A DNA stretch of 64,000 nucleotides. Source: Deltaproteobacteria bacterium (GTDB lineage Bacteria > Desulfobacterota > Deferrimicrobia > Deferrimicrobiales > Deferrimicrobiaceae). Every line of letters begins with the position of its first letter. Within the stretch, counting starts at the first letter, position 1. The stretch lies in assembly GCA_016234845.1 (NCBI GenBank), contig JACRNP010000012.1, positions 478-64,477 of the forward strand, written 5' to 3'. The notes beneath the pieces are model-generated. The model ran no database searches. It had not been told where the DNA came from and saw only the letters and a program-made list of their open reading frames with translations. This document shows positions 1 to 64,000 of the stretch, one piece after another. The position numbers and the translations under genes were made by a program.

Positions 1-1647
1 GTTTCCTCGTTCAACGTCTTCCGCTCCCCCCTGTTCCTGGTCCCCGGAGCGCTTCTGCTTCTCAACATGCTGTTCTGCGTCGTCCCGAAGGTCCGGGAGA
101 TGCCGGCGGGGAAGCCGCGGACATGGATCTTCGCCTCCCTGCACCTGGGAATCGTGCTGGTTTCGGCGGGGCTCGCGTGGGACGGCTTGTCCGGATTCGT
201 CGGGACGCAATACTATCCGCTGGGACAGCCGTACGCCGGCCACCGCGACTGGCGCGCGGGATCGGACGGGACGTTCCCGTTCACCGTCGAGGTGGTGAGC
301 GCCGACGTGCGGTATCACCCGATCAACCTGCAGATCGGCGTGAAGGACTCCGCGGGGCGGAAAGTGGGACTGTTCGTCGCGCGGGAAGGCGTCCCGTTCG
401 CCGTGGGGAAGGATGCGATGGTCGTCACCCCGCGGAAGTTCCATGTCGACGGGAAGCGGCTTCTGCTGGAGGCGAGCGTCGGCGGGGAACCGGTTCGGAG
501 CCTCGTTGCCACGGAAGGTGCGCCTGCGACCGTTTCCGGGTACTCGATCGTCCCGGTGGCGTTCCGCGACCCTGAGCCGTCCGAATACATCGCCGCGGTG
601 CGATTCCGGCGCCCGGGTCGTCCTCCGGAGGAGCGGACCCTCCGGATCAACACCCCCGCGACCTTCGAGGGGATCTCCTTCTGCATCGTGTCGATGGACC
701 GCGACCGGTACGGGAACACGATCGTCGGCCTCCAGATGACGCGGGAACCGGGCGCGCCGCTGTTCTGGGCAGGGGCGCTGCTGTTCGGAGCGGCGCTGGC
801 CGGCCAGATGTCGCTGAAGATGAGACGGGTCGCCGCGCTCTCCCCGCTCCTGCTCGCGGCGCTCCTTCCCGCGGTGTCCCACGCTTTCGGCGTCGTGGTC
901 GACCGCGACACGACGTGGAGCGGCGAGGTCCGTGTGACCGAGCCGGTTTCCGTGGAAAAAGGGGCGACGCTGCGCATTCTCCCCGGGACCGTGGTGCTCC
1001 TCTCCGGCGACGACCGGAATCGGGACGGCTGCCCCGACGGCGGGATCCTCGTGTACGGAACGTTGCGGGTCGAAGGGGAGCGCGGCAGGCCGGTCCGCTT
1101 CTCCCGGATCGACCCGGCGAAGCCGTGGGACGAGATCTTCCTGAAGGACGCGAACGCGACGATCGCGCACGCCGTGGTCGAAGGGGCGGGGTGGGGGCTC
1201 CATATCCACGACGGGGACGTTCGCGTGGAGAGGACGGTCCTCCGGGGGAACGGCGGGGGGGCGCGGATGCGGGGGACGGGGGTCACGTTCCTCCGGTGCA
1301 CCGTCTCCGGGAACGGGGTCGGGCTCCGCTTCTGGGAAGGCGGACCCCGCGTGTCCGGTTCCGTCATCGAAGGGAACGGAACCGGCATCTTCTATAGGGA
1401 CGGCGCGGGGGGTGGTAAAATCACCGGAAGCCGGATATCGAACCGGGAGTGGGACGTGAAGGTCGGGGATTGGGCAGCCGGCGACCTCGACCTGTCGGGG
1501 AACTTCTGGGGCGGGGCCGGCTCGCGGGGTTCCCCCCGGGTGCGGGATTACCGCGAGCGGAAGGGACCGGGAAAGGTCGCGCTCGACGCGGAGCTCGCGG
1601 CATCGCCCCGGGATGCCGGGGCGGATGCGCCGGAGGGGATGCGATGA
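1..1647 (+). CDS. Cytochrome c biogenesis protein ResB/CcsB-like (5' end lies outside the window) that reads through, via an extra hydrophobic segment, into a C-terminal parallel beta-helix (NosD/CASH-like) domain
   Basis: Frame 1 is open from nt 1. Two TM segments (LFLVPGALLLLNMLFCVV, WIFASLHLGIVLVSAGLAW) are followed by a roughly 190-aa soluble region with a ResB-like motif LRINTPATFEGISFCIVS and then a last TM, PLFWAGALLFGAALAGQM. There is no stop after it. Instead the frame runs into KMRR-VAALSPLLLAALLPAVSHA-FG, which is either a fifth TM or an internal signal peptide (ATG at 808 and 820). Then comes a beta-helix module beginning TWSGEVRVTEPVSVEKGATLRILPGTVVLL with Gly/Asn-rich turns. The first in-frame stop is at 1645-1647. 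Confidence 0.55.
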   Translation, partial: VSSFNVFRSPLFLVPGALLLLNMLFCVVPKVREMPAGKPRTWIFASLHLGIVLVSAGLAWDGLSGFVGTQYYPLGQPYAGHRDWRAGSDGTFPFTVEVVSADVRYHPINLQIGVKDSAGRKVGLFVAREGVPFAVGKDAMVVTPRKFHVDGKRLLLEASVGGEPVRSLVATEGAPATVSGYSIVPVAFRDPEPSEYIAAVRFRRPGRPPEERTLRINTPATFEGISFCIVSMDRDRYGNTIVGLQMTREPGAPLFWAGALLFGAALAGQMSLKMRRVAALSPLLLAALLPAVSHAFGVVVDRDTTWSGEVRVTEPVSVEKGATLRILPGTVVLLSGDDRNRDGCPDGGILVYGTLRVEGERGRPVRFSRIDPAKPWDEIFLKDANATIAHAVVEGAGWGLHIHDGDVRVERTVLRGNGGGARMRGTGVTFLRCTVSGNGVGLRFWEGGPRVSGSVIEGNGTGIFYRDGAGGGKITGSRISNREWDVKVGDWAAGDLDLSGNFWGGAGSRGSPRVRDYRERKGPGKVALDAELAASPRDAGADAPEGMR

Positions 1648-2582
1648 GCGGGCGGTGCCGGAGCCGCAGGGAGTTCCTGAGAGAAGCGGGGTGCGCGGTC
1701 GGGGCGGCGGTTCTGGGCGCCGGGATTCCGATTCCGGGGTTCGCGGCGTCCGGAAAAAGCGTCGACGTCTCGGTCGCGTCGGCCGGAGATCCCGCCGAAT
1801 GCGCGCGAAGGGCCGTCGCGTCGCTGGGCGGGATGAAGTCGTTCGTCTCCCGGGGGGATATCGTCGTCCTGAAGCCCAACATCGGGTGGGACCGCACGCC
1901 CGAGCAGGCGGCCAACACGCACCCGGAGTTCGTCGTGGCGGTCGCGGAGATGTGCCTGGCGGCCGGGGCGAAGTCGGTCCGCGTCTTCGACCGCACGTGC
2001 AACGAACCCAGGCGCTGCTACGCGAGCAGCGGCATCCAGGCCGCCGTGGAGCGGTTCGCGAAGAAGGCGCGCGCGGAGGACGCGCTGCGCGTGTACCACG
2101 CGGAAGACCGGAAATTCGTCCGGACCGCCATCCCGGGAGCGCTGGTCCTCAAGGAATGGGATCTGCACCGGGACGCGCTCGAGGCGGACCGGATCGTGAA
2201 CCTCCCGATCGCAAAGCACCACACGCTGGCTTCCGCCACCCTGGGGATCAAGAACATGATGGGGATCATGGGCGGGAACCGGGGACAGATCCACAACCGG
2301 CTGTCGGAGTGCCTCGCGGACATCCATCGGAGGGTCCCCGTCCACCTGACCGTGATCGACGCGTGGCGCGTGCTGATGCGGAACGGCCCTTCCGGGGGGA
2401 ACCTCGCGGACGTGAAGGCGTTCGGCAAGGCGATCGCCTCCCGGGACGTGGTCGCGGCCGACGTGGTCGCCGCGGAGAGGATCTTCGGCGTCGAAGTGCA
2501 GGATGTTCCGCACGTCCGGAAGGCGCTGGAGGCGGGGATCGGGATCTCTTCCATCGCGCAGATCCGCCGGATCGAGGGTTGA
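1644..2582 (+). CDS. Tat-signal DUF362 family protein (possible Fe-S/redox protein)
   Basis: The ATG at 1644 overlaps the upstream stop (ATGA). The N-terminus MSGRCRSRREFLREAGCAVGAAVLGAG is a twin-arginine signal. The DUF362-like core is IVVLKPNIGWDRTPEQAANTHPEFVVAVAEMCLAAGA...IAKHHTLASATLGIKNMMG. The longer ORF start at 1449 is Arg/Gly-rich read-through of the upstream gene's other frame. Confidence 0.7.
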   Translation: MSGRCRSRREFLREAGCAVGAAVLGAGIPIPGFAASGKSVDVSVASAGDPAECARRAVASLGGMKSFVSRGDIVVLKPNIGWDRTPEQAANTHPEFVVAVAEMCLAAGAKSVRVFDRTCNEPRRCYASSGIQAAVERFAKKARAEDALRVYHAEDRKFVRTAIPGALVLKEWDLHRDALEADRIVNLPIAKHHTLASATLGIKNMMGIMGGNRGQIHNRLSECLADIHRRVPVHLTVIDAWRVLMRNGPSGGNLADVKAFGKAIASRDVVAADVVAAERIFGVEVQDVPHVRKALEAGIGISSIAQIRRIEG

Positions 2583-5500
2583 CCCCGCGGATCCGACGCG
2601 CCGTCTTCTCCGCGCCGGTCCTTCTCTGGCTGGCGGTTTCGGCGTGCGCGCACGCGCCGGCGGGGCCGGCCCCACCGATGCCGGGCGCCGCCGTCCTTCC
2701 GGTCGCGTACATCGCAGCCGATACGGTCTGGAGCGGCGACGTCCACATCGAAGGCGTCGTGCACGTGCGCAAGGGGGCGACGCTCACCGTCGCTCCCGGG
2801 ACGCGCATACACTTCTCCGCCGCGAAGGGGTCCTCTTCGGAAGAGCACGAAGGGTTCGCGGGCGCAGGCATCCGGGTGGACGGGCGGATCGTCGCCGTCG
2901 GAACCGAAGAGTCCCCGATCGTCTTCACCACCGAGGGAAGGCCGGCCGTCCCCGGTTCCTGGGACAAGATCCTCTTCACGTTCAGCGAGGGGAACCGGTT
3001 CGAGCATTGCGTCCTCGAGGGGGCGCGGTACGCCTTCCATTCCCACTTCTCCGGGATAACCGCGCGCCGGTGCGTTTTCCGGGACAACGAGGAGGGAGTG
3101 CGTCTCGGGTTGTCGCGGGTGCGAATCGAGGATTCGGTCTTCACGCGGAACCGGGTCCGCGGGATCAACTTCCGGGAGTCCCGGAACGAGATCGTCGGGA
3201 ACCTGGTGTACGAAAACGGCGACGGGATCTTCCTCCACTCGAAGAGCTCCGGTTCGACGATCCGCGGAAACGCGATCTACTCGAACCGCGGATTCAACCT
3301 GCGCCTCGGCGACCTGCACGCCGACGACGCCGACGTTTCCGGGAACTGGTGGGGGACAGCCTTCGAGGCGGACATCCGGAGCACGATCCACGACGGCGCC
3401 GCGACCCCCGGCACGGGGACCGTCCGGCTCGCGCCGATCCTCCTTCTCCCTCCCGCGACCCGTGGAGCGATCCGGGGGGTGTTCACGAGAAACCTGGTTC
3501 CGGTGGCGGGCGCGGAGGTCCGCGCATACGGTTCGGTCGCACGGGGGTTCTGGGGGGAGCTCCCGATCGCCTCCTCCCGTACCGACGAATCGGGGTACTT
3601 CCGGCTGCCGGTGCCGCCCGGGCGGTACTTCGTCGTCGGGAAGGCGGTCTCCCCGGGAGGGCGCCTGTTCGCTTTCCCGGGCCGGAACCCGATCGCAGTC
3701 GCCCTCGATGAAACGGCGGAGGTCGGGTTGCCGGCCGTCCTGCAGCCGCCGTCGAGCGCCCCTTCGGTGAAGGAGGCGCCCCGCTCCTCGATCGCGGCCA
3801 GGGCGACCATCGATGGGAGACCGGCCGCCGGCGTCTCGGTCCACGCCACCCGCCCCGACCGCCCGGATTTCCGGGGGCCCGGGGAGGCGTCGGCCGTGAC
3901 GAACGCGGAAGGGGTGGCGATCCTTTACCTTCCTCCGGGGAAATATCTCCTCTCCGCGAAGAAACGGACGACCGGGGCGGCGTTCGGGATGGTGGACGAA
4001 GGGGGGCTCTTCGGCGTGTACCCGGACTCCCCGGTCGATCTGTCCGCGGGCCGCGCGGTCGCGGTGGAGATCCCGCTGTTCGAGAAGGTCGGCCTGCTCG
4101 GCGCGTCCTCCGACCGTGAAGAGGGCGGTCTCCGTGATCCCGGTCGGGACGTGTCGAAGGCGGTGGCGGAGGGCGCAACCCGCGCAAGGAGGCCGGCGGC
4201 GGAATTTCCGCCGGGGACGATCGGCGGTTTTCTCTCGGGGAAGATCACCTTGTCGGGACGCGTCGAAGTGACGGAGGATCTCCTCCTCCTCCCGGGCGCG
4301 GAGCTGTCGCTTTCCCCCGGGGCCGAGCTGCGGTTCTCGAAGAGCGAATCGACCAAGGTGGACCCGGAGTTCTACCTCGGGGGGACGGAACTGGTGGTCC
4401 GCGGCACGCTGCGCGCGGAAGGAGCCCGGTTCGTCTTCCCCGACCGGACCGGCGGGGTGGTGGTCGACGGCGGGAGGGCCGAACTTGCGGATGTCGCGAT
4501 CTCCGGCGCCGAGGCGGGGCTCACGATCCTGGGGGGCGGGTCCGCGGCCTTCCACGGAACCGTCGCGGTCGAAAATTGCCGAACCGGCGTTGCGCTCTTT
4601 CCGGCACAGGGCGTCGGGTGGGAGGGGAACGGCACCGTCACGGCCAGGGGAAACGCGGTCGGGGCGGTACGGTTTCCCGGAGCCCCCGCGCTGCCGGCGG
4701 GTTTTCGGGCGGAGGAGAGCGAGGAGGCCGACGTGATCGCGTGGGCGACGCCACCCGGGGACCGGCGTGAAACAGGATCCGCGCCTCCCGCGCCGTCGCG
4801 GGGCGCCCGCAGGATCGTCGACACCTTCCTTGAAACGGATCGCACCCTGGAAGGCGACGTCGTGATCGACGGGATCGTCCGGGTCGCGCCCGGCGCCACC
4901 CTGACGCTTCTCCCGGGGACCCGCCTCTTCTTCACATTCCGGGACACCGACGGCGACGGGATCGGGGAGAACGGGATCTTCCTGCAGGGGAACCTCCGCG
5001 CCCGGGGGACGGCCGATCGGCCGATCGGGTTCCACCCGGAGGCGGGGCGCGGCCCGGGACGCTGGGACTCCATCAATTTCATGGCGAGCGACCGCGGGGA
5101 GAACGTCCTCGAGCACGTCGAGATCGTCGGGGCGTACCGAGGGCTCCACGCCCACTTCAGCCGGCTCGAGGGGAGGTTCGTCCGGATCGCGGAGTGCAAC
5201 CGGGGCGTGCAGTTCCAGGAGTCGGAAGTGTCCTTCATGCACCTTCGCATCGCCTCCTCTTCGAGCGCCGTCCGGTGCCGCGACTCCGAAGTCCGGATCG
5301 ACGGGTTCGAGGCGAGCGACACCGTCTCGGGGGGGAACTTCTTCCGCAGCCGGGTTTCCCTCTCCGGGGTCCGGACCGATCGCTCCGGGTGGTACGGTTT
5401 CCGGTTCCGCGAGAGCCGGGTGGATCTCCGGGACGGCGGTGTGGCCGGATCCCTGGTCGGCGTGTCGATCCAGGAAGGGGAGATTTCCGCGGAAGGGATG

Positions 5501-5788
5501 GAGTTCGTCGGAAACGGGCTGGCCGCCGTGGGTGTGCTGGATGGGGATGTTAAACTGGAGGGATGCGCCCTGAACGACAGCCGCGTCGACGGGATCGGGG
5601 CGACGCGGGGGAAGATATCGGTCCGGGGCGGGGAGATCGCGCGGTACGGCCGGCACGCCGTCAAGCTGGGCGGTCCGGCGGAGGTGGCGTTGCGGGGAAC
5701 GAAGGTGTCGGGGGGAGCGGGCGCATCCCCCGTGATGTATTACGACGGGCGCGCGTCCGCGGGGCTCGGGACGGTTCGCGTTGAGTAG
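2579..5788 (+). CDS. Large lipoprotein with three parallel beta-helix (NosD/CASH-like) modules and a carboxypeptidase-regulatory-like beta-sandwich
   Basis: The TTG at 2579 overlaps the upstream TGA (TTGA). The N-terminus M/LTPRIRRAVFSAPVLLWLAVSAC is a lipoprotein signal with a VSAC lipobox. The motif TVWSGDVHIEGVVHVRKGATLTVAPGTRIHFS recurs at about aa 60, 560 and 750 (DRTLEGDVVIDGIVRVAPGATLTLLPGTRLFFTF) and also in the beta-helix domain of the 1..1647 gene. A CarbopepD_reg-like segment is RGVFTRNLVPVAGAEVRAYGS...GYFRLPVPPGRYFVV. The ORF-track start at 1613 is a spurious N-terminal extension. Confidence 0.7.
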   Translation: MTPRIRRAVFSAPVLLWLAVSACAHAPAGPAPPMPGAAVLPVAYIAADTVWSGDVHIEGVVHVRKGATLTVAPGTRIHFSAAKGSSSEEHEGFAGAGIRVDGRIVAVGTEESPIVFTTEGRPAVPGSWDKILFTFSEGNRFEHCVLEGARYAFHSHFSGITARRCVFRDNEEGVRLGLSRVRIEDSVFTRNRVRGINFRESRNEIVGNLVYENGDGIFLHSKSSGSTIRGNAIYSNRGFNLRLGDLHADDADVSGNWWGTAFEADIRSTIHDGAATPGTGTVRLAPILLLPPATRGAIRGVFTRNLVPVAGAEVRAYGSVARGFWGELPIASSRTDESGYFRLPVPPGRYFVVGKAVSPGGRLFAFPGRNPIAVALDETAEVGLPAVLQPPSSAPSVKEAPRSSIAARATIDGRPAAGVSVHATRPDRPDFRGPGEASAVTNAEGVAILYLPPGKYLLSAKKRTTGAAFGMVDEGGLFGVYPDSPVDLSAGRAVAVEIPLFEKVGLLGASSDREEGGLRDPGRDVSKAVAEGATRARRPAAEFPPGTIGGFLSGKITLSGRVEVTEDLLLLPGAELSLSPGAELRFSKSESTKVDPEFYLGGTELVVRGTLRAEGARFVFPDRTGGVVVDGGRAELADVAISGAEAGLTILGGGSAAFHGTVAVENCRTGVALFPAQGVGWEGNGTVTARGNAVGAVRFPGAPALPAGFRAEESEEADVIAWATPPGDRRETGSAPPAPSRGARRIVDTFLETDRTLEGDVVIDGIVRVAPGATLTLLPGTRLFFTFRDTDGDGIGENGIFLQGNLRARGTADRPIGFHPEAGRGPGRWDSINFMASDRGENVLEHVEIVGAYRGLHAHFSRLEGRFVRIAECNRGVQFQESEVSFMHLRIASSSSAVRCRDSEVRIDGFEASDTVSGGNFFRSRVSLSGVRTDRSGWYGFRFRESRVDLRDGGVAGSLVGVSIQEGEISAEGMEFVGNGLAAVGVLDGDVKLEGCALNDSRVDGIGATRGKISVRGGEIARYGRHAVKLGGPAEVALRGTKVSGGAGASPVMYYDGRASAGLGTVRVE

Positions 5789-6689
5789 AACGACCCGGGT
5801 CGTCTTCCTCCTGCTCCTGGCGGGTACCGCCGCGGTGATCCTCAATGCCGTTTTCCGCCCGCCGAAGGCGCCGCTGCGCGTCGCGTTCCAGGTGTGCAAC
5901 TCGATCGAGGAGAACCGGGAGCGGTTCGAACCGCTGGTCGCGTACCTCGAGACGACGCTGGGACGGAAGGTGATCGCGAGCCACGTCAACACGTTCGACT
6001 TCGTGGAGCGCGCGCAACGCAAGGAGTTCGATGTTCTCCAGGCGAACGGATACATCTACGTCACCGTAAAGGAGAAGGGCGGCGCGACGCTCCTGGCCCG
6101 GGAGGTCAAGCGGGACACGGGGAAGGACACCGGGGGGCTGATCGTGGTCCGCGCCGATTCGCCGGTCCGGGCGCTTGCGGATCTGAAGGGGAGGAAGATG
6201 GCGTTCGGCCCCGTGCTGTCGCCCGGCGGGTACCTGGCCCAGTACCACGCGATGCTGTCGGCGGCGCTGGACCCGGAGAAGGTCCTCGGGAGCTACACGT
6301 TCCTGCCCGGGGCGTGGCAGCACGAGAAGGTGGTGTACTCGATCCTGTACGGGGCGGTGGACGCGGGGGCCGTCAAGGTGGGCGACATCGAACGGATGGA
6401 GGCGGAAGGGAAAGTGCGGAAGGCGGACTTCCGGGTGATCGCGGCGTCGGAACCGGTTCCAAACTGCACCTTCTTCGCACTACCCCATGTGGACGCGGAG
6501 ACGGGAACGCGGGTTCGGGAGGCGCTCCTTCGGCTGTCCGAAAACGATTTCGCTGCAGTAAACGGGGAGCGTCTCAACGTATTGAAGAGGGACGGGACGA
6601 GAGGGTACGTTCCGGCGGCCGACGGGGAGTTCGACGTGTTGCGGAAGATGGCGCGGGCCGCGAACCTCCCGCCATACGAAAAATATTAG
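5781..6689 (+). CDS. PhnD/SsuA-like periplasmic substrate-binding protein (phosphonate/phosphite ABC-type binding-protein family), orphan
   Basis: The start overlaps the upstream stop. It has an N-terminal TM/signal (VVFLLLLAGTAAVIL). The family motif is LRVAFQVCNSIEENRERFEPLVAYLETTLGRKVIASHVNTFDFVERAQRKEFDVLQANGYIYV. No ABC permease or ATPase lies adjacent. Confidence 0.65.
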   Translation: MSRTTRVVFLLLLAGTAAVILNAVFRPPKAPLRVAFQVCNSIEENRERFEPLVAYLETTLGRKVIASHVNTFDFVERAQRKEFDVLQANGYIYVTVKEKGGATLLAREVKRDTGKDTGGLIVVRADSPVRALADLKGRKMAFGPVLSPGGYLAQYHAMLSAALDPEKVLGSYTFLPGAWQHEKVVYSILYGAVDAGAVKVGDIERMEAEGKVRKADFRVIAASEPVPNCTFFALPHVDAETGTRVREALLRLSENDFAAVNGERLNVLKRDGTRGYVPAADGEFDVLRKMARAANLPPYEKY

Positions 6690-6704
6690 AGGGAACGGAG
6701 CCGG

Positions 6705-7109
6705 ATGGAGACGATCTCGGGCAAGCCGCTGACCGTGCTGGCCGTACTCCTCGCCGGGGTGTCGATCGCCGGCGTCTTCGGGGTGGCGATTTCCGGAGGG
6801 ATCGAGGTTCCGGGGCGGACGCCCCGCGGGGACGTCGCCGCGGAAGGGAACGGCCCGGAGAGGGCGGCGGCCGAAGTGGCGCTCGCCCGCTCGGCGGAAC
6901 AGTCCGGGAACGTGGCGGACGCGCTGGCGCACTACCGGGCGGCGGCGCTCCTCGATCCCCGCGTCGTGGATCCGCGGTCGCCGCTCTTCCTCGGCCCCGG
7001 ATTCGAGGCGCGCCTGAAAAAGTGGGTCGGGGGGCAGAAAACGGGCGGCGCCCAGGCCCGCTCCGACGCGGCGTACCTTTTCCGCCGGATGTACGGGGGG
7101 TGCGGGTGA
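6705..7109 (+). CDS. Hypothetical membrane-anchored protein (134 aa)
   Basis: It follows a 15-nt gap after the previous gene. It has an N-terminal TM (LTVLAVLLAGVSIAGVFGVAI) and an Ala/Arg-rich soluble part. Its stop overlaps the next start (GTGA). Confidence 0.45.
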   Translation: METISGKPLTVLAVLLAGVSIAGVFGVAISGGIEVPGRTPRGDVAAEGNGPERAAAEVALARSAEQSGNVADALAHYRAAALLDPRVVDPRSPLFLGPGFEARLKKWVGGQKTGGAQARSDAAYLFRRMYGGCG

Positions 7110-8176
7110 ACCTTCGGCGGATCCTCTACCCGGAGTCTGCCGGGGCGCTCGCCCTGTACGGAGGGGTGTTCGGGGCGGTCGCCGTCCTGCTCGTCAGGCT
7201 GGGAAACCCGGCGGGAACGGGCCTTTGCGCCTCCTGTTTCCTCGTGAACGTCGCCGGCGCGCTCCACCTCCACGCGAAGGAGTCCCAGAGTTACCTGCGC
7301 CCCGAGATCCTCGGGATCGTCCTCGGCGCATTCTTCGCGGCGTTCGCCGGCGGGGAGTTCCGCGCGAGGGGCGGCGGATCGGCGATCCCCCGGTTCCTCG
7401 GGGGGGCGTTCCTCATCTTCGGGTGCGAAGTGTTCCTCGGTTGCCCGATCAAGGCGCTGCTCCGGACCGCCGGGGGCGGCGCGACGGGCGCCGTCGGTCT
7501 TGCCGGACTCGTGGCGGGGGTGCTTTTCGCCGCGCTCTACGTGCGCGACGGATTCGCTCTCCCGGAAGCGCGGCAATTGCCGGAAGGCGCGGGGCTCGCG
7601 CTGCCGACGGCGGCGTTCCTCCTGCTGCTGGCGGGAGCGACGGGCGCGGAAGCGCTCGCCGCCCCGGGATTCCCCGGGGGGGCGCGCCACGCTCCGTTCG
7701 CGGTTTCCGCGGCGGCAGGCCTGTTTTTCGGCGCGGCGGGGCAACGGTCCCGGTTCTGCGTGACGGGAAGCGTCCGCACGGCGTTCCTCGCCCGCGACTT
7801 CCGCGAAGCCGCCGGGACGCTGTCGTTTCTCCTGGCCGCCCTGCTCCTCGCCGCGTTGTCCGGCTCCTTCACCCCGACGCTTTCGCTGGAGCCGGGTGCG
7901 CACACCGACCTGGTCTGGGCGTTCCTGTCCCTTGCGATGGTGGGATTCGGCGCGATCCTGATCGGCGGGTGCCCGTTCCGGCAGATCGTGCTGGCATCCT
8001 CTGGGGAGATGGACGCCGCGGCGGCGGTCGTCGGCATGCTCCTGGCCGCCGGGCTCTCCGTCCGCCTCGGGATCGGCTCCTCTCCGGCGGGCGTGACCGG
8101 CGCGGGGAAGGCGGCGGTCCTCCTCGGTTTCGCCTTCTTCCTCCTCCTCGCCGCATGGAAGCGGAGGAGGGAGTAA
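7106..8176 (+). CDS. YeeE/YedE family transporter (sulfur/selenium-compound transport family)
   Basis: The GTG at 7106 overlaps the upstream stop. The protein is polytopic and has the internally duplicated Cys-containing loops typical of this family (CASCFLVNVAG, FGCEVFLGCPIKAL, IGGCPFRQIV). The 760-aa ORF in the track (5894..8176) is a false 5' extension running through the previous two genes in another frame. Confidence 0.7.
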   Translation: MNLRRILYPESAGALALYGGVFGAVAVLLVRLGNPAGTGLCASCFLVNVAGALHLHAKESQSYLRPEILGIVLGAFFAAFAGGEFRARGGGSAIPRFLGGAFLIFGCEVFLGCPIKALLRTAGGGATGAVGLAGLVAGVLFAALYVRDGFALPEARQLPEGAGLALPTAAFLLLLAGATGAEALAAPGFPGGARHAPFAVSAAAGLFFGAAGQRSRFCVTGSVRTAFLARDFREAAGTLSFLLAALLLAALSGSFTPTLSLEPGAHTDLVWAFLSLAMVGFGAILIGGCPFRQIVLASSGEMDAAAAVVGMLLAAGLSVRLGIGSSPAGVTGAGKAAVLLGFAFFLLLAAWKRRRE

Positions 8177-8179
8177 GGG

Positions 8180-9175
8180 ATGGCCACGGCGGTCGTTCTC
8201 GCGAGGATGTTCCTGGAAGAGGTGTGGCACGTGCTGCCGTACTTCTTGATCGGGGTGTTCCTGGGAGCGGTCATCCGTACCTTCCGCCTCCACGTCCGCA
8301 TGCGGGACAAGCTGGGCCGATTCGGTGGGCTCGCGGTCCCGGCCGCCATCCTGATCGGCACGATCAGCCCGTTGTGCTCCTGCGGGTCGATCCCCCTGTT
8401 CGTCTCGCTGCTCTCCTCGGGAGTCCCGCTGGCGCCGGCGCTGACGCTCCTGCTGGTGTCGCCGCTGATGAGCCCGAGCGGGTACGCGATCACCGCGTGG
8501 GAGCTCGGCCCCGCGTGGGCGAACCTGAAGCTGTTCTCGGCGCTCTTCATGGGATGCTTCGCGGGCGGCATCACGCTCCTGCTCGAGCGGCGCGGCTTCT
8601 TCGGGAACCCCGGGGTGCTGCGGACGGAGTACGGGAAGGTCGACATCCACGCGCCCGATTGCCCGGGGGAGCTGTCGTGCCGCTGCGGCGACCAGTGGAG
8701 CAACCGGCTGGCCCGGAAAGGACACGGCACGGCGGTCGTCTTCCTCGCCAAGGCGTGGGAGCTCACCGTGACGACCGGGAAGTTCACGCTGATCGGGGTG
8801 GCCGCCGCGGTCCTGGCGGAGCGGTTCATACCGCGGGAGTGGATCGCCGGGCACCTCGGGACCGGGTCGCCGGCCAACGTGGTGACGGTCACGCTCCTCG
8901 CCGTTCCGCTGCACGTGAACGAGATCACCGCCGCCGCCATCCTCTACAGCCTCCTGGGGCTGGGGCTGGCGAAGGGGCCGGCGCTCGCCTTCCTGATCGG
9001 AGGCCCGGCGACGTCGATCCCGGCGATGTCGGTGCTTTTGACCATGTGCCGCCGCCGGGTGGTGGGGGTGTTCCTCGGGCTGTGCCTCGCGGGCACGCTG
9101 ATCCTGTCGCTGTCGTTCCAGGCGGCGATCGACCGGTTCCCCGCGTTTTCCACGCTCTTCGACTACGTGAAGTAG
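8180..9175 (+). CDS. DUF318/ArsP-like permease with CSCG motif
   Basis: The ATG sits 4 nt after the upstream stop. Membrane motifs are GTISPLCSCGSIPLFVSLL (compare the ArsP TPFCSCS motif) and a second half-repeat ending LIGGPATSIPAMSVLL. It also has a Cys-rich loop PDCPGELSCRCGD. Confidence 0.7.
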   Translation: MATAVVLARMFLEEVWHVLPYFLIGVFLGAVIRTFRLHVRMRDKLGRFGGLAVPAAILIGTISPLCSCGSIPLFVSLLSSGVPLAPALTLLLVSPLMSPSGYAITAWELGPAWANLKLFSALFMGCFAGGITLLLERRGFFGNPGVLRTEYGKVDIHAPDCPGELSCRCGDQWSNRLARKGHGTAVVFLAKAWELTVTTGKFTLIGVAAAVLAERFIPREWIAGHLGTGSPANVVTVTLLAVPLHVNEITAAAILYSLLGLGLAKGPALAFLIGGPATSIPAMSVLLTMCRRRVVGVFLGLCLAGTLILSLSFQAAIDRFPAFSTLFDYVK

Positions 9176-9186
9176 GGAGGTTTCCG

Positions 9187-9540
9187 ATGATCCTGCCCAA
9201 GCGCAACCCCGAGGTCGTCTGGCGTCTGGAGAAGGGGATCCACGCCATGGCGTGGGACAAGGCGCGCAAGGAGGAGGATTTCGAGGACGTCGGGGTGTTG
9301 ACGCTGATGGTCCAGGGCGGGATCCACCAGCTGAACCTGGTGGGGGCCGAGATCTGGACCCGGATCAACGGGATCAACACCGTCTCGAAGATCTCCGCGG
9401 AAGTGTCGGCGCTGTTCGGATGGGAACCGGGGGAGACGGAAGAGGCGGTGCTCGAGTTCCTGAAAGGGATCGAGGAGAAGGGGTGGGTCACGCTTGCGCC
9501 CGCTCCCGGCCGCGCGCCCGCCCCGGGGGGAAGGGCGTAG
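9187..9540 (+). CDS. PqqD-like peptide-binding protein (RiPP recognition element, RRE)
   Basis: The sequence MILPKRNPEVVWRLEKGIHAMAWD...LNLVGAEIWTRINGINTVSKISAEVSALFGWEPGETEEAVLEFLKGIEEKGWV follows the PqqD/PF05402 pattern (a 'LN.tg..iW.l.dG..tv.ei...l' core with an 'ef...L...gli' tail). It lies directly upstream of a radical SAM/SPASM gene, separated by 3 nt. Confidence 0.7.
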   Translation: MILPKRNPEVVWRLEKGIHAMAWDKARKEEDFEDVGVLTLMVQGGIHQLNLVGAEIWTRINGINTVSKISAEVSALFGWEPGETEEAVLEFLKGIEEKGWVTLAPAPGRAPAPGGRA

Positions 9541-9543
9541 CCG

Positions 9544-10548
9544 ATGCTTCCGTACCTCCCCTCGCCCGTCACCGTCAACTGGGGGATCACGGCGCGCTGC
9601 AACTTCGTCTGCAGCCACTGCTTCTCCCGCCTCGACCCGTCCCCGGAGCTGTCGCCCCCGGAGGCGAGGCGCGTGGTGGACATCCTCGCGGAGCGGTCGG
9701 TGATGTTCCTCAACTACGGGACCGGCGAGCCGCTGCTCCGCCCGGACCTGTTCACGCTTACGGAGCACGCGGTGGGGAGGGGCTTGAAGGTCACGATGAA
9801 CAGCAACGGATCGCTGATCGACGCGGCCGCGGCCCGGAGGATCCGCGAGGCGGGGTTCCACTCCGTGGGGATCAGCATCGATTCGGCGTCGGCGTCCGTC
9901 CACGACTCCTTCCGGAGGATGCCCGGCAGCTTCGGCAAGGCCGTGAAGGCGGCGCGCCTGCTGCGGGAAGAGGGGATCGCCCTCACGATCTCGTCGGTCG
10001 TCTGCAAGGTGAACCACGACGATTTTCCGGCGCTGGTCGCGCTGGCGAAGGAGCTCGGGGCGGGGACCATCGACCTGCACAACTTCAAATGCTCCGGCAT
10101 GGGGGGGCTGAACAAGGAGGCGTTGGACCTGTCGCCCGCGGAGTGGAAGGCGTTCTACCAACGCGCGGTGCCCCTCCGCGACGCGGAACACGGCATCGCC
10201 ATCGCCTTCGACGACCCGATCCTCTCGTTGCTGGGCGGGGAAGACAGGGGCCGGCTCGTCGCCGGATCGGTGTGCGGAAAGTTGTCCCTCTACATCAAGC
10301 CGAACGGGGAGATCACCCCGTGCGGTTTCATCCCGGTGACGATCGGCCATATCCTGCGGGACGATTTCGGCGAGGTGTGGCACGGGTCGGAGCTGCTCGC
10401 CCGGCTGCGAACCAAGGCGGCGGCCGGGAAATGCTCGGGATGCGCGAAATTCTCCTCGTGCCTCGGCGGCTGCACCGCCCGCGCGTTCGCCGTGTACGGC
10501 GCCTGGGACGCTCCCGATCCCCATTGCTGGTCCGACGGGAAATCCTGA
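9544..10548 (+). CDS. Radical SAM/SPASM-domain peptide-modifying enzyme (PqqE/anSME/MftC-like)
   Basis: The N-terminal radical SAM cluster is WGITARCNFVCSHCF (CxxxCxxC). The C-terminal SPASM cysteines are SVCGKL...PCGF...CSGCAKFSSCLGGCTARA. Confidence 0.85.
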   Translation: MLPYLPSPVTVNWGITARCNFVCSHCFSRLDPSPELSPPEARRVVDILAERSVMFLNYGTGEPLLRPDLFTLTEHAVGRGLKVTMNSNGSLIDAAAARRIREAGFHSVGISIDSASASVHDSFRRMPGSFGKAVKAARLLREEGIALTISSVVCKVNHDDFPALVALAKELGAGTIDLHNFKCSGMGGLNKEALDLSPAEWKAFYQRAVPLRDAEHGIAIAFDDPILSLLGGEDRGRLVAGSVCGKLSLYIKPNGEITPCGFIPVTIGHILRDDFGEVWHGSELLARLRTKAAAGKCSGCAKFSSCLGGCTARAFAVYGAWDAPDPHCWSDGKS

Positions 10549-10615
10549 CGCAAGACGCTCCGCCGCACGCCTCCCGCGGTAAAATGTCCGGACTCGTCGC
10601 ATTCGGGAGAGGAAC

Positions 10616-11521
10616 ATGGAGTTTTCGCTGCCCATACGCATCCGGTGGGACGTCGATTTCCGGGGGCGGTCCGGCCGGGTGAAGCGGATCGCACGCCGCG
10701 TCGCGGAAGCGTCCCCGCTCTTCGTGGAGCTTCACATTTCCGGCAATCGCGGATGGAAGGAGTTTCCCGCGATCGTCGCGGAACTCCAGAAGGCGGGGTG
10801 CCGGGTTTCCGCGCACATCGCCCTTTTTCCGGAAGCCGGGGCCGCTCCCCGCAGGGGGTACCCGGTGGATTTCGTCTGGGACATCGGACGAACCGCGGGA
10901 TTCGTCCCGCGACTTCCGGACGGGGCCACCGCGGTCTCCTTCGTTCCCGACGACGAATCGGCGGAAGAGCTGCCGGAAGTGCTCACGGAGTTCGCGGAGT
11001 GCGGGATCTCCGACCTGCACCTGGTGAACGTGAACGCGGTCCGTTCGATCGCGGAACGCGGGCACGTGCCGGTTCCGGCGATCGGCAAGCTCCGGGAGGC
11101 CGTGGCGGAGACCGCCTCCAGGGGGACGGCGCTCGAAGGAAAACGGCTGGTGGTGCACGACTACTTTCTCTGGAAGGCGCTCTCGGACATGTACCCGGGG
11201 ACGACGGGAGAGCGCGTCGAGTTCACCGGGTGCCAGGCCGGCACCGCGCTGGCCTTCGTGGACTGGGAAGGGAACGTGTACCCGTGCGACTCCCTCCCGA
11301 TCCGGCTCGGCAACATCGAGGAGTCCGCCTTCATCGACGTGTGGGATTCTCCGGTGCGGTCGCGGGTGGTCGATTCCATCCGGGGAACGCCGTGGGCGTG
11401 CGACGGGTGCGGCGAATACCGCGGGTGCTTCGGCGGTTGCCGCGGCATGGGGTACCTGGCGGCGGGTTCCCTCGATGCGCCGGACCCGGCGTGTCCTTCG
11501 GTCCCCCGCACCGATCGTTGA
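10616..11521 (+). CDS. Pseudo-radical-SAM/SPASM protein (SPASM-type C-terminal Cys clusters but no CxxxCxxC SAM cluster)
   Basis: It has a good RBS (GGGAGAGG) before the ATG. The C-terminus FTGCQAGTALAFVDWEGNVYPCDSL...WACDGCGEYRGCFGGCRGMGY resembles a SPASM/twitch domain. The first 200 aa contain a single Cys and no CxxxCxxC. Length and the C-terminal layout parallel the adjacent true rSAM. Confidence 0.65.
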   Translation: MEFSLPIRIRWDVDFRGRSGRVKRIARRVAEASPLFVELHISGNRGWKEFPAIVAELQKAGCRVSAHIALFPEAGAAPRRGYPVDFVWDIGRTAGFVPRLPDGATAVSFVPDDESAEELPEVLTEFAECGISDLHLVNVNAVRSIAERGHVPVPAIGKLREAVAETASRGTALEGKRLVVHDYFLWKALSDMYPGTTGERVEFTGCQAGTALAFVDWEGNVYPCDSLPIRLGNIEESAFIDVWDSPVRSRVVDSIRGTPWACDGCGEYRGCFGGCRGMGYLAAGSLDAPDPACPSVPRTDR

Positions 11522-11554
11522 ATACGCCTCGGGTAATATGATGTAATCCACCGG

Positions 11555-12127
11555 ATGGCCTACGAAGACGACTCGAGGCTTGCGCGGAAGGCCCAGCGGG
11601 GGGACCGCGAGGCGTTCGAGGTCATCCTGACGCGATACGAACGACCGATCTTCTCCTTCATCTACCACTTCTTCCACAACCCTTCCCTCTGCGAAGACCT
11701 GACCCAGGAGACGTTCCTTCGCGCGTGGAGGTTCATCAAATCGTTCCGGCCGAAGGAAAAACTTTCGACCTGGCTCTTCTCCATCGCGAAGAACCTCTGC
11801 ATCGACGAGCTGCGGCGGATGCAGAAGGGGACCACCGTCGACATCGACGCCGTGGATCCCGAAGCGCTCGTCTCGGAGGGCGACCGTGCGGGAGACCCCC
11901 TGGACGCGTCGATCCGGCTGCAGGAGGGGGAGATGCTTCGGAAAGCGATCGCACGGATGCCGGATAAATACCGGGCGTGCATCATCCTGTTCTATTTCAA
12001 CGAGCTCAGCTACGAGGAAATCGCGCAAGTCATGGATATTTCCCTCAGCAACACGAAGATTCTCCTGTTCCGGGGGAAAAAGATGCTCGCCGGCCTGTAC
12101 AGGGAGGACCGGGGCGGAAAAGTGTAA
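11555..12127 (+). CDS. ECF-family RNA polymerase sigma-70 factor
   Basis: Region 2 is RGDREAFEVILTRYERPIFSFIYHFF...DLTQETFLRAWRFIKSF. Region 4 is RMPDKYRACIILFYFNELSYEEIAQVMDISLSNTKILLFRGKKML. Confidence 0.85.
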   Translation: MAYEDDSRLARKAQRGDREAFEVILTRYERPIFSFIYHFFHNPSLCEDLTQETFLRAWRFIKSFRPKEKLSTWLFSIAKNLCIDELRRMQKGTTVDIDAVDPEALVSEGDRAGDPLDASIRLQEGEMLRKAIARMPDKYRACIILFYFNELSYEEIAQVMDISLSNTKILLFRGKKMLAGLYREDRGGKV

Positions 12128-12181
12128 CAATCCGGCCCGGTGGATGTAGTAAGGGATGCACGGTACAAGGGGGAGGGTGTT

Positions 12182-12985
12182 TTGACCGGTTGCCGGAAAT
12201 ACGAAGGGATTCTCGCGAAATACCTGGACGGGGACGCGCTGCTCCAGGACCGGGAGGAGCTCGAACAGCATCTTTCCGTCTGCCCCGACTGCGAGCGGCT
12301 GTACCTTGAGCTGTCCGACGTGGACCGGGCATTGCGGGAGCATCCCGGGAAGCAGGTCGATCTCCCGCCGTACCTTCACGCACGGATCGTGGCGAACCTT
12401 CCGGAGAAGCAGGAATTTCCCCTTTGGGCATCCTGGGGCCGCCGGGCCGCGGCATTCGGCGTGGCCGTCGCCGGGGTCATCGCCCTGGCGATCGTTCTCC
12501 GGCAGGGGGATGGCACGCGGGTCGACCGTGTCGCCTCCGCCCCTTCCCCCGCGCCCGTGGTTCAACCCTCCGCACCGTCCGGTCCGCGGGAGATCCCCGT
12601 CCTTTCTTCCCCCGGTGAGCCTCGGGAACTTCCCGCCCGGAAGCCGGAACCGGATGGCGGCGGCAAGCGGGGAACCGAGGTGGCCTCCGCCCCGAAAGTG
12701 CAGGTGATCAAGGAAGTGAAGATCTTCTTCTACTACCCGCCGGCGCGGACCGTCGCCGTGACGGGCGACTTCAACAATTGGGACGCGAACGGCGTGCCGC
12801 TTGCGGTCGCCGGAAAGCCCGGCCTGTGGGAAACCGAGCTGCGGCTCCCCCCCGGCGCCTACTCGTACAACTTCATCGTTGACGGGGAGCTTCTCGTCCC
12901 CGACCCGAACTCGCCGAACCAGATGCCGGACGGGTACGGCGGGACGAACTCGATCCTGCTGGTGCAGGGGGAGACGGCGATATGA
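12182..12985 (+). CDS. Anti-sigma factor: N-terminal zf-HC2, one TM, C-terminal CBM48/E-set (glycogen-binding-like) beta-sandwich
   Basis: The TTG at 12182 is preceded by AGGGGGAGGG; the ORF track begins at the GTG at 12140. The zinc finger is HLSVCPDCERLY. The TM is AAAFGVAVAGVIALAIVL. The C-terminus KIFFYYPPARTVAVTGDFNNWDANGVPLAVAGKPGLWETELRLPPGAYSYNFIVDGELLVPDPNS matches the AMPK-beta/isoamylase-N (CBM48) pattern. It is directly downstream of the ECF sigma gene. Confidence 0.7.
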   Translation: MTGCRKYEGILAKYLDGDALLQDREELEQHLSVCPDCERLYLELSDVDRALREHPGKQVDLPPYLHARIVANLPEKQEFPLWASWGRRAAAFGVAVAGVIALAIVLRQGDGTRVDRVASAPSPAPVVQPSAPSGPREIPVLSSPGEPRELPARKPEPDGGGKRGTEVASAPKVQVIKEVKIFFYYPPARTVAVTGDFNNWDANGVPLAVAGKPGLWETELRLPPGAYSYNFIVDGELLVPDPNSPNQMPDGYGGTNSILLVQGETAI

Positions 12986-13584
12986 GGTATCCGCTGTCGG
13001 GTTTCTTCGCGGCCCTGGCCGTTATCTGGCTGGTCGCCGTTCCCCCGGCCGGCGCACAGCTCACCGGGATCGACGACCTGTGCCGGCTCCACGGGATCGG
13101 GGACGACGAAAGCATCGTCAGGATCCGCACCGCCTATCTGCAGGCGATGGAGACGGGTATCTCGGAAGAGATCCTCTTCCCGTTTGTCGAGGATGTCCTT
13201 CGGCACAAGCTCAACTGCGGTCAGATGGTGCGGGTGCTCGACGTCACGGCGCGGTTGAGAAAGGCGGACCTGCCGTACTTCGTCGTATTCAGCAAGGTGA
13301 GGGAGGGAGTCGCCAAGGAGGCGCCTCCGGCCCGGGTGGTGGAGGCCGCCGAGGCGAAATTTAAGACTTTATCGGAATCCCGCGATGTTTTAAAATCTCT
13401 CGGGTCGATGGGATACGGCATCCGCGACCCGCAGAACGCCGCGGTGGTGGTTTCCTCCTACATCGAAAGGGGATACGCCCCCGCGGAAATCGTGACGCAG
13501 ATCAGGAACAAGGGGATCCAGGGGGGGGGATTTGCCGCGTTGTCCGGCGTGCTGGAGAAACCGGTGAAACGGAAAGCGCACTGA
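12982..13584 (+). CDS. Secreted hypothetical protein (200 aa)
   Basis: The ATG overlaps the upstream stop (ATGA). The signal peptide is MRYPLSGFFAALAVIWLVAVPPAGAQ. I recognised no family. Confidence 0.55.
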   Translation: MRYPLSGFFAALAVIWLVAVPPAGAQLTGIDDLCRLHGIGDDESIVRIRTAYLQAMETGISEEILFPFVEDVLRHKLNCGQMVRVLDVTARLRKADLPYFVVFSKVREGVAKEAPPARVVEAAEAKFKTLSESRDVLKSLGSMGYGIRDPQNAAVVVSSYIERGYAPAEIVTQIRNKGIQGGGFAALSGVLEKPVKRKAH

Positions 13585-13586
13585 CC

Positions 13587-16500
13587 TTGCCGGCGCGCAA
13601 AAAGAGGCCCGCCCTCGGCGCGGCGTCGCGGCTGCCGCTCGCGGCGGTCCTTTTCGCCGCCGGAATCCTCGTCGCCGTCTCCTGGTCCCCGGCGAGCGCC
13701 GGAGTGTCCGGCACGCTGCACGACTTCTCGAAGGACGGCCCCTACGGGCTTTCCACCCCGATCGCCGCGTCGGGGGCCTGTTCCGGGTGCCACATCCCGC
13801 ACGGCGCCGATCCGAACGCTCCCATCTGGGCGCGAAGCCTGGCGGATTACATATCGGGGCTTACGGTGAACGGAGACACGGCGGGCAAGCCGAACTACGT
13901 TCTCCCTCCCACCCGCGCCTGCTACGACTGCCACGACGACCAGAGCTCCTTCCAGAACAACAAGCCGACGGGCTGGGGATTTTCGGCATCCCACACCCCG
14001 CCCGACATCGCCTTCGGGACCCAGGGACCGAGGGCGGGAAAAACCGGGTATTACGAGAACAACCCGCCGAGCTCCGACACCTACGGTGCGGATCCGTCGC
14101 TGAGGCCGCTTGCCACATGGCCGACCGACAACACGGCTTTGAACAAGACCGGCGGCCACTACTTCAAATGGGGCGATCCGACGGGGAGCACCAACGACAC
14201 GTTCGACATCGGCGACAAGCTTCCGTGCAGCGATTGCCACGACCCGCACTCGGGCTCGGGCTTCCAGGCGTTCATCCGCTCGAACCTCCCAAACAGCGGC
14301 GCGAACCCCGGACTCGGATCTTCCTACTCCTCGGTGACGGCGAGCAGCTTCATGTCGAACAACAGCGGGATCACCCGCAGCAACTCCGAGAGCCGGAAGA
14401 TCTGCGTTGCGTGCCACGGCTACTCGAACAACGGCACCCCGGTCAAATATTACGCGATCAATCCAGCCGCGTACGCCAACAACACCGACAACGTTCCGAG
14501 GCCGCCCCCGTCGGTTTCGGACCACGACAGCTCGGCGACCTCCGTCGCATGCGTATCGTGTCACGACCACAACACGGTCGGCGCCTCCTGCTCGACGTGC
14601 CACGGATACCCCCCGCCCGGGTATCCCGCCGGGAACACCCCTACGGCGTACTCTTCCGGGGCGGACAGCCACGCCCGGCACAGAAACGGCTACGCGTACG
14701 CCTGCGGCGTCTGCCACACCGGAAACGCCCACCAGGACAACAACGTGCAGGTGTCGTTCGATACGACCATCCTCGGAGGGCGGCTCGCCCTGGGGTCTTC
14801 GACGAATCCGTCCCCCCCGAAACGGGTGCCGGCGGGCGGGACCCAATGCTCGAACATCTACTGCCACAGCTCCGGCCGCGACGGGATCACCCCGTCGTCG
14901 AATCCGACCCATTACTCCACGGTCCAGTGGGGCGTGCAGTCCGGGCAGGTGATGTGCGACGGTTGCCACGGAAAATTCACGGTCGGCTCCGGCGGTGATT
15001 TTCTCGCGGACAACACGAGCATGCGGTACGGAGCGCCGAACTACGTCAATTCGGGAGCGCCGGGCTCCGCGACCTCGAACTCCCACAGGGCCCACGTAGG
15101 GACGTACGAATGTTCCGTCTGTCACGGGAGCGCTTTCGGCGATTACAACCCGGTATCCAGGACACGGACGATCTCGAGCGTCGCCAACCACGTGAACGGC
15201 ACCCGCAACATATCGTTCACCGGGCCGGCGTTGGGAGGATCGGTAAACTACGATTCCGCCACGAAGACGTGCACCGTTCCCTCCTGCCACGGCGGAGGCG
15301 CGCCGCAGTGGGGAGGAAGCCTCACGGGCTGCTCCGACTGCCACCTGTCGTCGAGCCCGGACTCCGACGTGTACCTGAACCACTCGGCGAGCAACAACCT
15401 GTACGACGCAAACCAGGCGGGGAACATCAACATCACCGAATGGCAATATTCCGGACACGGGAAGACGACGGGCACGTACGACGTATCAGGCCGCCCCGCC
15501 GCCAACTTCTCGGGGGGAGACCCCTGCTACTTCTGCCACAACCCGTACGCGCTGCACGACAACACCTCCAACCCGTTCCGGTTGAAGGACCAGACCGGGG
15601 CGGCCGCGTACCTTTCCGACAAGGGGTGGAACGCGACGTGCCTGGTGTGCCACTACCATGCCACGGCACCGGTCGGCTACAACCCGTTCGGCGGGGCCGC
15701 CGTGAAGGCGACGGCGGCGTTCACCGACAACAACCATTACGGCGCGGATCATGTCGCCGCGGGGACGAACGGCGGAAAGCTCTGCTGGGACTGCCACGAT
15801 CCGCACGGCGACCGGCCGTCGTCCGGCGTGAACAACATCTACATGATCCAGGGGGGTGGCAGCCGCACCGCTCCTGCCGTCGGACAACTGCTCAGGCAGA
15901 GCGACGGCACCTACGGGTTCCGCGGCACAGCGGGGACATTGACGACCAACGCTCCAGCGTTCATCGCGGCCGCCACGGGGACCGACTACGTGGACAATAC
16001 CGGCGTCAACAGGAACGGGATCTGCCAGGTCTGTCACACGACCGCCTCCCACTGGACCGCGACGAGCGGCGACGGGCACAACGCCGGAGCCCGTTGCACC
16101 CAGTGCCACACGCACGATTCGGGATTCGCCCCGTCCGACTGCAGGGGGTGCCACGGGGGGAACGACGGTTTGACGGGGGCGGCGGGAGCGCCATTCGTCA
16201 CGAGGTACTGGGGGGATTCCGGGACGACGGGGATCAAGAGCGGGCACGGAAGGGCGACCAGCCCCGCGATCGGGTGCGGGGATTGCCACGACGCGACTCT
16301 TCCGGGAGGGAGCACTCACAAGACGAACAACACATCGGGGACGGCGCCTTTCAACATCAACACCGAACATTGGCAGGGCAAGACCCGCACGGCCGATACG
16401 GATCCCAACACGAACACGTCCCACCTGATAGCGGCCTATATCGGTACCGGCACCGACGCGCAGAAGCAGATCGCGTTCGACGACGCATGTTACAGTCGCT

Positions 16501-16889
16501 GCCACCAGGGGAAGGGCATTTCGAATCACCGGCATACGAAACAGTCCCCGCTTTACATGGAGTTCGGAAGGAAGGGGACGACCTCGAACCCGAAGCAGTA
16601 CGTCTGGAACAACAACGGTTCCTGGGACTACAAGAACGAATTCTACAAATCGTGGAGCCCCTGGACCATCCGCGACCTGACGACGGATGCGACCTACCCC
16701 GGATCGATGCCTTCCACGCACTATGGAACCTGCGTCTCCTGCCACGACCCCCATGGAACGGGGATCACGGACAACACCGTCACCAACAGCGGACCGAGCT
16801 CGGGGACGTGGACGAACCACATGGTCCGGGGGAAATGGAAAACGGACACGGCGGCCTTCTGCAACGGCGCCTGCCACAGGAAACCGTAA
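13587..16889 (+). CDS. Giant multihaem c-type cytochrome (1100 aa, about 22 haem-binding motifs, mixed CXXCH and CX3-4CH)
   Basis: The TTG start lies 3 nt after the previous stop. The signal peptide is PARKKRPALGAASRLPLAAVLFAAGILVAVSWSPASA. There are many CXXCH motifs (CSGCH, CYDCH, CSDCH, CVACH, CVSCH, CSTCH, CGVCH, CDGCH, CSVCH, CYFCH, CLVCH, CWDCH, CQVCH, CTQCH, CRGCH, CGDCH ...). Non-canonical motifs include CSNIYCH, CTVPSCH, CYSRCH and CNGACH. Confidence 0.9.
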   Translation: MPARKKRPALGAASRLPLAAVLFAAGILVAVSWSPASAGVSGTLHDFSKDGPYGLSTPIAASGACSGCHIPHGADPNAPIWARSLADYISGLTVNGDTAGKPNYVLPPTRACYDCHDDQSSFQNNKPTGWGFSASHTPPDIAFGTQGPRAGKTGYYENNPPSSDTYGADPSLRPLATWPTDNTALNKTGGHYFKWGDPTGSTNDTFDIGDKLPCSDCHDPHSGSGFQAFIRSNLPNSGANPGLGSSYSSVTASSFMSNNSGITRSNSESRKICVACHGYSNNGTPVKYYAINPAAYANNTDNVPRPPPSVSDHDSSATSVACVSCHDHNTVGASCSTCHGYPPPGYPAGNTPTAYSSGADSHARHRNGYAYACGVCHTGNAHQDNNVQVSFDTTILGGRLALGSSTNPSPPKRVPAGGTQCSNIYCHSSGRDGITPSSNPTHYSTVQWGVQSGQVMCDGCHGKFTVGSGGDFLADNTSMRYGAPNYVNSGAPGSATSNSHRAHVGTYECSVCHGSAFGDYNPVSRTRTISSVANHVNGTRNISFTGPALGGSVNYDSATKTCTVPSCHGGGAPQWGGSLTGCSDCHLSSSPDSDVYLNHSASNNLYDANQAGNINITEWQYSGHGKTTGTYDVSGRPAANFSGGDPCYFCHNPYALHDNTSNPFRLKDQTGAAAYLSDKGWNATCLVCHYHATAPVGYNPFGGAAVKATAAFTDNNHYGADHVAAGTNGGKLCWDCHDPHGDRPSSGVNNIYMIQGGGSRTAPAVGQLLRQSDGTYGFRGTAGTLTTNAPAFIAAATGTDYVDNTGVNRNGICQVCHTTASHWTATSGDGHNAGARCTQCHTHDSGFAPSDCRGCHGGNDGLTGAAGAPFVTRYWGDSGTTGIKSGHGRATSPAIGCGDCHDATLPGGSTHKTNNTSGTAPFNINTEHWQGKTRTADTDPNTNTSHLIAAYIGTGTDAQKQIAFDDACYSRCHQGKGISNHRHTKQSPLYMEFGRKGTTSNPKQYVWNNNGSWDYKNEFYKSWSPWTIRDLTTDATYPGSMPSTHYGTCVSCHDPHGTGITDNTVTNSGPSSGTWTNHMVRGKWKTDTAAFCNGACHRKP

Positions 16890-16896
16890 AGATTCC

Positions 16897-17514
16897 ATGG
16901 GAATGATCCGAAATACGCCTCGGACGGCCGGCACGCCGGTCGCGGTGCTCCTGCTCGTGATCGTTGCCGCTTGCGCGTCCGTGGAGCCTCGCAAGCCCGC
17001 TCCCTCCCTGGAAGGAAGGATCCAGGGACAGCTGATACCGCAGGATAATTCGATCCGGCTCGGCGGCGTGGAAATCCGGGCCGCTGGGAAAACCACGGCT
17101 ACCGATGAGGAAGGGCGGTTCGCCTTCGACACGCTGCCCCAGGGGAAGATCTCGATCGTCGCCGAAAAAAGAGCCGGCCGGGAAGATGCCGGCAGAATGA
17201 TGGGAATCACTGTTGTTTATATCGGGGAAAATCCCGTCCAGTTCAAGGTGCCGTTCAGGGACGCGGCGTTCTTGGACCGGTTCTGCGAGGATTGCCACCC
17301 TTACCGGCCGAAACAACCCATCCGGCAGGGGCAGGTCATACGGGATGTGCATGTTTCGGGGATCGTACCGAATAAGGCGACGAAATGGCCGGAAAGCCTC
17401 GATTCGAAGGGGCGGGTCACCTGTGAAAGTTGCCATACGCTCCACGAGACCACCAAGTTCGGGAAATTCCTGGTCGACCTGAAATCGGGTCCGCTGTGCA
17501 AGAAATGCCACTGA
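16897..17514 (+). CDS. Triheme c-type cytochrome lipoprotein
   Basis: The ATG is 8 nt after the previous stop. The lipoprotein signal is MGMIRNTPRTAGTPVAVLLLVIVAAC. A CarbopepD_reg-like N-terminal domain is followed by CEDCH, CESCH and a C-terminal CKKCH. Confidence 0.75.
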   Translation: MGMIRNTPRTAGTPVAVLLLVIVAACASVEPRKPAPSLEGRIQGQLIPQDNSIRLGGVEIRAAGKTTATDEEGRFAFDTLPQGKISIVAEKRAGREDAGRMMGITVVYIGENPVQFKVPFRDAAFLDRFCEDCHPYRPKQPIRQGQVIRDVHVSGIVPNKATKWPESLDSKGRVTCESCHTLHETTKFGKFLVDLKSGPLCKKCH

Positions 17515-17529
17515 GGATGCTCGGAAAGT

Positions 17530-17548
17530 AACGAATTTTTCGTTTTTC
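17530..17548 (+). terminator. Candidate weak intrinsic terminator or regulatory hairpin between the triheme lipoprotein and the giant cytochrome gene
   Basis: AACGAA-ttt-TTCGTT (a 6-bp stem at 17530-17535 and 17539-17544) is followed by TTTT. It sits in an unusually AT-rich 100-bp spacer that also carries a GTATTCGTATTC direct repeat. The stem is weak, with only 2 GC pairs. Confidence 0.3.
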
Positions 17549-17614
17549 CGTATTCGTATTCATTGGCGGTCGGTTCGCGAGCGGTGGACTGCCCAACGTA
17601 CACGGGAGGGATCG

Positions 17615-20600
17615 ATGGAGACGGGAAAAAGGCAAACGGTCGCCCTGATCGGGGGATTTCTCATGTTTGCCGTTTTGATCACGGCCTTCCCGGGCGGTAT
17701 GGGTATGAACGAAGCGCGGGCCGCGCACTCGGACTACATGGGAGGAGCACAGGGGTGCGACGCCTGCCACAACCTGGCCTACACGGCGGTCGATCCCACG
17801 CCGTACACGAGCTACATCCTGAACAGCAAGCTGATGGAGATCAAAGGGCTGAACGCCGGTACCACCCCGGACCTGATGCCGTGCACGTTCTGTCACAGCT
17901 ACACCACCGCGGCCCGCCGGCAGTTCATGACGAACTGGAACGTGATGAAGGAGGAGCGGAGCCAGTTCACGGGGACGGAGGGATACAACGATCCGAAACG
18001 CCATCACCCCGTGGACCGGTCCTACGACCTCGACGATCCGGTCCGCCGGAACGTGAACCTGTATCCGTACGAAGTGAACAACATCACGATGTCGCCATGG
18101 CTCGGGAGCGATCCGTACAGAAGCTGGACCAAGCCGGCCAGCCAGATGGCGTGCACCGATTGCCACGACGTGTCCCTCTACACGGCGGCCTATCCGGACC
18201 ACCCGGCGTTGTGGAACGCGGACAACACGCCGATCACCTCCTCATCCCGTTACAACAATCCGTTCATGCTCCGGAACGTGACCTCCTGGACCTGGTCCGG
18301 CGCCCCCTCGCAGCCGACGGGGAACGCTCCGGATTCCTTCTGCCTCCAGACCTGCCACAACAGCACTTTCGGGCCCGCCACGAAAATGGGCCATTACGGC
18401 TGGGGTGCGTACGGGTTGAACGGAAACGTCCTCCGGGAACCGGGCGGCACCCCGCTGAAGAAATCGTCTTGCGTCGATTGCCACGAGGTCCACTTCTCCG
18501 GCAACACGACTCCCGGCCTGATGGGGGAGGGAAGATCCTCCAACAATACGATCGACGATCAGAACTGCACCTCGATTTGCCACGACGATACGAACTGGAT
18601 CGCCAGCGGGCACAAGAAAGGGCTTGCAGCGAACTACACATGTTCCTCGAACTGCCACACCACGGCGGTGTCGCACCGTGAAGCAGCGAACCCGCTCCGC
18701 CTGTCCGGCGGCGAGGACGCGATCAAATCCGACCTCTCCACCAACGTGGCGAGCGACAACGCCGACAACGACTACAACGGCCTGGCCGACGACGCGGGCG
18801 AGTCCGCGTTCCGGAGGAGCAGGTCCTCGAACTGCAACAACTGCCACCAGGAGCACGGGTACCACAAGGGGAAGATCGTAAGCGCCACCGACAAATCCGC
18901 GGCGTGCACGGATTGCCACGATCCCCATGGGAAGGGCGTTTTCAACGGGACCGACAACAACGCGTACATGATCCGGGCGACCGTGATCGGGAAAAACACG
19001 GTCTATCGCGGGAAGACCGACTTCTACACCGTCGCCGGGACCGGGGTCTGCGACAACCCGAACTGCCACGGGAAGCCTCTCGGTCCGAAGGGGACCGCCG
19101 GCACGATCATGGAGGATGTCGCCGAGCACCGGACCAACGTCACCGTAACCTTCAACTCCGACTGCACGATCTGCCATTCCCACTCCGGTCCGGGGCCGCA
19201 GACGAGCTTCGCCCCCAACTGCAACGGCTGCCACGACTACGCGGGGCAGCCGCACAAGGCCGGCGCGCACGTGCTGAGCCCGGTGCACGACAAGCACTAC
19301 AAGACATTCGCGGACAACGGGTACGAGTTTTCCTGCTCCTCGTGCCACATGGACAATATCCACAACGAATCGATTGTATCGGTGCCGACCCAATGGGGAG
19401 ACCCGAGCCACACGGATCTCATGATCAGCAACAACGTGCAGGTGAAATTCGACGGCCTGAACCCCGCCGGAACGTACTCCCCGGCCGCCGGGAGCCGCAC
19501 GGCCCCCGCCGCGGGAACGTGCTCGAACCTCCGGTGCCACGGGGCTACCCTTCCGGCGAACGCGAAGGGAACGAACCAGACCCCTTCCTGGGACTGGAAC
19601 CAGCGGTCGACCGGCGCGTGCGGTACGTGCCACCGGGTCTACGCCTCCGCTCTGAAGATGGCCACCGGCGCCCATCGGGATCATGCCGACTCCGCCGCGG
19701 GCTACGGTTTCGGCTGCAACACGTGCCATTACGAGACCACTCCCGACGGCCTGACGATCCCCCTTACCTCCGCTCGCTCCTTTCACATCGACAACAGTTC
19801 CCGGGTGACGTTCAACACGTCGGATTGGCGGTTTACCGGGGCCGGCGCCGGATCGTACACGGGCACGACGACGATCGGGGACGCCGGCGGCACGTGCACG
19901 AACGTCTACTGCCACAGCAAGGCCTCAGCGAAAACGAATCCGTACGGCGGCCTCGTGGTGACCCCGGGCTGGGACAACACCACGGCACTGGCATGCTCCG
20001 CCTGCCACGACGCCCCCCCGGCGTACACGAGCGGGACCCCGAAGGCGAACACCCACGCGAAGCATTCCACCGCGCCTGCGGCATTCGGATGTCAGGTGTG
20101 CCATTGGAGGACGACCCAGGACGGGACGTCGGTGCCGCAGTCCGGGAAGGCAAGCCATGTGAACGGCGAGTGGGATGCCGTCTCCGAAGGGGATGTCGCC
20201 GCGAACCCCGGCGCGACCGCGAAGCAGCTTTCCCACAACTTCGCCTACGACAACTCCCTGAAAACGTGCAACTCCGCGGCGTGCCACGGCGGATGGCTGG
20301 TGGGGAACCCGAACGTCCCCGCCTGGGGCGGCGGCACGATCGGCTGCCAGACCTGCCATTCGAACAGCGCGGGCGTGGCGGTTTCCGCGGATACGGACGA
20401 GTTCGTCTGGGACAACGGGGTGATGTCGAAGGTCCACCCCGGGGAGTACGGCGGTTTGAGCAGCGGCGCCGGGCACGGCCGCAGCGGCAGCGCTTACGCG
20501 TCGGGGCGCGCTGCGGCGGGTTTTGCCGGGCCGGCTCCGGACGCGACCGGCTGCCTGTACTGCCACACGACGGGCGTGGGTCATGGGGATTCGACGAACC

Positions 20601-23600
20601 GCTTCCGCCTGGCGAACAAAGGGCCGGCGAGCGGCGTCCAGGACAACGGGTGGAACAACGTGTGCCTGCAGTGCCACGCCACGGGCGGCGCGGGATTCAA
20701 TCCAGGCACGGGATACGGGTCGAAGGACGCCACGTCCACCTTCGTGGACGACAACCATTACGGGTACAAGCACACGGCAGGCACGATGGGAGGGACGTTC
20801 TGCTGGGACTGCCACGATCCCCACGGGGACACGAACGCGTACATGACGCACTCGGGCGACGGGACGGCTCCCGGGAAGGGAGTGACGTCGGTGTCGGACG
20901 GTGTGTTCGGGATCCCGACGACGTCGCGCCCGGTGTGGGTAGGGGACGTGTCGGCGGCCACGGGCGGGGGGTACACCTCGGCCGACCTGGTGGCGTCGAC
21001 GACGAACAGCGTCGTTGCGGACGGGACGTACCAGGGGCTGTGCCAGACGTGCCACGCGGCGAGCGGTGGTGCAAACTACTACAGGCGGAACCTGTACACG
21101 GCGCTTACCGGCCACAACGGGGCGGACACGCAGCTCTGCACGTCCTGTCACTCCCACAACGCCGGCTTCTCCCCGTCGTGCAACGGGTGCCACGGCGAAG
21201 CGTCCGCTTTGAGCGGCGCGCCGCCGTTCGCTCCCTTCGGCGGCAACCGGATCTGGCCGTCCACGGTGGACAACTACGCCGTCCTCGCGGGATTGGGGAA
21301 CCATCGTTCGCGGCCGGCCAGCGGAGTCGACAATTCGGGACACGACCCGTTCACCGGAGCCACCTCCGGCTGTGTCGAGTGCCACACGAACACTCCCGGC
21401 GGCGGTGCGACGCACAACCAGGCGACGAACGTGAACGCCCCGATGACGAACATCTCCAATCACAACTGGTACGCGGGGGCCGCGGCGTCCTGGTCCCGGG
21501 GGACCCTCGACGGCGGGGTGGCGGGGGGGAGCGTCGTGGACGACTCCTGCTCGAACATCAACTGCCACAGCCCGTATTACGGCACTCCCGCGAACCAGTA
21601 CAAGTCGGGCACCCCGGCTCCGTACACGCGGTATTGGCTGAACATGACGCTGTGGGACTGCTACACGTGCCACGCCTACGACGGTCGCACGGCGACCTCG
21701 CGTCCGGCGGGGGCCGACAACACGATATCTACCGGAATGCATTCCCGGCACGTCGGAACCTTGCAGTACGCCTGCTCGCGGTGCCACGACGTGACGGGGT
21801 ATTCGGCGGCGTCGCTGACGGGGAACCACAAGAACGGTTTTGTGAACTGGAGTTTCGCCGGTTCCCTCAACCCGTATGGGTCGACTCCTTCCTACAGCGT
21901 CGCCACCGGGTCCGCCGCGCCGACCGACGACAACGCGGCCGCCGGCCACCGTTCCTGGGGCAGCTGCTCCAACCTGTACTGCCACAGCATCGGCCAGAAG
22001 GCGACCGGTGCGGTGTTGACCGGGGCGGCGGGGGAGTATCTCGTCCCTGCATGGGACAACGTCCTGAGCGGGCAGTGCGGATCGTGCCACAGGTCCGACG
22101 GGGTCCAGGGCACCGCCACCTGGATGGACAGCGCGGGGCACAACAAGCACCTTTCGCTCCCCTACAGGAACTACTACACCTGCTCCACCTGCCACAACGG
22201 TCTGGGATCCGGCGCATCGTCCCATGTGGACAACCAGGTGAATCTCGCCTTCGGAACGACCTTGAACGGAACGACGATCGGCGCGACGTACAACCAGGGG
22301 AACACGCATCCCGTGGGGAACGGCCTCGGGACCTGCACGGCGACCTACTGTCATGGTACCGGGACCCCGGCGCTCACCGGTGGCGCGAACCAGGCGGGCG
22401 TTCCGAACGTCCCCGCCTGGGGAACCGCATCCACCGCGCTCTGCGGGTCGTGCCACGGCGGGTACGGAGGAGCGGTCAACTATCCCGGGAAGGCATCGAA
22501 TTACCCGACCAGCGGCGCGCACGCGCGGCACATGAACGACCTGTCCGGTCCGATGATATCGGCATGCTACGACTGCCACGCCTCGACCCACGCCGACGGG
22601 AAGGTGGATTTCCGGACGCGGTACGACAACACGACGGCGACGACCTTCGCGCTGACCCAGACGTGCGACCCGTGCCACGGGACCGGCGTTGCGACGGCAA
22701 AGGCGAACTGGAACACGGTGGGCTTGGTGGACTGCCTGACGTGCCACGGATCGACGGCGGCGTACACGAATGCCAACGCCACCGGACGCGTTGCGCCGAA
22801 CGTGGGGGGAGACAATTCGACCTACGGAGCGAACGTGCGGGGGCACAACCGCCCGACGGCGAGCGGCGTGTACCCGGTGACGTCCAACCCGGCGGCGAAC
22901 CGGACGTGCGAGCACTGCCACAATCTGTCGATCGCGCACATCGACGGGACGGACAACACGACGTACGCGGGGAACCGGTTGTGGGACAACGTGAACGGGG
23001 TCAGCGGCATATCGACGGTGTCGGGGATGTGCGCGGCGTGCCACACGACGTCCGGGAGCAGCCCGGCGACGAAGAAGGGGATCAACACGCACGGGAACGC
23101 GGGGTACCCCGGGCGTCTCGAGGCGGTGTTCACGGCCCTTTCGTGCAACCAGTGCCACGAGCCGCACGGGATGGTGAACGTTTCGGCCGCTCCGGCGGGT
23201 TTGAACCTGTGGATGATCAACCCGACGATCACGGTGGCGACGGGCGTCACATCGTCGCCGGTGCGCCTGTTCGCGAAGTCGGGGGCGAATTCCTTCGACA
23301 GCACCGGGACCGCTTCCGACATCTGCCGGGTGTGCCACGCCAACACGTCGAATCCCGGATATCCGATGGCGTACAACGTCGGCGGGCAGCACGCGGCGCC
23401 GGGGTATGCGGGGAACGAGACGGGGAAGGACTGCTCCAGTTGCCACTCGCATAACCAGGACGGCGCGATCGGTACGGTGGACGGGTTGATGCCGCTGGAG
23501 TGCAACGGATGCCACAGCTATCCGGGGCTGGACAACACGGGCGCCAACCTGAAGCAGATGAGCGTCGGGCACTGGAAACACGTCGGTCAGCCGCTCCCGG

Positions 23601-24943
23601 TGGGCGATGCCGCGAACAACAAGGGGTTCGACTGCACGCTGTGCCACTACAACTACACGCACAACGAGTCGGGCCTCGCGAAGGGGCAGGCGTGGCCGGC
23701 CGCGTATTTCGACAACGTGAACGTGAACTTCGACCCGTCGTGGAACCCGGGGAGCACGACGTATCGCGGCCTCGCGGTGCCGACCACCGGGAACGGCGGG
23801 ACGGGAGCCTGCGCGGGGCTGTACTGTCACGGCGGAAACGCGACCCTGAACCCGGGCTGGGCCGGTTCGTCGACCTCGCCGGCGTGGAACGGGACGCTGG
23901 CGTGCGGTACGTGCCACGACACGGGGATCGCGGACACCACCCCGGGGACGCTCTTCTCGACGAAGAACCACCCGGTGCACATCGACAACGTGGGCAAGCC
24001 GTATGGCCCGGAGACGTGGCGGTTCAGCGTCGGGACGAACTGCTCGGAGGGTACCGGCTGCCACACGCGGTACGACCTGACTCCGGGCGGCCTGCACGTG
24101 AACAACGCGAAGGATCTTCGTTCGACGCCTTCGGACAACGGGTACGTCGCGGCGACGCTCGCCACGACGCAGGTGTGCCGGAACTGCCACAGCACGTACA
24201 CGTCGGTGAGCATCCCGGTTTCCGGCGATGCGCAGGTGCGGACGCAGGCGAACTGGGACAATCCGGGGTATTTCGTGGATTGCCTCACCTGCCACAACGG
24301 GACGGCCGCCGGGACCCAGGCCACCGCGCGCATCGACGGGAGCGGCGGCGTGGCGGCGGCCATCGAGGGAACGATTTCCACCATGGGGCACGGAACCGCC
24401 GGGATCGGGTGCGGCTGGTGCCACGGCGACATCGGGCATCTGGGCGCCAACCGTCCGGTGAACTCGAACCCGTACCGGCTGACCGGGTACTTCTTCACCG
24501 GGACATACCCTCCGATCACAACGCTGGGGGGGATCGACTACATCTGCAACTACTGCCACGCGATGTTCGGGCCGCCGGACCACACCTGGCGCGTTTCGGG
24601 GAGCGGGGCGTACGGTCCGGAAGCCAAGGGGGCGGCGGATACGCACCCGACCACCGTCCTCGGAGTCGGAACGGACAAGGACCGGTGGTACCAGTTGCCC
24701 TCCAGCCCGCACATACCGCTGTACGGGGACCTGATGGACAACAACTACAACCGGTCGGGCGGGACGAACAACTATGTGCTGTGCGTCTCGTGCCACGATC
24801 CGCACGGCGTCGGCGCATCCGCGGTTCCCTCGTCGGTTCGCAGGTTCTCCGGCCAGAACACCGATCCGAAGGGGACCAAGGCGCTCCGGTTCAACTATTC
24901 GGTCGGTGCGCCCACCGCGCTCTGCTCGCAGTGCCACAAGTAG
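17615..24943 (+). CDS. Giant multihaem c-type cytochrome (2442 aa, about 55 haem-binding motifs) built from repeated CX3-5CH...CXXCH units
   Basis: The RBS is GGGAGGG and the signal peptide is METGKRQTVALIGGFLMFAVLITAFPGG. The non-canonical motif C-x-[NT]-x-[YR]-C-H is repeated about 8 times (CTNVYCH, CSNLRCH, CSNLYCH, CTATYCH, CAGLYCH, CSNINCH, CNSAACH, CDNPNCH). Each is followed 25-40 aa later by a CXXCH. There are many further CXXCH and CX3CH motifs (CTSICH, CSSNCH, CLQTCH). Confidence 0.9.
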   Translation: METGKRQTVALIGGFLMFAVLITAFPGGMGMNEARAAHSDYMGGAQGCDACHNLAYTAVDPTPYTSYILNSKLMEIKGLNAGTTPDLMPCTFCHSYTTAARRQFMTNWNVMKEERSQFTGTEGYNDPKRHHPVDRSYDLDDPVRRNVNLYPYEVNNITMSPWLGSDPYRSWTKPASQMACTDCHDVSLYTAAYPDHPALWNADNTPITSSSRYNNPFMLRNVTSWTWSGAPSQPTGNAPDSFCLQTCHNSTFGPATKMGHYGWGAYGLNGNVLREPGGTPLKKSSCVDCHEVHFSGNTTPGLMGEGRSSNNTIDDQNCTSICHDDTNWIASGHKKGLAANYTCSSNCHTTAVSHREAANPLRLSGGEDAIKSDLSTNVASDNADNDYNGLADDAGESAFRRSRSSNCNNCHQEHGYHKGKIVSATDKSAACTDCHDPHGKGVFNGTDNNAYMIRATVIGKNTVYRGKTDFYTVAGTGVCDNPNCHGKPLGPKGTAGTIMEDVAEHRTNVTVTFNSDCTICHSHSGPGPQTSFAPNCNGCHDYAGQPHKAGAHVLSPVHDKHYKTFADNGYEFSCSSCHMDNIHNESIVSVPTQWGDPSHTDLMISNNVQVKFDGLNPAGTYSPAAGSRTAPAAGTCSNLRCHGATLPANAKGTNQTPSWDWNQRSTGACGTCHRVYASALKMATGAHRDHADSAAGYGFGCNTCHYETTPDGLTIPLTSARSFHIDNSSRVTFNTSDWRFTGAGAGSYTGTTTIGDAGGTCTNVYCHSKASAKTNPYGGLVVTPGWDNTTALACSACHDAPPAYTSGTPKANTHAKHSTAPAAFGCQVCHWRTTQDGTSVPQSGKASHVNGEWDAVSEGDVAANPGATAKQLSHNFAYDNSLKTCNSAACHGGWLVGNPNVPAWGGGTIGCQTCHSNSAGVAVSADTDEFVWDNGVMSKVHPGEYGGLSSGAGHGRSGSAYASGRAAAGFAGPAPDATGCLYCHTTGVGHGDSTNRFRLANKGPASGVQDNGWNNVCLQCHATGGAGFNPGTGYGSKDATSTFVDDNHYGYKHTAGTMGGTFCWDCHDPHGDTNAYMTHSGDGTAPGKGVTSVSDGVFGIPTTSRPVWVGDVSAATGGGYTSADLVASTTNSVVADGTYQGLCQTCHAASGGANYYRRNLYTALTGHNGADTQLCTSCHSHNAGFSPSCNGCHGEASALSGAPPFAPFGGNRIWPSTVDNYAVLAGLGNHRSRPASGVDNSGHDPFTGATSGCVECHTNTPGGGATHNQATNVNAPMTNISNHNWYAGAAASWSRGTLDGGVAGGSVVDDSCSNINCHSPYYGTPANQYKSGTPAPYTRYWLNMTLWDCYTCHAYDGRTATSRPAGADNTISTGMHSRHVGTLQYACSRCHDVTGYSAASLTGNHKNGFVNWSFAGSLNPYGSTPSYSVATGSAAPTDDNAAAGHRSWGSCSNLYCHSIGQKATGAVLTGAAGEYLVPAWDNVLSGQCGSCHRSDGVQGTATWMDSAGHNKHLSLPYRNYYTCSTCHNGLGSGASSHVDNQVNLAFGTTLNGTTIGATYNQGNTHPVGNGLGTCTATYCHGTGTPALTGGANQAGVPNVPAWGTASTALCGSCHGGYGGAVNYPGKASNYPTSGAHARHMNDLSGPMISACYDCHASTHADGKVDFRTRYDNTTATTFALTQTCDPCHGTGVATAKANWNTVGLVDCLTCHGSTAAYTNANATGRVAPNVGGDNSTYGANVRGHNRPTASGVYPVTSNPAANRTCEHCHNLSIAHIDGTDNTTYAGNRLWDNVNGVSGISTVSGMCAACHTTSGSSPATKKGINTHGNAGYPGRLEAVFTALSCNQCHEPHGMVNVSAAPAGLNLWMINPTITVATGVTSSPVRLFAKSGANSFDSTGTASDICRVCHANTSNPGYPMAYNVGGQHAAPGYAGNETGKDCSSCHSHNQDGAIGTVDGLMPLECNGCHSYPGLDNTGANLKQMSVGHWKHVGQPLPVGDAANNKGFDCTLCHYNYTHNESGLAKGQAWPAAYFDNVNVNFDPSWNPGSTTYRGLAVPTTGNGGTGACAGLYCHGGNATLNPGWAGSSTSPAWNGTLACGTCHDTGIADTTPGTLFSTKNHPVHIDNVGKPYGPETWRFSVGTNCSEGTGCHTRYDLTPGGLHVNNAKDLRSTPSDNGYVAATLATTQVCRNCHSTYTSVSIPVSGDAQVRTQANWDNPGYFVDCLTCHNGTAAGTQATARIDGSGGVAAAIEGTISTMGHGTAGIGCGWCHGDIGHLGANRPVNSNPYRLTGYFFTGTYPPITTLGGIDYICNYCHAMFGPPDHTWRVSGSGAYGPEAKGAADTHPTTVLGVGTDKDRWYQLPSSPHIPLYGDLMDNNYNRSGGTNNYVLCVSCHDPHGVGASAVPSSVRRFSGQNTDPKGTKALRFNYSVGAPTALCSQCHK

Positions 24944-24967
24944 GACGGGACCCAGGGAGGTTCGAAG

Positions 24968-25231
24968 ATGGACAAGCGTGATCGTTACCGGGCGGCACTT
25001 CTCGTCCCGGTTCTCCTGGCGGCACTTGCCGGACCGGCGTGGGCGGCGACGCCCGGGGCCAAGGCAAGCCACCATCCAGGGCAGGACTGCTCCGGGTGCC
25101 ACAAGATCCGTGGAAAGTCGACGGGGGGGACGCCCGCGAAATCCTCTCCCGCGACGCCTGCCAAGGGGACTGCGCCGGCGGCGACTCCATCCGGCGCTAC
25201 TCCTGCGAAGGGAGCCCCCCAACCTCGATGA
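24968..25231 (+). CDS. Small secreted monoheme c-type cytochrome with a Pro/Ala/Thr/Lys-rich tail (87 aa)
   Basis: The RBS GGGAGG lies before the ATG. The signal peptide is MDKRDRYRAALLVPVLLAALAGPAWA. It has a single CSGCH motif. The tail is TPAKSSPATPAKGTAPAATPSGATPAKGAPQPR. Confidence 0.6.
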   Translation: MDKRDRYRAALLVPVLLAALAGPAWAATPGAKASHHPGQDCSGCHKIRGKSTGGTPAKSSPATPAKGTAPAATPSGATPAKGAPQPR

Positions 25232-26202
25232 TGGGCGGTTGCCACAGCGTTGCCGCCAGGGGAGCGGCCTGGGCACGAGGGATGGCGGCGGCCATCTCCC
25301 TCCGGATCCTGCTGCTGCCGTTCACCGCGGGAGCCGCGGACGTGCGGGTCGTAACCACCGCGGACGGACTTCCGTCGAACTGGGTGACGGCGCTTGCGCC
25401 GGAGCCGGGGGGGAAACTGTGGGTGGGGACCGGAAACGCCGGGGTATACCTGTTCGAGCCGGCCACGGGGAAAGGGAAAGGGTACCGTGTCGCCGACGGG
25501 CTTTCTTCCGACGAGACCACATCCATCGCCCTCTTCCGGGGGAAAGTGTACGTCGGTACCGCCGCCGGACTCTCCGTGTTCGACGGCTCCAAATGGGAGT
25601 CCATCACCAGGATCGAAAACGTGACCTTGCGGAATGTCCGGCTCGCCGCCTCGCCCGGCGGGAAGGAGTTGTGGGCCTGCTCCGTCTACCTCGCCGGGGG
25701 GACGGTCCGTTTCGATGGTACGAACTGGAAATTCATGGGGGGGAAGGGGCGCGGCCTGTTCAACGATATCGAATCCTTCGCGTTTCCGCCGACGGGCGTG
25801 GTGATGGCGGGCGGATCGGGAATCCCTTACCTGTACGCGGGGGACGAAGTGAAGGTCATCGGCGAGGGCCTGCCTCCGATGAGCCTGTTCGCCGTCGCGG
25901 AGAAGGAAGAGGCGCTTCTGCTCGGCTCGAGCCGGGGGATGTACCGATTCGACGGGAATAAGTGGAAAGAGATGCCGCTGCCGCCCGCGCTCGCCGGATC
26001 GTCGGTTTTTTCGATCGCGGTGCAGGGTGGAAGGGTGATTGCCGGCTCCGACAGGGGAATCGTCCTCGTTGTGGATGGATCAGCGCGTTTTTTAAGCCGG
26101 AACGAGGGCCTGCCGGCCGACCGGGTCACCGCGGTCGCAATCCTGGACGGCAGGGTCGCGGCGGGAACCGCCCGGGGACTTGCGTTGATCTCGAACTGGT
26201 GA
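25228..26202 (+). CDS. Secreted beta-propeller protein (two-component-regulator propeller / Reg_prop-like repeats)
   Basis: The ATG at 25228 overlaps the upstream stop; an alternative ATG at 25282 gives the signal MAAAISLRILLLPFTAGAA. Repeats include TTADGLPSNWVTALAPEPGGKLWVGTGNAGVYLFEP and GLSSDETTSIALFRGKVYVGTAAGLSVFDG. Confidence 0.6.
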   Translation: MMGGCHSVAARGAAWARGMAAAISLRILLLPFTAGAADVRVVTTADGLPSNWVTALAPEPGGKLWVGTGNAGVYLFEPATGKGKGYRVADGLSSDETTSIALFRGKVYVGTAAGLSVFDGSKWESITRIENVTLRNVRLAASPGGKELWACSVYLAGGTVRFDGTNWKFMGGKGRGLFNDIESFAFPPTGVVMAGGSGIPYLYAGDEVKVIGEGLPPMSLFAVAEKEEALLLGSSRGMYRFDGNKWKEMPLPPALAGSSVFSIAVQGGRVIAGSDRGIVLVVDGSARFLSRNEGLPADRVTAVAILDGRVAAGTARGLALISNW

Positions 26203-26227
26203 GCGGGAAGAAACAAAGGGTCCGGTT

Positions 26228-29200
26228 ATGCGTAATATCAATAGAAACGGGAAGATGCGTCTTCGGGGGAGGACATTGCTGATGGGCGATCGGGCCAGAT
26301 TCCGACCGGTGCATTTCATCCTGCTCCTGCTTCTGTTCCTGGTTTTCCTTGGCTGGCCGCCGGGAGCGGACGCTGCCCACGATCTTTCCCAGGATTGCTA
26401 TAACTGCCACAACATCCAGACCGGCCAGGTCTGGGCCGGATCGTACTCGATCTGGTCCGGCAAGGCGATCGGCATGTCGCCGTATTCGCGACCCGTCACC
26501 TGCGACATCTGCCACTCCGACTACGGCAACCGGTTCAAGTCGACCAGCGAATCGCACCACCCGGTTCCGACCATCGGAGTCGGCGCGATGGTGAACGATT
26601 ACGACAACGGCGTCCGGATCGATTGCCGGGACTGCCACAACGGGAATTCCGTAACCACCCTGACGCCCAACCTCATCCCCGATCTCGCCCCGACCGACTA
26701 CCTGAGCACGGCGGGGAACACCGCGACGGACGGGTATCCCAACCACGACGTCCTCTTTCCGAACAACCAGGTCGTCCCGGGGGACAACGCGCACCTGCTG
26801 TCGATGCTCCTCTCCGCCGGGCAGCGCACCGTTTCCGGCTCTTCCGTCTACAACAAGGTCCCCTCCGCGAACCCCGCGACCGACTACGCTTTCTGCTTCG
26901 CATGCCACGACGGCAGCGCGAACACCGCCCGCGCGGTCAACGTCCGCCAGGACTACATCGACAAGGGGCACTACTTCAAGTCGACCGGCGGGGGGATCAC
27001 CGCGGGGGACCGGATCCCGTGCTCGGACTGCCACGCGAGCCACAACAGCGCGACCAACGCCCGCCTCTTCGAGCCCGACAACACCACCTGGACGGGTGCC
27101 CGACCTTCCGGCTTGACGTTCGCCTCTCCGTACGCGCCCACCAACGCGGAGTACCGGGCGGTCTGCATCTTCTGCCACGAGGATTACAATTCCACGGATT
27201 CGGTGACCACGACCAAGCGGGTCAGAAACGTCGCTCCCGCCCCGCGGAAGTGGGGGGTCACAGGACACGCGGCGTCCGATACGCAGTCGTGCAAGCAGTG
27301 CCACAATCCGCACAAGACCCCGGGCGGCGGTCCGGACTGCCTCACCTGCCACACCGCCGGCGGCGCGGCGGGGGCCGTCTACGATTACATCGACGCACTG
27401 TTCAAGGGGGTCGGTTCCGACAACACCGCGACCCAACCGGCATCCGTCGGTTCGCTCACCTGGAGCCAGCACGGCGGATTCGTGTCCGCGGGCGGCGCCG
27501 CGCGGTTCATATACACGTCGCCCTACAACACGAAAGCGGTAAACGACTGCTTCAAGTGCCACGGCGACCGCCACAACAACACGTATTCCCTGATCGACGC
27601 GGACGGCGCCGATTCCTACGCGTACAGCGCCTCGCTGGGGATGCGGGACAACACGGCCTCCGGAATCGCCAACGCGAACGCCTTCTGCCTCACGTGCCAC
27701 GACGGGAACGGCGCATCCGCGGACGTCCAGATCGGGAACGTGGCCCCTCCGAACGTCGCGGCGAACTATGCCGGCGGAGGCCACGGCCGTCCCCAGGCGT
27801 CGGGCGCCTACACCGTTTCCCAGAACAACCCGGCGAACCTGAAGTGCACCGACTGCCACGAGGTGCACGGCTCCAACCACGCGAAACTGCTGCCGGCGAA
27901 GAAAAACGAGGTCACGGCGAACTTCACGATCCCCTCTAACTTCCCCGAGAAGACGTTCCGCAGCGGCGGGAGCACATTGCTCGCCCGCGACGTCGACTTC
28001 ACCGACTACTCCAGCCCCGCTTCCGGGAACGGTTTCGGCACGACCGGGGATCCGGGAGACCAGCGCGCTCCCGCCGGGGCGACCACCGGCTTCTGCGACG
28101 CATGCCACCGGTTCGCCGGCCGCGCCAACCGCGGCACCGACAACGTGACGGGCAAGACGCACACCCACGAGGGGATCGTCGGTGATCTCAACCAGTCGTC
28201 GCCGTCCCAGATGACGTTCACGAAGGATTGCCTCGAGTGTCACGACACGCACGGCACGACGAACCTCGAAATGGTCCGCACGACGATCAACGGGGTCACG
28301 CCGGTGACGTTCACCTCGCGCACGGGGGCGAACTCCTTCGACCCGGTCGAGGGCGGCAGCACGGCGAACGCGAACTCGGTGTGCACCGCGTGCCACCAGA
28401 ATCCGACCGAGAACCCCGCCCTCAACGTGGACCACAACTTCCGCAGCTCCACCGTGAACCCGGACCACAACGAGGACACGAACTGCACGGCGTGCCACCC
28501 CCACGGGACCGCCGCCGACGCGAAGAAGTTCGGCTTCCCGCAGGCGGCGTGCAACTCGTGCCACGGGACGGTTTCCGACACCGCGGGGATGCCCGCATCC
28601 GGGGACACCGGGACGTACCACACCGACGCCAACAACGTGATCGGCACCCGGGCCGGGGACAACACGGCCCACAAGATCCACGTGAACTACCTGGTGAACA
28701 AGCGCGGCGTGGCGCGGAGCTCCTCCTGCTACGTCTGCCACGCCGGGGGCGGTTCCGGCGAGTCGGGCGGACACCCGGGGAACCCCACGAACAAGAATTT
28801 CAAGAGCGGCACGCAACCTTCCGCGGTTCCGTACCTCCAGGTCGCGCTCGACAACACGGGCGCGGTCTGGAACACATGGAACGGCGCCGGGTCGGGCCCG
28901 ACGTACAGCGGCACCCCCGGCCAGGCGGCGGACAATACGAACGGCTGGAAGACGTGCTCCAACACGAAGTGCCATTACGCCCTGTCGCCGTCCTGGTCCG
29001 GAAAACAGCAGATCACGGCCCTGCCGGGCGTGATGACCGTGTCGACTCCCGACGCGCTCCCCGCCGCTGGAAACGTCCTCCAGGGTTCTACCAACAACGT
29101 GATCGACAAGATCCGCCTCCAGACCGATGCCTCGGGTACGGTCATCGACAACCAGTTCAAGGTGCGCATGGGCGTCGGGGCGACGGCGGTGTACGGGACC

Positions 29201-30505
29201 GACATCGCCCGGATCACCTTCTGGGAAGACGCGGACCTGAGCGGAACCGTGAACGGGGGTGACATCCAGATCGGCGGAGACGCGGTTTTCTCGGGGACCG
29301 ACAACGGCTACACGGTTGCGCCGGTCTCCTACTCCGTACCCGCGAGCACCACGAAACAGGTGCTGGTCGTGGTCGACATCGGCGCGGCCGCGGTCAACGG
29401 ACGCACCATGGCGTTCTCCACGGTAAACGGCGAGCTCAAGGCGTCGTACGGCACGATCAACGCGTGGACGACGTTCACCTCGAACACTTTCACCGTCGCC
29501 GCGCCGGGCACCCTCACCGTATCCACGCCCGACGCCTTACCGGCGGCCGGCCCCGTGATGGTGGGTTCTGGGAACAACGTGGTGGACAAGATCAACCTCG
29601 TTGCGAGCGGCGGGTTCTCGACCGTCACGGGCCTCAAGGTGAAGCAGCTGGGCACTGCGGTGAACTCGACCGACATCTCGGCCGTCACCTTCTGGCGGGA
29701 CGTGAACTCGAACGGGACGCTGGAAACCGGCACCGATACGCTTCTCGGAGGCGCGGCCACCTTCAGCGGGGCGGATAATACTTACTCGGTGTCTGGGTTG
29801 TCGCTGACGGTTTCTTCCGGGGCGACGGAGCGGATTCTCGTGGTCGACAACGTGGCGGCGGGAGCCACCACCACGCGGACGATCCAGACCCAGGTGGTCG
29901 ACGCCTCCTACGTGACCCTGTCCGCGGGGACGGTGGCGGGGACCTTCCCGATTACGGCGTCCACGGTACAGACGATCAGCAGCGGAGGGCAGCTCACGGT
30001 GACCACGCCCGACGCGCTTCCCGCGGCCGGGGACATCCGCGGCGCCTCGGACAACAACGTGGTGGACAGGATCACCCTCACCGCGGCTACGGCGAACGTG
30101 ACGGTGAGCGGACTCTGGGTGAAGGAGCTGGGTACCTCGGCGGACGGATCCGACATCTCCGCCGTGTCCTTCGTGGACAACACCGCCGGAGCGGGCACCC
30201 TGCTGGGCACGGCGACGTTCAACGCCGCCGACAACACCTACCGCCTGACGGGGCTGGGTCTCACCGTGGTGGTCGGGACGCCCCGGACGATCGTCGTGAT
30301 GGCGAACATCGCGAACGGAGCAACCGCGGCGAGGACCGTGCAGACCCAGGTGAACGACGGGTACGTCCAGGTTTCGACGGGAACGGTAAACGCCATCACC
30401 TCGTTCAGCTCGACGATCCAGACGATCCGGGCGCTCACCGGCAGACGATCCGGGCGCTCACCGGTCTGGTTATCACGGACACCGCGGGTTCGACGACGCC
30501 GGTGA
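26228..30505 (+). CDS. Giant multihaem c-type cytochrome, N-terminal part (1425 aa, about 18 haem motifs, then three tandem Ig-like repeats); the frame is broken near the 3' end by a 23-bp tandem duplication
   Basis: The signal peptide is MRLRGRTLLMGDRARFRPVHFILLLLLFLVFLGWPPGADA. Haem motifs include CYNCH, CDICH, CRDCH, CFACH, CSDCH, CIFCH, CKQCH, CLTCH, CFKCH, CTDCH, CDACH, CLECH, CTACH, CNSCH, CYVCH and CSNTKCH. Three roughly 160-aa repeats occupy aa 930-1400. The last 20 aa (RRSGRSPVWLSRTPRVRRRR) are out-of-frame translation after the duplication at 30419..30464. Confidence 0.8.
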   Translation: MRNINRNGKMRLRGRTLLMGDRARFRPVHFILLLLLFLVFLGWPPGADAAHDLSQDCYNCHNIQTGQVWAGSYSIWSGKAIGMSPYSRPVTCDICHSDYGNRFKSTSESHHPVPTIGVGAMVNDYDNGVRIDCRDCHNGNSVTTLTPNLIPDLAPTDYLSTAGNTATDGYPNHDVLFPNNQVVPGDNAHLLSMLLSAGQRTVSGSSVYNKVPSANPATDYAFCFACHDGSANTARAVNVRQDYIDKGHYFKSTGGGITAGDRIPCSDCHASHNSATNARLFEPDNTTWTGARPSGLTFASPYAPTNAEYRAVCIFCHEDYNSTDSVTTTKRVRNVAPAPRKWGVTGHAASDTQSCKQCHNPHKTPGGGPDCLTCHTAGGAAGAVYDYIDALFKGVGSDNTATQPASVGSLTWSQHGGFVSAGGAARFIYTSPYNTKAVNDCFKCHGDRHNNTYSLIDADGADSYAYSASLGMRDNTASGIANANAFCLTCHDGNGASADVQIGNVAPPNVAANYAGGGHGRPQASGAYTVSQNNPANLKCTDCHEVHGSNHAKLLPAKKNEVTANFTIPSNFPEKTFRSGGSTLLARDVDFTDYSSPASGNGFGTTGDPGDQRAPAGATTGFCDACHRFAGRANRGTDNVTGKTHTHEGIVGDLNQSSPSQMTFTKDCLECHDTHGTTNLEMVRTTINGVTPVTFTSRTGANSFDPVEGGSTANANSVCTACHQNPTENPALNVDHNFRSSTVNPDHNEDTNCTACHPHGTAADAKKFGFPQAACNSCHGTVSDTAGMPASGDTGTYHTDANNVIGTRAGDNTAHKIHVNYLVNKRGVARSSSCYVCHAGGGSGESGGHPGNPTNKNFKSGTQPSAVPYLQVALDNTGAVWNTWNGAGSGPTYSGTPGQAADNTNGWKTCSNTKCHYALSPSWSGKQQITALPGVMTVSTPDALPAAGNVLQGSTNNVIDKIRLQTDASGTVIDNQFKVRMGVGATAVYGTDIARITFWEDADLSGTVNGGDIQIGGDAVFSGTDNGYTVAPVSYSVPASTTKQVLVVVDIGAAAVNGRTMAFSTVNGELKASYGTINAWTTFTSNTFTVAAPGTLTVSTPDALPAAGPVMVGSGNNVVDKINLVASGGFSTVTGLKVKQLGTAVNSTDISAVTFWRDVNSNGTLETGTDTLLGGAATFSGADNTYSVSGLSLTVSSGATERILVVDNVAAGATTTRTIQTQVVDASYVTLSAGTVAGTFPITASTVQTISSGGQLTVTTPDALPAAGDIRGASDNNVVDRITLTAATANVTVSGLWVKELGTSADGSDISAVSFVDNTAGAGTLLGTATFNAADNTYRLTGLGLTVVVGTPRTIVVMANIANGATAARTVQTQVNDGYVQVSTGTVNAITSFSSTIQTIRALTGRRSGRSPVWLSRTPRVRRRR
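29020..30440 (+). repeat. Three tandem coding repeats of about 480 bp (about 160 aa each) encoding Ig-like/beta-sandwich modules inside the giant cytochrome
   Basis: The protein repeats begin LTVSTPDALPAAG[NPD]V..G[SA].NNV[IV]D[KR]I.L and end ...TFW.D...GT...G.D...GG.A.FSG.DN.Y.V..L.L.V. The DNA copies start near 29027, 29503 and 29989. My by-eye estimate of DNA identity is about 70%. Confidence 0.7.
30419..30464 (+). repeat. Perfect 23-bp tandem duplication (CAGACGATCCGGGCGCTCACCGG x2) that frameshifts the giant cytochrome gene
   Basis: Copy 1 is 30419-30441 and copy 2 is 30442-30464, and the two are identical. Because 23 = 3x7+2, the upstream frame hits a stop at 30503-30505. Removing one copy joins ...IQTIRALTG directly to LVITDTAGSTTPVTTTSLSASGTHQFY..., which is the frame of ORF 30502..35829. 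Confidence 0.85.
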
Positions 30506-33500
30506 CGACGACGAGCCTGAGCGCGAGCGGTACGCACCAGTTCTACTCCACCGCGACGTATTCGAGCGCCGCGTTGAACCAGAACGTGACCACCGGTTCC
30601 GCCTGGTCGCGCGCCGGCACCGCGACGGGGAGCACCGTCGGCGCCGCGACCGGCTTCTACACCGCGGGATCGACGGCGGGGACCGACAACGTGACGGCCA
30701 CCTACCGGGGGCAAACCGATAACACCACGGTGGACGTGACCACCGCCGCCGCGCGCACGTATTTCCTGTTCAGGCCGGGTGTCCAGACGAGCGTAGGCGC
30801 GGACGGCCAGATGCACAACGGTTGGACGAGCGCGACCACGTTTTCCCCGGCGCCCGGGAATACGGGAATGGCGACCTCGGCCTATTCGCCGACGCCAAAC
30901 GGGTGGAACACGGCCGTCAACCTGAGGATCAATTCGACGGGAACCACGACGTACCTTCTGATGCGTGCGTATACGATGGCGAACTACGCATCCGCCAACA
31001 CGATTCCGGCGCAGACCGTGAGCGGGCAGATCGGCCTTCGGAACGGGACCGGAAACGCGACCGCGTACCTGGCCCTCTACGATTACAATCCCGCCGGCGC
31101 CGCCGGGAACGGAACGCAGATCGGAGGCAATTCCGGAACGTTGAGCGTCACGGCAACCCAAACCAACTTCACTTGGTCGATCACGATCCCGTCCTCCTAC
31201 GTGATTCCGGTCGGCCATCGGCTCCAGCTCCGGCTCTATTACACCGCGTCCGTCTCCGCGCAGAGCAACCGCGCATACATAGGGTCCACCACGGTCGGAA
31301 CGAACAGCGGTTCGTTCACGATCACGGAGACCTCCACCGAAAACCTCGCTCCGCCCCGCACCACCGGCGGCGGCACCGCCATCGCCTGCAACACCTGCCA
31401 CCAGTTCGGGCCGGATGACGCGACGGCGGGATACAAGGACAGCAGCCAGTACTACTACGCCCTCCCCGGTTCGCACGCCAAGCACGGCGTTTCCCTGACC
31501 GCGGGGACCGATCCTGTGGCGGACAACGCGATCGACACCTGCACGATCTGCCACCTGGCCGGGACCGGCGCGTTCGGCTCGGACCACATGGACGGAACCG
31601 TCGATCTGCGTTCCGGGTCGATCGGCACACGGACCGCCGGTCCGGCGTACGCCGACGACGGGACGTACGCCGGCGCCTCCCGGACCTGCTCGAATGTGTA
31701 TTGCCACGCGGGACGTTCGACTCCGCAGGCCACCGGCCAATCGTGGGGATACGGAACGTCCACGTGCGGGGTCTGCCACGCGGTGACGCCCCCCTTCGGA
31801 AAGCACGCGCTCCACAACAACGGGAACGTGAACACTACGCCGTCGGACACCTCCACGGCGGGGAATTACAACTTCTCGTGCTACTACTGCCACCCCTCCG
31901 GCGCGGAGCATGTGAATTACCCGGTATCCGCGGTACAGGCGGCGCAGGTCTCCTTCTCCGGGACGCTCGGAGCGCAGACCCTGAGCGGCACCTATACCGC
32001 CGGCGGCACGACGGCCGGCTGGGACAACGTGGCGAGCCAGGGGCTCTCCTGGACGAACGGTTCCTGCGCCGTTTACTGCCACACGAACGGCCAGGGCGGG
32101 GCCGCCCTGGTCACTCCGACATGGAACCATTCGGGGTTCCCGACCGCGACGTGCGTCGGGTGCCACGACACGAGAGGCGCTGCGACGTCGCTGTCGACCC
32201 GCCACCGGAAGCACACAGACGACACCGCGACCACGGGGTACAACTTCTCCTGCGACGAATGCCACGCGACGACGGTGGCAAACGATTCGTGGACGACGTT
32301 ACACGCGACGACGGGCCGCCCCAACCACGTGGACGGCAACCCGACGGTGCAGTTCAGCACGACGCTTCGGGCGACAACGCTCGCCATTTCCGGGACGTTT
32401 ACACAGGGAGTCGACAGCTGCGCGAACACGTACTGCCACAGCGACGGGTCGAGCATCAAGAACGGCGGAACGATCCAGGCGAACTCGATCCGGTGGGACA
32501 ACACCACGACCCCGCTTCCGTGCAACTCGTGCCACGGCGCCGGCGGTCCGGTCTCCGGAGCCCCGAACTACACGACGTCCGGCAGCCGCAGGAACAGCCA
32601 TGCGGCGCACGCGTCGGTGACGTGCCAGACGTGCCACAGCCAGACGACGACGACCGGAAACACGATCACGACCGCGGCCAACCACGTGAACGGTACGTAC
32701 CAGGTGAACGGAACGGGATTCACGTACGCCTTCAACGCCACGACCGGATCCACGTGCGCCTTCACGTCGGGCTGCCACAGCGGCACGGTGACGTGGGGGA
32801 CGCCGCTGACCGGCGGATGCTTCGCCTGCCACACCGGCGCGGAAGTCGCGAACAAGCCGCTGGAGGCCGTGGACGGCGTGCCGAACCCCGTGGACAACAC
32901 ACAGTACAACGGCAACGGCCACGGGAACTCGACCGCCTTCACCTGGGACAGCATCGCCGGCCCGGCGTTCCTCTACAGCTATACCGGTACCCCGAACAGC
33001 GGCTGCTACGAGTGCCACAGCAGCGCGGCGAGCCATGTTCCGAAGAGCGCGGCGGACCCGTACCGGCTGGGCGCGTGGGCTTCGAACGTCGACGGCCTCT
33101 GCAACGACTGCCACGGTCCGTCGGCGACGAATCCGAACAAGGCGTTGAGCGCGCCGAACCTCGGAATCCTCGGTCACAACAAGGTGAACACGGGGTCGGC
33201 CAGGACGTGGCCGGGATCGTATGACTACAAGTGCGTCGATTGCCACGATCCTCACGGCGACGGCAACTACTTCATGGTTCGATCCGCCGTGAACAACCCG
33301 GTAAACTCCACCGACACGAACGCGGGGAGCAATTCCTTCGGCACGCCGAAAGACAACGCTCTCTCGAACGTCACGTTCACGAGCCTCGCCGGCTTCGCGG
33401 CGAACAGCTACGCCGTTTCAGGGACGGCGGACGGTATCTGCGAGGTGTGCCACAACCAGACCACCCTTTTCAACGCCAGCGGCTCCGACAACACCGGCAC

Positions 33501-35829
33501 CCACGCGTCCCGCACCGGCCGCTGCACCTCCTGCCACAAGCACGATACCGGCTTCAAGGGATCGGGAGATTGCGAGGCGTGCCACAACAACGCCCAGGGG
33601 CCGAGGCGCGCGATCACGGCGGAATTCGGATACGCGTCGCACCACAGCCAGGGCGTCACGGCGGCCACGGTGACCAAGGTCACCTGCTCCCAGTGTCACA
33701 TGGAAGCGAACGCGGACGGCTCGATGAGCACGACGTACCACAACAACGGCGCCTCTTCGCCGTACCCGATCGACCTGGTCGTGTACACGACATACCCTAC
33801 GCGCGGAACGCCGGTGTCGATCACGAATCTTGCGCAGGCGGACCTTGCGCCCGCCAGCGCGCATTGCCAGTCGTGCCACAACGCGACGAACCAGGCCGCC
33901 GCGCCGTTCAGCGGGGAGGGCGACACACGCACACCGAGGGTGTATGCATGGGACGCCACGCCGGTGGGTACGAAGTACGGGGCGACGACTACCGCTCCGT
34001 TCGGGAAGGTGTCTTCCACGACATACAATGTGGTTCCGGCTGACCTGATCAACAAGGCGTACTCTCCACACGGCAATCTCGCGAACAACCACGGAGGGTA
34101 CGCCACCAGCGGGGCATGGACGGACCGTTACGCGGCGACCAGCGGGACGGCGGCGCGAACCGCGGTTACGAACGTGGCGTGCCTGGACTGCCACAATTCG
34201 CACGGGTCGGGAGTGACCGGGGGTACCTCGTACGTCAGCCCGGCGTCGAGCTACACCGCGGCGACTTCCGCCCCCGGAAACGGCGGGATACTCAAGGACA
34301 CCGCGGCGTACACCCCCGCCGCGAGCACGACCGCGGGAAACCTGTACAGCGCGCAGGCGGATCTCTGCTTCGACTGTCACCTGGGGGATGACGCCACCGC
34401 CCCGAGGAAATTCACGAGCTACCGCTCGCCCGCGCCGACACAGCCTGTGCAAGGGTACTACGACGCCAACGGTCTCACCGGGGCGACGCGCTGGGGAACC
34501 TCGCAGATTTGGACCGGCAGCTTCGCCTACAAATCCGCGGTGTTCAAGGGAGGCCACTTCGGGGCGAGCACGACCACGGCGAGCGGCACTTCCGCGCTCA
34601 TGAAATCCACTCCCGCGGGGACGATCCTTGGCCTTTGCACGAAGTGCCACGATCCGCACGGGGTGGACCCTGCCGCGGCGAACGCGGCGTACCGGGTCCC
34701 GGCGCTGAAAGGGACGTGGATGACCTCCCCGTACAAGGAGGATCGGGCGGGGGATCTGGTCGGTGCGACCATTAACGACGCGAACACATGGTCCCCCTCG
34801 AACTCGTCGCGGTTTACGGGCACGCCCAAGCCGTACAGCGCGCCGCGGCAGAATCCGAGCTTCGCCTACAATCAGCCCGCCATCGTGGGCGGCGGATTCG
34901 GAACAGGGATCAGTGCTTCCACGTGGGGGAAGGGAGGAACGGGGTACAACGGATACTTCATCGACGACAACTCCTTCGGGAACAGCAAGATCAACGACAC
35001 GACGTACCGCCCGTGGTCGACGGCGATCACCGGGACGTACGTGACCGCCGCGGTTCCCGGGCTGAACGACACCCAGTTCGCGGGGCTGTGCCTGAGCTGC
35101 CACCCGAAGACGGGAACGCTCGCCGCAGGGAGCATCGGGAGCGTACTGACCTCGACGAACGGCCCATACACGTACGACTACTCGGGCCGCGGTAACAATA
35201 CTGCCTATACTAAAACGGTGACCGGCATCAACGACACGATCACGGTCCACCGCACGGTTCTCGGGTGGGACACGATCGCCACCGCGGCGAACCTGTTCAA
35301 ATACTACATGACCCGCCAGCACGCGATGGTCTGGAACGGGGGCGGCGGGCAGGCCGTCCGGTCGATCAGCAGCTATACGACCGCTCCGGGAGCGTACCGC
35401 TGGTCGGTGAATCCCGGGACCACGACGCACGCTGCCAATTGGAACCCGTACACCGATACCGCCTACGACACCGGGAACTACACCCTGGCGGCGGGAGGCC
35501 AGCAGTCGGCCAATTACACCGACAACACGTACCACCGGTTCGTCTGCTCGAAATGCCACACGCCACATGTGGCGCGGCTTCCGCGGTTGATGAAGACGAA
35601 CTGTCTCGATGTGGGGCCCAGCGCGACGCAGGCAACCTCGATCAACAAGCACGGAAGCACTTCCACGGCGTACACCGGCACGGGGTACACTTTCGGGGCG
35701 CAGATCGCCGATACGGACTCGGCCGGATTCAGCTACATGCCGAACGAGCGCCCGATGCACTGCCACAACCAGAAAAAGTCGAACAAGACGGGCGCCGGAG
35801 GGTGGAACACGGTCACGGGGTGGCCGTAA
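30502..35829 (+). CDS. Giant multihaem c-type cytochrome, C-terminal part (1775 aa, about 26 haem motifs); it has no signal peptide of its own and is probably the downstream part of a single roughly 3190-aa protein interrupted by the 23-bp duplication
   Basis: The GTG 'start' is followed by VTTTSLSASGTHQFYSTATYSS, a Thr/Ser-rich stretch that is not a signal peptide. A 280-aa non-haem Ser/Thr/Gly-rich region comes first. Then come CNTCH, CTICH, CSNVYCH, CGVCH, CYYCH, CAVYCH, CVGCH, CDECH, CANTYCH, CNSCH, CQTCH, CAFTSGCH, CFACH, CYECH, CNDCH, CVDCH, CEVCH, CTSCH, CEACH, CSQCH, CQSCH, CLDCH, CFDCH, CTKCH, CLSCH and CSKCH. Confidence 0.8.
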   Translation: MTTTSLSASGTHQFYSTATYSSAALNQNVTTGSAWSRAGTATGSTVGAATGFYTAGSTAGTDNVTATYRGQTDNTTVDVTTAAARTYFLFRPGVQTSVGADGQMHNGWTSATTFSPAPGNTGMATSAYSPTPNGWNTAVNLRINSTGTTTYLLMRAYTMANYASANTIPAQTVSGQIGLRNGTGNATAYLALYDYNPAGAAGNGTQIGGNSGTLSVTATQTNFTWSITIPSSYVIPVGHRLQLRLYYTASVSAQSNRAYIGSTTVGTNSGSFTITETSTENLAPPRTTGGGTAIACNTCHQFGPDDATAGYKDSSQYYYALPGSHAKHGVSLTAGTDPVADNAIDTCTICHLAGTGAFGSDHMDGTVDLRSGSIGTRTAGPAYADDGTYAGASRTCSNVYCHAGRSTPQATGQSWGYGTSTCGVCHAVTPPFGKHALHNNGNVNTTPSDTSTAGNYNFSCYYCHPSGAEHVNYPVSAVQAAQVSFSGTLGAQTLSGTYTAGGTTAGWDNVASQGLSWTNGSCAVYCHTNGQGGAALVTPTWNHSGFPTATCVGCHDTRGAATSLSTRHRKHTDDTATTGYNFSCDECHATTVANDSWTTLHATTGRPNHVDGNPTVQFSTTLRATTLAISGTFTQGVDSCANTYCHSDGSSIKNGGTIQANSIRWDNTTTPLPCNSCHGAGGPVSGAPNYTTSGSRRNSHAAHASVTCQTCHSQTTTTGNTITTAANHVNGTYQVNGTGFTYAFNATTGSTCAFTSGCHSGTVTWGTPLTGGCFACHTGAEVANKPLEAVDGVPNPVDNTQYNGNGHGNSTAFTWDSIAGPAFLYSYTGTPNSGCYECHSSAASHVPKSAADPYRLGAWASNVDGLCNDCHGPSATNPNKALSAPNLGILGHNKVNTGSARTWPGSYDYKCVDCHDPHGDGNYFMVRSAVNNPVNSTDTNAGSNSFGTPKDNALSNVTFTSLAGFAANSYAVSGTADGICEVCHNQTTLFNASGSDNTGTHASRTGRCTSCHKHDTGFKGSGDCEACHNNAQGPRRAITAEFGYASHHSQGVTAATVTKVTCSQCHMEANADGSMSTTYHNNGASSPYPIDLVVYTTYPTRGTPVSITNLAQADLAPASAHCQSCHNATNQAAAPFSGEGDTRTPRVYAWDATPVGTKYGATTTAPFGKVSSTTYNVVPADLINKAYSPHGNLANNHGGYATSGAWTDRYAATSGTAARTAVTNVACLDCHNSHGSGVTGGTSYVSPASSYTAATSAPGNGGILKDTAAYTPAASTTAGNLYSAQADLCFDCHLGDDATAPRKFTSYRSPAPTQPVQGYYDANGLTGATRWGTSQIWTGSFAYKSAVFKGGHFGASTTTASGTSALMKSTPAGTILGLCTKCHDPHGVDPAAANAAYRVPALKGTWMTSPYKEDRAGDLVGATINDANTWSPSNSSRFTGTPKPYSAPRQNPSFAYNQPAIVGGGFGTGISASTWGKGGTGYNGYFIDDNSFGNSKINDTTYRPWSTAITGTYVTAAVPGLNDTQFAGLCLSCHPKTGTLAAGSIGSVLTSTNGPYTYDYSGRGNNTAYTKTVTGINDTITVHRTVLGWDTIATAANLFKYYMTRQHAMVWNGGGGQAVRSISSYTTAPGAYRWSVNPGTTTHAANWNPYTDTAYDTGNYTLAAGGQQSANYTDNTYHRFVCSKCHTPHVARLPRLMKTNCLDVGPSATQATSINKHGSTSTAYTGTGYTFGAQIADTDSAGFSYMPNERPMHCHNQKKSNKTGAGGWNTVTGWP

Positions 35830-35898
35830 CCTCACGGTAACAAAGGGAGATTCGTAACGTATGAATAAGGGCAAGATATTGCGGAACGGGGCGGACAA

Positions 35899-38205
35899 AT
35901 GAAGAAGATCGCGGTAATCGGGATCGCATGGGTTGCCTTCCTGGCCCTGCCCGCGCTCCTTGTTCAAGGTAAGACGCTGGTCGAGGACGACTACACCAGC
36001 GTTGCGCATCCCGGGCGGGAGGCCGTCGGGGGAGAAATCACCGCCGACAACACGGGCAGGGGGTGGAAAGCCAGGGCGGAGGGGGACCACCTCCGCTACC
36101 TTGCTCCCGAGGGGACGTTGCCCGCGCGGGAGGGAACGGTGGAATTGGTGTTCCAACCTGGGTCGCTCGTCGGCCGGGGGTCGGAAGCACTATGCACGTT
36201 CGAGGGACCTGGAGGCAACGCGATCCTGACCCTCTATTTCTCGCGGGCGCGGCGTTTGGAAGGTAAAGACGTGTCCGTCCTTTGGCTCGACGCCGAGGCC
36301 GGCCGCACCAGCCCCTTCGGGGACCTGGTTTCCCTGGACCGGATGGTGGCTTCGGGGGAATCGGTAGTTCTTTCGCTGGCGTGGAGCGCGGGCGATCCGT
36401 CCTCCGGCGGATTCTTCCTGGACGGCAAGCCGCTGCGAAATTTCTACTCCATGTCTTCCGGAACTTTGCTTCGCACCGGGTCGGCCTCTTCCCTTGCCCG
36501 GTTGATCTCGGGCGTGGAGTCGGTCCGCCTGGGAACTGATGGACGGGGGAAACATCCCCTCGTGTCCAACGCGGTCCGGCGGCTGGCGGTCCATGACCGG
36601 AACCTCATGGCCTCCGGGTCGGGAAAGGGGGGAATCGACTCGGTCCGCGACGACTCATTCAAGATCGCCGGAATCTCCGGGAAACTCGTGGCGGGAGACA
36701 CGGTGACCGTCGAACTCACCGCCCCCCCGGGCGGAAAGGCATCGTTCGACATGGGAGTCGCCCTTGGAATCCCCCTTGCGGAGGCGCCTACGGCGTCCGG
36801 ATCCGGGGGCGGTTCCATCCCCCTCCTTTCCGCGTACACGGGGAGCTACGTAATCCGTCCCGGGGACGACTTCGAAAACGGGAGGATCATCGGACGGTAC
36901 GTATCCGGGGACAACGTGGCGTCGGACCCGGTCACGAGCGCGTCGACGTGGACGATCGACACAAAACCGCGCGTCACCTTCGTGATCGACAGGAAGGACC
37001 TGTCGGCGGATTCCACGAGCAAGGCGCGGATCAAGCTCGTCGCGAAAGACGCAAACGGGAGCCCGGTGAAGGGGCGTCACCTGAAGCTGACGCTGGCGAC
37101 CACCGATGAGTATACGGGTACCGTGGGCGCAGGCGATTTCGGCAAGGAGGTGGGCGCCACCGTGGAAACGCGGTGGCGGGGGGAGACCGATTCCTGGGGC
37201 GAGGTGGAGTTCGACTACAAGGCCGGGTTTGCCGCCAAGACGGTCGTCCTCACCGCGAAGGATCTCGATTCCGGCGGAGTCTCCGTCGACTACATAACGG
37301 CCTTCAAGGAAGCGTCGATCGACATCGCGTTGATGCCTCCTGCCAGTCGGGCCGCGGCCCGGCGAAGCGTACAGTACATCCTCAAGGTGGCGGCATCGCG
37401 GACGGAACTGACCGCCGACGGTCGAAGCCGGTCGGTGATCCGCGCGACCCTTCTGGACCCGAACGGGACTCCGGTGACGGGAGATCCCGTGCAGTTTACC
37501 CTTTCGAGCGCCAACGGGACGTTGCGGGCGGTCACCGGGACGAGCGATTCCTCCGGGACGGCCACGGCGGAGTATATAGCGGGCAAGAAGATCGGAATCG
37601 TGGTGGTTTCAGCGACCGCGACTTTGCGAAACGTCACCGGGAACGTGAGCATCACGCTCCTCTCGGACGCTCCGGCGAAGGTGATCCTGAAAGCGCGCCC
37701 CTCCACTCTGCCGGCGGACGGGACCAGCCGCGCCGACATCGGCGTCACGGTGACCGACATCAATGACAACCCGAACGCGAACACGAGGATCGAGTTTCGG
37801 ATCGCCAGGGGAGGCGGGAGGCTCGATTCGCCGGACCGTCTGACCGATCGCTTCGGAGATGCCGCGAACCGGTACACGGCGGGTACGACCGCGGGAGTCG
37901 CGACGATCACCGCCACGGTCCGGTCGAAGACGCCGACGGAATCGGAACTCGCGCGCGCCAGAAACGTGCTCTTCGCCCGCTATTCGGCGGACGGCGACGA
38001 GATCCGGGTGGAGAAGTGGCTGAAGAAAAAGGGCGATACGGCGGTCAAGGGCGAGCCTGTAATGCAGTACACTGTGGGGCGAAGCCGCGATGTGCAGTCT
38101 ATTACCGCCCCGTTCGACCTGCGGATCGATGAAATCCTCGTCGAATACTGGGACCGGGGGGAAATCGGGCAGACGGTGGCAACGGTCACTCCTGTCGTAA
38201 AATAG
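35899..38205 (+). CDS. Secreted cell-surface protein with bacterial Ig-like (Big_1, invasin/intimin-type) domains
   Basis: The signal peptide is MKKIAVIGIAWVAFLALPALLVQG. Big_1-like segments are LTADGRSRSVIRATLLDPNGTPVTGDPVQFTLSSANGTL...GTATAEYIAGKKIGIVVVSATA and LPADGTSRADIGVTVTDINDNPNANTRIEFRIARGGGRL. Confidence 0.65.
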   Translation: MKKIAVIGIAWVAFLALPALLVQGKTLVEDDYTSVAHPGREAVGGEITADNTGRGWKARAEGDHLRYLAPEGTLPAREGTVELVFQPGSLVGRGSEALCTFEGPGGNAILTLYFSRARRLEGKDVSVLWLDAEAGRTSPFGDLVSLDRMVASGESVVLSLAWSAGDPSSGGFFLDGKPLRNFYSMSSGTLLRTGSASSLARLISGVESVRLGTDGRGKHPLVSNAVRRLAVHDRNLMASGSGKGGIDSVRDDSFKIAGISGKLVAGDTVTVELTAPPGGKASFDMGVALGIPLAEAPTASGSGGGSIPLLSAYTGSYVIRPGDDFENGRIIGRYVSGDNVASDPVTSASTWTIDTKPRVTFVIDRKDLSADSTSKARIKLVAKDANGSPVKGRHLKLTLATTDEYTGTVGAGDFGKEVGATVETRWRGETDSWGEVEFDYKAGFAAKTVVLTAKDLDSGGVSVDYITAFKEASIDIALMPPASRAAARRSVQYILKVAASRTELTADGRSRSVIRATLLDPNGTPVTGDPVQFTLSSANGTLRAVTGTSDSSGTATAEYIAGKKIGIVVVSATATLRNVTGNVSITLLSDAPAKVILKARPSTLPADGTSRADIGVTVTDINDNPNANTRIEFRIARGGGRLDSPDRLTDRFGDAANRYTAGTTAGVATITATVRSKTPTESELARARNVLFARYSADGDEIRVEKWLKKKGDTAVKGEPVMQYTVGRSRDVQSITAPFDLRIDEILVEYWDRGEIGQTVATVTPVVK

Positions 38206-38295
38206 AGCAACGGAGTTCGTGCCGGCGGCACCGGTCCGCCGCAGGCGACGGTAAGACACGAGAAGTGAAAGGGCAGGGGCGGCGGTCGGGTTCCC

Positions 38296-40803
38296 ATGAC
38301 GTTCCTTTCGGCCGCGTTTTTCCTTTCCGGGGCGTCGGCGCTCCTGTTCGAAGTGTACTGGATCCGGCAGGTCACCCTGTCCATCGGGTCCTCTCCCGTC
38401 GCCTTCGCCGTCGTGTCATCGCTTTCGATCCTCGGTCTCGGCGTCGGAGCCAGGATGTTCCCCCGGGGGAATCCCGGGGGGAAGCGGCGCGCCTGGGTGG
38501 CGCCGGTGGCCTTCCAGTCGGGATTCGGCGTTTCGAACGCCCTTCTCTCCGGGCTTCCGTTTCCTCCGATTCCGTCCCTCCTCCTCTGTTCCCTGATCTC
38601 AGGTTTCGTCATCGCCGCCGTCATGGAAGAGCGGAGGCGGTCCCCGGCCGCGGATCAGGGAGCTGTCGGCTCTTTGTACGCGTCGAACTTCCTCGGAAGT
38701 GGATTCGGCGTCGCGCTCGGGGGATTTCTCCTCGTGCCTGCGACAGGGGTCTCCTCGACCCGGTGGGCGGCATTGGCGTTCAGCCTCCTGTCCCTGCCGC
38801 TTTACCTTGCCGCATTCCCGGGGGGATCGTCGAAACGGCTCGAATTGGAAACCGATGCACGACCCGCAGGAAAATTCGATCCCGTTCCATCCGCGATGGT
38901 GGCGGTCACCGGTGCGACGGGGATGGGAATGGAGATCCTGTGGGGCCGCTGGATCTCGCAAATGGCGGGCTCCTCGGTCTACACCTACTATTCGGTCCTC
39001 GCGGTCGCAATCGTCGCGTTCGGGGCAGGATGCCTCTCTCCACGCGTCATCGGGGGAGGGAGGCGATGTCTTTACGCCTATCTTTCGCTTGCGGTGGTTT
39101 ATCCTCTGTCGCTGCTCGTCGCCTTGCTCTCATTCGGCGAATTCGGGGTGTCTCCATATCGGTACGTCGCCGCCTTGACGGGTGGAAGTCCCGGGCCGGC
39201 CGTCCTGTCGTTCACGATCGTCGTAATGTCCCCGATTCTCTTCGGTTCGGGGCTCTTCTTCTCCTTCGCGGTCGGCGGCGGACTGTCGGACCGTCCGCCG
39301 CAGCACCGGACGCTGTTCATGCTCAATTGTCTGGGTGCGTCGGCAGGCGCCCTCGTCGTGCCGTTTGCCCTCATTCCGGCCGTCGGCACCGGGCCGGCTC
39401 TTTCCGCGGTGTGCGCGGCGAACCTCATCCCTGCGGCGGCCGTGGCGCTCCGCGCCGAGATGAAAGATCGTCGTCGCTGCATGTGGGCCGTCCTCGCTTC
39501 CGTTCCCTGCGTTGCTGCGGCAGCCTTCTGGCTCGCGGGTCGTCCCGCGATCTTTCTCCTGCACCGGGAGGGCGTCGGACTCGCCGGGAATGATGCGCCG
39601 TGGGGCGCATCCCCCGAGTTTCTCGAAGAGGGGCCGTTCTCCACGGTGATCGTCGGGGGGAAGCGGGGGCACGAGGTGCTTGTAGTGGACGGAAAACCCG
39701 AATCGCACGCGCTCCGGGACCGGCCGACACAGACGATGCTTGCCCAGCTTCCCTACCTCCTGAAGGGGGAAACGTTACGGGATGTGCTCCTGATCGGGCT
39801 CGGAAGCGGGGCCACCTTGGACGGGATTCTCCTGCACTCCGCCCGCGCCGTCGACTGCGTCGAGATCTCCCCCGAAGTCGTACGCGCGGTTCGCGAAGGA
39901 TACGGCCGCCGGTACGCCCCGGCCCTGTCGCGCCCGGGGGTTCGCATCGTCGTCGGTGATGGGCGGAGGTTCCTGCGGGATGCCGGGAAACGGTACGACC
40001 TCATCGTGTCCCAGCCATCCAACCCCTGGGTGATCGGCGCGTCCTCCCTGTTCTCCAGGGAGGCGTTCCTTGCCATGAGGCGCGCACTGGCGCCCGGCGG
40101 GGTCGCGGTAATATGGTTCCAGACATACGGCGTGTCGGCGGAGGATTTGCGCGTGGAACGCGACACGGTCCTGTCCGTATTCCGGGGCGTGCTCGCCTTC
40201 TCCTATTCGCCGGGAGACATCCTGTTCGTCTGCACCGCGGAACCGCTCGCCGTCGACGTACAAACGCTCAGGGACGGTCTTTCCGATCCGGCAATCCGGA
40301 AATACCTCCAACGGGAGGTCGGCATATCCACTCCTTCGGAACTCCTCGGGGGATTCCTGGGGGGCGCGAAGCGGGAAGGGACGCGGAACATGGAGTGGAA
40401 CACCGACGACCTTCCCGTCCTGGAGTACCGCATGGCGCGGTCCTTCCCGTTTCGCGATCCGTATCCTCCGTACGCGGAGATCATCGAGCCGCTCCAGGCG
40501 CGGGTGGAGCGAATCGCCGGATTACCGCCGGAAGGGACAAGGAGCAGGGGGGAATTCTTCCTGGAGTGGGGGGAGGCAGCATCGACATTCGGCCTGGCCC
40601 GGTTCGCGGAGGATCTGTTCCGCGAGGCGGTCCGCCTTCGCGGGGAGGACAGTCGATCGTTGAACGACCTCGGCATTGTCCGGTTCGAACGGAAGGAATA
40701 CAATGAATCATCCGACTTTTTCGAGGCCGCTTTGCGCCTCGATCCCGGGAACACCGTCGCCCGGGAGAACCTGGATGCCATCGGAAGGATGAGGCGAAGG
40801 TGA
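38296..40803 (+). CDS. Polytopic membrane protein fused to a spermidine-synthase-like (aminopropyltransferase / class I MTase fold) domain and a C-terminal TPR
   Basis: There are about 12 predicted TM segments in the first 400 aa. The SpeE-like core is VLLIGLGSGATLDGILLHSARAVDCVEISPEVV...VRIVVGDGRRFLRDAGKRYDLIVSQPSNPW. The C-terminal TPR is SLNDLGIVRFERKEYNESSDFFEAALRLDPGN. Confidence 0.7.
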   Translation: MTFLSAAFFLSGASALLFEVYWIRQVTLSIGSSPVAFAVVSSLSILGLGVGARMFPRGNPGGKRRAWVAPVAFQSGFGVSNALLSGLPFPPIPSLLLCSLISGFVIAAVMEERRRSPAADQGAVGSLYASNFLGSGFGVALGGFLLVPATGVSSTRWAALAFSLLSLPLYLAAFPGGSSKRLELETDARPAGKFDPVPSAMVAVTGATGMGMEILWGRWISQMAGSSVYTYYSVLAVAIVAFGAGCLSPRVIGGGRRCLYAYLSLAVVYPLSLLVALLSFGEFGVSPYRYVAALTGGSPGPAVLSFTIVVMSPILFGSGLFFSFAVGGGLSDRPPQHRTLFMLNCLGASAGALVVPFALIPAVGTGPALSAVCAANLIPAAAVALRAEMKDRRRCMWAVLASVPCVAAAAFWLAGRPAIFLLHREGVGLAGNDAPWGASPEFLEEGPFSTVIVGGKRGHEVLVVDGKPESHALRDRPTQTMLAQLPYLLKGETLRDVLLIGLGSGATLDGILLHSARAVDCVEISPEVVRAVREGYGRRYAPALSRPGVRIVVGDGRRFLRDAGKRYDLIVSQPSNPWVIGASSLFSREAFLAMRRALAPGGVAVIWFQTYGVSAEDLRVERDTVLSVFRGVLAFSYSPGDILFVCTAEPLAVDVQTLRDGLSDPAIRKYLQREVGISTPSELLGGFLGGAKREGTRNMEWNTDDLPVLEYRMARSFPFRDPYPPYAEIIEPLQARVERIAGLPPEGTRSRGEFFLEWGEAASTFGLARFAEDLFREAVRLRGEDSRSLNDLGIVRFERKEYNESSDFFEAALRLDPGNTVARENLDAIGRMRRR

Positions 40804-42170
40804 CTCGAACGAGAGCGCCGTTCCCGCTCCATCTCGGAATCCTCGCCGGGGTTCTGCTCCTCTCCCTTTGCGGTTGCCTGGGGGGTGGTTCCGCCGGGGT
40901 GGATCCCCCCGGGACGATTACGGGCACCGTTTCGATTCCCTCCACCGGGAAAACGGCGGGCATCGCTGTCCTGTTGCCCGCCCTCCGCCTGAAGACCGTC
41001 ACGGACAACACGGGGGCGTTCACCTTCGCGAACCTGCCGGCGGGTCCGTACACGGTCCAGGCGGAGGACAACGCCTACCGGCTGCAGGACCGGAAAACCG
41101 TGACGGTGAACGCCGGGCGGTCTTCAGGCGTTGTATTGACGCTCGTGCCGGATAACACGATCGGTACGGTGGTCGGCTCGGTTCCACGATCCGCGCTCGA
41201 TCCGTCGGGCAGGACCATCACCGCTTCGGTGCGGGACAACTACCTTTTCCTGGGAGATCACTTCGGCGGGGCGCCGATCGTCGATGTCGCCGACCCGCGG
41301 AATCCCGTCGTTCAATCGATCATCGGGCCGATCTCCATCCTGCCTCGTGGAACGACGTACATGACGTACCCCACGGAGGACGGGGACCATCTCGCAATCG
41401 TGAACAATATCGACGGGTTCCTGTATTACGACATCACGGACAAGGCAGCGCCGATCCTGTTGCGGCAGGTATACCTGGTCGACAATGCGATCGGCGGGAT
41501 CGATCCCGCCAGCCTGACCGACTATCCATATGCAGTACCGGCCGGGAAATTTGTCCTCTACCCGCAGTCCGTGACGGGCAAGGGAGACACCCTCTACGTG
41601 GCCGGCATGGACGTGATCCTGATCTACGACATCTCGAACCGCGCGAACCCTGTCCAGACCGGAGCGGTGGACAGGACGCGGATTGCCGGGGACGGCGCCG
41701 ATATCCACATTCACGACAACACCCTGCTGTATTCCGGCTCCGACCTGGTGGTATTCGATATCACGAATCCGCGGGCTCCTGCCCGTCTCGGCTCGTACAC
41801 CCCCGTGGGCGGATGGTCTCCGACGGGAGCGGCCGGATTCGGAAAGATCGTCGGAATGTCGACGATCGGCCATTTGGGACTGGGCATCCCCGGCATTCAA
41901 TTCATTAACGTCACCGATCCCGCTTCGCCGTCGGCCCTTGCCTCGTTCCCCGCCATTTCCCAAGGGATGGACTCCTCCTGGGATGGCTACTTCTACGCGG
42001 GAACCGACAATTCGATGACCGTGTACAAGGCGGACGAGGCGGCCATGAGCATCAGCGAGATGTACTCGGTGCCGGTGGTGGAGGATTACGCCATGAACGT
42101 GGCGGTGTCCGGCGACTATGCCTACGTGTCGGACAAGACGAAAGGGTTGAAGATCGTCAAGATCAAGTGA
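40800..42170 (+). CDS. Lipoprotein with a CarbopepD_reg-like domain and an LVIVD-repeat beta-propeller
   Basis: The GTG overlaps the upstream stop (GTGA). The lipobox is LLLSLCGC. The N-terminal domain is ITGTVSIPSTGKTAGIAVLL...FANLPAGPYTV. LVIVD-type repeats appear (for example DYAYVSDKTKGLKIVKI and GDTLYVAGMDVILIYDISNRANP). Confidence 0.65.
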   Translation: MTRTRAPFPLHLGILAGVLLLSLCGCLGGGSAGVDPPGTITGTVSIPSTGKTAGIAVLLPALRLKTVTDNTGAFTFANLPAGPYTVQAEDNAYRLQDRKTVTVNAGRSSGVVLTLVPDNTIGTVVGSVPRSALDPSGRTITASVRDNYLFLGDHFGGAPIVDVADPRNPVVQSIIGPISILPRGTTYMTYPTEDGDHLAIVNNIDGFLYYDITDKAAPILLRQVYLVDNAIGGIDPASLTDYPYAVPAGKFVLYPQSVTGKGDTLYVAGMDVILIYDISNRANPVQTGAVDRTRIAGDGADIHIHDNTLLYSGSDLVVFDITNPRAPARLGSYTPVGGWSPTGAAGFGKIVGMSTIGHLGLGIPGIQFINVTDPASPSALASFPAISQGMDSSWDGYFYAGTDNSMTVYKADEAAMSISEMYSVPVVEDYAMNVAVSGDYAYVSDKTKGLKIVKIK

Positions 42171-42178
42171 CGTCCCGT

Positions 42179-44500
42179 TCACTTCCGCCCCATTGCTCCC
42201 GGGGCGGAAACGTTCCGGTCGCGGACCGTTCCGAGTCTGGCCGCCCGGCGCAAATCCTCCGCTCCGCCCTCCGTGTCCCCGGCCCCGTTTCTTGCGATTC
42301 CTCGCAGAAAATACGATTCCGCGTCTCCAGGTGAAAGCGCGATTGCCGCGGAAAGGGATCTGACGGCTTCCGCGTACTTTCCCTCCGCACCCTGGACCTC
42401 GCCCAGCCGCCGCCAGGACTGGGGATTCCCCGGCGCGTATCTTGTCGCCCGCACCAGGTACTCCTCGGCCTTTCCCGGATCTCCCGCGGCGATGTGGCAT
42501 TCCCCGAGATTGTGAAGAGCGGGAGCGTAACTTCCGTTGACGGAGAGGGAAAGCTCGAACGCACGGATTGCTCCATCGAGGTCTCCCGTTTCAAACCGGA
42601 TGATACCCAACTTCGCGTAGGCGTCCTCGGAAGGGATGATCCGGATCGCCTCCCGGAGCTGTTCCTCCGCTCCCGGGGCGTCTCCCCATCCCTTGTAAAG
42701 GAGTATCCCTGCGAAGTACCGGGCCCAATAGTGGTCGGGCGCCGCGGCAAGGGAGTTGCGGAGCGTATCCGCCGCCTCGTCCCGCCGACCCAGAAACAAC
42801 GATCTTTCCGATGACATCCTGTGCATGTCGGAAACCAGTTCCCGGGTCCGATGATCCGGTCGGGGACCGGACGTCCGAAAGAAGGGTGTCGTGATGAACC
42901 GATCGCTCCGGAGATCGGGGAGATTCCCCGTCTTTGCCATGGAGAAGCCGTGGAGGAGTCCGAACGGGATGGAGACCTCCTCTCCGCCGGGGGCGTAGGG
43001 AGCCACCTGGTTGCTGAAATAGAGCTGCCCGGCATGTTTTCTCGATAGGGTTCGATCGATCTCCTTTCGTATCCGATCCTGTTCGGCGGGAAGGTCCTCG
43101 CCGTAAGCGGCGTTGTAATCGGTCCGGAAGAGGCGACCGCTGCGGCCGTACAAGGCCACGTCCTCCCGGTATCCTTCGACCAGGCGGAAGTAGAGGAGGG
43201 GGAACGTCGGAACGTCGTACTCCGTCGCCAGGGCGGATGACGGCGGAAGGGGATCCAGGAGATTGAGGGTGTATGCGTGCAGTTGCAGCGCTTCGGATCG
43301 GTCGGCCCGATCCCGGTTCGCGCGGATGGTCGCCGCCACCAGAAGAGCCAGGACGGAGAGGCAGATGGCTCCGGAAACGCGGCGGAAGGCCGCACCGGGT
43401 CGTCTCGCGGCGAATGCGGCGACCCATTCCCATATCTGCGCGGCGCCGAACGTGCATGCCAGCGCGAGCATCGCGTACGTTCCAAGGAACTTGTTGGAGC
43501 TGATCCCGAGAAAAATCTCCGGACTCGGATCGTTCAGGAGGAATATCGTACCCGCGGCGGGGAGGAGAAGCAGCATGAGGAACGCAGGAAGAAGATCGAG
43601 TCGGAATCGCCGCCAGAGAAGCCATGCTCCCGGCGGAAGGAGGAACGCGAAGGGCCACGGCCATTGCCCGCCGACGAGCCGAACGAGGTCCACTGTCCTT
43701 CGAAGAAGGCGTCCCCAGGAAAAATCGAGGGAAGGCCTCTCGGAGTACTGGGTCCAGAAGATATGACCGATGAAATTGGCGGCGGTTGATACTTCCCCCC
43801 AGTTCAGCGGCGGTCCGGTCGCAGCCCGCAGGGGAAGCAGAAGGAACAGGGACCAGCCGGCGGCTCCGCAGAGGATTGCATGGGGAATCGATCGCGCGGC
43901 GGCCCTCCACCCCGTTCTTCTTGCGAAGAGGAACGCGATTCCCGGAAGCGCGAACAGGATGAAATAGTGGATCCCCAGCATGAATCCGAAAAGGAACGCC
44001 GCGGAGCAAATGCGGTGATGATCGCGACGGGATCTTTCGGAACCGCCGATACCCGGAGGGACGGGAGGTGCCTGCGCGGCCAGCAAGAGGAGCAGCATGA
44101 GGCCGAATAAGTGGAGCGTATATACTTCCGCGGATCCGGATTGCGCCCAGATATCCGCGGAGAGGACCATCAGGATGGCTCCGAGAATCGAAGGGGCCGC
44201 GAGGCCGGTGACACGGAGCGCAAACAGGGCGAATACGGAAGACGCCGCGGCGGTCCCGATGGCAGACAGCAAGTTCAGACGGAACGCGGTGTTTCCGAGC
44301 GGGAGGAGTTCCGCGATCTTCCCGAGGACGACGTAGTGCGGGTACCCGGGAGGGTGGGGGATCCCGAGGACGTGGGCGGCGGCGGTGAACTCCGGGCTGT
44401 CTCCGGGATAGATCGATGGCGCAACGGTGAAGGAGAGCGCCCCCATCGCCGCGACGAAAGGAACCAGAACAACGGCGAGGAGGCGCCTTCGCTCATCCAC
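42179..44500 (-). CDS. DUF2723/PMT-like (GT39/GT83-type) polytopic glycosyltransferase-family membrane protein with C-terminal TPR repeats
   Basis: It is convergent with the upstream + gene, 8 bp apart. The N-terminal 520 aa are very hydrophobic (more than 10 TM) and carry the family-like N-terminal motif YPGDSPEFTAAAHVLGIPHPPGYP. The C-terminal 250 aa are TPRs (AGILLYKGWGD..., ALHNLGECHIAAGDPGKAEEYL..., SWRRLGEVQGAEGKYAEAVRSL...). Confidence 0.7.
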   Translation of the reverse strand: MDERRRLLAVVLVPFVAAMGALSFTVAPSIYPGDSPEFTAAAHVLGIPHPPGYPHYVVLGKIAELLPLGNTAFRLNLLSAIGTAAASSVFALFALRVTGLAAPSILGAILMVLSADIWAQSGSAEVYTLHLFGLMLLLLLAAQAPPVPPGIGGSERSRRDHHRICSAAFLFGFMLGIHYFILFALPGIAFLFARRTGWRAAARSIPHAILCGAAGWSLFLLLPLRAATGPPLNWGEVSTAANFIGHIFWTQYSERPSLDFSWGRLLRRTVDLVRLVGGQWPWPFAFLLPPGAWLLWRRFRLDLLPAFLMLLLLPAAGTIFLLNDPSPEIFLGISSNKFLGTYAMLALACTFGAAQIWEWVAAFAARRPGAAFRRVSGAICLSVLALLVAATIRANRDRADRSEALQLHAYTLNLLDPLPPSSALATEYDVPTFPLLYFRLVEGYREDVALYGRSGRLFRTDYNAAYGEDLPAEQDRIRKEIDRTLSRKHAGQLYFSNQVAPYAPGGEEVSIPFGLLHGFSMAKTGNLPDLRSDRFITTPFFRTSGPRPDHRTRELVSDMHRMSSERSLFLGRRDEAADTLRNSLAAAPDHYWARYFAGILLYKGWGDAPGAEEQLREAIRIIPSEDAYAKLGIIRFETGDLDGAIRAFELSLSVNGSYAPALHNLGECHIAAGDPGKAEEYLVRATRYAPGNPQSWRRLGEVQGAEGKYAEAVRSLSAAIALSPGDAESYFLRGIARNGAGDTEGGAEDLRRAARLGTVRDRNVSAPGAMGRK

Positions 44501-45986
44501 GGTCGGACACCATCGCCATTATCCGTGCCGCCACCCGGGCCTTCCGGATTAGTTCGCCCGGTGAACCGATGGACAACATCTGCCGACCCACGTATTTCCA
44601 ATTCAGATAGAACTCCCGGTAGGCGCTCCGCAGGCACCGTTCCAGTTCCGCGGAAGGAATCCCGGAAAACAGGTGGTTGTGTACGGGAGCGGAGTGGAGG
44701 CCGTGAAGCGCATTCTTCCCGATGTAGGTGGAGGAGCGGACTCCGCAGTTGCGCTCGAGGTCTCCGTACAGCTCGGTGCCGGGGAAAGGGGTGCAGATCG
44801 ACATGGTGAAATAGGTCGGGCGAATCTCCCGAATGAGGCGGATCGTCTCCTGGAAGTCCGCCGGCGATTCTCCGGGAAGCCCGACCATGGTATGGGAATG
44901 CGTGGATAGTCCCGACTTCCGGCAAGCCTCGAAAGCGGCCACGGTATCGGCCACGGAGATCCCTTTCCGGATCCGGTCGAGGACCGGCTGGCTTCCCGAC
45001 TCCACCCCCATCCGCACGAGGTGGCATCCGGCGGACCGCATCGCCCTTGCGGCCTCCTCATCGATCATATCCACCCGGGTGCTGCATATCCATTCGATCC
45101 GGATGCCCAGGCGGGATATTTCCGAACAGATCCGGAAGAGCCGCCGTCGATCCCCCGTGAACAGTTCATCCCGGAAGAATACCTCCCGATACCCTTCGTC
45201 GCGGACGACGCGCAGCTCGGATATGACGGACTCCGCGGACCGATATCGGGCTCTCCCCCCGAAGAATCCGGGCGAGGAGCAGAAGGTGCACCGGCCGAAG
45301 CAGCCGCGGGACGTGAACATCGTGGTGAAGCGCCGATGCCGCACGACCGGATTGAAGTACCTCCGGCTGTCCGGCAGCAGTTTTCGATCGGGAACCGGGA
45401 GGGAGTCCAGGTCCGGAGATGGCCCGGTGGTTTCCGGGAGCTCGACGACCCCGCCCCTCCTCCGGCCGACTCCGGGGATCTCTCCGAACCGGTATCCACC
45501 GTCGGTGAGGGATCGGCAGAGGCCGGAGAGGGCCGTCTCCGGCTCTCCGCATACGATGTAATCGATGCCGTCCCGGGCCAGCGCCTCCGCCGGCTGGAAG
45601 GTAGGAAAAGCACCGAGAAGAACGGTACGGGCGCCGGTGTTCGACCGCATCCGCCGGAGAAACGGGACGTCGATTTCCGCGCTGAGAGGCGAGGAAACGC
45701 AGATCAACAGGTCCTCCGGTGAAAGACGCGCTGCGACTTCCGACTCGGAGAGTCCTTCCGCCGGCGCGTCGGCGATCCGTGCGGGAATCCCTTCGCGGAG
45801 CAACATCGTCGCCATCTGGGCGAGGGGGACGGGGGGGAATTCGATGCCGCCGACCCTCCTGCCGCCGCACCAGCACCCGTGCATCAGGTCCCGGACAAGT
45901 CCCCGGTTTCCCGGCAGCGGGGGATTAACGAACAGTGCGCGCAACGATTTTCCCCCTCGATGTCTCCCGATTTCCCACGAGGCAAC
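44493..45986 (-). CDS. B12-binding-domain radical SAM protein (class B rSAM, methyltransferase-like)
   Basis: A cobalamin-binding-like N-terminus (ALFVNPPLP...IADAPAEGL...DLLICVSS) is followed by the rSAM cluster TSRGCFGRCTFCSS. The start is uncertain: the ORF track gives 46031, while a GTG near 45986 would reduce overlap with the upstream gene. Confidence 0.75.
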   Translation of the reverse strand, partial: VASWEIGRHRGGKSLRALFVNPPLPGNRGLVRDLMHGCWCGGRRVGGIEFPPVPLAQMATMLLREGIPARIADAPAEGLSESEVAARLSPEDLLICVSSPLSAEIDVPFLRRMRSNTGARTVLLGAFPTFQPAEALARDGIDYIVCGEPETALSGLCRSLTDGGYRFGEIPGVGRRRGGVVELPETTGPSPDLDSLPVPDRKLLPDSRRYFNPVVRHRRFTTMFTSRGCFGRCTFCSSPGFFGGRARYRSAESVISELRVVRDEGYREVFFRDELFTGDRRRLFRICSEISRLGIRIEWICSTRVDMIDEEAARAMRSAGCHLVRMGVESGSQPVLDRIRKGISVADTVAAFEACRKSGLSTHSHTMVGLPGESPADFQETIRLIREIRPTYFTMSICTPFPGTELYGDLERNCGVRSSTYIGKNALHGLHSAPVHNHLFSGIPSAELERCLRSAYREFYLNWKYVGRQMLSIGSPGELIRKARVAARIMAMVSDRG

Positions 45987-47625
45987 GGTAGGAGATTTCC
46001 TGCCCGCTCGTCTCGAATCCGAGGTCCACATTCACCGTGCCGCCGGTGCGCCACGCATCCGAGATGGCCGCCGCGGTATCCCCGGAGAGGATCGGGGGAA
46101 GGGAGAGCTCGAGCTCGGAAAACATCTGGGACGAGGGATGGTTCGAGGGTCCGCCTCCCGGAACGGTGTACAGCTCCGTTCCCCGCGCGGCCCGTGAAGC
46201 GTCGAGGGAGTCAAGGATCCGGATGGTTCCGGGTAGAATATCGATCCGACGGCGAAGGCGGGCCGGTCCGGGCGCACCGGGGCCAAACGCGTACGACTTG
46301 ATCCGGGTTTCGATCCATCCTCCCGCGCCGAACAGTCGTCCACCGGCGAGACAGGACGAAACCAGCCGCGCGTGCCGACTTCCCCCGGGGAGGGATCGGA
46401 AGGTGGCGGACCCCTCCACCGCATCTCCGGCCGCATGAAGGAAACTCCCGTCCCAGTACGGAATGAAGATTTCACGCCGGGAGCGGAGACAATACGTGTG
46501 CCCGATCCATATCGTCCGGTGCAATGTGTTCGAAAACACCGCGATCCCTCCCCTCCTCTCCTGGAGGTGAACCCGGAACGCATCACCGGAGAACACCCGC
46601 ACCCCCCCCTGTTCCCTGTGGGACGATTTTGGGACATCCTCCCCGGGTTCGACGACCGCATCGGAGCAGCGAAAATGGGCGTCCACGTAAGAGGGGAGGA
46701 AAAAATGGGCGGTATACCGCCGATCGGCAGTCGACGGCGTCGGGATCCTCCCCTCGAAAGCCGCGAGGCGGATCCGGCGCGCGACACGCCGGGCGGCCGG
46801 CTCCTCCTCCGCCCAGCGTTCGATGGCGTAGGGCACGATGAAGTTCGTTCCGCGCCATGAAAGCGAGGAAGGGCTGGAGCCGTCGGGCAGGACGGAGGCG
46901 TCGAGAAATTCCAGCCCGGACCGGATCGCGTCCCGGACTCCCCGGAGTCCGCGGTCGAAGCAGCGCGTGAGGGAATCCAGCGTCAGGGATTCGTACCCCG
47001 GATCGGGCCCGCCGTACTCGGAAGTCCATCCTTCCCGCGTGCGCCCGGACAGGATCCTTTCCAGGAAGCGGTCCCTGGATCGGCCCCACCGGGATCCGAG
47101 GAGGGAGCAAGAGTTGTGGAAGGCGAGAAGCGCGGCGGCGGACTGGTTCCCGGGATGGGATTCCTTTACGCGAGCCATCCAGGCGGCGGCGCGCTCCAGA
47201 ACGGCAAGCACGCTCCGCCTTCCGGCGGAACCGGAGGGATCTCCCGGTTGCAGAAGTACTTCCGAGAGATACGCGGAAAGGTACGCCGTAGCGCAGAAAC
47301 TCGGCTGGCCGGGATACCATTCGGGGAAAGAACCGTTTTTGTTCTGCCGCGATGCGGTAAAGACGAGTGCCCCGCGAAGCAGCCGGAGGAGTTCGTCGTT
47401 CCGATGATACGGATTGCCCCGTCCGTCCTCCGACCAAAGACGGGCGAGGGGATAGACGGCGCACTGCAGGGTCGCCGGGTGGAAATCGCCGGCGAAACGG
47501 TAGAGCCAGGACTCCCGATTGAAGCTCCCCTCCAGCAGGGAGCCCGGGGAACGGTCGAGATCCCCGAGTAGGCGATGCAGGGCGGGGGTGATATGATCCC
47601 AGTATGGTGTTGCGGGAAGGCTCAT
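45925..47625 (-). CDS. Hypothetical (alpha/alpha)-toroid-like protein, possibly heparinase II/III-like or a six-hairpin lyase/glycosidase; function uncertain
   Basis: It is a 566-aa ORF in an operon-like arrangement with the glycosylation/modification genes. Segments such as ASRQNKNGSFPEWYPGQPSFCATAYLSAYL are typical of toroid-fold carbohydrate-active proteins. The family assignment is tentative. Confidence 0.45.
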   Translation of the reverse strand: MSLPATPYWDHITPALHRLLGDLDRSPGSLLEGSFNRESWLYRFAGDFHPATLQCAVYPLARLWSEDGRGNPYHRNDELLRLLRGALVFTASRQNKNGSFPEWYPGQPSFCATAYLSAYLSEVLLQPGDPSGSAGRRSVLAVLERAAAWMARVKESHPGNQSAAALLAFHNSCSLLGSRWGRSRDRFLERILSGRTREGWTSEYGGPDPGYESLTLDSLTRCFDRGLRGVRDAIRSGLEFLDASVLPDGSSPSSLSWRGTNFIVPYAIERWAEEEPAARRVARRIRLAAFEGRIPTPSTADRRYTAHFFLPSYVDAHFRCSDAVVEPGEDVPKSSHREQGGVRVFSGDAFRVHLQERRGGIAVFSNTLHRTIWIGHTYCLRSRREIFIPYWDGSFLHAAGDAVEGSATFRSLPGGSRHARLVSSCLAGGRLFGAGGWIETRIKSYAFGPGAPGPARLRRRIDILPGTIRILDSLDASRAARGTELYTVPGGGPSNHPSSQMFSELELSLPPILSGDTAAAISDAWRTGGTVNVDLGFETSGQEISYRCLVGNRETSRGKIVARTVR

Positions 47626-47633
47626 CTTATCGG

Positions 47634-48215
47634 GTGTACGTCGTACCCGCCGTGGCGGTTACTCTCATTGCTCTCATCTTCATCATAATACGTTTGGAGC
47701 GGGACTCTTCCCGGTATTTGCGGCTCGGCGACCAGTCGGTCCGCAGCGGGCGGACCGCGGAAGCACTTTTCTACTGGAAGATGTCCCTGCTGATGTACGT
47801 GCCGTACTCACCCGCATCCCGTCAGGCGGGCGAACGGATAAGGGCCACCGCGGTGGCGTCCCTGGAGAGGGGGGATGTCGAAACCGCAGCGCGTGCCTTC
47901 GGGTACCTGAGATCCGGTCTCCTCGGGATCCGGCACATCGCGCAACCGATGCCCGACCTGCTTCTCGACGCGGAAAAACATCTCATCGTTCTTCGGCCTT
48001 CCGTGTCGCGGGATACGGAGGATTCAAGGTTCCGGCCGGGAGGATCCGCCCTCGCGGGTACGGCACTCCTTTGCGCCGGATTTCTCGCGTGGCCGATATC
48101 CTTTTTCTGGATGCTGCACGGCTGGGGGAAGTTCGGCCGACCGCTCCAGCCGCGTTATGCGCTTCCCGGTACGATTTCACTCCTGATGCTCGCCGCGGGT
48201 GCCTTGCTCGCCTGA
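47634..48215 (+). CDS. Hypothetical small membrane protein
   Basis: The GTG at 47634 gives VYVVPAVAVTLIALIFIII (TM) and a C-terminal TM (GFLAWPISFFWMLHGW). The region is locally less GC-rich. The ORF-track start at 47604 would overlap the divergent gene start. Confidence 0.4.
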   Translation: MYVVPAVAVTLIALIFIIIRLERDSSRYLRLGDQSVRSGRTAEALFYWKMSLLMYVPYSPASRQAGERIRATAVASLERGDVETAARAFGYLRSGLLGIRHIAQPMPDLLLDAEKHLIVLRPSVSRDTEDSRFRPGGSALAGTALLCAGFLAWPISFFWMLHGWGKFGRPLQPRYALPGTISLLMLAAGALLA

Positions 48216-48230
48216 GGACTTCGAATCCGG

Positions 48231-49589
48231 TTACGGTTTCGTAAGGACCGCCACTCCCAACGTGCCGAAACGGGACTCCTTCCCGGCGTCTCTTCCGAGT
48301 CGCCGCTCCATCCAGCCGGCGAAACGGTTCTCCGGCACTTCACGGTGGAGGTAGGTCCGTCCTCCCGATCGACGGTACTGCTGATAAAGTCGGAAGAATT
48401 CCGGGAGGAGCGGGGGAACCGGGAACCTTCGGTGGATTTTCACGCGGAATCCCGCATCCCGGGCGTGGCGCGCGACCGTATCGGGGCGGACCGGCCGGTA
48501 CGGGCCGAAGAAGGAGTGGACAGCCGTCTTCCGAAGGTTGTCGCCGCGGGACGCGAGCAGGAGGCGGTGGAGGGCCCCATACAGGGAGGATGATATCCGG
48601 AATACGACCAGGAAGCGGCCTCCGGACCGGAGCAACCGCCAGATCCGCTCGAAGAGACGCCGGTACTCCCGCTCCGGCAGCCGCTCGATCCGGAATATCA
48701 GCGTGGCGTTGTCGAAAACGCCGTCCGGAAATGGATCGAGCCGTTCGAAGGTTAGGAATGATGCCTCGGGAAAGGTCCGCGCCAGCGTTTCGCGGGAGTA
48801 CCCGGATGTCTCCTCGGAGAGGTCGGCGAAGGTGGCCAGGCACTTGACGGGCCGAAAGAACTCGAGTGAAGAATGCCCGTCGTAGGAGAACAGGTCCAGG
48901 CAGGTTCCGCCCTCCAGCGGGAACAGGGATCGGGCCTCGGAGATCTCCAGGGGGGAGAAGATGTCCTGGGGGGTACCTTGAATGGTCTTCCCGCACTCCA
49001 GCCGCTGGTGTGTCCGGATCTGCTCCAGGTTCCAGCGATCGGCGTCGTGGGTCAGCGGATAGGCAGGCGCTTCGGAAAAGCGTCCCCAATGGGTTATCTC
49101 CTCGATCGGCTTCCTGGAGGGAGGGGGAGGGGCCTCGTCCGGATATCCCGTCAGAACGATCGATGTCAGGAAATATTCCGGCGGGTAACCGAGGATCTTC
49201 CGGCAGCGGGCCTCGTTCCCGAAGGAGTTGAGCCAGAGCGCACCCAGTCCCTGGTTCCCCGCCTCGATGAGCATATTTTCGATTGCGGCGGAAGAGGACT
49301 GGAATCCTTCCGCCATGTTTTCGTTCCTGTACAGGCATGCGATCGCGACGGGCGCCTCCTTCAGCAGGCGGGACGCTCCCGCATCCCGTACGAGCGCGGC
49401 TCTCGCTTCGGCATCTTCGATCACGATGAAGTGCCAATCCTGGCGGTTGCATGCGGAAGGCGCGATCCGCGCGGCTTCGAGAAGCGCGAGGATTTTCCCC
49501 CGTTCCACGGGCCGATGCCGGAATCGGCGTACGCTCCTCCGGTTCCGAAGGAGTTCGGATATCGGCGGGATCCTATTTTCCGGCGACAT
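48231..49589 (-). CDS. Nitroreductase-family domain fused to a class I SAM-methyltransferase-like domain
   Basis: The N-terminus is LRNRRSVRRFRHRPVERGKILALLEAARIAPSACNRQDWHFIVIED (nitroreductase). The C-terminal half has methyltransferase-like motifs GGTCLDLFSYDGHSS...LLRSGGRFLVVF. Confidence 0.65.
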   Translation of the reverse strand: MSPENRIPPISELLRNRRSVRRFRHRPVERGKILALLEAARIAPSACNRQDWHFIVIEDAEARAALVRDAGASRLLKEAPVAIACLYRNENMAEGFQSSSAAIENMLIEAGNQGLGALWLNSFGNEARCRKILGYPPEYFLTSIVLTGYPDEAPPPPSRKPIEEITHWGRFSEAPAYPLTHDADRWNLEQIRTHQRLECGKTIQGTPQDIFSPLEISEARSLFPLEGGTCLDLFSYDGHSSLEFFRPVKCLATFADLSEETSGYSRETLARTFPEASFLTFERLDPFPDGVFDNATLIFRIERLPEREYRRLFERIWRLLRSGGRFLVVFRISSSLYGALHRLLLASRGDNLRKTAVHSFFGPYRPVRPDTVARHARDAGFRVKIHRRFPVPPLLPEFFRLYQQYRRSGGRTYLHREVPENRFAGWMERRLGRDAGKESRFGTLGVAVLTKP

Positions 49590-50301
49590 AAAACTGGCGC
49601 AACCCGAGATCGGAAAGACCGAGGGCGTTCATGGCAGGTGCAATCCGCTCCGCGAGGGAAAGGAGTGCCCCGCACTCGACGGGGAGAAAGAGGGTCCCTT
49701 GATGCTCGCGCAGCCGGAATCCCGCCGCCGCCAGCATCCGCTTCACCTCCCAGGAGAAATAGAACCGGTGGGGCCCCTCCCCGTGGTCCGCTGTCGCCCG
49801 TTCGTATAGGCGTTGGGGGAGTTCCATGACGGCTGTCGGCGCGCTCAGGATGAGGATCCCCTCGGGACGGAGCGCCCGGAAAAGACCCGAGAGAAACGCT
49901 TTCGGATCGGGGGAGTGTTCCAGCGTTTCCAGGCTGAGGAGGAAATGGAACGGTTCGCGGAACCGCATCGTTTCGGGGGTCAGATCCGTCATTCCGAACG
50001 ATTCGAGGGGAAATTTCTTCCGGCTGATCCCGATCATCACCTCCGACGCCTCCAGGTTCGCGATCTCCGCGTCCGGCATCCGTTTTCTCAGGTAGGGGAG
50101 AGCTTCCCCGGTGCGGGACCACACATTGAGGATTCGGAGCGGACGAATGCCGTCCAGATGCCGCCCGTGGATATTCCAAAGGTCTATCGCCTTCCGGAAT
50201 CTCTGGTGGTGGATCCGACGAACGCGGTCGTTCGAATTGTCGTATTCGTCCCCGACGGCGTCCCAGTGCGCCCGCACCGCTTCGATGGTGAATCCGGCCA
50301 T
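49573..50301 (-). CDS. Class I SAM-dependent methyltransferase
   Basis: Motifs RILNVWSRTGEALPYL (motif I-like) and RALRPEGILILSAP are present. The likely start is MAGFTIEAV at 50301, overlapping the upstream stop. Confidence 0.65.
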   Translation of the reverse strand: MAGFTIEAVRAHWDAVGDEYDNSNDRVRRIHHQRFRKAIDLWNIHGRHLDGIRPLRILNVWSRTGEALPYLRKRMPDAEIANLEASEVMIGISRKKFPLESFGMTDLTPETMRFREPFHFLLSLETLEHSPDPKAFLSGLFRALRPEGILILSAPTAVMELPQRLYERATADHGEGPHRFYFSWEVKRMLAAAGFRLREHQGTLFLPVECGALLSLAERIAPAMNALGLSDLGLRQFYVAGK

Positions 50302-50302
50302 C

Positions 50303-51211
50303 TCACCCCCTCCGGTCGATGAGATCGGCAAGTACTCCGATTGCTCCCGTAAGAAGGAAGGCCACCCAGACGATGACCGTCTTTTCCGTGATATCGTTTA
50401 AATGGATGATGTCGTAAAGAGTAAGGGTCACCGCGGAGGCGCCCGCGGCGAGGCACAAGGGAAGGAAGAATTTCAGCGGGTCGAAATGGACCACGGTTCG
50501 GACGATCAAGTGGAGGAAAAGCACCGTGTCGCGGAGGGGACGGATCTTGGAGACGCCTACCCTCGGGTGATAGGGGATGGGAACATATGCGACCCGGTAG
50601 GCGTTCATCAGGAGCGCCAGCGTGATCGTGGAGGTCAAGGAAAATCCGTCGGGGAGCATGCGGAAAAATTTCTCCAGCAGCTCCTTCCGGATGATCCGGA
50701 GGCCGGAGTTCAGATCCGGAATCGGGTGACGTACCAGGCGATGCGCCAGGGCCCGGATCATCCATTTGCCTGCCCTCCGTCCGAGGGAGGGACCCGCCCC
50801 GCCGCCCGGCCGGGCACCGACGACCATGTCCGAGTGAGGAAGTTCCGCGATGATTCCGGGGATTGCCTCCGCCGGATAGGATCCGTCGCCGTCGATCAAC
50901 AGGATCCACGGGTGCCGGGCGGCCCGGAACCCCTTCTTGATCGAGTATCCGTATCCCGTGTTGACGGGGTTGTGGATCACCCGGCAGCAGGGGAGGGAGA
51001 CGGCGTCAAGGATGGCCCCGGTGGCGTCGGTGGAACCGTCGTCGACGATCAGGATCTCGTACGATTCCGTGCAGCTTTCGAGAATGCGCTGAAGCCGGCG
51101 GAGCGTGTCCTCGATGGCCCCCTCCTCGTTGTAAACAGGGAGGATGGCGGATATGTTCCTATCCGGAGTATCGGATGCCAAGGGGTCGCAGGGTGACTTT
51201 TTTTGCTTCAT
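50303..51211 (-). CDS. Family-2 glycosyltransferase, polyprenyl/dolichyl-phosphate sugar synthase-like (DPM1/GtrB/ArnC-type) with C-terminal TM helices
   Basis: Motifs are ISAILPVYNEEGAIEDTL...YEILIVDDGSTDAT...LLIDGDGSYP. Two C-terminal TM helices follow (TVLFLHLIVRTV..., LPLCLAAGASAVTLTLY). The likely start is MKQKK at 51211; the ORF track gives 51259. Confidence 0.75.
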   Translation of the reverse strand: MKQKKSPCDPLASDTPDRNISAILPVYNEEGAIEDTLRRLQRILESCTESYEILIVDDGSTDATGAILDAVSLPCCRVIHNPVNTGYGYSIKKGFRAARHPWILLIDGDGSYPAEAIPGIIAELPHSDMVVGARPGGGAGPSLGRRAGKWMIRALAHRLVRHPIPDLNSGLRIIRKELLEKFFRMLPDGFSLTSTITLALLMNAYRVAYVPIPYHPRVGVSKIRPLRDTVLFLHLIVRTVVHFDPLKFFLPLCLAAGASAVTLTLYDIIHLNDITEKTVIVWVAFLLTGAIGVLADLIDRRG

Positions 51212-51255
51212 GTTACACGGGATTCTCCTTTCGCGCCATCCACCTTGGCGTAGCG

Positions 51256-52389
51256 GCAATGGTTCTGGTCATTTCAGTCGTCAACGTGTCGATCGCCGCG
51301 GAAGCCGATCCCGTCCATATACGCGATGCGGATTGGTTTAAACGGGGTGGTGTGCCGGAAATCCTCGCTTCGGATCCGGGCGCTCCCATGCTGCTTTTCT
51401 CCGCGGACGACCAGGTCCGCACCCTCCTGCCCGGAAGATTTTCTTCCGCTCCGGTTCGACTCACGCAAGTGGTTCCGCTGGAATCCGGAGTCGACCAATC
51501 CCACTTCGAACGGTGGCTCGCCACGCTTCCGGTCGATGTCCGCAACGCAGGGCGGTTCACCCTCGACAATGGCGTCATCCGCGGCAAGGGGGGATTCGGG
51601 GAAGCCACCGTGACAGCGCTGGACCGGCCGGGGGAGTGGCCTCGACGTCCGATCCTCGTGATCGATACCGCCTTCCTTCTCTCCCTGTACAAGGATGAAG
51701 TCCGCACGCCGATGGTCCCTCTGGTTGTAAAATTGTACGCGACGATCCGGAGAGCGGATATCGCTCCCATATCGGTCTGGATCGTCAGCAGGAACCGAGA
51801 AGTATCTTTCCCACTGGAGTTCGGGTACCTTCCGGTCCTCGTCCGGGAGATATTCTCCACCCCGCGCAACTTTCGGGAAGAGCTCCCGGAGACCTGGAGG
51901 CGAGTGCAATCCGCCCAGCAGCTTGTTTTTTTCGGTCAAACCGATGAGGCGCTCGAAGCATTGAAGGAACTTCTCTTCCCGGAAACCGCGTCGTACGCAT
52001 ACTACCAATCGGCGGTACTGCAGTTCCGGGAGGCGCGGATCGAAGAAGGAGTGCGGAATCTTCGAGCCGGGTCTTCGATCGATTCCGACTACGGAAGGGG
52101 GTTTCTCCTCCAGGCAGGCGCTTTTTGGGCCAAGGGAGAAGTCGGGATCGCCGAATTCATTCTCCGCGAAGGATTTTCGATGTTCCCCGGAGAGACATCC
52201 TTGGCCGTAGGTTTGGCCAGGTCGCTGGCGGAGCAGGCGATCGGTGAGAGGGATGAGGCGCCTGACCGGTCGATGATGCGAATTCGAGAGGCCATCGGTT
52301 TGCCCATCCCGGATGAGTTACGGAAAGAGATCCTGCATGCTTACGGCGGTCCGCCGATTGATTCGGGGGCGGCTGGGAATTCCGAGTGA
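51256..52389 (+). CDS. Secreted hypothetical protein
   Basis: It is divergent from the GT2 gene. The signal peptide is MVLVISVVNVSIAAEA. I recognised no family. The ORF-track start at 51175 would overlap the divergent gene. Confidence 0.5.
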   Translation, partial: AMVLVISVVNVSIAAEADPVHIRDADWFKRGGVPEILASDPGAPMLLFSADDQVRTLLPGRFSSAPVRLTQVVPLESGVDQSHFERWLATLPVDVRNAGRFTLDNGVIRGKGGFGEATVTALDRPGEWPRRPILVIDTAFLLSLYKDEVRTPMVPLVVKLYATIRRADIAPISVWIVSRNREVSFPLEFGYLPVLVREIFSTPRNFREELPETWRRVQSAQQLVFFGQTDEALEALKELLFPETASYAYYQSAVLQFREARIEEGVRNLRAGSSIDSDYGRGFLLQAGAFWAKGEVGIAEFILREGFSMFPGETSLAVGLARSLAEQAIGERDEAPDRSMMRIREAIGLPIPDELRKEILHAYGGPPIDSGAAGNSE

Positions 52390-52424
52390 ATACTCGATCC
52401 AATCAATCCCGAAGGAATTATCGA

Positions 52425-52453
52425 TTGTTTTGACCGGTAAAATCACCTATAAT
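52425..52453 (+). promoter_or_regulatory. Candidate sigma70-type promoter for the metalloprotease gene
   Basis: TTGTTT (52425-52430) is followed by a 17-nt spacer and a perfect TATAAT (52448-52453). This sits in the only markedly AT-rich intergenic region (52390..52512). A T8 run at 52462-52469 lies downstream. Confidence 0.35.
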
Positions 52454-52512
52454 TCCAGCGGTTTTTTTTACGTTTCCCGGAGGGCGGGTGCGCTTAGGGG
52501 CTCGATGACGCG

Positions 52513-55500
52513 ATGACGAGAAAGGCGATTGGACTAGTTGCATTGGCCGTGTACTTCGGCTACGGAGCGGCACCGACGATCGCGTTGCCTCCCCCGCGAC
52601 CCGGTCTCGTCGATCCCCTGACGCATCGATACCGGACCACCGGAGCGAAAACCCCCGTCATTCCAAAAGAAGTCCGGACATACCGCCGGGCGGCGCCGCT
52701 GGGCGGGAAAGTGCCGCTGGCGACGAAGTCAACCTCTTCCAAGGCGGCAGGGCTCCCCCGTGCCATCAGTTCCGCGACCGATAACCAGGTCGCTCCGCTC
52801 GTCCTGCTGATCGATTTTTCCACGCGCCCGGCCTCGGCCAGCCCCTCGATATCGGACAATGCGGTGTTCGCAAGCCTCTTCTTCGGGACGGGCGCGACCG
52901 ATCTCTCCGTCGCCAACTACTGGCGCGAGGTGTCGTACGGCAAGTTCGTCCTCGCGCGTCCGCGGGACAAGGCGCCGATCGATCCGTCCCGCCCGGACGT
53001 CGCGGGATGGTTGCGCGCGGACGCTTTCTCCGCGATCACGCCCGCGGACATCGCCGGTGTCCAGGTGGCGAACGTGCGGCAGCTCCTGTCGGACGCGGTC
53101 GGGTTCCTCGCAGGGCAGGGTTTCGACTTCCGGCCGTACGTGCGCGCCTCGGACCTTACGTTCCACTCCGTGATCATCGTCCACCCCGGGTACGGGCAGG
53201 AGGATGCCGGGGCGGCAGGCGACCCGTACTCCCACACCGCCGGTCTTTCCGTCCCGATTCCCGTGTCGATTTCCGGAACGACCTACAGCATCGTGGACTA
53301 CACGATCGTCCCGGGGTTGCAGGCTCCCTCGACGGGGGCGACGAATCCCGCGGTGGACCCGAGGATCGGCGCGGGGGTCATCGTCCACGAGATGGGCCAT
53401 CTGTTCGGCCTGCCCGACCTGTATCCGACCTCCACGGCGGGGCAGGTCGCAACGGACAACGTGTTTTCGGGAGCCGGCGTCTTCGACCTGATGGCGTACG
53501 GGATGTGGGGGAATAACCTTCTTCAGAACCCGTCGAACCCAGCGCACCTCTCCGCGTGGTCCAAGGCGCACCTCGGTTGGCTCGTTCCGACCCTGGTCAC
53601 CTCCAGCAGCCCGCGGACGTTGCGCCCGGTCGAGATCTTCCCCGAGGTCGACAAGGTCTGGTCGAACAGTCCGGCGGACCCGACGCAATATTTCCTGGTG
53701 GAGAACCGGGAACAGTCGAGCTCGCTGGGGAGCTGGCTGTTCGACCAGACCGGGATGGCGGGCGCGCTGATCTGGCAGATCGACGAAGAGGTGATCAACG
53801 CGCACCTGGCCACCAACGACGTGAACTCCAATCCCGCGTTCCGAGGCGTATACGTGAAGGAGGCGGACGGGATCCCCCACATGGGGCAGACGATCCCGCT
53901 GACGGGAACCCCGAACGACCGGGCGCCGTACTTCGGGCAGCAGGCGGACCTCTTTCTCACCGCCGGCCAGACGTTCAACCGAACGACACCGTCCACTACC
54001 GTGAACTCCACGCCGATCCTGGACAATACCTTCACGGACCATCCGTTCGATTTCGGACAGCAGGTGGCCTTGGTATCCTTCAGCCGCCTCGTTTCCAACG
54101 CGATCGATTACACGGTCAGCATCGTCGGAGGCGGCACGAGCGTCCCGTCGTGGAAGACGTTCAACATCGCGAGCACCACCGGCAGGTACGCGGACCCGAT
54201 GCGGAGCGACGATATCCTCTCGATCGCGTTCGATTCCGGCAACAACGTCTGGCTGGGGAGCAAGGATCGCGGAATCGCCCGGTTCACCGGCACCAACTTC
54301 GACATCCTGAACACCCTCGACGGACTCCCGGCGGGGACGTCGACCGAGGCGGCGCCGATCCTCTCGATGGCGCCCGAGACCCGGTCCGGGAGCATGTGGG
54401 TCGGGACCGACCGGGGGATGTTCAAGATGCGGGATTCCGGCTCCGGGTTCCGGGTCCTCTCCTCCCTGACGGAGTCGTCCTCCGGGAACCGGAAGCTCCC
54501 CGCGGGGACGGGGACGATCCGCTCGATCGTGGTTCGGGGCGGGTTCCTTTCGGGCACCACGCCGATCGACATCAAGTACGCGGCCACCCCCCAGGGGGTG
54601 ATCCGGGTGAACGACCTCGACACGGACGCCGATCCGGTCGACCCGATCTCGGTGATCCTCGTCGGGGACATGTCGGCGGTGGCGCTGGACGACAACGGGA
54701 ACACGACCGCGGCGGACGATCTGCTGTGGGTCGGAGACCGGTCCGGAAACGTGTACCGGTCTCGGTTGCCCGGGGCGGACGGCGGCCCCGCGAGCGCGGA
54801 TCCCACGTTCGACGCCCAGTTCAAGCGGATGTTCACGCTGACCGGGAGCCAGGTGACCTCCCTCGCGGTGGACAAGAATGGGCGCCTTTGGATCGGGACC
54901 GACACGCTCGGGCTCCGGGTGTTCGACATCGGCGAAACGCTCACCCCCGCGGCGGCGAACCTGGGCGATCCTTTCGATTTCGACAACGACGGAGACACGA
55001 CGGAAACGGTCGGGCCGCCGTTCCTGGACGCCGGGAGGGGGCTGGCCTCCAACAACGTGGGTTCGATCGCGTTCCAGTCGACAACGGATACGGATGCCGT
55101 CGCCTGGGTCGCACACCTTCGGGATTCGTTGGGAAACGAGGGGGGCGCAAGCCGGTTCAACGCGAACGCGACCAACGACAACACCACCGTCGTGGACGAG
55201 CGGGTGACGGTGTTCCGTCCGGACCCCGCGGTTCCGCTGCCGGAGAACCAGGTGACCGGCCCGGCGTCGACGTCCGTCGTCGCCGCCGCCGCGGACAGCG
55301 CCGGAAACGTCTGGTTCGGGACGACGACCCCCGGCGCCGCCGGCGCGTCCCGGTTCGGGAACGCCGGGATCGTGTCGCTCGACCGCAGCAACTACGTCAA
55401 CATCTCCGTCATCGCGACGGCGACGCTCCAGGACGACGGCCTGAACACGGACCCGGGGGTCGTGGACGTCGCCATCGTCCGGGTCACCAGCGCTTCGGAC

Positions 55501-56061
55501 GCAACCGGGTTCTTCCTGGTCCTGACGGAGACGGGCGCGGATACCGGGATCTTCCAGGGGCGGTTCGGGTTCACCGAGGGCGCCACCGACGCGACCGCGT
55601 CCCCCCCGATCATCCAGGTGGCGAGCGGCAACGGCGTGACCGTAACATACGTCGATTTCGACCCTCCGGGGGCGAGGACCGCCGCGGCCACCTGGAGGAG
55701 GGTATTCCCGTTCAGCGACGGCCTGTTCATCGAGGATTTCCGCTGCTTCATCGCCACGGCGGCGTTCGGGTCCCCGATGGCACAGGAGGTCGCCACGTTC
55801 CGCGCATTCCGCGACCGGGTGCTCCTCTCCCTCCCCTTCGGCGACGCCGTGGTGGGGTGGTATTACCGTCTAAGCCCGACAGCGGCCGGATACATCGCGG
55901 AATCCCCCTTCTTGAAATTCGCGGCGAGATTCGTGCTGGTTCCCCTTTCCATGGCCGCCGGGATCGCGGTCGGCGACACCACCGGAACGGTCGTGATCCT
56001 CTTGATCCTAATCGGGATTCCATCGGCGTGGTGGCTGCTCCGCGGCCGTTTCCCGGCGTGA
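52513..56061 (+). CDS. M6-family (InhA-like) zinc metalloprotease with two-component-regulator-propeller repeats and a conserved C-terminal CFIATAAFGSP...hydrophobic tail
   Basis: The N-terminal signal is MTRKAIGLVALAVYFGYGAAPTIALP. The zinc motif is VIVHEMGHLFGLPDLY. Propeller-like repeats include DGLPAGTSTEAAPILSMAPETRSGSMWVGTDRGMFKM. The C-terminus is FRCFIATAAFGSPMAQEVATFRAFRDRVLL... and ends in hydrophobic stretches (LVPLSMAAGIAV, VVILLILIGIPSAWWLL). Confidence 0.8.
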   Translation: MTRKAIGLVALAVYFGYGAAPTIALPPPRPGLVDPLTHRYRTTGAKTPVIPKEVRTYRRAAPLGGKVPLATKSTSSKAAGLPRAISSATDNQVAPLVLLIDFSTRPASASPSISDNAVFASLFFGTGATDLSVANYWREVSYGKFVLARPRDKAPIDPSRPDVAGWLRADAFSAITPADIAGVQVANVRQLLSDAVGFLAGQGFDFRPYVRASDLTFHSVIIVHPGYGQEDAGAAGDPYSHTAGLSVPIPVSISGTTYSIVDYTIVPGLQAPSTGATNPAVDPRIGAGVIVHEMGHLFGLPDLYPTSTAGQVATDNVFSGAGVFDLMAYGMWGNNLLQNPSNPAHLSAWSKAHLGWLVPTLVTSSSPRTLRPVEIFPEVDKVWSNSPADPTQYFLVENREQSSSLGSWLFDQTGMAGALIWQIDEEVINAHLATNDVNSNPAFRGVYVKEADGIPHMGQTIPLTGTPNDRAPYFGQQADLFLTAGQTFNRTTPSTTVNSTPILDNTFTDHPFDFGQQVALVSFSRLVSNAIDYTVSIVGGGTSVPSWKTFNIASTTGRYADPMRSDDILSIAFDSGNNVWLGSKDRGIARFTGTNFDILNTLDGLPAGTSTEAAPILSMAPETRSGSMWVGTDRGMFKMRDSGSGFRVLSSLTESSSGNRKLPAGTGTIRSIVVRGGFLSGTTPIDIKYAATPQGVIRVNDLDTDADPVDPISVILVGDMSAVALDDNGNTTAADDLLWVGDRSGNVYRSRLPGADGGPASADPTFDAQFKRMFTLTGSQVTSLAVDKNGRLWIGTDTLGLRVFDIGETLTPAAANLGDPFDFDNDGDTTETVGPPFLDAGRGLASNNVGSIAFQSTTDTDAVAWVAHLRDSLGNEGGASRFNANATNDNTTVVDERVTVFRPDPAVPLPENQVTGPASTSVVAAAADSAGNVWFGTTTPGAAGASRFGNAGIVSLDRSNYVNISVIATATLQDDGLNTDPGVVDVAIVRVTSASDATGFFLVLTETGADTGIFQGRFGFTEGATDATASPPIIQVASGNGVTVTYVDFDPPGARTAAATWRRVFPFSDGLFIEDFRCFIATAAFGSPMAQEVATFRAFRDRVLLSLPFGDAVVGWYYRLSPTAAGYIAESPFLKFAARFVLVPLSMAAGIAVGDTTGTVVILLILIGIPSAWWLLRGRFPA

Positions 56062-56233
56062 TGGCGGGATCGACAGGGAATATGAGGGAATGCTTCTTGC
56101 TGTTTCACCCCGGAACGGATGCGCCCACCCCGGGGTGCGCGATTTGACGCAGCGGACGAGGGAAATTACCTACAGGCGGGTAACGATCCGGGTGCTGAAG
56201 GGGAGGGGAGGCCGGCTTGCTCCGGGATTGCTG

Positions 56234-58006
56234 ATGGCGGTTTCCTTTTTGATGATGGCGCCGGGCCTCCGGGGGACCGGGTCGGCCGCCGGGCTCGTTT
56301 CGGGGAACTACCAGTTGAACTGGGATCAGACGGTCGACAAGACCGATCAGGAAACCCGGGATGTCCGGAAACTGAGGCAGGCGGTCGAGATCAAGTCGAA
56401 AGGCACCACGTCCCCGGTGATCACGAACGAGGTCACGTTCAAGGTCGAGCAGGAGGTCAACTCCGATTCGCCGGACGTCGTCCGGCTGCTCCCGACCATC
56501 GACCTCGGTTTCAAGGGGAGTTACTGGGAAGCCAAGGCGGGGCTGAAACGGACCGACGAGAATTCCGACGAGCCGGGGAAGAGCCCGAAAACCACCGATG
56601 CGATATTCTTCGAGTGGTTCTACCTCCCGCCGAAGAGCGTTCCGGACCTGAAGGGGAAATACACGCTCGACATCGAAAAGGAATCCGGGACGACCGACAC
56701 GGAGAAGCACGGCGTGACCCTCTCGTCTGTGTACAACCCGAACGGGTGGCTGAACGTCCGGGGCGACTACAACCGGAACCGGCTCCACGACAAGCTCAAG
56801 GCCGACTCCGACACGGAAGACGAGAAGGTGGGAGGTTCGATCGGGTTGCGCCATGTCCTGTACGACAAGATAAAGATGGACACCACCTACACCGTGGATG
56901 TCACACGGGGCGCGACGCTGAAGAGCGACGGCACGGGTTCGGTCGCCGCGAACGACAAGAACGACCAGGTGCACACCTGGAAGAATCTCGTCACGTTCCG
57001 CCCGTTCCGGGACACGTCCATCGACGGATCGTACGATATCGACCTGAAGCAGAACATCGCGAAAGGCGAACATACCCAGACGACCAACTCGAAGGCCACC
57101 GTGGCCCAGAAGATCGGCACGCCGTTCGATCTGCGCGGGGAGTTCCTCCGCGTCGTCACGGAAGCACGGCACACGGTGGACGACAACGAGAAGACCGAGG
57201 AAACCTGGACGGCCGATTTCAAGGCGCGATTCTCGAAGATCGTCGACCTGTCGTTCCGATACCAGAAAAAGGACACGGTCGAGGACCACCTGGACGACAC
57301 GAAAGACACCACGTCCGGAACGCTCAACCGGAACGTGACCTGGACCGGGGACCTGGCTCCGTTCTGGAAGGCGTCCGCCTCGTTCGACATGACCGACACC
57401 CTGGTGAAGGACGTGAAGACCATCGTCGACACGAAATTCAGCATGAAGACGACGTTCGATTTCAAGGCGGTGAGCCTCACGCTCGACCCGTCCTACGACA
57501 TCACCTTCAAGGACGACCTGCTGAAGCCCGAGTACACCGCGATCCGCGATTTCAAGTTCAAGGTGGCGTACAAGGTGTTTTCCACGCGGACCTTCGAGGG
57601 GAAGTTCGACCACACCTACGGCAGGAAGGTCGACACGGGAGCCCGGAACATCCAGCGGACCGACAGCACCAACGGGAACCTGACGTGGAAGGACGGCGTC
57701 CCGGGGTGGACGGCCGCGTTCGACCTGACCCGCCAGGCGACCGATACCAGCCAGGATGACCTGGCCGCGGACATCACGTCCACGTTCGGCTTCAAGGCCG
57801 ATTACAAGTACGAGTGGCTTTCCCTCGGGACGAGCTACAAGTACGACAAGCGGTCCCTGACCGACAACAGCGAGAATTTCGACGCCAAATTGGGATGGGC
57901 GGCGCCGAAATGGGACACGACCCTGATCTACACGTTCAAGAAGACTTTTTCGACCGTGTTGAACGAAGGGTATACCATCAGCCTCACGTTTAAATATAAT
58001 CTCTAA
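56234..58006 (+). CDS. Putative outer-membrane beta-barrel protein
   Basis: The signal peptide is MAVSFLMMAPGLRGTGSAAG. Composition is strongly Asp/Thr/Lys/Tyr-rich and amphipathic throughout, with a C-terminal ...YTISLTFKYNL. This is unlike the cytoplasmic proteins in the window. The ORF-track start at 56090 is a 5' extension. Confidence 0.55.
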   Translation: MAVSFLMMAPGLRGTGSAAGLVSGNYQLNWDQTVDKTDQETRDVRKLRQAVEIKSKGTTSPVITNEVTFKVEQEVNSDSPDVVRLLPTIDLGFKGSYWEAKAGLKRTDENSDEPGKSPKTTDAIFFEWFYLPPKSVPDLKGKYTLDIEKESGTTDTEKHGVTLSSVYNPNGWLNVRGDYNRNRLHDKLKADSDTEDEKVGGSIGLRHVLYDKIKMDTTYTVDVTRGATLKSDGTGSVAANDKNDQVHTWKNLVTFRPFRDTSIDGSYDIDLKQNIAKGEHTQTTNSKATVAQKIGTPFDLRGEFLRVVTEARHTVDDNEKTEETWTADFKARFSKIVDLSFRYQKKDTVEDHLDDTKDTTSGTLNRNVTWTGDLAPFWKASASFDMTDTLVKDVKTIVDTKFSMKTTFDFKAVSLTLDPSYDITFKDDLLKPEYTAIRDFKFKVAYKVFSTRTFEGKFDHTYGRKVDTGARNIQRTDSTNGNLTWKDGVPGWTAAFDLTRQATDTSQDDLAADITSTFGFKADYKYEWLSLGTSYKYDKRSLTDNSENFDAKLGWAAPKWDTTLIYTFKKTFSTVLNEGYTISLTFKYNL

Positions 58007-58033
58007 GGTACAGCGACCGAACGAGGAGGGGAG

Positions 58034-59131
58034 ATGAGCGTCTGGAAAAAAACCGTGTTGTTGATCGCGGCCCTGTCGGTGGCGGCCGGCTGTTCGCGTC
58101 CGGTGCTGATCTCCAGCAGCCAGCCGTCGAAGACCAAGGACCAGTATCTGCGCGTAAAGAAGGTTTCCGTCTTCCCGTTCGAGAACTACTCGGACCTGAA
58201 GGACGCCGACAAGGCGATCGACGCCCTGCTCGTCCCGGCCCTTCGGGACCTGGAAGTGTTCGACGCCGTCGAGGACACCCGCTTCACGCGGGACATCATG
58301 AAGAAGCTCAAGATCACCTCCACCGACATTCTCGACAAGGAGCTGATGAAGAAGTTCGGCGACGAGATGAACGTCCAGGCGATCGTCTTCGGGAAGATCG
58401 TCTCCTTCGGCAAGGGGAAGGAGAAGGACTCGTCGAGCCAGGTCACCATGGACCTGTCCCTGTTCGATCCCTCCACGGGCTCTGTTCTGTGGGCCGGAAA
58501 CGTCAGCGCTTACGGGGGGCTGACGGCGGGGAAGGTGTTCGGGGTCACCGAGGGGATGCTCGACATCGAGGTGGCGCGCGACGCCGTGAAGCGGATCACC
58601 AGGGCGATGGCGTCCGACATCCGCGACGCCCGGAACCGGGAACGGAAGGGGGTCATCGCCGAGATCCGGAAGGAAGAGGAGCAGGAGCGGGCGCGCCTCG
58701 AGAAGCTGAAGGGCGAGACCGGGAAGATCCAGGCGACCATCGACAAGGCGAAGGCGGAGGCCCAGGGGATCCGCGATTCCGCGGCGAAGGACGCGGAGAA
58801 GAGCAAGACCGACCTCGAGCTGCAGAAGGCGGCGTTCGAGGCCGAGAAGACCAGGACGCAGGCCGCGCAGCAGGAGATCGACCAGGAGAAGTTGAAGGTC
58901 GAGGTCGAGCGGAAGAAGGTAGCGGAAGAGCTGAAGCGGATAGAGGACGAGAAGCGGGCGCTTGAAGAGGCCCGCAGGAAAGCCGAGGAGGCGAAGAAGG
59001 CCGCGGAATCCCCCGCCGCGTCCCCGCCTCCGGCGACGCCCCCCGCGCCGGCGGACTCCTCCGGGACTCCCCCGGCTCCGGCCGTGCCGGAAACCGCTCC
59101 CGCGCCGCCGGCGGGAAAAACGGGGCCGTAG
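58034..59131 (+). CDS. Lipoprotein with an N-terminal globular domain, a long coiled coil and a Pro/Ala-rich C-terminus
   Basis: The lipobox is LLIAALSVAAGCS. The coiled coil is ERARLEKLKGETGKIQATIDKAKAEAQ...ELKRIEDEKRALEEARRKAEEAKKAAE. The tail is PAASPPPATPPAPADSSGTPPAPAVPETAPAPPAGKTGP. Confidence 0.65.
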   Translation: MSVWKKTVLLIAALSVAAGCSRPVLISSSQPSKTKDQYLRVKKVSVFPFENYSDLKDADKAIDALLVPALRDLEVFDAVEDTRFTRDIMKKLKITSTDILDKELMKKFGDEMNVQAIVFGKIVSFGKGKEKDSSSQVTMDLSLFDPSTGSVLWAGNVSAYGGLTAGKVFGVTEGMLDIEVARDAVKRITRAMASDIRDARNRERKGVIAEIRKEEEQERARLEKLKGETGKIQATIDKAKAEAQGIRDSAAKDAEKSKTDLELQKAAFEAEKTRTQAAQQEIDQEKLKVEVERKKVAEELKRIEDEKRALEEARRKAEEAKKAAESPAASPPPATPPAPADSSGTPPAPAVPETAPAPPAGKTGP

Positions 59132-59150
59132 GGGACGGAGAAGGGACGAA

Positions 59151-59198
59151 AGGGGTTTCGATCCGGGAACCCCTGGCGGCACGCCCGCCGGGGGTTTT
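59151..59198 (+). terminator. Candidate stem-loops and short T-run after the lipoprotein gene
   Basis: AGGGGTT(59151-59157)...AACCCCT(59168-59174) forms a 7-bp stem. Then GGCGG(59176-80)-cacg-CCGCC(59185-89) is followed by GGGGGTTTT(59190-59198). The T-run is short, so this is weak. Confidence 0.3.
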
Positions 59199-59202
59199 CC
59201 AT

Positions 59203-60303
59203 ATGAAGCGACGAGAGGAGAAAGCCAAGTTGCGAAACGTGCGCGAAACGATGTTCGCGGCGCTTGCGATCGCCGCGATGGTGATCGCCGTCGGCTGTTC
59301 GAAGAAGGATGTCCGGGACGAAGCGGTGGCTTCGGTGAACGGCGAGGACGTAAAGGTCTCGGAGCTGCGGGAGTTCCTCGGGGTCCGCGGCGGAGTCGCA
59401 CCCGCGGGGTCGGTTCCCGTCGAGAAAAAGAAGGAGGCGCTCGACCGGCTGGTGGCGGGTCGCCTGCTCGCCCAGGAGGCCCGGGCGATGGGGCTGGACA
59501 ACACCGAGCAGTTCCGGGGCGCGGCTTCCCGCAACGAGCAGGGGGTCTGGATCAATGCGCTCGTGCGGAAGGAGATCGCCTCGAAGTTGAAGGTCGCCGA
59601 TTCGGACGTCGAGGGCGAGGCGAAGAAGATGCGGAGCGCGGACAACGCCATCACCGAGGCCGACGCGAAGGGGAGGGCGACCCAGGCGGTCGCCGACCGG
59701 CAGCTGCGCAAGATCGAGGAGGAGCTCCTGGAGGCGGCGAGGAAGGAGTTTCCCGCGGCGGTGGACAACGAGGCGATCGGAAGGATCGGCAAGGGCGATG
59801 CGGTCAGGGACGACGCGGTGCTCGCCACCGTGGGAGGGGAGAAGGTCAGCTACGGGGATGTGAAATCCCTCCTCGCCGGGATGTCGCCCGGCACGCACGG
59901 CAGCCAGGACCTGTCGAGGAACCCGAACGCCGTGGCGAAGGTGCTCGAACGCGAGGCGATGGGGAAATCGCTGTACGCCTACGCGAAGAAACAGGGACTC
60001 GACGGGACGGAGTGGCTGAAATCGGTCCGGTCCGACATGGAGCGGGGCGTCCTCATCAACCTGCTGGCCGAAAGGATCGCGAAGGATGTCTCCGTGACCG
60101 ACGAGGAGATCCGCGCGGCGTACGCCGAGCACGCCCAGATGCTGGTCCGGGACGGAAAGAAGATCCCCCTCGCGCAGGTGAAGGATCAGCTCCGCGGGTT
60201 CCTCGAGAACGCCAAGCGGAGGAAGGTCCTCGAGGAGCGGGTCGAAGCGCTGCGGAAGAAGGCGAAGATCACGGTCAACGAGGCGACGCTGCCGAAGGTG
60301 TGA
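59203..60303 (+). CDS. SurA-N/PpiD-like periplasmic chaperone lipoprotein
   Basis: The lipobox is AIAAMVIAVGCS; an alternative start is the ATG at 59251. SurA_N-like segments are VASVNGEDVKVSELREFL... and ...KKIPLAQVKDQLRGFLENAKRRKVLEERVEALRKKAKITVN. Confidence 0.6.
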   Translation: MKRREEKAKLRNVRETMFAALAIAAMVIAVGCSKKDVRDEAVASVNGEDVKVSELREFLGVRGGVAPAGSVPVEKKKEALDRLVAGRLLAQEARAMGLDNTEQFRGAASRNEQGVWINALVRKEIASKLKVADSDVEGEAKKMRSADNAITEADAKGRATQAVADRQLRKIEEELLEAARKEFPAAVDNEAIGRIGKGDAVRDDAVLATVGGEKVSYGDVKSLLAGMSPGTHGSQDLSRNPNAVAKVLEREAMGKSLYAYAKKQGLDGTEWLKSVRSDMERGVLINLLAERIAKDVSVTDEEIRAAYAEHAQMLVRDGKKIPLAQVKDQLRGFLENAKRRKVLEERVEALRKKAKITVNEATLPKV

Positions 60304-60340
60304 CGCCCGGGTGAATTCCATCGCCGTGAAGGACGTACCA

Positions 60341-61300
60341 ATGGAACGGAGGGCGGGCATGGGGTACCGGGTTCTGGCCGCCGTTGCGGTGTGTGCCGTG
60401 GTCGCCGGCCCGATCCGGGCGCTGGCGGGGGTATCGTTCGATTTCCTCGACGCGACGGGCGGGTTCGGAATCGGCCGGGAAAGCTTCGACCGCCCCGTGG
60501 ACGTCGTCCAGGACCGCGAGGAGAACCTGTACGTCGTGGATCGGGGGAACAACCGGATCCAGGTGCTGGACCGGAGGGGGAGGTTCGTCCGCGAATGGGG
60601 CGGGCGCGGTTTTTCCCCGGGATCGTTCGACGCTCCGTCGGCGATCGCGATCGACCGCGCGGCCGGCGTCCTGTTCGTCGTCGACACGGGGAACCACCGC
60701 ATCCAGAAGTTCGACCTGAACGGGAAGGCGCTCCTGTCGTTCGGCCGGCTGGGTTCCGGAACCGGGGATTTCAATAAACCGCTGGACGTCGCCCTGGACC
60801 GGAAGGGGAACGTCTACGTGGCGGATTCCGGCAATAACCGGATCCAGAAGTTCGACTCCTCCGGGAAGTTCCTGGTCGAATGGGGGAGGTTCGCGAGGAG
60901 GAAGGGCGCGGAGCTCAACAACCCGGTTTCCCTCGCGTATTCGGAGGAGGGATTCGGGTTCGTCTACGTCCTCAACTCCCCGGAATGCAGGGTCCAGAAG
61001 TACGACATCGAGGGAAACCTCTCCAAGGAATGGCCGATGCACCGGAAGGGCGAAGGGGCCCTGTGCGGCCCTTCCCGCATCCGGATTGAACCCCGAAAAT
61101 ATACGGTGTATATTGCGGACACGGAGAACGACCGGGTGATCCTGTTCGACCGGGACGGCGAGCCGCTCGGGGACCTGAAAACGGGGAAGGCCGGATTCCG
61201 CAAACCGGCGGGGGTATCCGTGGACGTGACCTTCGACGAGAACGTGGTCGTTGCCGACACCGGGAACCATCTCATCCAGAAATTCAGGAGGACAAGGTGA
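60341..61300 (+). CDS. Secreted NHL-repeat beta-propeller protein
   Basis: AAGGA lies before the ATG at 60341; the ORF-track start is the GTG at 60311. The signal is MERRAGMGYRVLAAVAVCAVVAGPIRALAG. NHL repeats include LYVVDRGNNRIQVLD, LFVVDTGNHRIQKFD, VYVADSGNNRIQKFD and VYIADTENDRVILFD. Confidence 0.75.
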   Translation: MERRAGMGYRVLAAVAVCAVVAGPIRALAGVSFDFLDATGGFGIGRESFDRPVDVVQDREENLYVVDRGNNRIQVLDRRGRFVREWGGRGFSPGSFDAPSAIAIDRAAGVLFVVDTGNHRIQKFDLNGKALLSFGRLGSGTGDFNKPLDVALDRKGNVYVADSGNNRIQKFDSSGKFLVEWGRFARRKGAELNNPVSLAYSEEGFGFVYVLNSPECRVQKYDIEGNLSKEWPMHRKGEGALCGPSRIRIEPRKYTVYIADTENDRVILFDRDGEPLGDLKTGKAGFRKPAGVSVDVTFDENVVVADTGNHLIQKFRRTR

Positions 61301-61887
61301 CGATGCGCCTCTTTCCGAAGCAGAAATGCCGGGCGGGGATTCTCGCCGCGCTGGTGCTCCTGGCCGCTTCCGCCGGATTCGCGGAAGAGAGGAACATGAC
61401 CCCCCTTTCGGGCGGGGTGCCGATGATCGAGGGGATCAAGATGCTCGAGGCCGGAGCGGTCGCCCCCGATTTCACGGTGAAGGACACGGACGGGACCTCT
61501 TTCCGGTTCGCCGAGGAAGCGGCGAAGAAGCCGGTCCTCATCGTCTTCTGGTCCATCTTCTGCGAGCCGTGCCGGTTCGAGATGCCGGTGATACAGAAAC
61601 TCTTTGAAAAGCACAGGGATGCGATCTCCGTGGCGGCGGTCGCCCTCGACGGCGAGCCGCTGAAGAACAGCATCGTGGGGTTCGTGAAGCAGGAAGGGTA
61701 CACGTTCAAGGTCCTGGTGGACGAGCTCGACGAGAGGGAGATGTTCAAGGTCGCCGACCCGTTCGGCGTCGCCGGGACCCCGACCGTGTTCCTCGTCGAG
61801 AAGGGGGGGAAGATCGCCCTCGCCAAGGTCGGCCGTTTCAAGGAAGAGGATCTCGAGAAGGCCATCCAGTCCGTCCTGAAGAAATGA
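61297..61887 (+). CDS. TlpA/ResA-like periplasmic thiol-disulfide oxidoreductase (thioredoxin fold, CEPC active site)
   Basis: AGGAGG lies before the GTG at 61297; an ATG alternative is at 61303. The signal is MRLFPKQKCRAGILAALVLLAASAGFA. The redoxin motif is PVLIVFWSIFCEPCRFEMPVIQKL. Confidence 0.8.
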   Translation: MTMRLFPKQKCRAGILAALVLLAASAGFAEERNMTPLSGGVPMIEGIKMLEAGAVAPDFTVKDTDGTSFRFAEEAAKKPVLIVFWSIFCEPCRFEMPVIQKLFEKHRDAISVAAVALDGEPLKNSIVGFVKQEGYTFKVLVDELDEREMFKVADPFGVAGTPTVFLVEKGGKIALAKVGRFKEEDLEKAIQSVLKK

Positions 61888-61894
61888 GATCGGA

Positions 61895-63436
61895 ATGCGG
61901 GTGATCCGGACCGCCTGCCTCGCCCTGCTTCTCCTCCTGGTCGCGGCGCCCGCCTTCGGAGTCGCCGTGGGCGAGCGGGCCGTGCCCTTCGAAGGGGAAA
62001 CGCTCGGGGGGGAGCGATTCCGGCTGGCGGATTCGATCGGCAAGAAGGTGATCCTCCTCAAGTTCGGATCGATCTACTGCTCCACCTGCGTTTCCTCGCT
62101 CGAGGACGTCTCCCGCATACAGAGACGGTTCAAGGCGTCCGACCTGCAGATCGTCGGCGTGAACCTCGACGTGTACGGGCTGTCGCGGGTCCGGCGCTTC
62201 TACCGCGGATACGCGAACCTGATCAAGTACCCGATGGTCATCGACGAAAAGCTCGCCGCCTCCCGGCCGTACGACATCCAGTCGATCCCCGCGCACGTGA
62301 TCATCGACCGGCAGGGGGTGGTCCGGTTCGTTTCCACCGGCGCTTCCGGCGACGACCTGAAAATCCTCGAAGAGGCGCTCGGCAAGGTCATCCGGGGAGA
62401 GTCCGGGATCGAAAAACTGGCGAAGGAGCTCCCCCTTCAGGTATTCCTTCCGATCAACTTCACGAAGACGCTGCAGGATTCGATGTACATCGTCGGGAAG
62501 GCGAAGCGGGGAGCGCGGGTCACGCTGGCGCTGAACGGCGGCTCCCGGCAGTCCGTGACCGTGATGCGGGACCTCTTCTACATCCGGACCCCCCTGTCGC
62601 TCGGCTCCAACTATCTCGAAGTGTCGATCGTCGATCCGGTCGGCGGAAGGGTGAACCAGGGAGTCGTGATCTTCCGCGAGCCGAAGATGGGGTCGGGGAT
62701 CGAGTCTCCCTTCCCGGAATACCGCTTCCACAACGAGAAGAACGAGGCGCCTTGCCGGGCATGCCACAACATGAACCCTCCGGAGCAGGGCGCGCAGGGG
62801 TTCGCGACGGCCACCCAGTTCTGCCTCGGGTGCCACAAGGAGCTGACCGGGCAGCGGCAGGTCCACGGTCCGATCACCATCGGCGGGTGCGCCCCGTGCC
62901 ACCAGTTCAACTCCCGCCCGAACCGGTACGAGGTGATCGCGCAGGGGCAGGATCTCTGCTTCAAGTGCCACGAGGAGAAGCGGAAGGACCTCATCAAGTC
63001 GTTCCTTCACGGCCCGATGTCCGCGGGGCTCTGCACGATCTGCCACAGCCCCCACGCCTCGTCGGAAAAGTACCAGCTTCGCCGGTTCATGGGAGACCTC
63101 TGCGTGATGTGCCACGAGGCGATGAAGGCGGTATCGTTCCGGAAGGTGGTCCACAAACCGGTCAACGACGGGGCGTGCGGCGGTTGCCACGAATCGCACT
63201 CCTCCGACCGGAACGACAACTTCGTGAAGAAGCCGGGGAACGCCCTGTGTTTTTCTTGTCACCCGAACATTACCAAGTCGACGCACAATCATCCGTTCGG
63301 AGTCCCTCCGAAGAAGGAGCGGGTGATCAAGCTGGACAAGGAGGGGAACCTGATTTGCGTCTCCTGCCACGAGCCGCACGCGGGCGACGAGAGCAAACTT
63401 CTGGTCAAGGGCGGATGCGCGAAGTGCCACTCCTGA
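61895..63436 (+). CDS. Fusion of a thioredoxin-like (CSTC) domain to a roughly decaheme c-type cytochrome
   Basis: The signal is MRVIRTACLALLLLLVAAPAFG. The N-terminal redoxin domain is VILLKFGSIYCSTCVSSLEDV...IVGVNLD...IPAHVIIDRQGVVRFV. The C-terminal half has CRACH, CLGCH, CAPCH, CFKCH, CTICH, CVMCH, CGGCH, CFSCH, CVSCH and CAKCH. Confidence 0.85.
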   Translation: MRVIRTACLALLLLLVAAPAFGVAVGERAVPFEGETLGGERFRLADSIGKKVILLKFGSIYCSTCVSSLEDVSRIQRRFKASDLQIVGVNLDVYGLSRVRRFYRGYANLIKYPMVIDEKLAASRPYDIQSIPAHVIIDRQGVVRFVSTGASGDDLKILEEALGKVIRGESGIEKLAKELPLQVFLPINFTKTLQDSMYIVGKAKRGARVTLALNGGSRQSVTVMRDLFYIRTPLSLGSNYLEVSIVDPVGGRVNQGVVIFREPKMGSGIESPFPEYRFHNEKNEAPCRACHNMNPPEQGAQGFATATQFCLGCHKELTGQRQVHGPITIGGCAPCHQFNSRPNRYEVIAQGQDLCFKCHEEKRKDLIKSFLHGPMSAGLCTICHSPHASSEKYQLRRFMGDLCVMCHEAMKAVSFRKVVHKPVNDGACGGCHESHSSDRNDNFVKKPGNALCFSCHPNITKSTHNHPFGVPPKKERVIKLDKEGNLICVSCHEPHAGDESKLLVKGGCAKCHS

Positions 63437-63470
63437 CGGACGGAGCCGCAGGCCGGGAAAGGTGCGGGCG

Positions 63471-64000
63471 TTGACGAAGATCCACGGGACCCTGGGCTTC
63501 AAGCTGGTGATGGCCTCCATGGTCCTGGCCCTCGTCACCATCGGGCTGGGCGGCGTCATCGTGTACAAGGTCAGCGAGGACGCCATCAAGGTCGACGCGC
63601 AGGCCACGGTCAAGGAACTGGCCGCCGACCTCGACAACATGAACGTCGTCGGCGACGGCGGGGGGCAGGACCTGCTGGACCGCCTCACGCGGCTCAAGGT
63701 CCAGAAATTCGGGGCCGCCTGGGTGATGGACCGGAACGGATTCCTCATCGCCCACATGGATCCACGGTACCGGGGCGACGCCGAGGCGCGCCAGTTCATC
63801 GGCGACTACGTGGTGAACCTGAACGTCGGCGAGCAGCCCATCCAGCAGCTGGGAGAGAAGAACGTCGCTCACAAGCTGAAGCTTCTGGACCTCATGGACA
63901 AGTTCACGGCGGGGTTCGGCAGCTACACGTTCCGCGGGGAGACCGAGCTGATCGCCTTCAAGGTCCTGAAGGAGAAAGGGTGGTTCGTCGCGGTCGACCA
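63471..64000 (+). CDS. Periplasmic sensor-domain protein (Cache-like N-terminus of a chemoreceptor or kinase), 3'-truncated by the window edge
   Basis: The TTG at 63471 (or the GTG at 63462) is preceded by GGGAAAGG. The TM is LGFKLVMASMVLALVTIGLGGVIV, followed by a soluble region NGFLIAHMDPRYRGDAEARQFIGDYVVNLNVGEQP... The frame is open to the end of the window. Confidence 0.4.
   Translation, partial: MTKIHGTLGFKLVMASMVLALVTIGLGGVIVYKVSEDAIKVDAQATVKELAADLDNMNVVGDGGGQDLLDRLTRLKVQKFGAAWVMDRNGFLIAHMDPRYRGDAEARQFIGDYVVNLNVGEQPIQQLGEKNVAHKLKLLDLMDKFTAGFGSYTFRGETELIAFKVLKEKGWFVAVD

Follow-up and report, generated by a model that had tools for sequence, protein, structure and literature searches.

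The locus raises the question of whether a giant multihaem cytochrome is encoded by two genes or by a single gene interrupted by a short duplication and, in the latter case, whether the second copy is present in the organism or only in its assembly. In the window (the whole 64-kb stretch of DNA that was analysed), two long reading frames meet at a 23-bp unit that is found twice:

30419 to 30441, plus strand: copy 1 of the unit, CAGACGATCCGGGCGCTCACCGG, ancestral, encoding ..QTIRALTG in the ORF1 frame and the sole copy in orthologues and in the sister assembly.
30442 to 30464, plus strand: copy 2, a derived insertion, matched by the only gap (23 nt) when sister contig L013 is aligned with the window.
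26228 to 30505, plus strand: ORF1, the N-terminal cytochrome half, 1,425 aa if started at ATG 26228 and 1,407 aa if started at ATG 26282.
30465 to 35829, plus strand: the C-terminal cytochrome half, in a frame one base behind ORF1.

The perfect tandem duplication announced by the sequence-only reading was confirmed. The two copies of CAGACGATCCGGGCGCTCACCGG lie back to back with 0 mismatches, and TRF gave a period of 23, 2.0 copies, 100% match and a score of 92. The 23-bp periodicity extends by 0 bases past either end, no microhomology flanks it, and no further occurrence of the unit was found on either strand of the window. An exhaustive scan for perfect tandem duplications with a period of 8 to 400 returned a single one in 64 kb, at 30419-30464; the chance expectation for a perfect tandem duplication with a period of at least 23 is about 1e-8, given the base composition and 64 kb of sequence. 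The junction between copies reads ...GCTCACCGGCAGACGATCC..., the 31-mer spanning it is GGGCGCTCACCGGCAGACGATCCGGGCGCTC, and the one-copy context is ATCCAGACGATCCGGGCGCTCACCGGTCTGGTT.

Two possible origins of the second copy were considered and rejected. The unit is enclosed by the arms of a 6-bp inverted repeat (CCAGAC/GTCTGG), which could have promoted slippage through a hairpin, but it folds no better than shuffles (z = -0.17 with one copy, -0.91 with two). Given this fold and the lack of flanking microhomology, no obvious slippage substrate is visible. Excision of a mobile element may leave a target-site duplication behind, here of 23 bp; no element remnant is present, and nothing was found in support of such a footprint.

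Copy 2 adds 23 nt, that is 8 codons minus 1 nt, and the reading frame is therefore shifted. As had been read from the letters alone, ORF1 ends after 20 nonsense codons (30443-30502) at TGA 30503-30505, its C-terminus being ...IQTIRALTG-RRSGRSPVWLSRTPRVRRRR. The second frame, which reads QTIRALTGLVITDTAGSTTPV..., is already open ahead of the duplication and stays so as far as 35829; delimited mechanically, ORF2 starts at GTG 30502 and has 1,775 aa. When one copy was deleted in silico, the two frames fused, as predicted, into a single ORF of 3,192 codons with no internal stop. This fused ORF holds 43 haem motifs (39 CxxCH, 1 CxxxCH and 3 CxxxxCH). Eighteen lie before the junction (17 CxxCH and 1 CxxxxCH in ORF1, which also contains three beta-rich repeats of ~135 aa) and 25 after it (22 CxxCH, 1 CxxxCH and 2 CxxxxCH in the C-terminal half). 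The earlier figure of about 44 motifs has to be corrected to 43.

Haem is attached to c-type cytochromes outside the cytoplasm, so that an N-terminal export signal is needed. Export signals were sought on ORF1 and ORF2 by hydropathy only, and a candidate was found at the start of ORF1:

26282 to 26374, plus strand: predicted signal peptide (Sec type) for the entire protein, MGDRARFRPVHFILLLLLFLVFLGWPPGADA/AHD, with a hydrophobic 12-mer (KD 3.64), conserved in the orthologues P0001 and P0003.

The ORF1 N-terminus combines a positively charged N-region, the hydrophobic stretch FILLLLLFLVFL (KD 3.64) and an ADA/A cleavage-type site. ATG 26282 is also the start chosen by gene callers in orthologues and sister contigs. 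In ORF2, 13 candidate starts precede the first haem motif, and hydropathy showed no signal-like segment after any of them, in agreement with the earlier claim that the downstream ORF has no signal peptide.

These observations bear on the idea that the split is functional as it is, either as two separate genes or as one protein produced by programmed -1 ribosomal frameshifting in or after copy 2. A -1 shift is indeed the one required to rejoin the frames, and the ORF1 stop overlaps the GTG (GTGA, 30502-30505) in a coupling-like arrangement. However, no slippery heptamer X XXY YYZ occurs in 30419-30505 and the homologues are single-frame; the split is absent from all orthologues and sister strains compared; and ORF2, besides its lack of export signal, has no promoter-like or terminator-like site in 29800-31000 and no Shine-Dalgarno-like sequence before GTG 30502. 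A functional split is highly improbable, and close to refuted. As neither a promoter, a start nor an export signal of its own was found for 30502 to 35829, the fused-protein reading stands.

Three single-protein orthologues, P0001, P0002 and P0003 (3,166, 2,990 and 3,106 aa), cover 99% of the fused sequence and cross the junction as ...QTIRALTG/A-LV/VI-.TDTAGSTTPV. All four orthologous loci L001-L004 (58-85% identity), the last being an extra orthologue from a protein scan of JGI metagenome contigs, have an open frame and, at the DNA level, one copy of the unit. Relative to L001, dN/dS is 0.186 in the downstream half and 0.206 in the upstream half; the downstream half is, by its sequence, undecayed. 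Neither a junction-spanning protein alignment nor the one-or-two-copy DNA pattern found a relative among species-representative genomes, from which we conclude that the lineage is absent from that collection. The exact one-or-two-copy DNA pattern had no match in JGI metagenome contigs either. No truncated ORF1-like protein from the window's population was found in a search of 5.8 billion proteins, and exact-product look-ups of ORF1 (with its two starts) and of the 768-aa neighbour gave no match.

The surroundings of the gene were then compared with those of its orthologues:

17615 to 24943, plus strand: a cytochrome of 2,442 aa that carries 54 haem motifs and lies upstream of the split gene in the conserved cluster.
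25096 to 26202, plus strand: conserved gene directly upstream, 368 aa, an anchor for finding sister contigs.
35899 to 38205, plus strand: conserved downstream neighbour, a 768-aa Big_1/invasin-domain protein.

Gene order around the split gene is kept in orthologous loci, and the gene sits in a conserved cluster of giant cytochromes. When 10 genes of L001 were aligned to the window by tblastn, a frame change was found in the split cytochrome gene only, the two segments of which share the 8 duplicated residues. The remaining 9 syntenic genes are unbroken, and there are no Ns in 64 kb. That the two ORFs are halves of one protein was borne out by the single-ORF orthologues, the one-copy loci, a near-identical one-copy sister assembly (see below) and the conserved gene order. 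It is strongly supported that 26228/26282 to 35829 is one gene, predicted to encode a Sec-exported cytochrome c of about 3,174-3,192 aa with 43 haem-binding motifs.

The protein was tested against the family of CxxxxCH/CxxCH-domain multihaem cytochromes (TIGR01904/PF09698, with PF09699, PF14537 and PF14522). Profile matches exceeded the curated cut-offs for TIGR01904 (70.5 bits, cut-off 27), PF09698 (38.6, cut-off 21.7), PF09699 (64 and 48.5, cut-off 20.6) and PF14522 (55.8, cut-off 24.8). All 43 haem motifs align with motifs of the three orthologues, 25 of 25 being kept in the downstream half. On these profiles and motifs, the protein is a c-type multihaem cytochrome of this family, with predicted functions in haem binding and electron transfer. 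The same domain content is found in the giant CxxxxCH/CxxCH cytochromes of Geobacter- and Anaeromyxobacter-type bacteria (TIGR01904, PF09698/PF09699). The nearest relative is P0001, from a 'Deltaproteobacteria bacterium' (MAG GCA_003598145.1), which is 85% identical over 99% of the length and has the same neighbourhood; in contrast to it, the window gene is interrupted, and one domain has strongly diverged:

30741 to 31350, plus strand: fast-diverging non-haem domain of the C-terminal half, 31-58% identical to L001, against 85-95% in the flanks.

In P0003, a MAM domain takes its place. Pfam gave no significant family for the non-haem middle domains, this one included, and we therefore do not call them Ig-like or Big_2. 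An AlphaFold model of the junction region, built on a 4-sequence alignment, is of poor quality (mean pLDDT 55.9); it is all-beta, and the junction falls on the strand with which the second domain begins. The N-terminal module of ~1,400 aa recurs in other family members (P0004, P0005 and P0006), which have different C-terminal modules; P0004 shares only residues 15-1429, and the truncation falls close to a natural boundary between modules. This is reminiscent of the modular 'grafting and pruning' of multihaem cytochromes (PMC9250108). Here, however, the modules are parted by a frameshift rather than by gene rearrangement, and nothing indicates that the truncated form is a selected architecture. 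Most multihaem cytochromes in Desulfuromonadia have up to 12 motifs (PMC11492766), and with 43 the window protein stands far out in this size distribution.

How old is the second copy? Sister contigs (Logan) were located with the 456-aa, 205-aa and 368-aa gene products as anchors. Contig L013 (run SRR12113393, an independent assembly) differs from window positions 15782-31253 by 9 mismatches and one 23-nt gap over 15.4 kb, and is 99.94% identical. In two more runs, the gene products of L008 and L010 (1,414 and 1,441 aa) reach the contig ends and exceed the 1,407-aa stop expected from the two-copy allele. The frame is consequently open in 3 of the 3 sister contigs covering the duplication point. 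The window represents a haplotype of its own, set apart from every Logan contig at the same shared positions, and the two-copy allele was seen in no other sequence on record. Sister populations that are ~0.06% divergent keep one copy, and the two copies in the window are identical, which shows the second copy, as far as the assembled sequences tell, to be derived, very young and unfixed. Since relatives, including sister populations 99.9% identical, are one-copy and intact, the duplication either arose very recently as a strain-specific mutation or is an error of assembly. Four natures had been offered for it at the outset (mutation, switch, population heterogeneity and artefact); the choice was narrowed to something very recent and unfixed, with a true allele and an artefact both still standing.

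If the second copy is an assembly or finishing artefact, then the unit is single and the gene unbroken in the organism itself, and either a 23-nt overlap was left untrimmed at a join or polishing or gap-closing added a copy. An untrimmed perfect overlap of 23 nt between joined contigs would look identical to the duplication, and 23 nt is near common small k-mer sizes. An error of this kind would also agree with the wholly undecayed downstream half, with the exactly 2.0 copies whose ends lack microhomology, and with the one-copy or open state of every independent sequence of the locus, including three assemblies of a 99.9%-identical population. On the other hand, the assembly looks clean, as its 64 kb, which include ~29 kb of syntenic genes, contain no Ns and neither a further duplication of this kind nor a further frame break, and standard graph assemblers need reads with the new junction. 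The one-copy state of the sister assemblies is moreover no proof of the state of the window, because its haplotype differs from theirs. A search of the literature on assembler-made k-mer-sized duplications and on the SRR run accessions returned nothing usable. We hold an artefact to be possible but doubtful.

The reading towards which we lean, with limited confidence, is that one gene has been split by a real duplication allele, specific to a strain or sample and unfixed, and that copy 2 is probably present in the DNA. The 9 unbroken syntenic genes, the absence of Ns and of a second duplication, and the distinct haplotype give it weak support; to spell the copy-to-copy junction, a de Bruijn graph assembler needs reads that contain it. 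Against it stand the two-copy state being unique on record, the open frame in 3 of 3 sister contigs and the lack of a visible slippage substrate. Under the real-allele reading, the 23-bp stretch where the third beta-rich repeat meets the next domain would have been duplicated in tandem through replication slippage or template switching. Ribosomes beginning at the normal start would then read 20 out-of-frame codons up to the stop at 30503-30505, and the product would be an exported protein of ~1,400 aa with 18 haem motifs. The C-terminal 1,775 aa, with their 25 haem motifs, would be left untranslated or, if re-initiated at GTG 30502, would give a cytoplasmic, haem-free polypeptide. The fate proposed for the two polypeptides follows from haem being attached to c-type cytochromes only after export.

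A real allele might also be one state of a reversible on/off (contingency) switch, in which copy 2 is gained and lost at a high rate and a mixture is selected, alternating the 43-haem protein with an 18-haem form or none. One- and two-copy states do occur in genomes ~0.06% apart, and the protein is very costly and probably extracellular, so that switching could pay; the truncation near a module boundary would fit as well. It is known that short, perfect duplications in tandem can be removed exactly, which gives the gene its function back. An example is the Bordetella pertussis manganese exporter BP3410, inactivated by a perfect 30-bp tandem duplication that is lost under manganese stress (PMC8546581). 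In both cases, a short, perfect two-copy duplication in coding sequence disables the product, exact loss of one copy repairs the gene, and unbroken alleles exist in a minority or in sister strains. However, the BP3410 duplication is in frame (30 bp), is fixed in most isolates and has been shown by experiment to be lost (PMC8546581), whereas the one in the window is out of frame (23 bp), occurs in one assembly only and is known from assembled sequence alone. A bet-hedging toggle for extracellular electron transfer, working in the manner of the BP3410 duplication, is improbable.

A second likeness is with slipped-strand contingency loci, such as the promoter repeats of M. tuberculosis with phase-variable copy number, where the number of tandem repeats alters expression and differs among near-identical genomes (PMC12817950). 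Those loci have standing multi-copy tracts, recurrent polyphyletic changes and within-population mixtures of 1e-2 to 1e-3 (PMC12817950), whereas the basal state of the window locus is a single copy. Having no standing slippage-prone tract and no flanking microhomology, this one-copy ancestor offers no repeat to slip on, so that the forward step would be a rare mutation of the ordinary sort. None of the 4 orthologues and 3 sister contigs has the duplication again, nothing similar and out of frame was found in related loci, and the neighbouring giant cytochromes in the window have no such duplication. A reversible switch is possible, though quite unlikely, and found no positive support.

The duplication is an ordinary, common kind of lesion in a known class of proteins. 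Annotation should join the two ORFs into one gene, frameshifted or corrected, and in cytochrome surveys the haem count and the size of the protein should not be halved. If the second copy is an artefact, a joining error has been flagged in the source assembly. Either outcome leaves the understanding of such proteins or mutations unchanged. If the allele is real, it would mark the dated and very recent loss, or shortening, of a giant cytochrome in a natural population, in line with reports of unusually rapid gain, loss and change among the multihaem cytochromes of metal-reducing bacteria (PMC12977616).

Two back-to-back copies of the 23-mer CAGACGATCCGGGCGCTCACCGG occupy 30419-30441 and 30442-30464 with no mismatch between them, as the sequence-only reading had described (Tandem Repeats Finder: period 23, 2.0 copies, 100% matches, score 92). 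An exhaustive scan for perfect tandem duplications of period 8-400 found only this one in the 64 kb, where the unit has no further occurrence; from base composition, about 1e-8 perfect duplications with a period of at least 23 are expected by chance. Flanking microhomology is absent, the 23-nt periodicity not being extended by one base on either side, and no significant hairpin that could explain slippage was found at the unit. An imperfect tandem repeat at 8830-8873, in an ArsP-like permease gene, also has a 23-bp period (1.9 copies, 80% matches); its unit sequence is unrelated, and the shared period is probably a coincidence.

The upstream frame, ORF 26228..30505 (ORF1), ends with ...SSTIQTIRALTG, then RRSGRSPVWLSRTPRVRRRR, then a stop. 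In the frame that lies one base behind, translation gives QTIRALTGLVITDTAGSTTPVTTTSLSASG... and can continue to 35829. When one copy is removed, a single ORF of 3,192 codons results, and the ORF1 end and in-frame fusion first proposed thus both hold. Haem motifs number 43 in the fused ORF (39 CxxCH, one CxxxCH and three CxxxxCH; 18 before the junction and 25 after) instead of the roughly 44 initially claimed, the rest of that description being correct.

The fused sequence was searched against 5.8 billion proteins, and three proteins cover 99% of it.

Orthologous proteins (length, identity)
P0001: 3,166 aa, 85%, from a MAG labelled Deltaproteobacteria bacterium
P0002: 2,990 aa, 63%
P0003: 3,106 aa, 58%

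All three are uninterrupted across the junction (...QTIRALTG/A-LV/VI-.TDTAGSTTPV...). At the DNA level, a comparison that the sequence-only reading had suggested, the unit is single-copy at L001-L003 and at a fourth orthologous locus, L004. Gene order around it is conserved too: a cytochrome of 2,441 aa comes first, followed by a gene of about 370-386 aa, the giant cytochrome itself and a Big_1/invasin protein. When ten L001 genes were compared with the window by tblastn, nine matched in a single frame; the frame changed only in the giant cytochrome, whose two segments overlap by eight duplicated residues. These orthologues, one-copy loci and conserved surroundings bear out the proposal that the two ORFs are halves of one protein.

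The downstream half (ORF2, GTG 30502..35829) is, by its sequence, without means of standing alone. No promoter-like or terminator-like site was found in 29800-31000, and neither a start codon in the ORF2 frame nor a Shine-Dalgarno-like sequence ahead of GTG 30502. Its supposed lack of a signal peptide was confirmed: a signal-like segment follows none of the 13 candidate starts that precede the first haem motif, and the highest-scoring hydrophobic 12-mer there reaches 1.22 versus 3.64 for the real signal. That signal, at the N-terminus of ORF1, is of the typical Sec type (arginines, FILLLLLFLVFL, then ADA|A). In c-type cytochromes haem is attached only after export, by the cytochrome c maturation systems, so a cytoplasmic ORF2 product would be without haem. 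Rescue by -1 frameshifting was considered as well, and no slippery heptamer was found. Sequence analysis could hardly place the one-gene model on firmer ground.

The split gene belongs to a conserved cluster (9187-38205) that packs about 120 haem motifs into 25 kb and may be controlled by an ECF sigma factor.

Features of the cluster, in order
PqqD-like gene and two radical-SAM/SPASM genes
11537-12127, ECF sigma factor
12128-12985, zf-HC2 anti-sigma factor
cytochrome, 1,100 aa, 22 motifs
cytochrome, 205 aa, 3 motifs, lipoprotein-like
cytochrome, 2,442 aa, 54 motifs
368-aa gene
split cytochrome, 43 motifs
Big_1/invasin-domain protein

The first cytochrome of the cluster is 2,893 aa long at the orthologous JGI locus (L002, 1-572) versus about 1,100 aa in L001 (1-614) and the window (13587-16889), which is another large architecture change within the cluster. 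Elsewhere, an AhpC/TSA-redoxin (thioredoxin-like) domain and a multihaem cytochrome part with 10 CxxCH motifs (Paired_CXXCH_1, 131 bits) are fused in ORF 61880-63436, and a partial ORF at the window edge (1-1647) combines a ResB-like match (cytochrome c biogenesis system II) with a right-handed beta-helix region after it.

The strongest evidence on the age of the break comes from near-identical sister contigs. Look-ups of the exact products of neighbouring window genes led to them: they belong to Logan assemblies of five public runs (SRR12113393, -394, -396, -397 and -407) and are 99.8-99.98% identical to the window. Contig SRR12113393_8340 (15,449 nt) differs from window 15782-31253 by nine substitutions and a single gap, which is exactly the 23-nt second copy, and its cytochrome frame has no stop in the 1,649 codons up to the contig end. 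The called products on the SRR12113396 and SRR12113407 contigs, 1,414 and 1,441 aa, end exactly at contig ends; judged by product length, the two-copy allele would stop them at 1,407 aa. Because a k=31 graph assembly spells the one-copy context only from reads with that context, the one-copy allele certainly exists. The downstream half shows no relaxation of selection, since dN/dS against L001 is 0.186 over 1,761 codons after the junction versus 0.206 over 1,383 before it, and all 43 haem motifs align with motifs of the three orthologues. The window itself is a slightly different haplotype or sample of the same population, which runs SRR12113393 to SRR12113407 sampled repeatedly: at 19369, 23587, 24004, 36963 and 46108 it is unlike every covering Logan contig, while these agree with one another.

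We lean, with some reserve, towards the two-copy state being a genuine allele: outside the duplication the window is clean (it has no Ns, no second duplication, and about 29 kb of syntenic genes without a further frame break), the window has its own haplotype, and, to our knowledge, graph assemblers cannot make a new copy-to-copy junction without reads containing it. The same points weigh against an assembly artefact, which we hold possible but rather unlikely. An untrimmed 23-nt overlap where contigs join would nevertheless look identical, slippage is left unexplained by microhomology or hairpin, the frame is open in all three sister contigs that span the site, and the two-copy allele was found nowhere else, either in the 5.8-billion-protein search or by exact-product look-ups.

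Precise loss of a short, perfect tandem duplication can restore function; one tested case is a 30-bp duplication in B. pertussis BP3410 (PMC8546581), compared with 23 bp here. That the present duplication is a switch, operating by precise gain or loss of a copy, is nonetheless very improbable and without positive support. Genomes that differ by about 0.06% do show both states, one copy and two, and the truncation falls close to a natural module boundary, a family member (P0004) sharing residues 15-1429 only. The basal state, however, contains no repeat on which slippage could act, none of the four orthologues or three sister contigs shows the event again, and nothing similar is seen at related loci or in either neighbouring giant cytochrome.

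Both halves match Paired_CXXCH_1, Cytochrom_c3_2, Cytochrome_C7, GSu_C4xC__C2xCH and TIGR01904, with scores well over the curated cut-offs of these multihaem cytochrome profiles. Three non-haem elements lie between two haem-rich parts.

Elements between the haem-rich parts
three beta-rich repeats, about 135 aa each
further beta-rich domain, beginning at the junction
30741-31350, fast-diverging domain

No Pfam family was found for any of them, and the structure model of the junction region is all-beta at low confidence (mean pLDDT 55.9). The 30741-31350 domain (fused-protein residues ~1497-1700) has 31-58% identity to the closest orthologue versus 85-95% in both flanks; P0003 has a MAM domain at this position, and in P0004 everything past residue ~1429 is replaced. 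Contigs assembled at k=31 from the 99.9%-identical population all stop in or near it (~30546, ~30629 and 31253) and others begin at 31345, despite there being no repeated 31-mer in the window. Strain-level variation or module exchange may be concentrated in this segment.

By family, the protein belongs to the CxxxxCH/CxxCH-domain giant cytochromes, a known group. It stands out by its large size from Desulfuromonadia multihaem cytochromes, which mostly have up to 12 motifs (PMC11492766), but it is not unique, its neighbour in the window carrying 54. That such cytochromes are gained, lost and rapidly altered has already been described (PMC12977616), and the lesion, a short tandem duplication that is out of frame, is of a familiar type. 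A duplication-split cytochrome will not surprise specialists; the observation holds and helps annotation, and what it marks is either a truncation allele of very recent origin or an error of assembly.

Follow-up and report, generated by a model that had tools for sequence, protein, structure and literature searches.

What does the group of minus-strand genes at positions 42179-51259 make, and which molecules does it modify? A sequence-only reading had described these genes as a lipid-linked glycosylation module accompanied by modification enzymes. In the window, by which we mean the whole 64,000-nucleotide stretch of contig JACRNP010000012.1 that was analysed, the core of that description stands, namely a GT2 synthase and GT-C transferase pair with probable sugar-tailoring enzymes, but the PF13231 label and the inclusion of methyltransferases as conserved parts do not. 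We find it somewhat easier to accept than to doubt that the cluster is a periplasmic lipid-phosphate-sugar and GT-C glycosylation system, in which a bacterial transferase of the TMEM260 family would place a tailored sugar on secreted-protein acceptors. If this is correct, the locus represents an undescribed system that glycosylates secreted proteins and is encoded beside giant cytochromes.

Gene content and layout

An ORF check of the window found each of the six co-oriented minus-strand genes that had been placed between 42179 and 51259, with their domains as listed here together with the neighbouring genes.

26228..35829, plus strand: giant multihaem cytochrome, read as two ORFs (1425 aa, 17 CXXCH motifs; 1775 aa, 22 CXXCH motifs)
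35899..38205, plus strand: secreted Big_1 (bacterial Ig-like) protein, 768 aa, Big_1 98.1 bits
38296..42170, plus strand: polytopic spermidine-synthase-like protein with C-terminal TPR (835 aa) and LVIVD-repeat lipoprotein (456 aa), both from Pfam
42179..44500, minus strand: TMEM260/DUF2723-type GT-C glycosyltransferase, 773 aa, PF11028 and TPRs
44493..45944, minus strand: B12-binding-type radical SAM enzyme, 483 aa from TTG 45944, PF04055
45925..47625, minus strand: (α/α)-toroid and β-sandwich protein, 566 aa, lyase-like in its AF2 fold
47604..48215, plus strand: small membrane protein (orf203), 203 aa, three hydrophobic segments, orthologues conserved
48231..49589, minus strand: nitroreductase-family flavoprotein::SAM methyltransferase fusion, 452 aa, PF00881
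49573..50301, minus strand: SAM-dependent methyltransferase, 242 aa from ATG 50301, Methyltransf_23
50303..51211, minus strand: GT2 of the polyprenyl-phosphate sugar synthase type (DPM1/GtrB/ArnC-like), PF00535
51175..52389, plus strand: signal-anchored protein with a faint TPR match (TPR404), 404 aa, divergent from the GT2 gene

Three of the frames are longer than the genes that they probably contain: before trimming, the radical SAM ORF spans 44493-46031, that of the methyltransferase 49573-50331 and that of the GT2 50303-51259, and the likely true starts are TTG 45944 (taken from P0274), ATG 50301 (also from the L001 gene call) and ATG 51211 or TTG 51181, respectively. The radical SAM stop and the GT-C start overlap by 8 nt, and the toroid and radical SAM genes by 20 nt. 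These are not chance ORFs: for every module gene, syntenic loci of other samples contain an orthologue that is 37-85% identical. The conserved unit also takes in the membrane-protein gene at 47604-48215 and the divergent TPR gene, both absent from the sequence-only reading. The host is an uncultured groundwater bacterium, and the cluster adjoins a set of giant multihaem cytochromes.

A transferase of the TMEM260 family

The Pfam scan of the transferase returned PF11028 (TMEM260-like; 86.9 bits against a cut-off of 24.2) and C-terminal TPR families, with no match to PF13231/PMT_2, which leaves PF11028 as its sole transferase-family assignment; the DUF2723 and TPR parts of the earlier description as a PMT/DUF2723-type protein are thus retained and its PMT/PF13231 label is withdrawn. 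An orthologue profile compared with the PDB matched human TMEM260 (9rql, E 3.8e-45, chain residues 30-463), with the alignment running through the membrane core and reaching the Rossmann-like domain, and for the N-terminal 530 residues this was the sole PDB match at E <= 10. ArnT had been set against the protein mannosyltransferases as a possible relative; in the whole PDB at E <= 10, the membrane half matched neither ArnT nor PMT, only TMEM260. With PF11028 as its family and human TMEM260 as the sole PDB match of its membrane half, identification of the transferase as PMT_2 or ArnT was rejected.

Human TMEM260 is a protein O-mannosyltransferase for the IPT domains of plexins, cMET and RON (PDB 9RQL, 9RQM, 9RQN), and cryo-EM shows a GT-C membrane core, a Rossmann-like domain and TPRs (bioRxiv 10.64898/2026.03.17.711096). 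The AF2 model of the bacterial transferase (pLDDT 91.6, pTM 0.90) is built of helices as far as roughly residue 381; residues 388-523 form a five-strand α/β domain and residues 532-745 the TPRs, so that the predicted structure keeps the same three-domain layout, with the TPR domain on the non-cytoplasmic side in both proteins. In TMEM260, D441 lies in the Rossmann-like domain and serves as catalytic base, activating the peptide Thr hydroxyl, R264 contacts the phosphate and R355 the mannose; TPRs are peptide-binding modules in TMEM260, the TMTCs and OGT. Residues D34, H49, Y252 and D429 of the transferase align with TMEM260 D52, H67, Y267 and D441, and these positions are invariant in 12/12 orthologues; among 58 bacterial family members, the same residues occur in 57, 58, 43 and 48 sequences, respectively. 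The two proteins differ at the positions of R264 and R355, which are replaced by W and N-K, within the 58 bacterial members, only in the 12 orthologues of the present clade. Of a possible asparagine ladder in the TPRs, one Asn alone is invariant in these 12. A full-text literature search for characterised bacterial DUF2723 proteins returned TMEM260 papers only, and protein acceptor specificity would be an extrapolation, by analogy, from a metazoan enzyme that is about 25% identical.

Probable donor synthesis and tailoring

The GT2 protein matches PF00535 (103.7 bits) and carries two hydrophobic helices near its C terminus (residues 264-282 and 292-315). Its top solved relatives are all lipid-phosphate glycosyltransferases, namely ArnC (6.4e-17), Pyrococcus furiosus DPMS (1.8e-13) and the GtrB protein sll0501 (1.9e-7), which bears out its description as a DPM1/GtrB-type enzyme with C-terminal membrane helices. 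The best NCBIfam models, AglJ and dolichyl-phosphate hexose transferase, score below their cut-offs, as do those of ArnC (58.5 against 529) and PgfS (a weak match, 4.2e-11). Judged from these relationships, the protein belongs to the polyprenyl-phosphate sugar synthase type.

The radical SAM protein matches PF04055 (92.6 bits) and, weakly, the B12-binding domain PF02310, and contains the cluster motif CFGRCTFC. The best NCBIfam model is HpnJ, with 191 bits, about a third of the cut-off of 577.6, followed by AprD4 (137 against 500); the best solved relative is AprD4 (6fd2, E 2.3e-30), and the alignments to both run nearly full length. Its best-scoring characterised relatives, HpnJ and AprD4, are radical SAM enzymes with a B12 domain whose reactions rearrange or dehydrate amino-sugar moieties, although the protein scores far below all NCBIfam cut-offs, those of these two families included. 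The earlier call of a B12-binding, methyltransferase-like radical SAM enzyme therefore holds for the radical SAM domain and, with a weak match, for B12, but its closest relatives are these sugar-modifying enzymes and include no named methyltransferase.

The 566-residue toroid protein has no match in the Pfam copy scanned or in NCBIfam, and precomputed annotations assign its relatives to PF25840 (Ulvan_lyase_N). The family comprises 2247 representatives, 946 of them below 1e-30. In Foldseek, the AF2 model (pLDDT 77, pTM 0.82) matched PL33, PL8, PL15 and PL17 lyases, GH154 and glucuronate dehydratase with TM scores of 0.32-0.48; the four lyase families provide the best solved matches, in agreement with the lyase-like description given before. 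As modelled, and with no hydrophobic segment in its sequence, it is predicted to be a cytoplasmic protein in which an (α/α)-toroid is joined to a β-sandwich, with lyase likeness at the level of the fold. Its conserved polar residues are R37, W40, Q54, Q94, N160, E203, D208, Y211, R258, D301, R459 and D472.

Pfam likewise confirms the domains of the fusion protein (PF00881 nitroreductase, 90.4 bits; Methyltransf_25/_11, weak) and of the separate methyltransferase (Methyltransf_23, 47.6 bits). Both genes are confined to the window and its 77%-identical relative L001/L008 and are absent from L003, L005, L006 and L090; they had been counted as parts of the system, and this distribution points instead to lineage-specific accessories. 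The small membrane protein, with hydrophobic segments at 7-35, 149-171 and 185-203, has no family match in Pfam or NCBIfam, GtrA included, yet orthologues (40-69% identity) are present in every orthologous locus (L001, L003, L005, L006, L090), in varying position and strand. TPR404 has an N-terminal hydrophobic segment, and its orthologues (46-71% identity) adjoin the GT2 gene in L001, L003, L005 and L090.

A cassette of GT2, toroid and B12-type radical SAM genes recurs in unrelated loci beside other large polytopic proteins, PMT_2-type or unnamed, in which no TPR was detected; in the distant loci L087, L093, L094 and L095 the three travel together, often with overlapping reading frames. In L093 and L094 the identities are 37-38% for GT2, 25-36% for the toroid protein and 39-44% for the radical SAM enzyme. 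Distant toroid relatives also occur in classical sugar or O-antigen-like biosynthesis clusters; L087, for example, encodes AsnB, a GFO/IDH/MocA oxidoreductase, a hexapeptide acetyltransferase and a deacetylase.

Conservation of the locus

The GT-C, radical SAM, toroid and orf203 genes remain together in all orthologous loci despite rearrangements. This co-occurrence, the gene overlaps and the recurring GT2-toroid-radical SAM cassette indicate that the genes of the cluster are functionally coupled. The GT2 and TPR404 genes stand alongside in L001, L003, L005 and L090 and were not detected in L006, where the toroid gene is reduced to a remnant of 315 aa and an FrhB-like gene is inserted.

Conserved synteny with secreted targets had been named as a point on which the sequence-only reading would depend. 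In all orthologous loci with enough flank, which are four loci of one narrow lineage (the window, L001, L006 and L090), the transferase adjoins the Big_1 protein and a giant cytochrome, and this adjacency is kept across rearrangements at transferase identities of 44-77%. The Big_1 orthologues there are 59-78% identical, L003 and L005 carry further fragments where their contigs end, and orthologues of the 1775-aa cytochrome part (55-86% identity) lie beside Big_1. The spermidine-synthase-like and LVIVD genes, which stand between Big_1 and GT-C in the window and are also found in L001, L003 and L006, are absent from L090, where Big_1 leads directly to GT-C and the cytochrome, Big_1, GT-C and orf197 genes are co-directional, with gaps of 95, 202 and 10 nt.

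DUF2723 genes occur widely across many phyla, and each collection scanned gave more than 567 confirmed matches. Among 157 generic DUF2723 loci (the 80 best of each scan, with three orthologous loci removed), a GT2 homologue is nearby in 15, a radical SAM homologue in two, a toroid homologue in none and a Big_1 or cytochrome homologue in none. As the W and N-K positions are confined to the clade and the cassette genes are rare or absent near these generic loci, the lipid-linked donor is probably special; the linkage of a dedicated GT2 and tailoring cassette makes it probable that, in distinction to TMEM260, this donor is other than plain polyprenyl-phosphate mannose.

Proposed mechanism

In the proposed model, for which we infer the sugar, its tailoring chemistry and the acceptors around the observed family memberships, conserved catalytic residues, cassette structure and synteny, the GT2 would move a sugar from a nucleotide donor to polyprenyl phosphate on the cytoplasmic face. 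The lipid-linked sugar would be tailored by the co-inherited toroid protein and B12-type radical SAM enzyme; further tailoring in the present lineage may come from the nitroreductase-like domain and the two SAM methyltransferases. The product would be flipped to the other side of the membrane (no flippase gene was recognised for the cluster), where the GT-C membrane core would bind it through D34, H49 and Y252, the periplasmic TPR and Rossmann-like domains would hold an extended acceptor peptide, and D429, the counterpart of TMEM260 D441, would activate a Ser or Thr hydroxyl.

Candidate acceptors and alternative explanations

Of the co-encoded secreted proteins, the giant multihaem cytochromes and Big_1 would be the likeliest acceptors, perhaps together with the LVIVD lipoprotein. 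The giant cytochromes are rich in Ser and Thr, as had been noted (19-24%; 20-24% for the ORFs at 26228..35829), and the Pro/Ala/Ser/Thr-rich tails of a monohaem cytochrome (87 aa, 24968-25231) and of a lipoprotein (58034-59131) are real. No TMEM260-type acceptor sequon is present in the neighbouring proteins, which sets them apart from the IPT substrates of TMEM260. This is one of several points that would fit a non-protein acceptor, such as lipid A or the LPS core, peptidoglycan or an exopolysaccharide, modified as by ArnC/ArnT, RgtE/RgtA-D, GtrB/Gtr or CsbB/YfhO, the cytochrome adjacency then reflecting a shared cell-surface island. ArnC enzymes are the best solved relatives of the GT2; the toroid fold is typical of enzymes acting on acidic polysaccharides, and its distant relatives lie in clusters such as L087; and for the polytopic proteins without detected TPR near the cassette elsewhere, a lipid or glycan could be the acceptor. 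We nevertheless consider this explanation unlikely, given that the transferase resembles TMEM260 alone among solved GT-Cs, with ArnT undetectable, that it keeps both the Rossmann-domain Asp that activates a peptide hydroxyl in TMEM260 and a long periplasmic TPR domain of a peptide-binding kind, and that its adjacency to Big_1 and cytochrome genes survives rearrangement.

A protein acceptor need not be a neighbour, and low-complexity Ser/Thr/Ala/Pro regions are where general O-glycosylation systems of bacteria act. A general periplasmic system with many secreted or membrane clients, beside which the tails and giant cytochromes would lie by coincidence, would fit the wide occurrence of DUF2723 genes and the lack of Big_1 or cytochrome homologues near all 157 best-scoring generic loci. 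It appears quite unlikely here, as the clade (12 protein clusters) is found solely beside Big_1 and giant-cytochrome genes where the flank is long enough, the L090 transferase is co-directional with both, and donor site and donor cassette are clade-specific. Most improbable is a chance adjacency of a GT2/GT-C pair and a separate radical SAM, toroid and methyltransferase unit acting on a small molecule or a polyprenol/hopanoid-like lipid, to which the HpnJ match, the lower-ranking class II terpene cyclase matches of the toroid model and the plasticity of L006 might point, but against which stand the linkage of GT2, toroid and radical SAM genes in four distant loci, the radical SAM/GT-C overlap, the low HpnJ score and the fact that the cyclases match the barrel only and the lyases both domains.

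Relation to known systems

The favoured reading, glycosylation of secreted proteins through a tailored lipid-linked sugar, shares features with several systems. In the Dpm1/Ppm1 and PMT pathway of yeast, Mycobacterium and Streptomyces, a GT2 on the cytoplasmic face forms the polyprenyl-phosphate sugar, which a GT-C enzyme then passes to Ser/Thr of exported proteins; the two-step logic is the same and the GT2 matches DPMS, but the transferase here lacks PMT_2 and MIR domains, and the cluster adds radical SAM, toroid and methyltransferase genes and adjoins candidate substrates. For tailoring on the lipid, the lipid A aminoarabinose pathway offers a precedent: ArnD modifies the sugar while it is on undecaprenyl phosphate, and GT-C transfer then follows. 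The ArnC likeness of the GT2 extends this parallel, whereas the transferase has no detectable ArnT similarity and carries a TPR domain, and genes for Ara4N biosynthesis are absent. O-antigen glucosylation by GtrA/GtrB/Gtr(type) and teichoic-acid glycosylation by CsbB/YfhO likewise combine a polytopic GT-C with a small membrane protein and a GT2 bearing a C-terminal membrane hairpin; the present cluster differs in its predicted protein acceptor and its tailoring enzymes. The Pgf system of Streptococcus mutans (PgfS, PgfM1, PgfE, PgfM2), in which a GT2 and polytopic membrane proteins O-glycosylate the adjacent adhesin Cnm, is Gram-positive, uses another transferase family and has no radical SAM or toroid enzymes, but resembles the cluster in the weak GT2 match to PgfS and in placing the machinery beside a surface-protein substrate, here a candidate one.

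Gene content of the cluster

The sequence-only reading had described six co-oriented genes on the minus strand, and ORF calling together with Pfam/NCBIfam scans bore out all six, with both their coordinates and their stated domains. A seventh gene, orf203, which was absent from that list, lies among them on the opposite strand.

Genes of the cluster at 42179-51259 (minus-strand genes as assigned by Pfam/NCBIfam scan)
42179-44500, minus, TMEM260-like protein (PF11028) with C-terminal TPRs
44493-46031, minus, radical SAM enzyme with a weak B12-binding match
45925-47625, minus, 566-aa toroid protein with no family match
47604-48215, plus, orf203, 203 aa with three hydrophobic segments
48231-49589, minus, nitroreductase-methyltransferase fusion
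49573-50331, minus, SAM methyltransferase
50303-51259, minus, GT2 with two hydrophobic helices at the C-terminus

A 428-aa fragment of one window gene is identical (100%) to a protein of locus-tag prefix HZB86 from the MAG of an uncultured 'Deltaproteobacteria bacterium', a tag series that probably belongs to a groundwater survey. The window is GC-rich (60-70%), and the probable true starts are GTG 44500 for the transferase, TTG 45944 for the radical SAM gene, ATG 50301 for the methyltransferase and ATG 51211 or TTG 51181 for the GT2. With these starts, the last 8 nt of the radical SAM gene are shared with the beginning of the transferase gene, and the toroid gene shares 20 nt with the radical SAM gene. 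As a separate observation, third-position GC is 0.73-0.77 in the cluster genes (42179-51259) compared with 0.85-0.95 in the cytochrome and downstream genes, and regional GC falls to 0.60-0.65 here; both could point to a difference in expression or in evolutionary history.

A bacterial TMEM260-type transferase

The 773-aa transferase matches PF11028 with 86.9 bits (cut-off 24.2), and the same domain is present in all 12 of its orthologues; the PMT_2 label proposed from the sequence (PF13231) had to be given up, as this family yielded no match at E <= 0.01. In a database of 5.8 billion sequences the orthologues form about 12 protein clusters of 44-100% identity, the next matches reaching only 26%, and two GTDB species representatives with an orthologue are found among the matches listed. 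The copy of the window protein in the database begins 18 residues later than the 773-aa ORF. When the profile of the 12 orthologues was compared with the PDB, it matched human TMEM260 (PDB, 9RQL) with an E-value of 3.8e-45, over a span that starts at the first membrane helix and reaches into the Rossmann-like domain on the luminal side. A phmmer search of all PDB sequences with the N-terminal 530 aa returned nothing besides TMEM260 at E <= 10, and the transferase therefore groups with neither ArnT nor PMT. The clustering with ArnT that the sequence-only reading had singled out as the decisive alternative was thus not seen, and ArnT-like lipid A modification was rejected as the leading model on this family evidence.

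The AlphaFold (AF2) model, built from an alignment of 58 family members (pLDDT 91.6, pTM 0.90), has membrane helices up to about residue 381, a five-stranded α/β domain at residues 388-523 and TPRs at 532-745. This is the layout of TMEM260 (9RQL), in which cryo-EM resolves a GT-C membrane core followed by a Rossmann-like domain and TPRs on the non-cytoplasmic side (bioRxiv 10.64898/2026.03.17.711096), the exact helix count and topology of the bacterial protein being assigned by homology. A Foldseek search of the PDB with the model gave mostly TPR proteins, and 9RQL was not among the matches; since the list is swamped in this way, the placement in the family rests on the sequence and profile searches.

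In TMEM260, residues D52, H67, R264, Y267 and D441 are essential and R355 is important (bioRxiv 10.64898/2026.03.17.711096; PMC10214176). In the alignment, D52 and H67 of the sugar-recognition motif, Y267 and the catalytic base D441 in the Rossmann-like domain are matched by D34, H49, Y252 and D429 of the transferase (773-aa numbering), none of which varies among the 12 orthologues. Among the 58 bacterial family members, the D52 position is D in 57, the H67 position is H in every one, the Y267 position is Y in 43 and the D441 position is D in 48. Of the residues of TMEM260 that contact Dol-P-Man, Y267 in the donor-loading loop is kept in this clade, whereas R264 in the same loop and R355 in TMH10 are replaced. 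W at the R264 position and N followed by K at the R355 position, W249 and N336 in the window protein, are shared by all 12 orthologues and by none of the remaining sequences among the 58; elsewhere in the bacterial family R prevails at the R264 position (31/58). These replacements suggest an altered donor site and a changed donor rather than lost function.

Donor side and a recurring cassette

The GT2 scores 103.7 bits against PF00535, and its best solved relatives in the PDB, namely ArnC, the DPMS of P. furiosus and GtrB, are all polyprenyl-phosphate glycosyltransferases. The C-terminal transmembrane hairpin that anchors the catalytic domain in such enzymes is represented by two hydrophobic stretches (residues 264-282 and 292-315; ORF of 318 aa). 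No NCBIfam equivalog cut-off is reached (best model AglJ, 85 bits vs 325; ArnC, 58.5 vs 529), so that the sugar cannot be named from family models. The radical SAM enzyme, which carries a CFGRCTFC motif (CX3CX2C), matches PF04055 with 92.6 bits and the B12-binding family PF02310 with 24.5 bits, below the cut-off of 32.1; the latter domain is listed in the precomputed annotation of an identical database protein, P0274. Its closest models, all far below their cut-offs, are HpnJ (191.2 vs 577.6) and AprD4 (136.6 vs 500), enzymes that rearrange or dehydrate amino-sugar moieties. A homologue with 55% identity is labelled Candidatus Deferrimicrobiaceae.

The 566-aa toroid protein has no match in the Pfam copy scanned here, and the precomputed annotations of its relatives contain only weak matches to PF25840 (Ulvan_lyase_N). 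The family comprises about 2,250 representatives, some of them fused to GNAT, amidohydrolase or GH30-C domains, and it has a family-wide set of conserved polar residues. The lyase-like toroid fold recognized from the sequence was upheld by an AF2 model, which consists of an (α/α) toroid (helices, residues 9-320) and a β-sandwich (strands, 342-560). Foldseek matched the full length of this model to polysaccharide lyases of PL33, PL8, PL15 and PL17, with TM scores of 0.40-0.48, E-values down to 1.3e-6 and sequence identities of 9-13%; the model also matched GH154 and a glucuronate dehydratase. By sequence the protein could not be assigned to any of the named families considered (PL8, PL15, PL17, PL21 and PL33), and no signal peptide or hydrophobic segment that would place it outside the cytoplasm was found in it. 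Terpene cyclases, prenyltransferases and transcobalamin-like toroids match the barrel only and rank below the lyases, and such a reading is not preferred.

The GT2, toroid and B12 radical SAM genes are found together again in loci of other assemblies and samples. In two of these distant loci (L093 and L094) the identities to the window proteins are 37-38% for the GT2, 25-36% for the toroid and 39-44% for the radical SAM enzyme, and in a third (L095) they are 25%, 26% and 39%, respectively. Frequent companions are a SPASM radical SAM enzyme, an asparagine-synthase-like amidotransferase and SAM methyltransferases, the last not orthologous to the window pair. In all three loci, and partly in two more (L092 and L087), the cassette has in its vicinity a polytopic protein, either PMT_2-type or unnamed, with 10-13 hydrophobic segments. 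We infer from this recurrence that the trio is a unit making a tailored lipid-linked sugar that is consumed by different GT-C enzymes, and the cassette may represent a general, undescribed route to unusual lipid-linked sugars. The association with the amidotransferase (AsnB), together with the lyase-like fold, could, speculatively, hint at a uronic-acid-type sugar.

A different arrangement was observed in a Candidatus Firestonebacteria MAG (L028, 2175-14049), in which two adjacent convergent DUF2723+TPR genes are followed by PMT_2, DUF2142/PMT_2, GT2 and radical SAM genes. This cluster holds four GT-C genes, and its radical SAM enzyme is 31% identical to that of the window.

Conservation and synteny

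Conservation was assessed from the gene tables and from tblastn searches of all fetched loci with the window proteins. Every orthologous locus contains the transferase, radical SAM, toroid and orf203 genes, in varying order and strand, the orf203 orthologues showing 40-69% identity throughout. The GT2 and the divergently oriented TPR gene beside it (51175-52389, plus strand) accompany this core in L001, L003, L005 and L090; neither was detected in the L006 locus. The two methyltransferase genes are confined to the window and to its 77%-identical relative, being absent from L003, L005, L006 and L090, and we accordingly do not regard them as core components. Of the module proposed in the sequence-only reading, the transferase, the radical SAM enzyme and the toroid protein are thus conserved, the GT2 is so except in L006, and the methyltransferases are not. 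In L006 (2385-6241) the radical SAM gene is followed by a 448-aa FrhB/FdhB-like protein of the flavin and iron-sulfur type, a toroid remnant of 315 aa and a 58-aa ORF; here the tailoring unit takes a variant form.

Synteny with secreted proteins was likewise borne out. In the four loci with a long enough flank (the window, L001, L006 and L090), the transferase adjoins a secreted bacterial Ig-like protein, Big_1 (35899-38205, plus strand, in the window), and a giant multihaem cytochrome (26228-35829, plus strand). In L090 the order is cytochrome, Big_1, transferase and orf197, all on one strand and with short gaps.

Proposed function

These data, drawn from sequence, predicted structure and synteny, are best explained by a periplasmic protein O-glycosylation system with a TMEM260-type GT-C transferase and co-encoded secreted proteins as putative targets, a reading that we hold with moderate confidence. 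The GT2 would charge polyprenyl phosphate with a sugar, the toroid and radical SAM enzymes would tailor the lipid-linked sugar, with the methyltransferases adding further tailoring in this lineage, and the GT-C enzyme would move the product onto Ser or Thr of the secreted proteins. Transfer to an acceptor other than protein is unlikely. The Pro/Ala/Ser/Thr-rich tails that had been quoted from neighbouring secreted proteins are present as described, and Ser and Thr make up 19-24% of the giant cytochromes; a search of the neighbouring proteins for an IPT-type TMEM260 sequon found nothing convincing, and the sequon is therefore of no use for naming acceptors. The Ig-like IPT clients of TMEM260 and the Ig-like Big_1 beside the transferase form a parallel that is suggestive only.

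We consider it still less probable that the system is a general and not a dedicated one for protein glycosylation. Bacterial DUF2723/TMEM260-like proteins are indeed widespread (more than 567 confirmed matches per collection, among the matches listed), but the orthologues lie beside Big_1 and the giant cytochrome wherever the flank is long enough. A metagenome scan yielded, among the matches listed, only distant DUF2723 genes (<=39% identity) and no further orthologous loci. That two unrelated units are merely adjacent is very doubtful. In 157 generic DUF2723 loci (2.0 Mb; the best 80 per scan minus three orthologous) a GT2 homologue was nearby in 15, a radical SAM homologue in 2 and a toroid, Big_1 or cytochrome homologue in none, which makes the linkage specific to this clade.

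Dpm1/PMT, ArnC/ArnT and GtrB/Gtr are well-known precedents for the two-step logic, in which a lipid-linked sugar is made and a GT-C enzyme then transfers it. What is new is a bacterial transferase of the TMEM260 family whose donor site is specific to its clade, the linkage of this transferase to a GT2-toroid-B12 radical SAM donor cassette not described before, and its conserved position beside giant cytochromes; a full-text literature search found no paper on bacterial DUF2723 proteins and none tying such a system to multihaem cytochromes. The most specific form of the proposal, which we advance only tentatively, is that the giant extracellular cytochromes of this Deferrimicrobiaceae-like lineage and Big_1 are O-glycosylated by this TMEM260 orthologue with a polyprenyl-phosphate sugar remodelled by radical SAM and lyase-fold enzymes. 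If so, the large bacterial DUF2723 family would receive its first functional assignment, as would the unnamed cassette of several other loci, and a glycosylation pathway linked to human disease would gain a prokaryotic root. Glycosylation of the cytochromes would also bear on the stabilisation, export or solubility of very large extracellular electron-transfer proteins. The cluster offers a tractable test case, as one locus unites the transferase with plausible substrates and a dedicated pathway for the donor.

Neighbouring genes

The giant cytochrome beside Big_1 is split into overlapping ORFs at 26228-30505 (1425 aa) and 30502-35829 (1775 aa), with the junction at 30480-30520, and the first ends in an Arg-rich tail with an out-of-frame appearance. 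Its relatives in L001 and L006 are single proteins of 2391+ to 2980 aa. A frameshift or an error of assembly probably explains the split; the intact protein may have about 3200 aa. Directly upstream of the giant cytochrome genes, which span 13587-35829, two radical SAM/SPASM-type genes (9544-12985, with the genes that follow) precede the gene of an ECF sigma factor and that of a zf-HC2 anti-sigma factor with a CBM48/AMPK glycogen-binding-like domain.

Between Big_1 and the cluster (38296-42170) lie a spermidine-synthase-like polytopic protein with a C-terminal TPR and an LVIVD-repeat lipoprotein, both kept in three related loci and not in L090. The N-terminal CarboxypepD_reg domain of the lipoprotein weakly matches the model of the anammox S-layer glycoprotein Kustd1514 (E-value 1.8e-6, far below the cut-off). 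On the other side (52513-56061), a secreted protein of 1182 aa is kept beside the cluster in L001 and L003 and not in L090; it has Reg_prop repeats, a C-terminal hydrophobic anchor and a weak match to M6 (immune inhibitor A) peptidases. ResB-like and NosD/β-helix/DUF4198 genes occupy the left end of the window (67-5788) and are also found beside the cluster in L090 (1282-5986), which suggests a larger conserved island for cytochrome maturation and the cell surface. Towards the right end, a redoxin gene (61297-61887) precedes a gene (61895-63436) in which an N-terminal AhpC/TSA-redoxin domain is fused to a cytochrome with 10 CXXCH motifs.

Follow-up and report, generated by a model that had tools for sequence, protein, structure and literature searches.

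The stretch of DNA analysed here, 64,000 nucleotides in length (hereafter the window), encodes a protein in which a thioredoxin domain of the TlpA/ResA class is covalently joined to a decahaem cytochrome (ORF2), directly preceded by a stand-alone ResA-like thioredoxin (ORF1). The fusion is genuine, under selection and no assembly artefact, because its architecture is shared widely and its CxxC, CXXCH and sandwich motifs are invariant, and it represents a family that is widely conserved yet uncharacterised. Both genes belong to the following same-strand run:

52513..56061, + strand: large protein of 1182 aa, secreted, with motifs of the Peptidase_M6-like and Reg_prop types (Pfam)
56234..58006, + strand: outer-membrane beta-barrel of about 30 strands (AF2, Foldseek, synteny)
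58034..59131, + strand: lipoprotein (lipobox VAAGC); weakly LpoB/GNA1162-like domain, coiled coil, tail rich in Pro and Ala
59203..60303, + strand: lipoprotein (lipobox AVGC) of the chaperone/PPIase type, SurA-N-like, with Pfam SurA_N_2 and SurA_N_3 scoring above cut-off
60311..61300, + strand: periplasmic six-bladed NHL-repeat beta-propeller (Pfam NHL, E 2e-34)
61297..61887, + strand: ORF1, ResA-like periplasmic thioredoxin (Pfam, NCBIfam and PDB matches, CEPC)
61895..63436, + strand: ORF2, fusion protein with signal peptide, thioredoxin domain, beta-sandwich and decahaem (513 aa)
61967..62380, + strand: thioredoxin (TlpA/ResA-class) domain of ORF2, aa 25-162 (Pfam, AF2, Foldseek)
62420..62680, + strand: all-beta (Ig-like sandwich) middle domain of ORF2, aa 176-262 (AF2, conserved columns)
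62729..63433, + strand: MtrA/DmsE-like decahaem domain of ORF2, aa 279-513, with 10 CXXCH and 9 invariant distal His
63462..64000, + strand: 5' part of a gene for a membrane sensor (TM helix and periplasmic sensor domain), cut by the window end

A preliminary description of this DNA had proposed a CEPC redoxin immediately followed by a protein with a second redoxin domain (CSTC) at its N-terminus and 10 CXXCH motifs at its C-terminus; both ORFs indeed lie on the + strand as listed, and Pfam domain annotation together with the motif count places the two halves in one protein. ORF1 carries a signal peptide and is 196 aa long as called from 61297, although the ATG at 61303 (194 aa), which matches the orthologue at locus L001, is the likely start. 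The GTG start overlaps the stop codon of the NHL gene (GTGA). ORF1 scored 62.4 bits against Redoxin (PF08534) and 60.4 bits against AhpC-TSA (PF00578), for which the Pfam cut-offs are ~26 bits (26.6 for Redoxin). Its active-site stretch, VFWSIFCEPC (CEPC at aa 89-92, nt 61561-61572), is followed by a Glu at +3 from the second Cys, a ResA trait, and a 'GTPT' loop carries the cis-Pro. CEPC is present in 43 of 47 orthologous loci and the Glu in 46. With ResA 4nmu as its top PDB match (E 1e-18) and ResA as its best NCBIfam match, ORF1 is of the TlpA/ResA type, as had been supposed; both ORF1 (84.4 bits) and ORF2 (56.4 bits) nevertheless fall below the cut-off of 170 for the ResA subfamily (NF002854), and by these scores they are ResA-like proteins rather than ResA equivalogs.

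ORF2 is one continuous frame of 513 aa without stop or frameshift and also has a signal peptide. Its aa 25-162 matched Redoxin (51.4 bits) and AhpC-TSA (57.6 bits) above cut-off, and the active site reads FGSIYC62STC65 (CSTC at aa 62-65, nt 62078-62089), with P132 as the cis-Pro. The modelled domain (AF2 pLDDT 85-90) superimposes on ResA/DsbE structures with Foldseek TM-scores of 0.85-0.91, which excludes the absence of an N-terminal thioredoxin fold. A peroxiredoxin (AhpC/TSA, Bcp) identity was rejected: PxxxT/SxxC is absent and both KFGSIYCSTC in ORF2 and VFWSIFCEPC in ORF1 are thioredoxin-type CxxC sites. The middle domain comprises eight strands (AF2 pLDDT about 65-77) and contains the motifs NFTKT, LNGGS and LSLGSNY(I/L)E, its invariant columns including P186, K191, T192, G201, L213, N214, L236 and N239.

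In the C-terminal half, exactly 10 CXXCH motifs lie within aa 287-512, and Paired_CXXCH_1 was matched well past chance over five stretches (E 7e-39). The best PDB sequence match was MtrA (6r2q_A, E 2.8e-19), and the DmsE-family model TIGR03508 scored 121.1 bits (E 5e-35) against a cut-off of 192.2 bits; judged by these matches, the haem domain is homologous to the DmsE/MtrA/PioA decahaem family, outside the curated family. A census of His, Met and Cys across the ORF2 family returned nine invariant non-motif His for ten haems, no conserved Met and no conserved extra Cys except C62 and C65. The AF2 model of this domain, built without haems, has a pLDDT of <50. The MtrA/DmsE-like haem half, the middle beta-sandwich, the conserved cassette and the split versions all go beyond the preliminary description.

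The same fusion architecture was recovered by database search in >110 protein clusters at 90% identity and in at least 43 species-level MAGs. Length and domain order are repeated in 113 full-length homologues (37-95% identity), which rules out a frameshift or stop splitting 61895..63436. Among these, the CxxC is kept in 112, exactly 10 CXXCH motifs are found in 109, and 106 have no further cysteine; the alignment shows no variation in C62, C65, P132, the 10 CXXCH or the motifs of the beta-sandwich. Our literature search found no paper on a thioredoxin::multihaem fusion, so that calling the fusion 'unusual' is fair as regards the literature but not in the sense of a one-off.

Unfused homologues consisting of the beta-sandwich and decahaem (about 355-400 aa) also exist. 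Locus L051 encodes the fused domain's reciprocal-best orthologue in a gene of its own (163 aa, FWSIYCSTC), the ORF1 orthologue (FWSIFCESCREEMP) is likewise separate, and both lie directly 5' of the decahaem gene, while locus L052, also with an unfused decahaem, has a redoxin gene within the operon. Two to three thioredoxins are encoded per decahaem. ORF2 is therefore a true Rosetta stone, fused here and represented by adjacent separate genes in relatives. Some unfused relatives adjoin Cys-less redoxin-TPR proteins, and a ResB-like gene lies next to a relative of the fused domain that is encoded on its own.

The gene order barrel, lipoprotein, (SurA-like chaperone), NHL propeller, ORF1, fusion and GGDEF sensor is conserved. 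The large secreted protein that heads the run shows tblastn synteny (34-82% identity) in close relatives only. Elsewhere giant cytochromes or large surface proteins of other kinds occupy the position, as at loci L004 and L005, which have a 2110-aa cytochrome, Big_1 or beta-helix proteins there. The mechanical reading frame of the barrel begins at 56090, and we place its start at 56255 because P0121, a database protein of identical sequence, has 583 aa. Its AF2 model (pLDDT 88.8) has 30 long strands and its top Foldseek PDB match was MtrB (6r2q_B, E 2.5e-9, TMq 0.40), other large barrels matching too. The protein itself gave no Pfam or NCBIfam match, MtrB_PioB HMM included; some homologues match Pfam Porin_4 or bear the JGI name 'predicted porin'. 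Barrel and fusion are syntenic in at least 24 loci.

The lipoprotein at 58034..59131, with sub-threshold Pfam LpoB and GNA1162-like scores, is kept ahead of the NHL gene at most loci, and the SurA-like lipoprotein was found only in closer relatives plus L005 and L031. The NHL gene lies directly 5' of the ORF1 orthologue in nearly all loci with enough flank. Its propeller matched TRIM71, Thin and PknD in the PDB (E 1e-49 to 1e-17), far better than NHLRC2/SOQ1 (E 1e-13 to 1e-12); kinship of the latter with ORF1 was likewise rejected, ResA being the best match and the likeness architectural only, despite the adjacent overlapping genes. At the 3' end, the L001 orthologue of the truncated sensor (579 aa; 91% identical over the 63462..64000 part) contains GAF and degenerate GGDEF domains, and in 30 of 42 loci the decahaem gene is directly followed by a co-oriented gene with a GGDEF domain. 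A ResA-like thioredoxin of the ORF1 type and a giant outer-membrane barrel always accompany the fusion, and a signalling gene usually does. Neither CcdA/DsbD nor DsbB/VKOR is encoded in the eight annotated contexts, and the decahaem is the sole redox-active part of the cassette other than the thioredoxins. The 17- to 43-haem cytochromes of the window, 25-45 kb from ORF2, have no thioredoxin domain, and several lineages have the cassette on its own, without a further cytochrome within 10 kb.

The closest known systems are MtrA-MtrB (MtrCAB, PDB 6R2Q), DmsE, PioA and MtoA, which share with ORF2 its ten CXXCH, the MtrA and DmsE-family matches and a large co-encoded barrel, here with MtrB as top structural match. 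In contrast to these, ORF2 stays below the curated cut-off (121 vs 192 bits), its family has nine conserved distal His for 10 haems, and its N-terminus is extended by about 260 aa that form the thioredoxin domain and beta-sandwich; the cassette barrel, with about 30 strands against 26 in MtrB, gives no match to the MtrB_PioB HMM, its gene lies four genes from the decahaem and is not adjacent, and the conserved core has no MtrC-type partner. On the thiol side, ResA/CcsX (system II) and CcmG/TlpA receive electrons from CcdA/DsbD and act as thiol reductases on apocytochromes or in the periplasm. They have the same fold (TM 0.85-0.91), extracytoplasmic location, CxxC and cis-Pro, and ORF1 shares the CEPC..E motif of ResA. 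The fused domain, however, reads FGSIYC(S/T)(T/S)C (CSTCVSS in ORF2), with no Trp or Pro in the motif and no Glu at +3, and is covalently joined to a cytochrome, and the cassette lacks ccdA, resB and resC.

By its parts list (chaperone/PPIase, barrel, NHL, paired-CXXCH cytochrome, one operon), the cassette also resembles the Uet cluster of Ca. Tenderia electrophaga and Gallionella, which comprises the PPIase UetB, the barrel UetC, the NHL proteins UetH/I and the undecahaem UetJ with paired CXXCH (bioRxiv 10.1101/2022.05.06.490989). Unlike the cassette, Uet lacks both thioredoxin genes and a fusion, and it has a cupredoxin and triheme cytochromes, with CcsAB adjacent. MccSep (ExtKL, of the Geobacter ExtHIJKL cluster) is likewise a porin-cytochrome-linked multihaem protein with an Ig-like domain that cleaves S-S bonds with haem electrons, but it has five haems, employs Sec and a haem-ligating Cys in catalysis, lacks a thioredoxin fold and has no detectable homology to ORF2 outside the haem motifs. 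DsbD/DipZ relays and hybrid flavinylated systems place several thioredoxin-type modules in series outside the cytoplasm; the C-terminal region of DipZ is also thioredoxin-like plus beta-sandwich (Foldseek aligns about 305 columns with ORF2), and a mix of thiol and non-thiol carriers was proposed for the hybrid thioredoxin-like/flavinylated systems (bioRxiv 10.1101/2021.01.07.425746). Here the non-thiol partner is a decahaem, and no CcdA-type membrane module is fused or adjacent.

We tentatively favour, at somewhat less than even confidence, an MtrAB-like conduit whose periplasmic end is equipped with a thiol-disulfide relay that trades electrons with the haem chain. ORF2 would be the periplasm-facing decahaem subunit of an outer-membrane porin-cytochrome module that would comprise the ~30-strand barrel (56234..58006), the two lipoproteins, the NHL propeller and the decahaem. 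The architecture, its conservation, the homologies and the synteny are observed; we infer the insertion of the decahaem into the barrel, an exchange of electrons between CxxC and haem, and the physiological substrate. By analogy with MtrA, whose N-terminus faces the periplasm, the sandwich and the C62-S-T-C65 thioredoxin would be placed on that side. The soluble ORF1 and the fused domain may then form the relay, the latter, as its last member, giving electrons to or taking them from the first haems of the wire, and periplasmic two-electron thiol chemistry would thus be joined to a one-electron haem chain through the outer membrane. Electrons might flow from haem to disulfide, making the system a disulfide reductase of the periplasm or the cell exterior that is fed by cytochromes, or in the opposite sense, from dithiol to haem. 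Outer-sphere electron transfer between haem and disulfide is chemically unfavourable, so a special converting haem would probably be needed; by analogy with the Cys-ligated haems of TsdA and MccSep, one might conjecture the haem without a conserved distal His.

Consistent with a conduit, the haem half is nearest to MtrA and the top structural match of the co-conserved 583-aa barrel is MtrB of the same complex; CcdA/DsbD and DsbB/VKOR are absent from the eight contexts, the decahaem is the only other redox-active part of the cassette, and the selected, Rosetta-stone character of the fusion and the nine His for ten haems point the same way. Precedents exist for S-S bond cleavage by a multihaem cytochrome of a porin-cytochrome cluster (MccSep/ExtKL; bioRxiv 10.1101/2025.11.18.688581), for hybrid thioredoxin-like/flavin extracytosolic electron transfer and, in Uet, for an analogous set of PPIase, barrel, NHL and multihaem proteins. 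Against it, the cofactor-free, low-confidence model of the haem domain gives no structural support for a CxxC near a haem, the likeness of the barrel to MtrB is modest, and one-electron haems are mismatched to a two-electron disulfide. To our knowledge, the known one-/two-electron disulfide converters all use FAD, a quinone, an Fe-S cluster or a Cys-ligated haem. ORF1, moreover, resembles a classical apocytochrome reductase, the thioredoxins could draw on a housekeeping CcdA encoded at another site in the genome, and the cytochrome-maturation or ResB-like genes of related clusters and the Cys-less redoxin-TPR partners of some unfused relatives fit an assembly role better.

These last points lead to the main rival, possible if rather doubtful, namely a dedicated maturation or assembly module in which the haems themselves take no part in thiol chemistry. 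The relay-equipped conduit and this module correspond to the two functions put forward in the preliminary description. ORF1 and the fused domain would here constitute a CcmG-to-CcmH-like reducing relay, fed by the housekeeping CcdA, that holds the 20 haem-binding Cys of the decahaem (perhaps those of neighbouring cytochromes too) reduced until haem attachment and threading into the barrel, the N-terminal domain working in cis as the polypeptide leaves Sec. Such a role needs no one-/two-electron conversion and agrees with the ResA hallmarks of ORF1 (CEPC, Glu +3, cis-Pro, best PDB and NCBIfam matches), with the other biogenesis-type factors of the cassette (SurA-like lipoprotein, NHL propeller), with the CcsA/CcsB and NrfG-like TPR protein embedded in the Uet cluster, and with the redoxin-TPR neighbours, reminiscent of apocytochrome chaperones, and the ResB-like gene found beside relatives. 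Yet a maturation factor permanently fused to its own substrate, with the CxxC intact in 112 of 113 homologues, would be unusual, the fused domain lacks the ResA signature, and two to three thioredoxins per decahaem exceed the usual need. The 17- to 43-haem cytochromes 25-45 kb away have no such domain, and because several lineages have no further cytochrome within 10 kb of the cassette, the thioredoxins belong with this particular decahaem.

It is unlikely that the system is instead a trans-outer-membrane redox sensor or gate, in which the haem wire would report the extracellular redox state, the fused domain would turn it into a disulfide switch reset by ORF1, and a membrane sensor (periplasmic domain, GAF, GGDEF) or, for some lineages, a histidine kinase with a sigma-54 regulator would read it out. 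The same-strand GGDEF gene in 30 of the 42 loci with enough flank, among them 26-35%-identical distant relatives and the unfused L051 and L052, accords with this, as do the PAS histidine kinase and sigma-54 regulator in its place at L004 and the several lineages with no nearby extracellular cytochrome or quinol dehydrogenase, which would be odd for a respiratory conduit. But the periplasmic part of the sensor has no cysteine (L001 orthologue sequence), which rules out a direct thiol-disulfide hand-off, the GGDEF motif is degenerate in a close orthologue (RCYGATF), neighbouring regulators often merely control their operon, and precedent is lacking. Very improbable is a thiol peroxidase or antioxidant guard, an AhpC/TSA-type domain removing peroxides at the conduit with haem electrons: the Pfam AhpC-TSA matches of ORF1 and ORF2 and weak PDB matches to Bcp and 2-Cys peroxiredoxins speak for it, whereas the CxxC at the thioredoxin position, the missing PxxxT/SxxC, the far better matches to ResA/TlpA-type structures (E 1e-18 to 1e-15 vs 1e-5) and the origin of the MAGs from probable anaerobes speak against it.

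Returning to the relay-equipped conduit, the make-up of the cassette, in which thioredoxin, barrel, fusion and signalling gene recur together, suggests that in these bacteria thiol chemistry is linked to haem electron transfer across the outer membrane.

The preliminary description had a CEPC redoxin followed immediately by a protein joining a second redoxin domain (CSTC) to ten CXXCH motifs, and this arrangement is borne out by the ORF coordinates, the Pfam matches and the motif count. The two genes (ORF1 and ORF2), separated by 7 nt, stand at the end of a tightly spaced series of genes on one strand and are followed by a sensor gene:

52513..56061, + strand, large Peptidase_M6/Reg_prop protein
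56234..58006, + strand, giant barrel with no family match
58034..59131, + strand, lipoprotein with a weak LpoB/GNA1162-like match
59203..60303, + strand, SurA-N-like lipoprotein
60311..61300, + strand, NHL propeller, its stop overlapping the start of ORF1
61297..61887, + strand, ORF1: 196 aa, signal peptide, motif FWSIFCEPCRFEMP, Redoxin and AhpC-TSA above the Pfam cut-offs
61895..63436, + strand, ORF2: 513 aa, signal peptide, Redoxin/AhpC-TSA at aa 25–162 with FGSIYC62STC65
63462..64000, + strand, membrane sensor truncated by the end of the window

The ten CXXCH motifs of ORF2 lie between aa 287 and 512, where Paired_CXXCH_1 matches in five stretches (E 7e-39), so that the haem motifs are not due to chance; aa 170–280 matched no family. 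GC3 is 0.89 for ORF1 and ORF2 alike, similar to the adjacent genes. A search of 5.8 billion proteins with ORF2 returned 313 relatives, and 113 of the best 120, which we inspected, were full length (480–596 aa) with both domain classes, at identities from 95% down to 37%. The same fusion architecture is thus present in databases, and the unbroken frame of ORF2, together with the length and domain order common to these 113 homologues, rules out an assembly or frameshift artefact and upholds its description as a single gene. Residues C62, C65, the cis-proline P132, the ten CXXCH motifs, nine further histidines and numerous middle-region residues were invariant in an alignment of 23 sequences. The motif FGSIY-C(S/T/A)(T/S)C was kept in 112 of the 113 full-length homologues (CSTC in 74, CSSC in 35, CTSC in two and CATC in one), exactly ten CXXCH motifs occurred in 109, and 106 had no other cysteine past the signal peptide. 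The sole full-length homologue with serine for the first active-site cysteine (FGSIYSSTC; P0062, 514 aa, from a 1.7-kb contig) could be a natural monothiol variant or a sequencing error. When a single genome was scanned for each species, the fusion gene turned up in 43 MAGs, none of them a cultured organism, with labels that include Deltaproteobacteria, Deferrisomatales, Thermodesulfobacteriota and Rokubacteria; public names of the homologues are limited to 'redoxin domain-containing protein' or 'cytochrome c3 family protein'.

An AlphaFold2 model of ORF2, built with the homologue alignment, confirmed the thioredoxin fold proposed for the N-terminus (pLDDT 85–90; TM 0.85–0.91 against ResA, DsbE-like and Geobacter thioredoxin structures) and predicted an eight-strand β-sandwich for the middle region (pLDDT about 65–77). 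The haem domain was modelled at pLDDT <50, as expected with the cofactors absent, and the model is uninformative on the CxxC–haem geometry. By profile search, the best PDB sequence match was MtrA of MtrCAB for the haem half (6r2q_A, E 2.8e-19) and ResA for the N-terminal domain; the NCBIfam DmsE-family decahaem model scored 121 bits, under its cut-off of 192. We firmly conclude, from sequence conservation and these matches, that ORF2 represents a genuine, strongly conserved fusion of a predicted redox-competent TlpA/ResA-class domain, a β-sandwich and an MtrA-like decahaem domain.

ORF1 also found its best PDB match in ResA (E 1e-18), and its orthologues carry CEPC in 43 of 47 loci and a glutamate three residues past the motif in 46 of 47, a ResA signature that marks ORF1 as ResA-like. 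The NCBIfam ResA subfamily model gave 84 bits for ORF1 and 56 bits for ORF2, both under the 170 cut-off. Since ORF1 and the thioredoxin unit of ORF2 are only 21% identical, we regard them as old paralogues; this low identity, and the separate orthologue of each in one relative (locus L051), rule out a recent tandem duplication of ORF1 into ORF2. A peroxiredoxin role was ruled out on the active-site motif. When the thioredoxin domain alone was used as query, nearly all matches were contig-end fragments of the fusion, the remainder being two free-standing relatives. Protein P0393 (FWSIYCVAC...NLDSFGTKRVVRF), a free-standing relative seen in two contexts (L053 and L054), lies in a cluster with two further redoxins, NosD-like β-helix proteins and multihaem cytochromes; just upstream, L054 has a ResB-like gene and one for a Fer4 membrane protein.

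The gene neighbourhood is conserved. Annotated contigs of relatives at 95%, 46%, 42% and 40% identity share the same core, consisting of a ~600-aa protein without Pfam match, a 250–365-aa lipoprotein, an optional SurA-like gene, an NHL propeller, a ~190-aa redoxin and the fusion, with a GAF-GGDEF or PAS-kinase gene on the 3′ side. When the window proteins were compared with 48 loci by tblastn, the NHL, ORF1 orthologue (43–93% identity) and fusion genes adjoined in essentially all loci with sufficient flank, the ~600-aa protein and the lipoprotein were found in most of the 48, and a same-strand GGDEF-domain gene came next after the decahaem gene in 30 of the 42 loci with room for it. No CcdA/DsbD or DsbB/VKOR family member occurred in eight annotated contexts. 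We consider it firm that the fusion has an obligate ResA-like partner within a conserved envelope cassette that also contains the giant barrel. A 91%-identical orthologue of the downstream sensor (L001, 11568..13307) contains no cysteine in its periplasmic part, and its GGDEF signature reads RCYGATF, a degenerate form, so this sensor is probably not an active cyclase. Promoter and terminator predictions across 51000–64000 were at chance level and gave no operon boundaries, and a specific kinship of the NHL plus thioredoxin gene pair with NHLRC2/SOQ1 was not supported.

Homologues of the barrel are 560–635 aa in length, and some of them match Pfam Porin_4 or are named 'predicted porin' by JGI. 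The mechanical ORF (56090..58006, + strand, 638 aa) is probably too long, as an NCBI protein (P0121) that is 100% identical over 583 aa is itself 583 aa in length and places the true start near 56255. The AlphaFold2 model (pLDDT 88.8) contains 30 long β-strands, and its best Foldseek match in the PDB was MtrB (6r2q_B, E 2.5e-9, although with a TMq of just 0.40), followed by TonB-dependent receptors, LptD and ushers. The predicted barrel, with ~30 strands, is larger than MtrB (26 strands), the sheath of MtrA. The MtrB match of the modelled barrel, combined with the MtrA-like haem domain, supports but does not prove an MtrAB-like porin–cytochrome module.

A search of 1.84 billion representatives with the β-sandwich and decahaem part alone recovered the fused proteins, the match beginning at about residue 190 of about 530, and also unfused proteins (352–400 aa) with the same two domains at 32–43% identity. 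Redoxin genes were close by in all four unfused contexts examined (L049, L050, L051 and L052), which indicates that the thioredoxin–decahaem partnership is older than the fusion and specific to this decahaem family. In L051, three consecutive redoxin genes lie immediately 5′ of the decahaem gene, including a 163-aa redoxin (FWSIYCSTC...NMDAYGVPRVHKF) that pairs with the fused domain as reciprocal best hits (39%) and a 249-aa redoxin (FWSIFCESCREEMP) that pairs in the same way with ORF1 (41–44%); a GGDEF gene, NHL propellers, more cytochromes and a 745-aa protein without Pfam match then follow. The C-terminal extension of this ORF1 orthologue (7120..7869) ends in a LysM-like motif (YPGQLLQIPQD), hinting that it may be anchored to peptidoglycan. 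The order in L052 is redoxin (CNIC), octahaem, decahaem and GAF-GGDEF. Redoxin-TPR proteins of 352–374 aa adjoin the unfused decahaem homologues in L049 (1043..2167) and L050 (6915..7973), and both have lost the two active-site cysteines (FWATWSERS and FARPDQQNS); they resemble redoxin folds without catalytic function and may be chaperone-like. In L050 the redoxin-TPR gene is immediately preceded by a rhodanese gene.

Elsewhere in the window, four very large multihaem cytochromes are encoded between a pair of SPASM proteins and an invasin-like protein:

9544..10548, + strand, radical-SAM/SPASM protein
10616..11521, second, adjoining SPASM-domain protein, + strand
13587..16889, + strand, cytochrome of 1100 aa with 18 CXXCH
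17615..24943, + strand, cytochrome of 2442 aa with 43 CXXCH
26228..30505, + strand, cytochrome of 1425 aa with 17 CXXCH
30502..35829, + strand, cytochrome of 1775 aa with 22 CXXCH
35899..38205, Big_1/invasin-like protein, after the four cytochromes

After the SPASM pair and just 5′ of the cytochromes, look-alikes of an ECF sigma factor and a zinc-finger anti-sigma factor were recognized by eye (11555..12985, + strand). The cassette of L004 is directly preceded by genes for a 2110-aa cytochrome and a Big_1 protein.

Among described gene clusters, those called Uet in Ca. Tenderia and Gallionella come nearest to the cassette. They encode a PPIase (UetB), a barrel (UetC), NHL proteins (UetH/I) and a paired-CXXCH undecahaem cytochrome (UetJ), and are adjoined by CcsAB and an NrfG-like TPR gene (bioRxiv 10.1101/2022.05.06.490989). 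No description of a thioredoxin::multihaem fusion was found in the literature searched, whose coverage left out most subscription journals, and nothing usable on a Sco–cytochrome c fusion precedent was found there. MccSep/ExtKL (Geobacter ExtHIJKL), a multihaem cytochrome able to cleave S–S bonds via a haem-ligating cysteine and a selenocysteine (bioRxiv 10.1101/2025.11.18.688581), differs in fold and haem count, which rules it out as a homologue and leaves a functional analogy only. Meheust et al. sort extracytosolic electron carriers into three classes, namely cytochromes, thioredoxin-like proteins and flavinylated proteins, and also describe thioredoxin/flavin hybrids (bioRxiv 10.1101/2021.01.07.425746).

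Against the ten CXXCH motifs (ORF2 aa 279–513, window 62729..63433), the alignment holds nine invariant histidines outside CXXCH, no conserved methionine and, C62 and C65 apart, no conserved cysteine beyond the haem motifs; one haem of the ten thus lacks a conserved His/Met distal ligand. Read by eye, the sequences of the unfused decahaems in L051 and L052 have this nine-histidine pattern too. Cytochromes and thioredoxin-like proteins, two of the main classes of extracytoplasmic electron carrier in bacteria, are usually viewed as separate circuits. The interpretation in the preliminary description, i.e. coupling of thiol-disulfide chemistry to an electron-transfer chain or a self-contained maturation module, is partly supported. 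We tentatively favour, as a real possibility, that the thioredoxins would act as a relay, passing electrons to or from the periplasmic end of the haem wire. The fusion itself under Rosetta-stone logic, the lack of any further redox partner among the cassette genes and the atypical haem speak for such an exchange, whereas the one-electron/two-electron mismatch and the absence of structural evidence speak against it. More specifically, though this is doubtful, the fusion might be a new one-electron/two-electron redox transducer, in which the haem without conserved distal histidine would be ligated by, or react directly with, a CxxC cysteine in an FTR/TsdA-like manner, so that an outer-membrane-spanning cytochrome chain would donate electrons to, or accept them from, disulfides of proteins or small molecules. 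Such a transducer, powered by haem, would stand in functionally for CcdA/DsbD or DsbB, could serve extracellular disulfide/polysulfide respiration or the regeneration of thiol shuttles, and could sense the extracellular redox state, feeding the conserved downstream GGDEF sensor.

The main rival, a somewhat unlikely one in our estimate, is a dedicated module for apocytochrome reduction and assembly. It would account for the ResA signature of ORF1, the chaperone-type neighbour genes and the cysteine-less redoxin-TPR partners of the unfused relatives, and it accords with the CcsAB/NrfG-like genes of the Uet clusters and the ResB-like gene adjacent to one of the fused domain's free-standing relatives; however, the fusion is permanent and specific, and the giant cytochromes lack such a domain. 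Redox sensing or gating tied to the conserved GGDEF gene seems improbable.

In our verdict the cassette is an uncharacterised, probable porin–cytochrome module that would have its own thiol-disulfide relay and is restricted to uncultured lineages. The fusion poses a specific, testable question of haem–thiol coupling, and on either reading experiments have a concrete target in this expressible 513-aa protein and a defined cassette of six to eight genes. The family covalently unites cytochrome and thioredoxin-like carriers, both partners being invariant, in an MtrAB-like outer-membrane cassette, and spans several uncultured phyla (MAG labels Deltaproteobacteria, Deferrisomatales, Thermodesulfobacteriota and Rokubacteria). 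If the fused domains are a built-in maturation device, they would show how makers of very large multihaem proteins secure haem attachment. If they exchange electrons, they would solve the one-electron/two-electron conversion problem in a new way and would link extracellular electron transfer to thiol chemistry, either of which could drive the other, as in disulfide/polysulfide reduction, thiol shuttles or the supply of periplasmic reducing power without NADPH.
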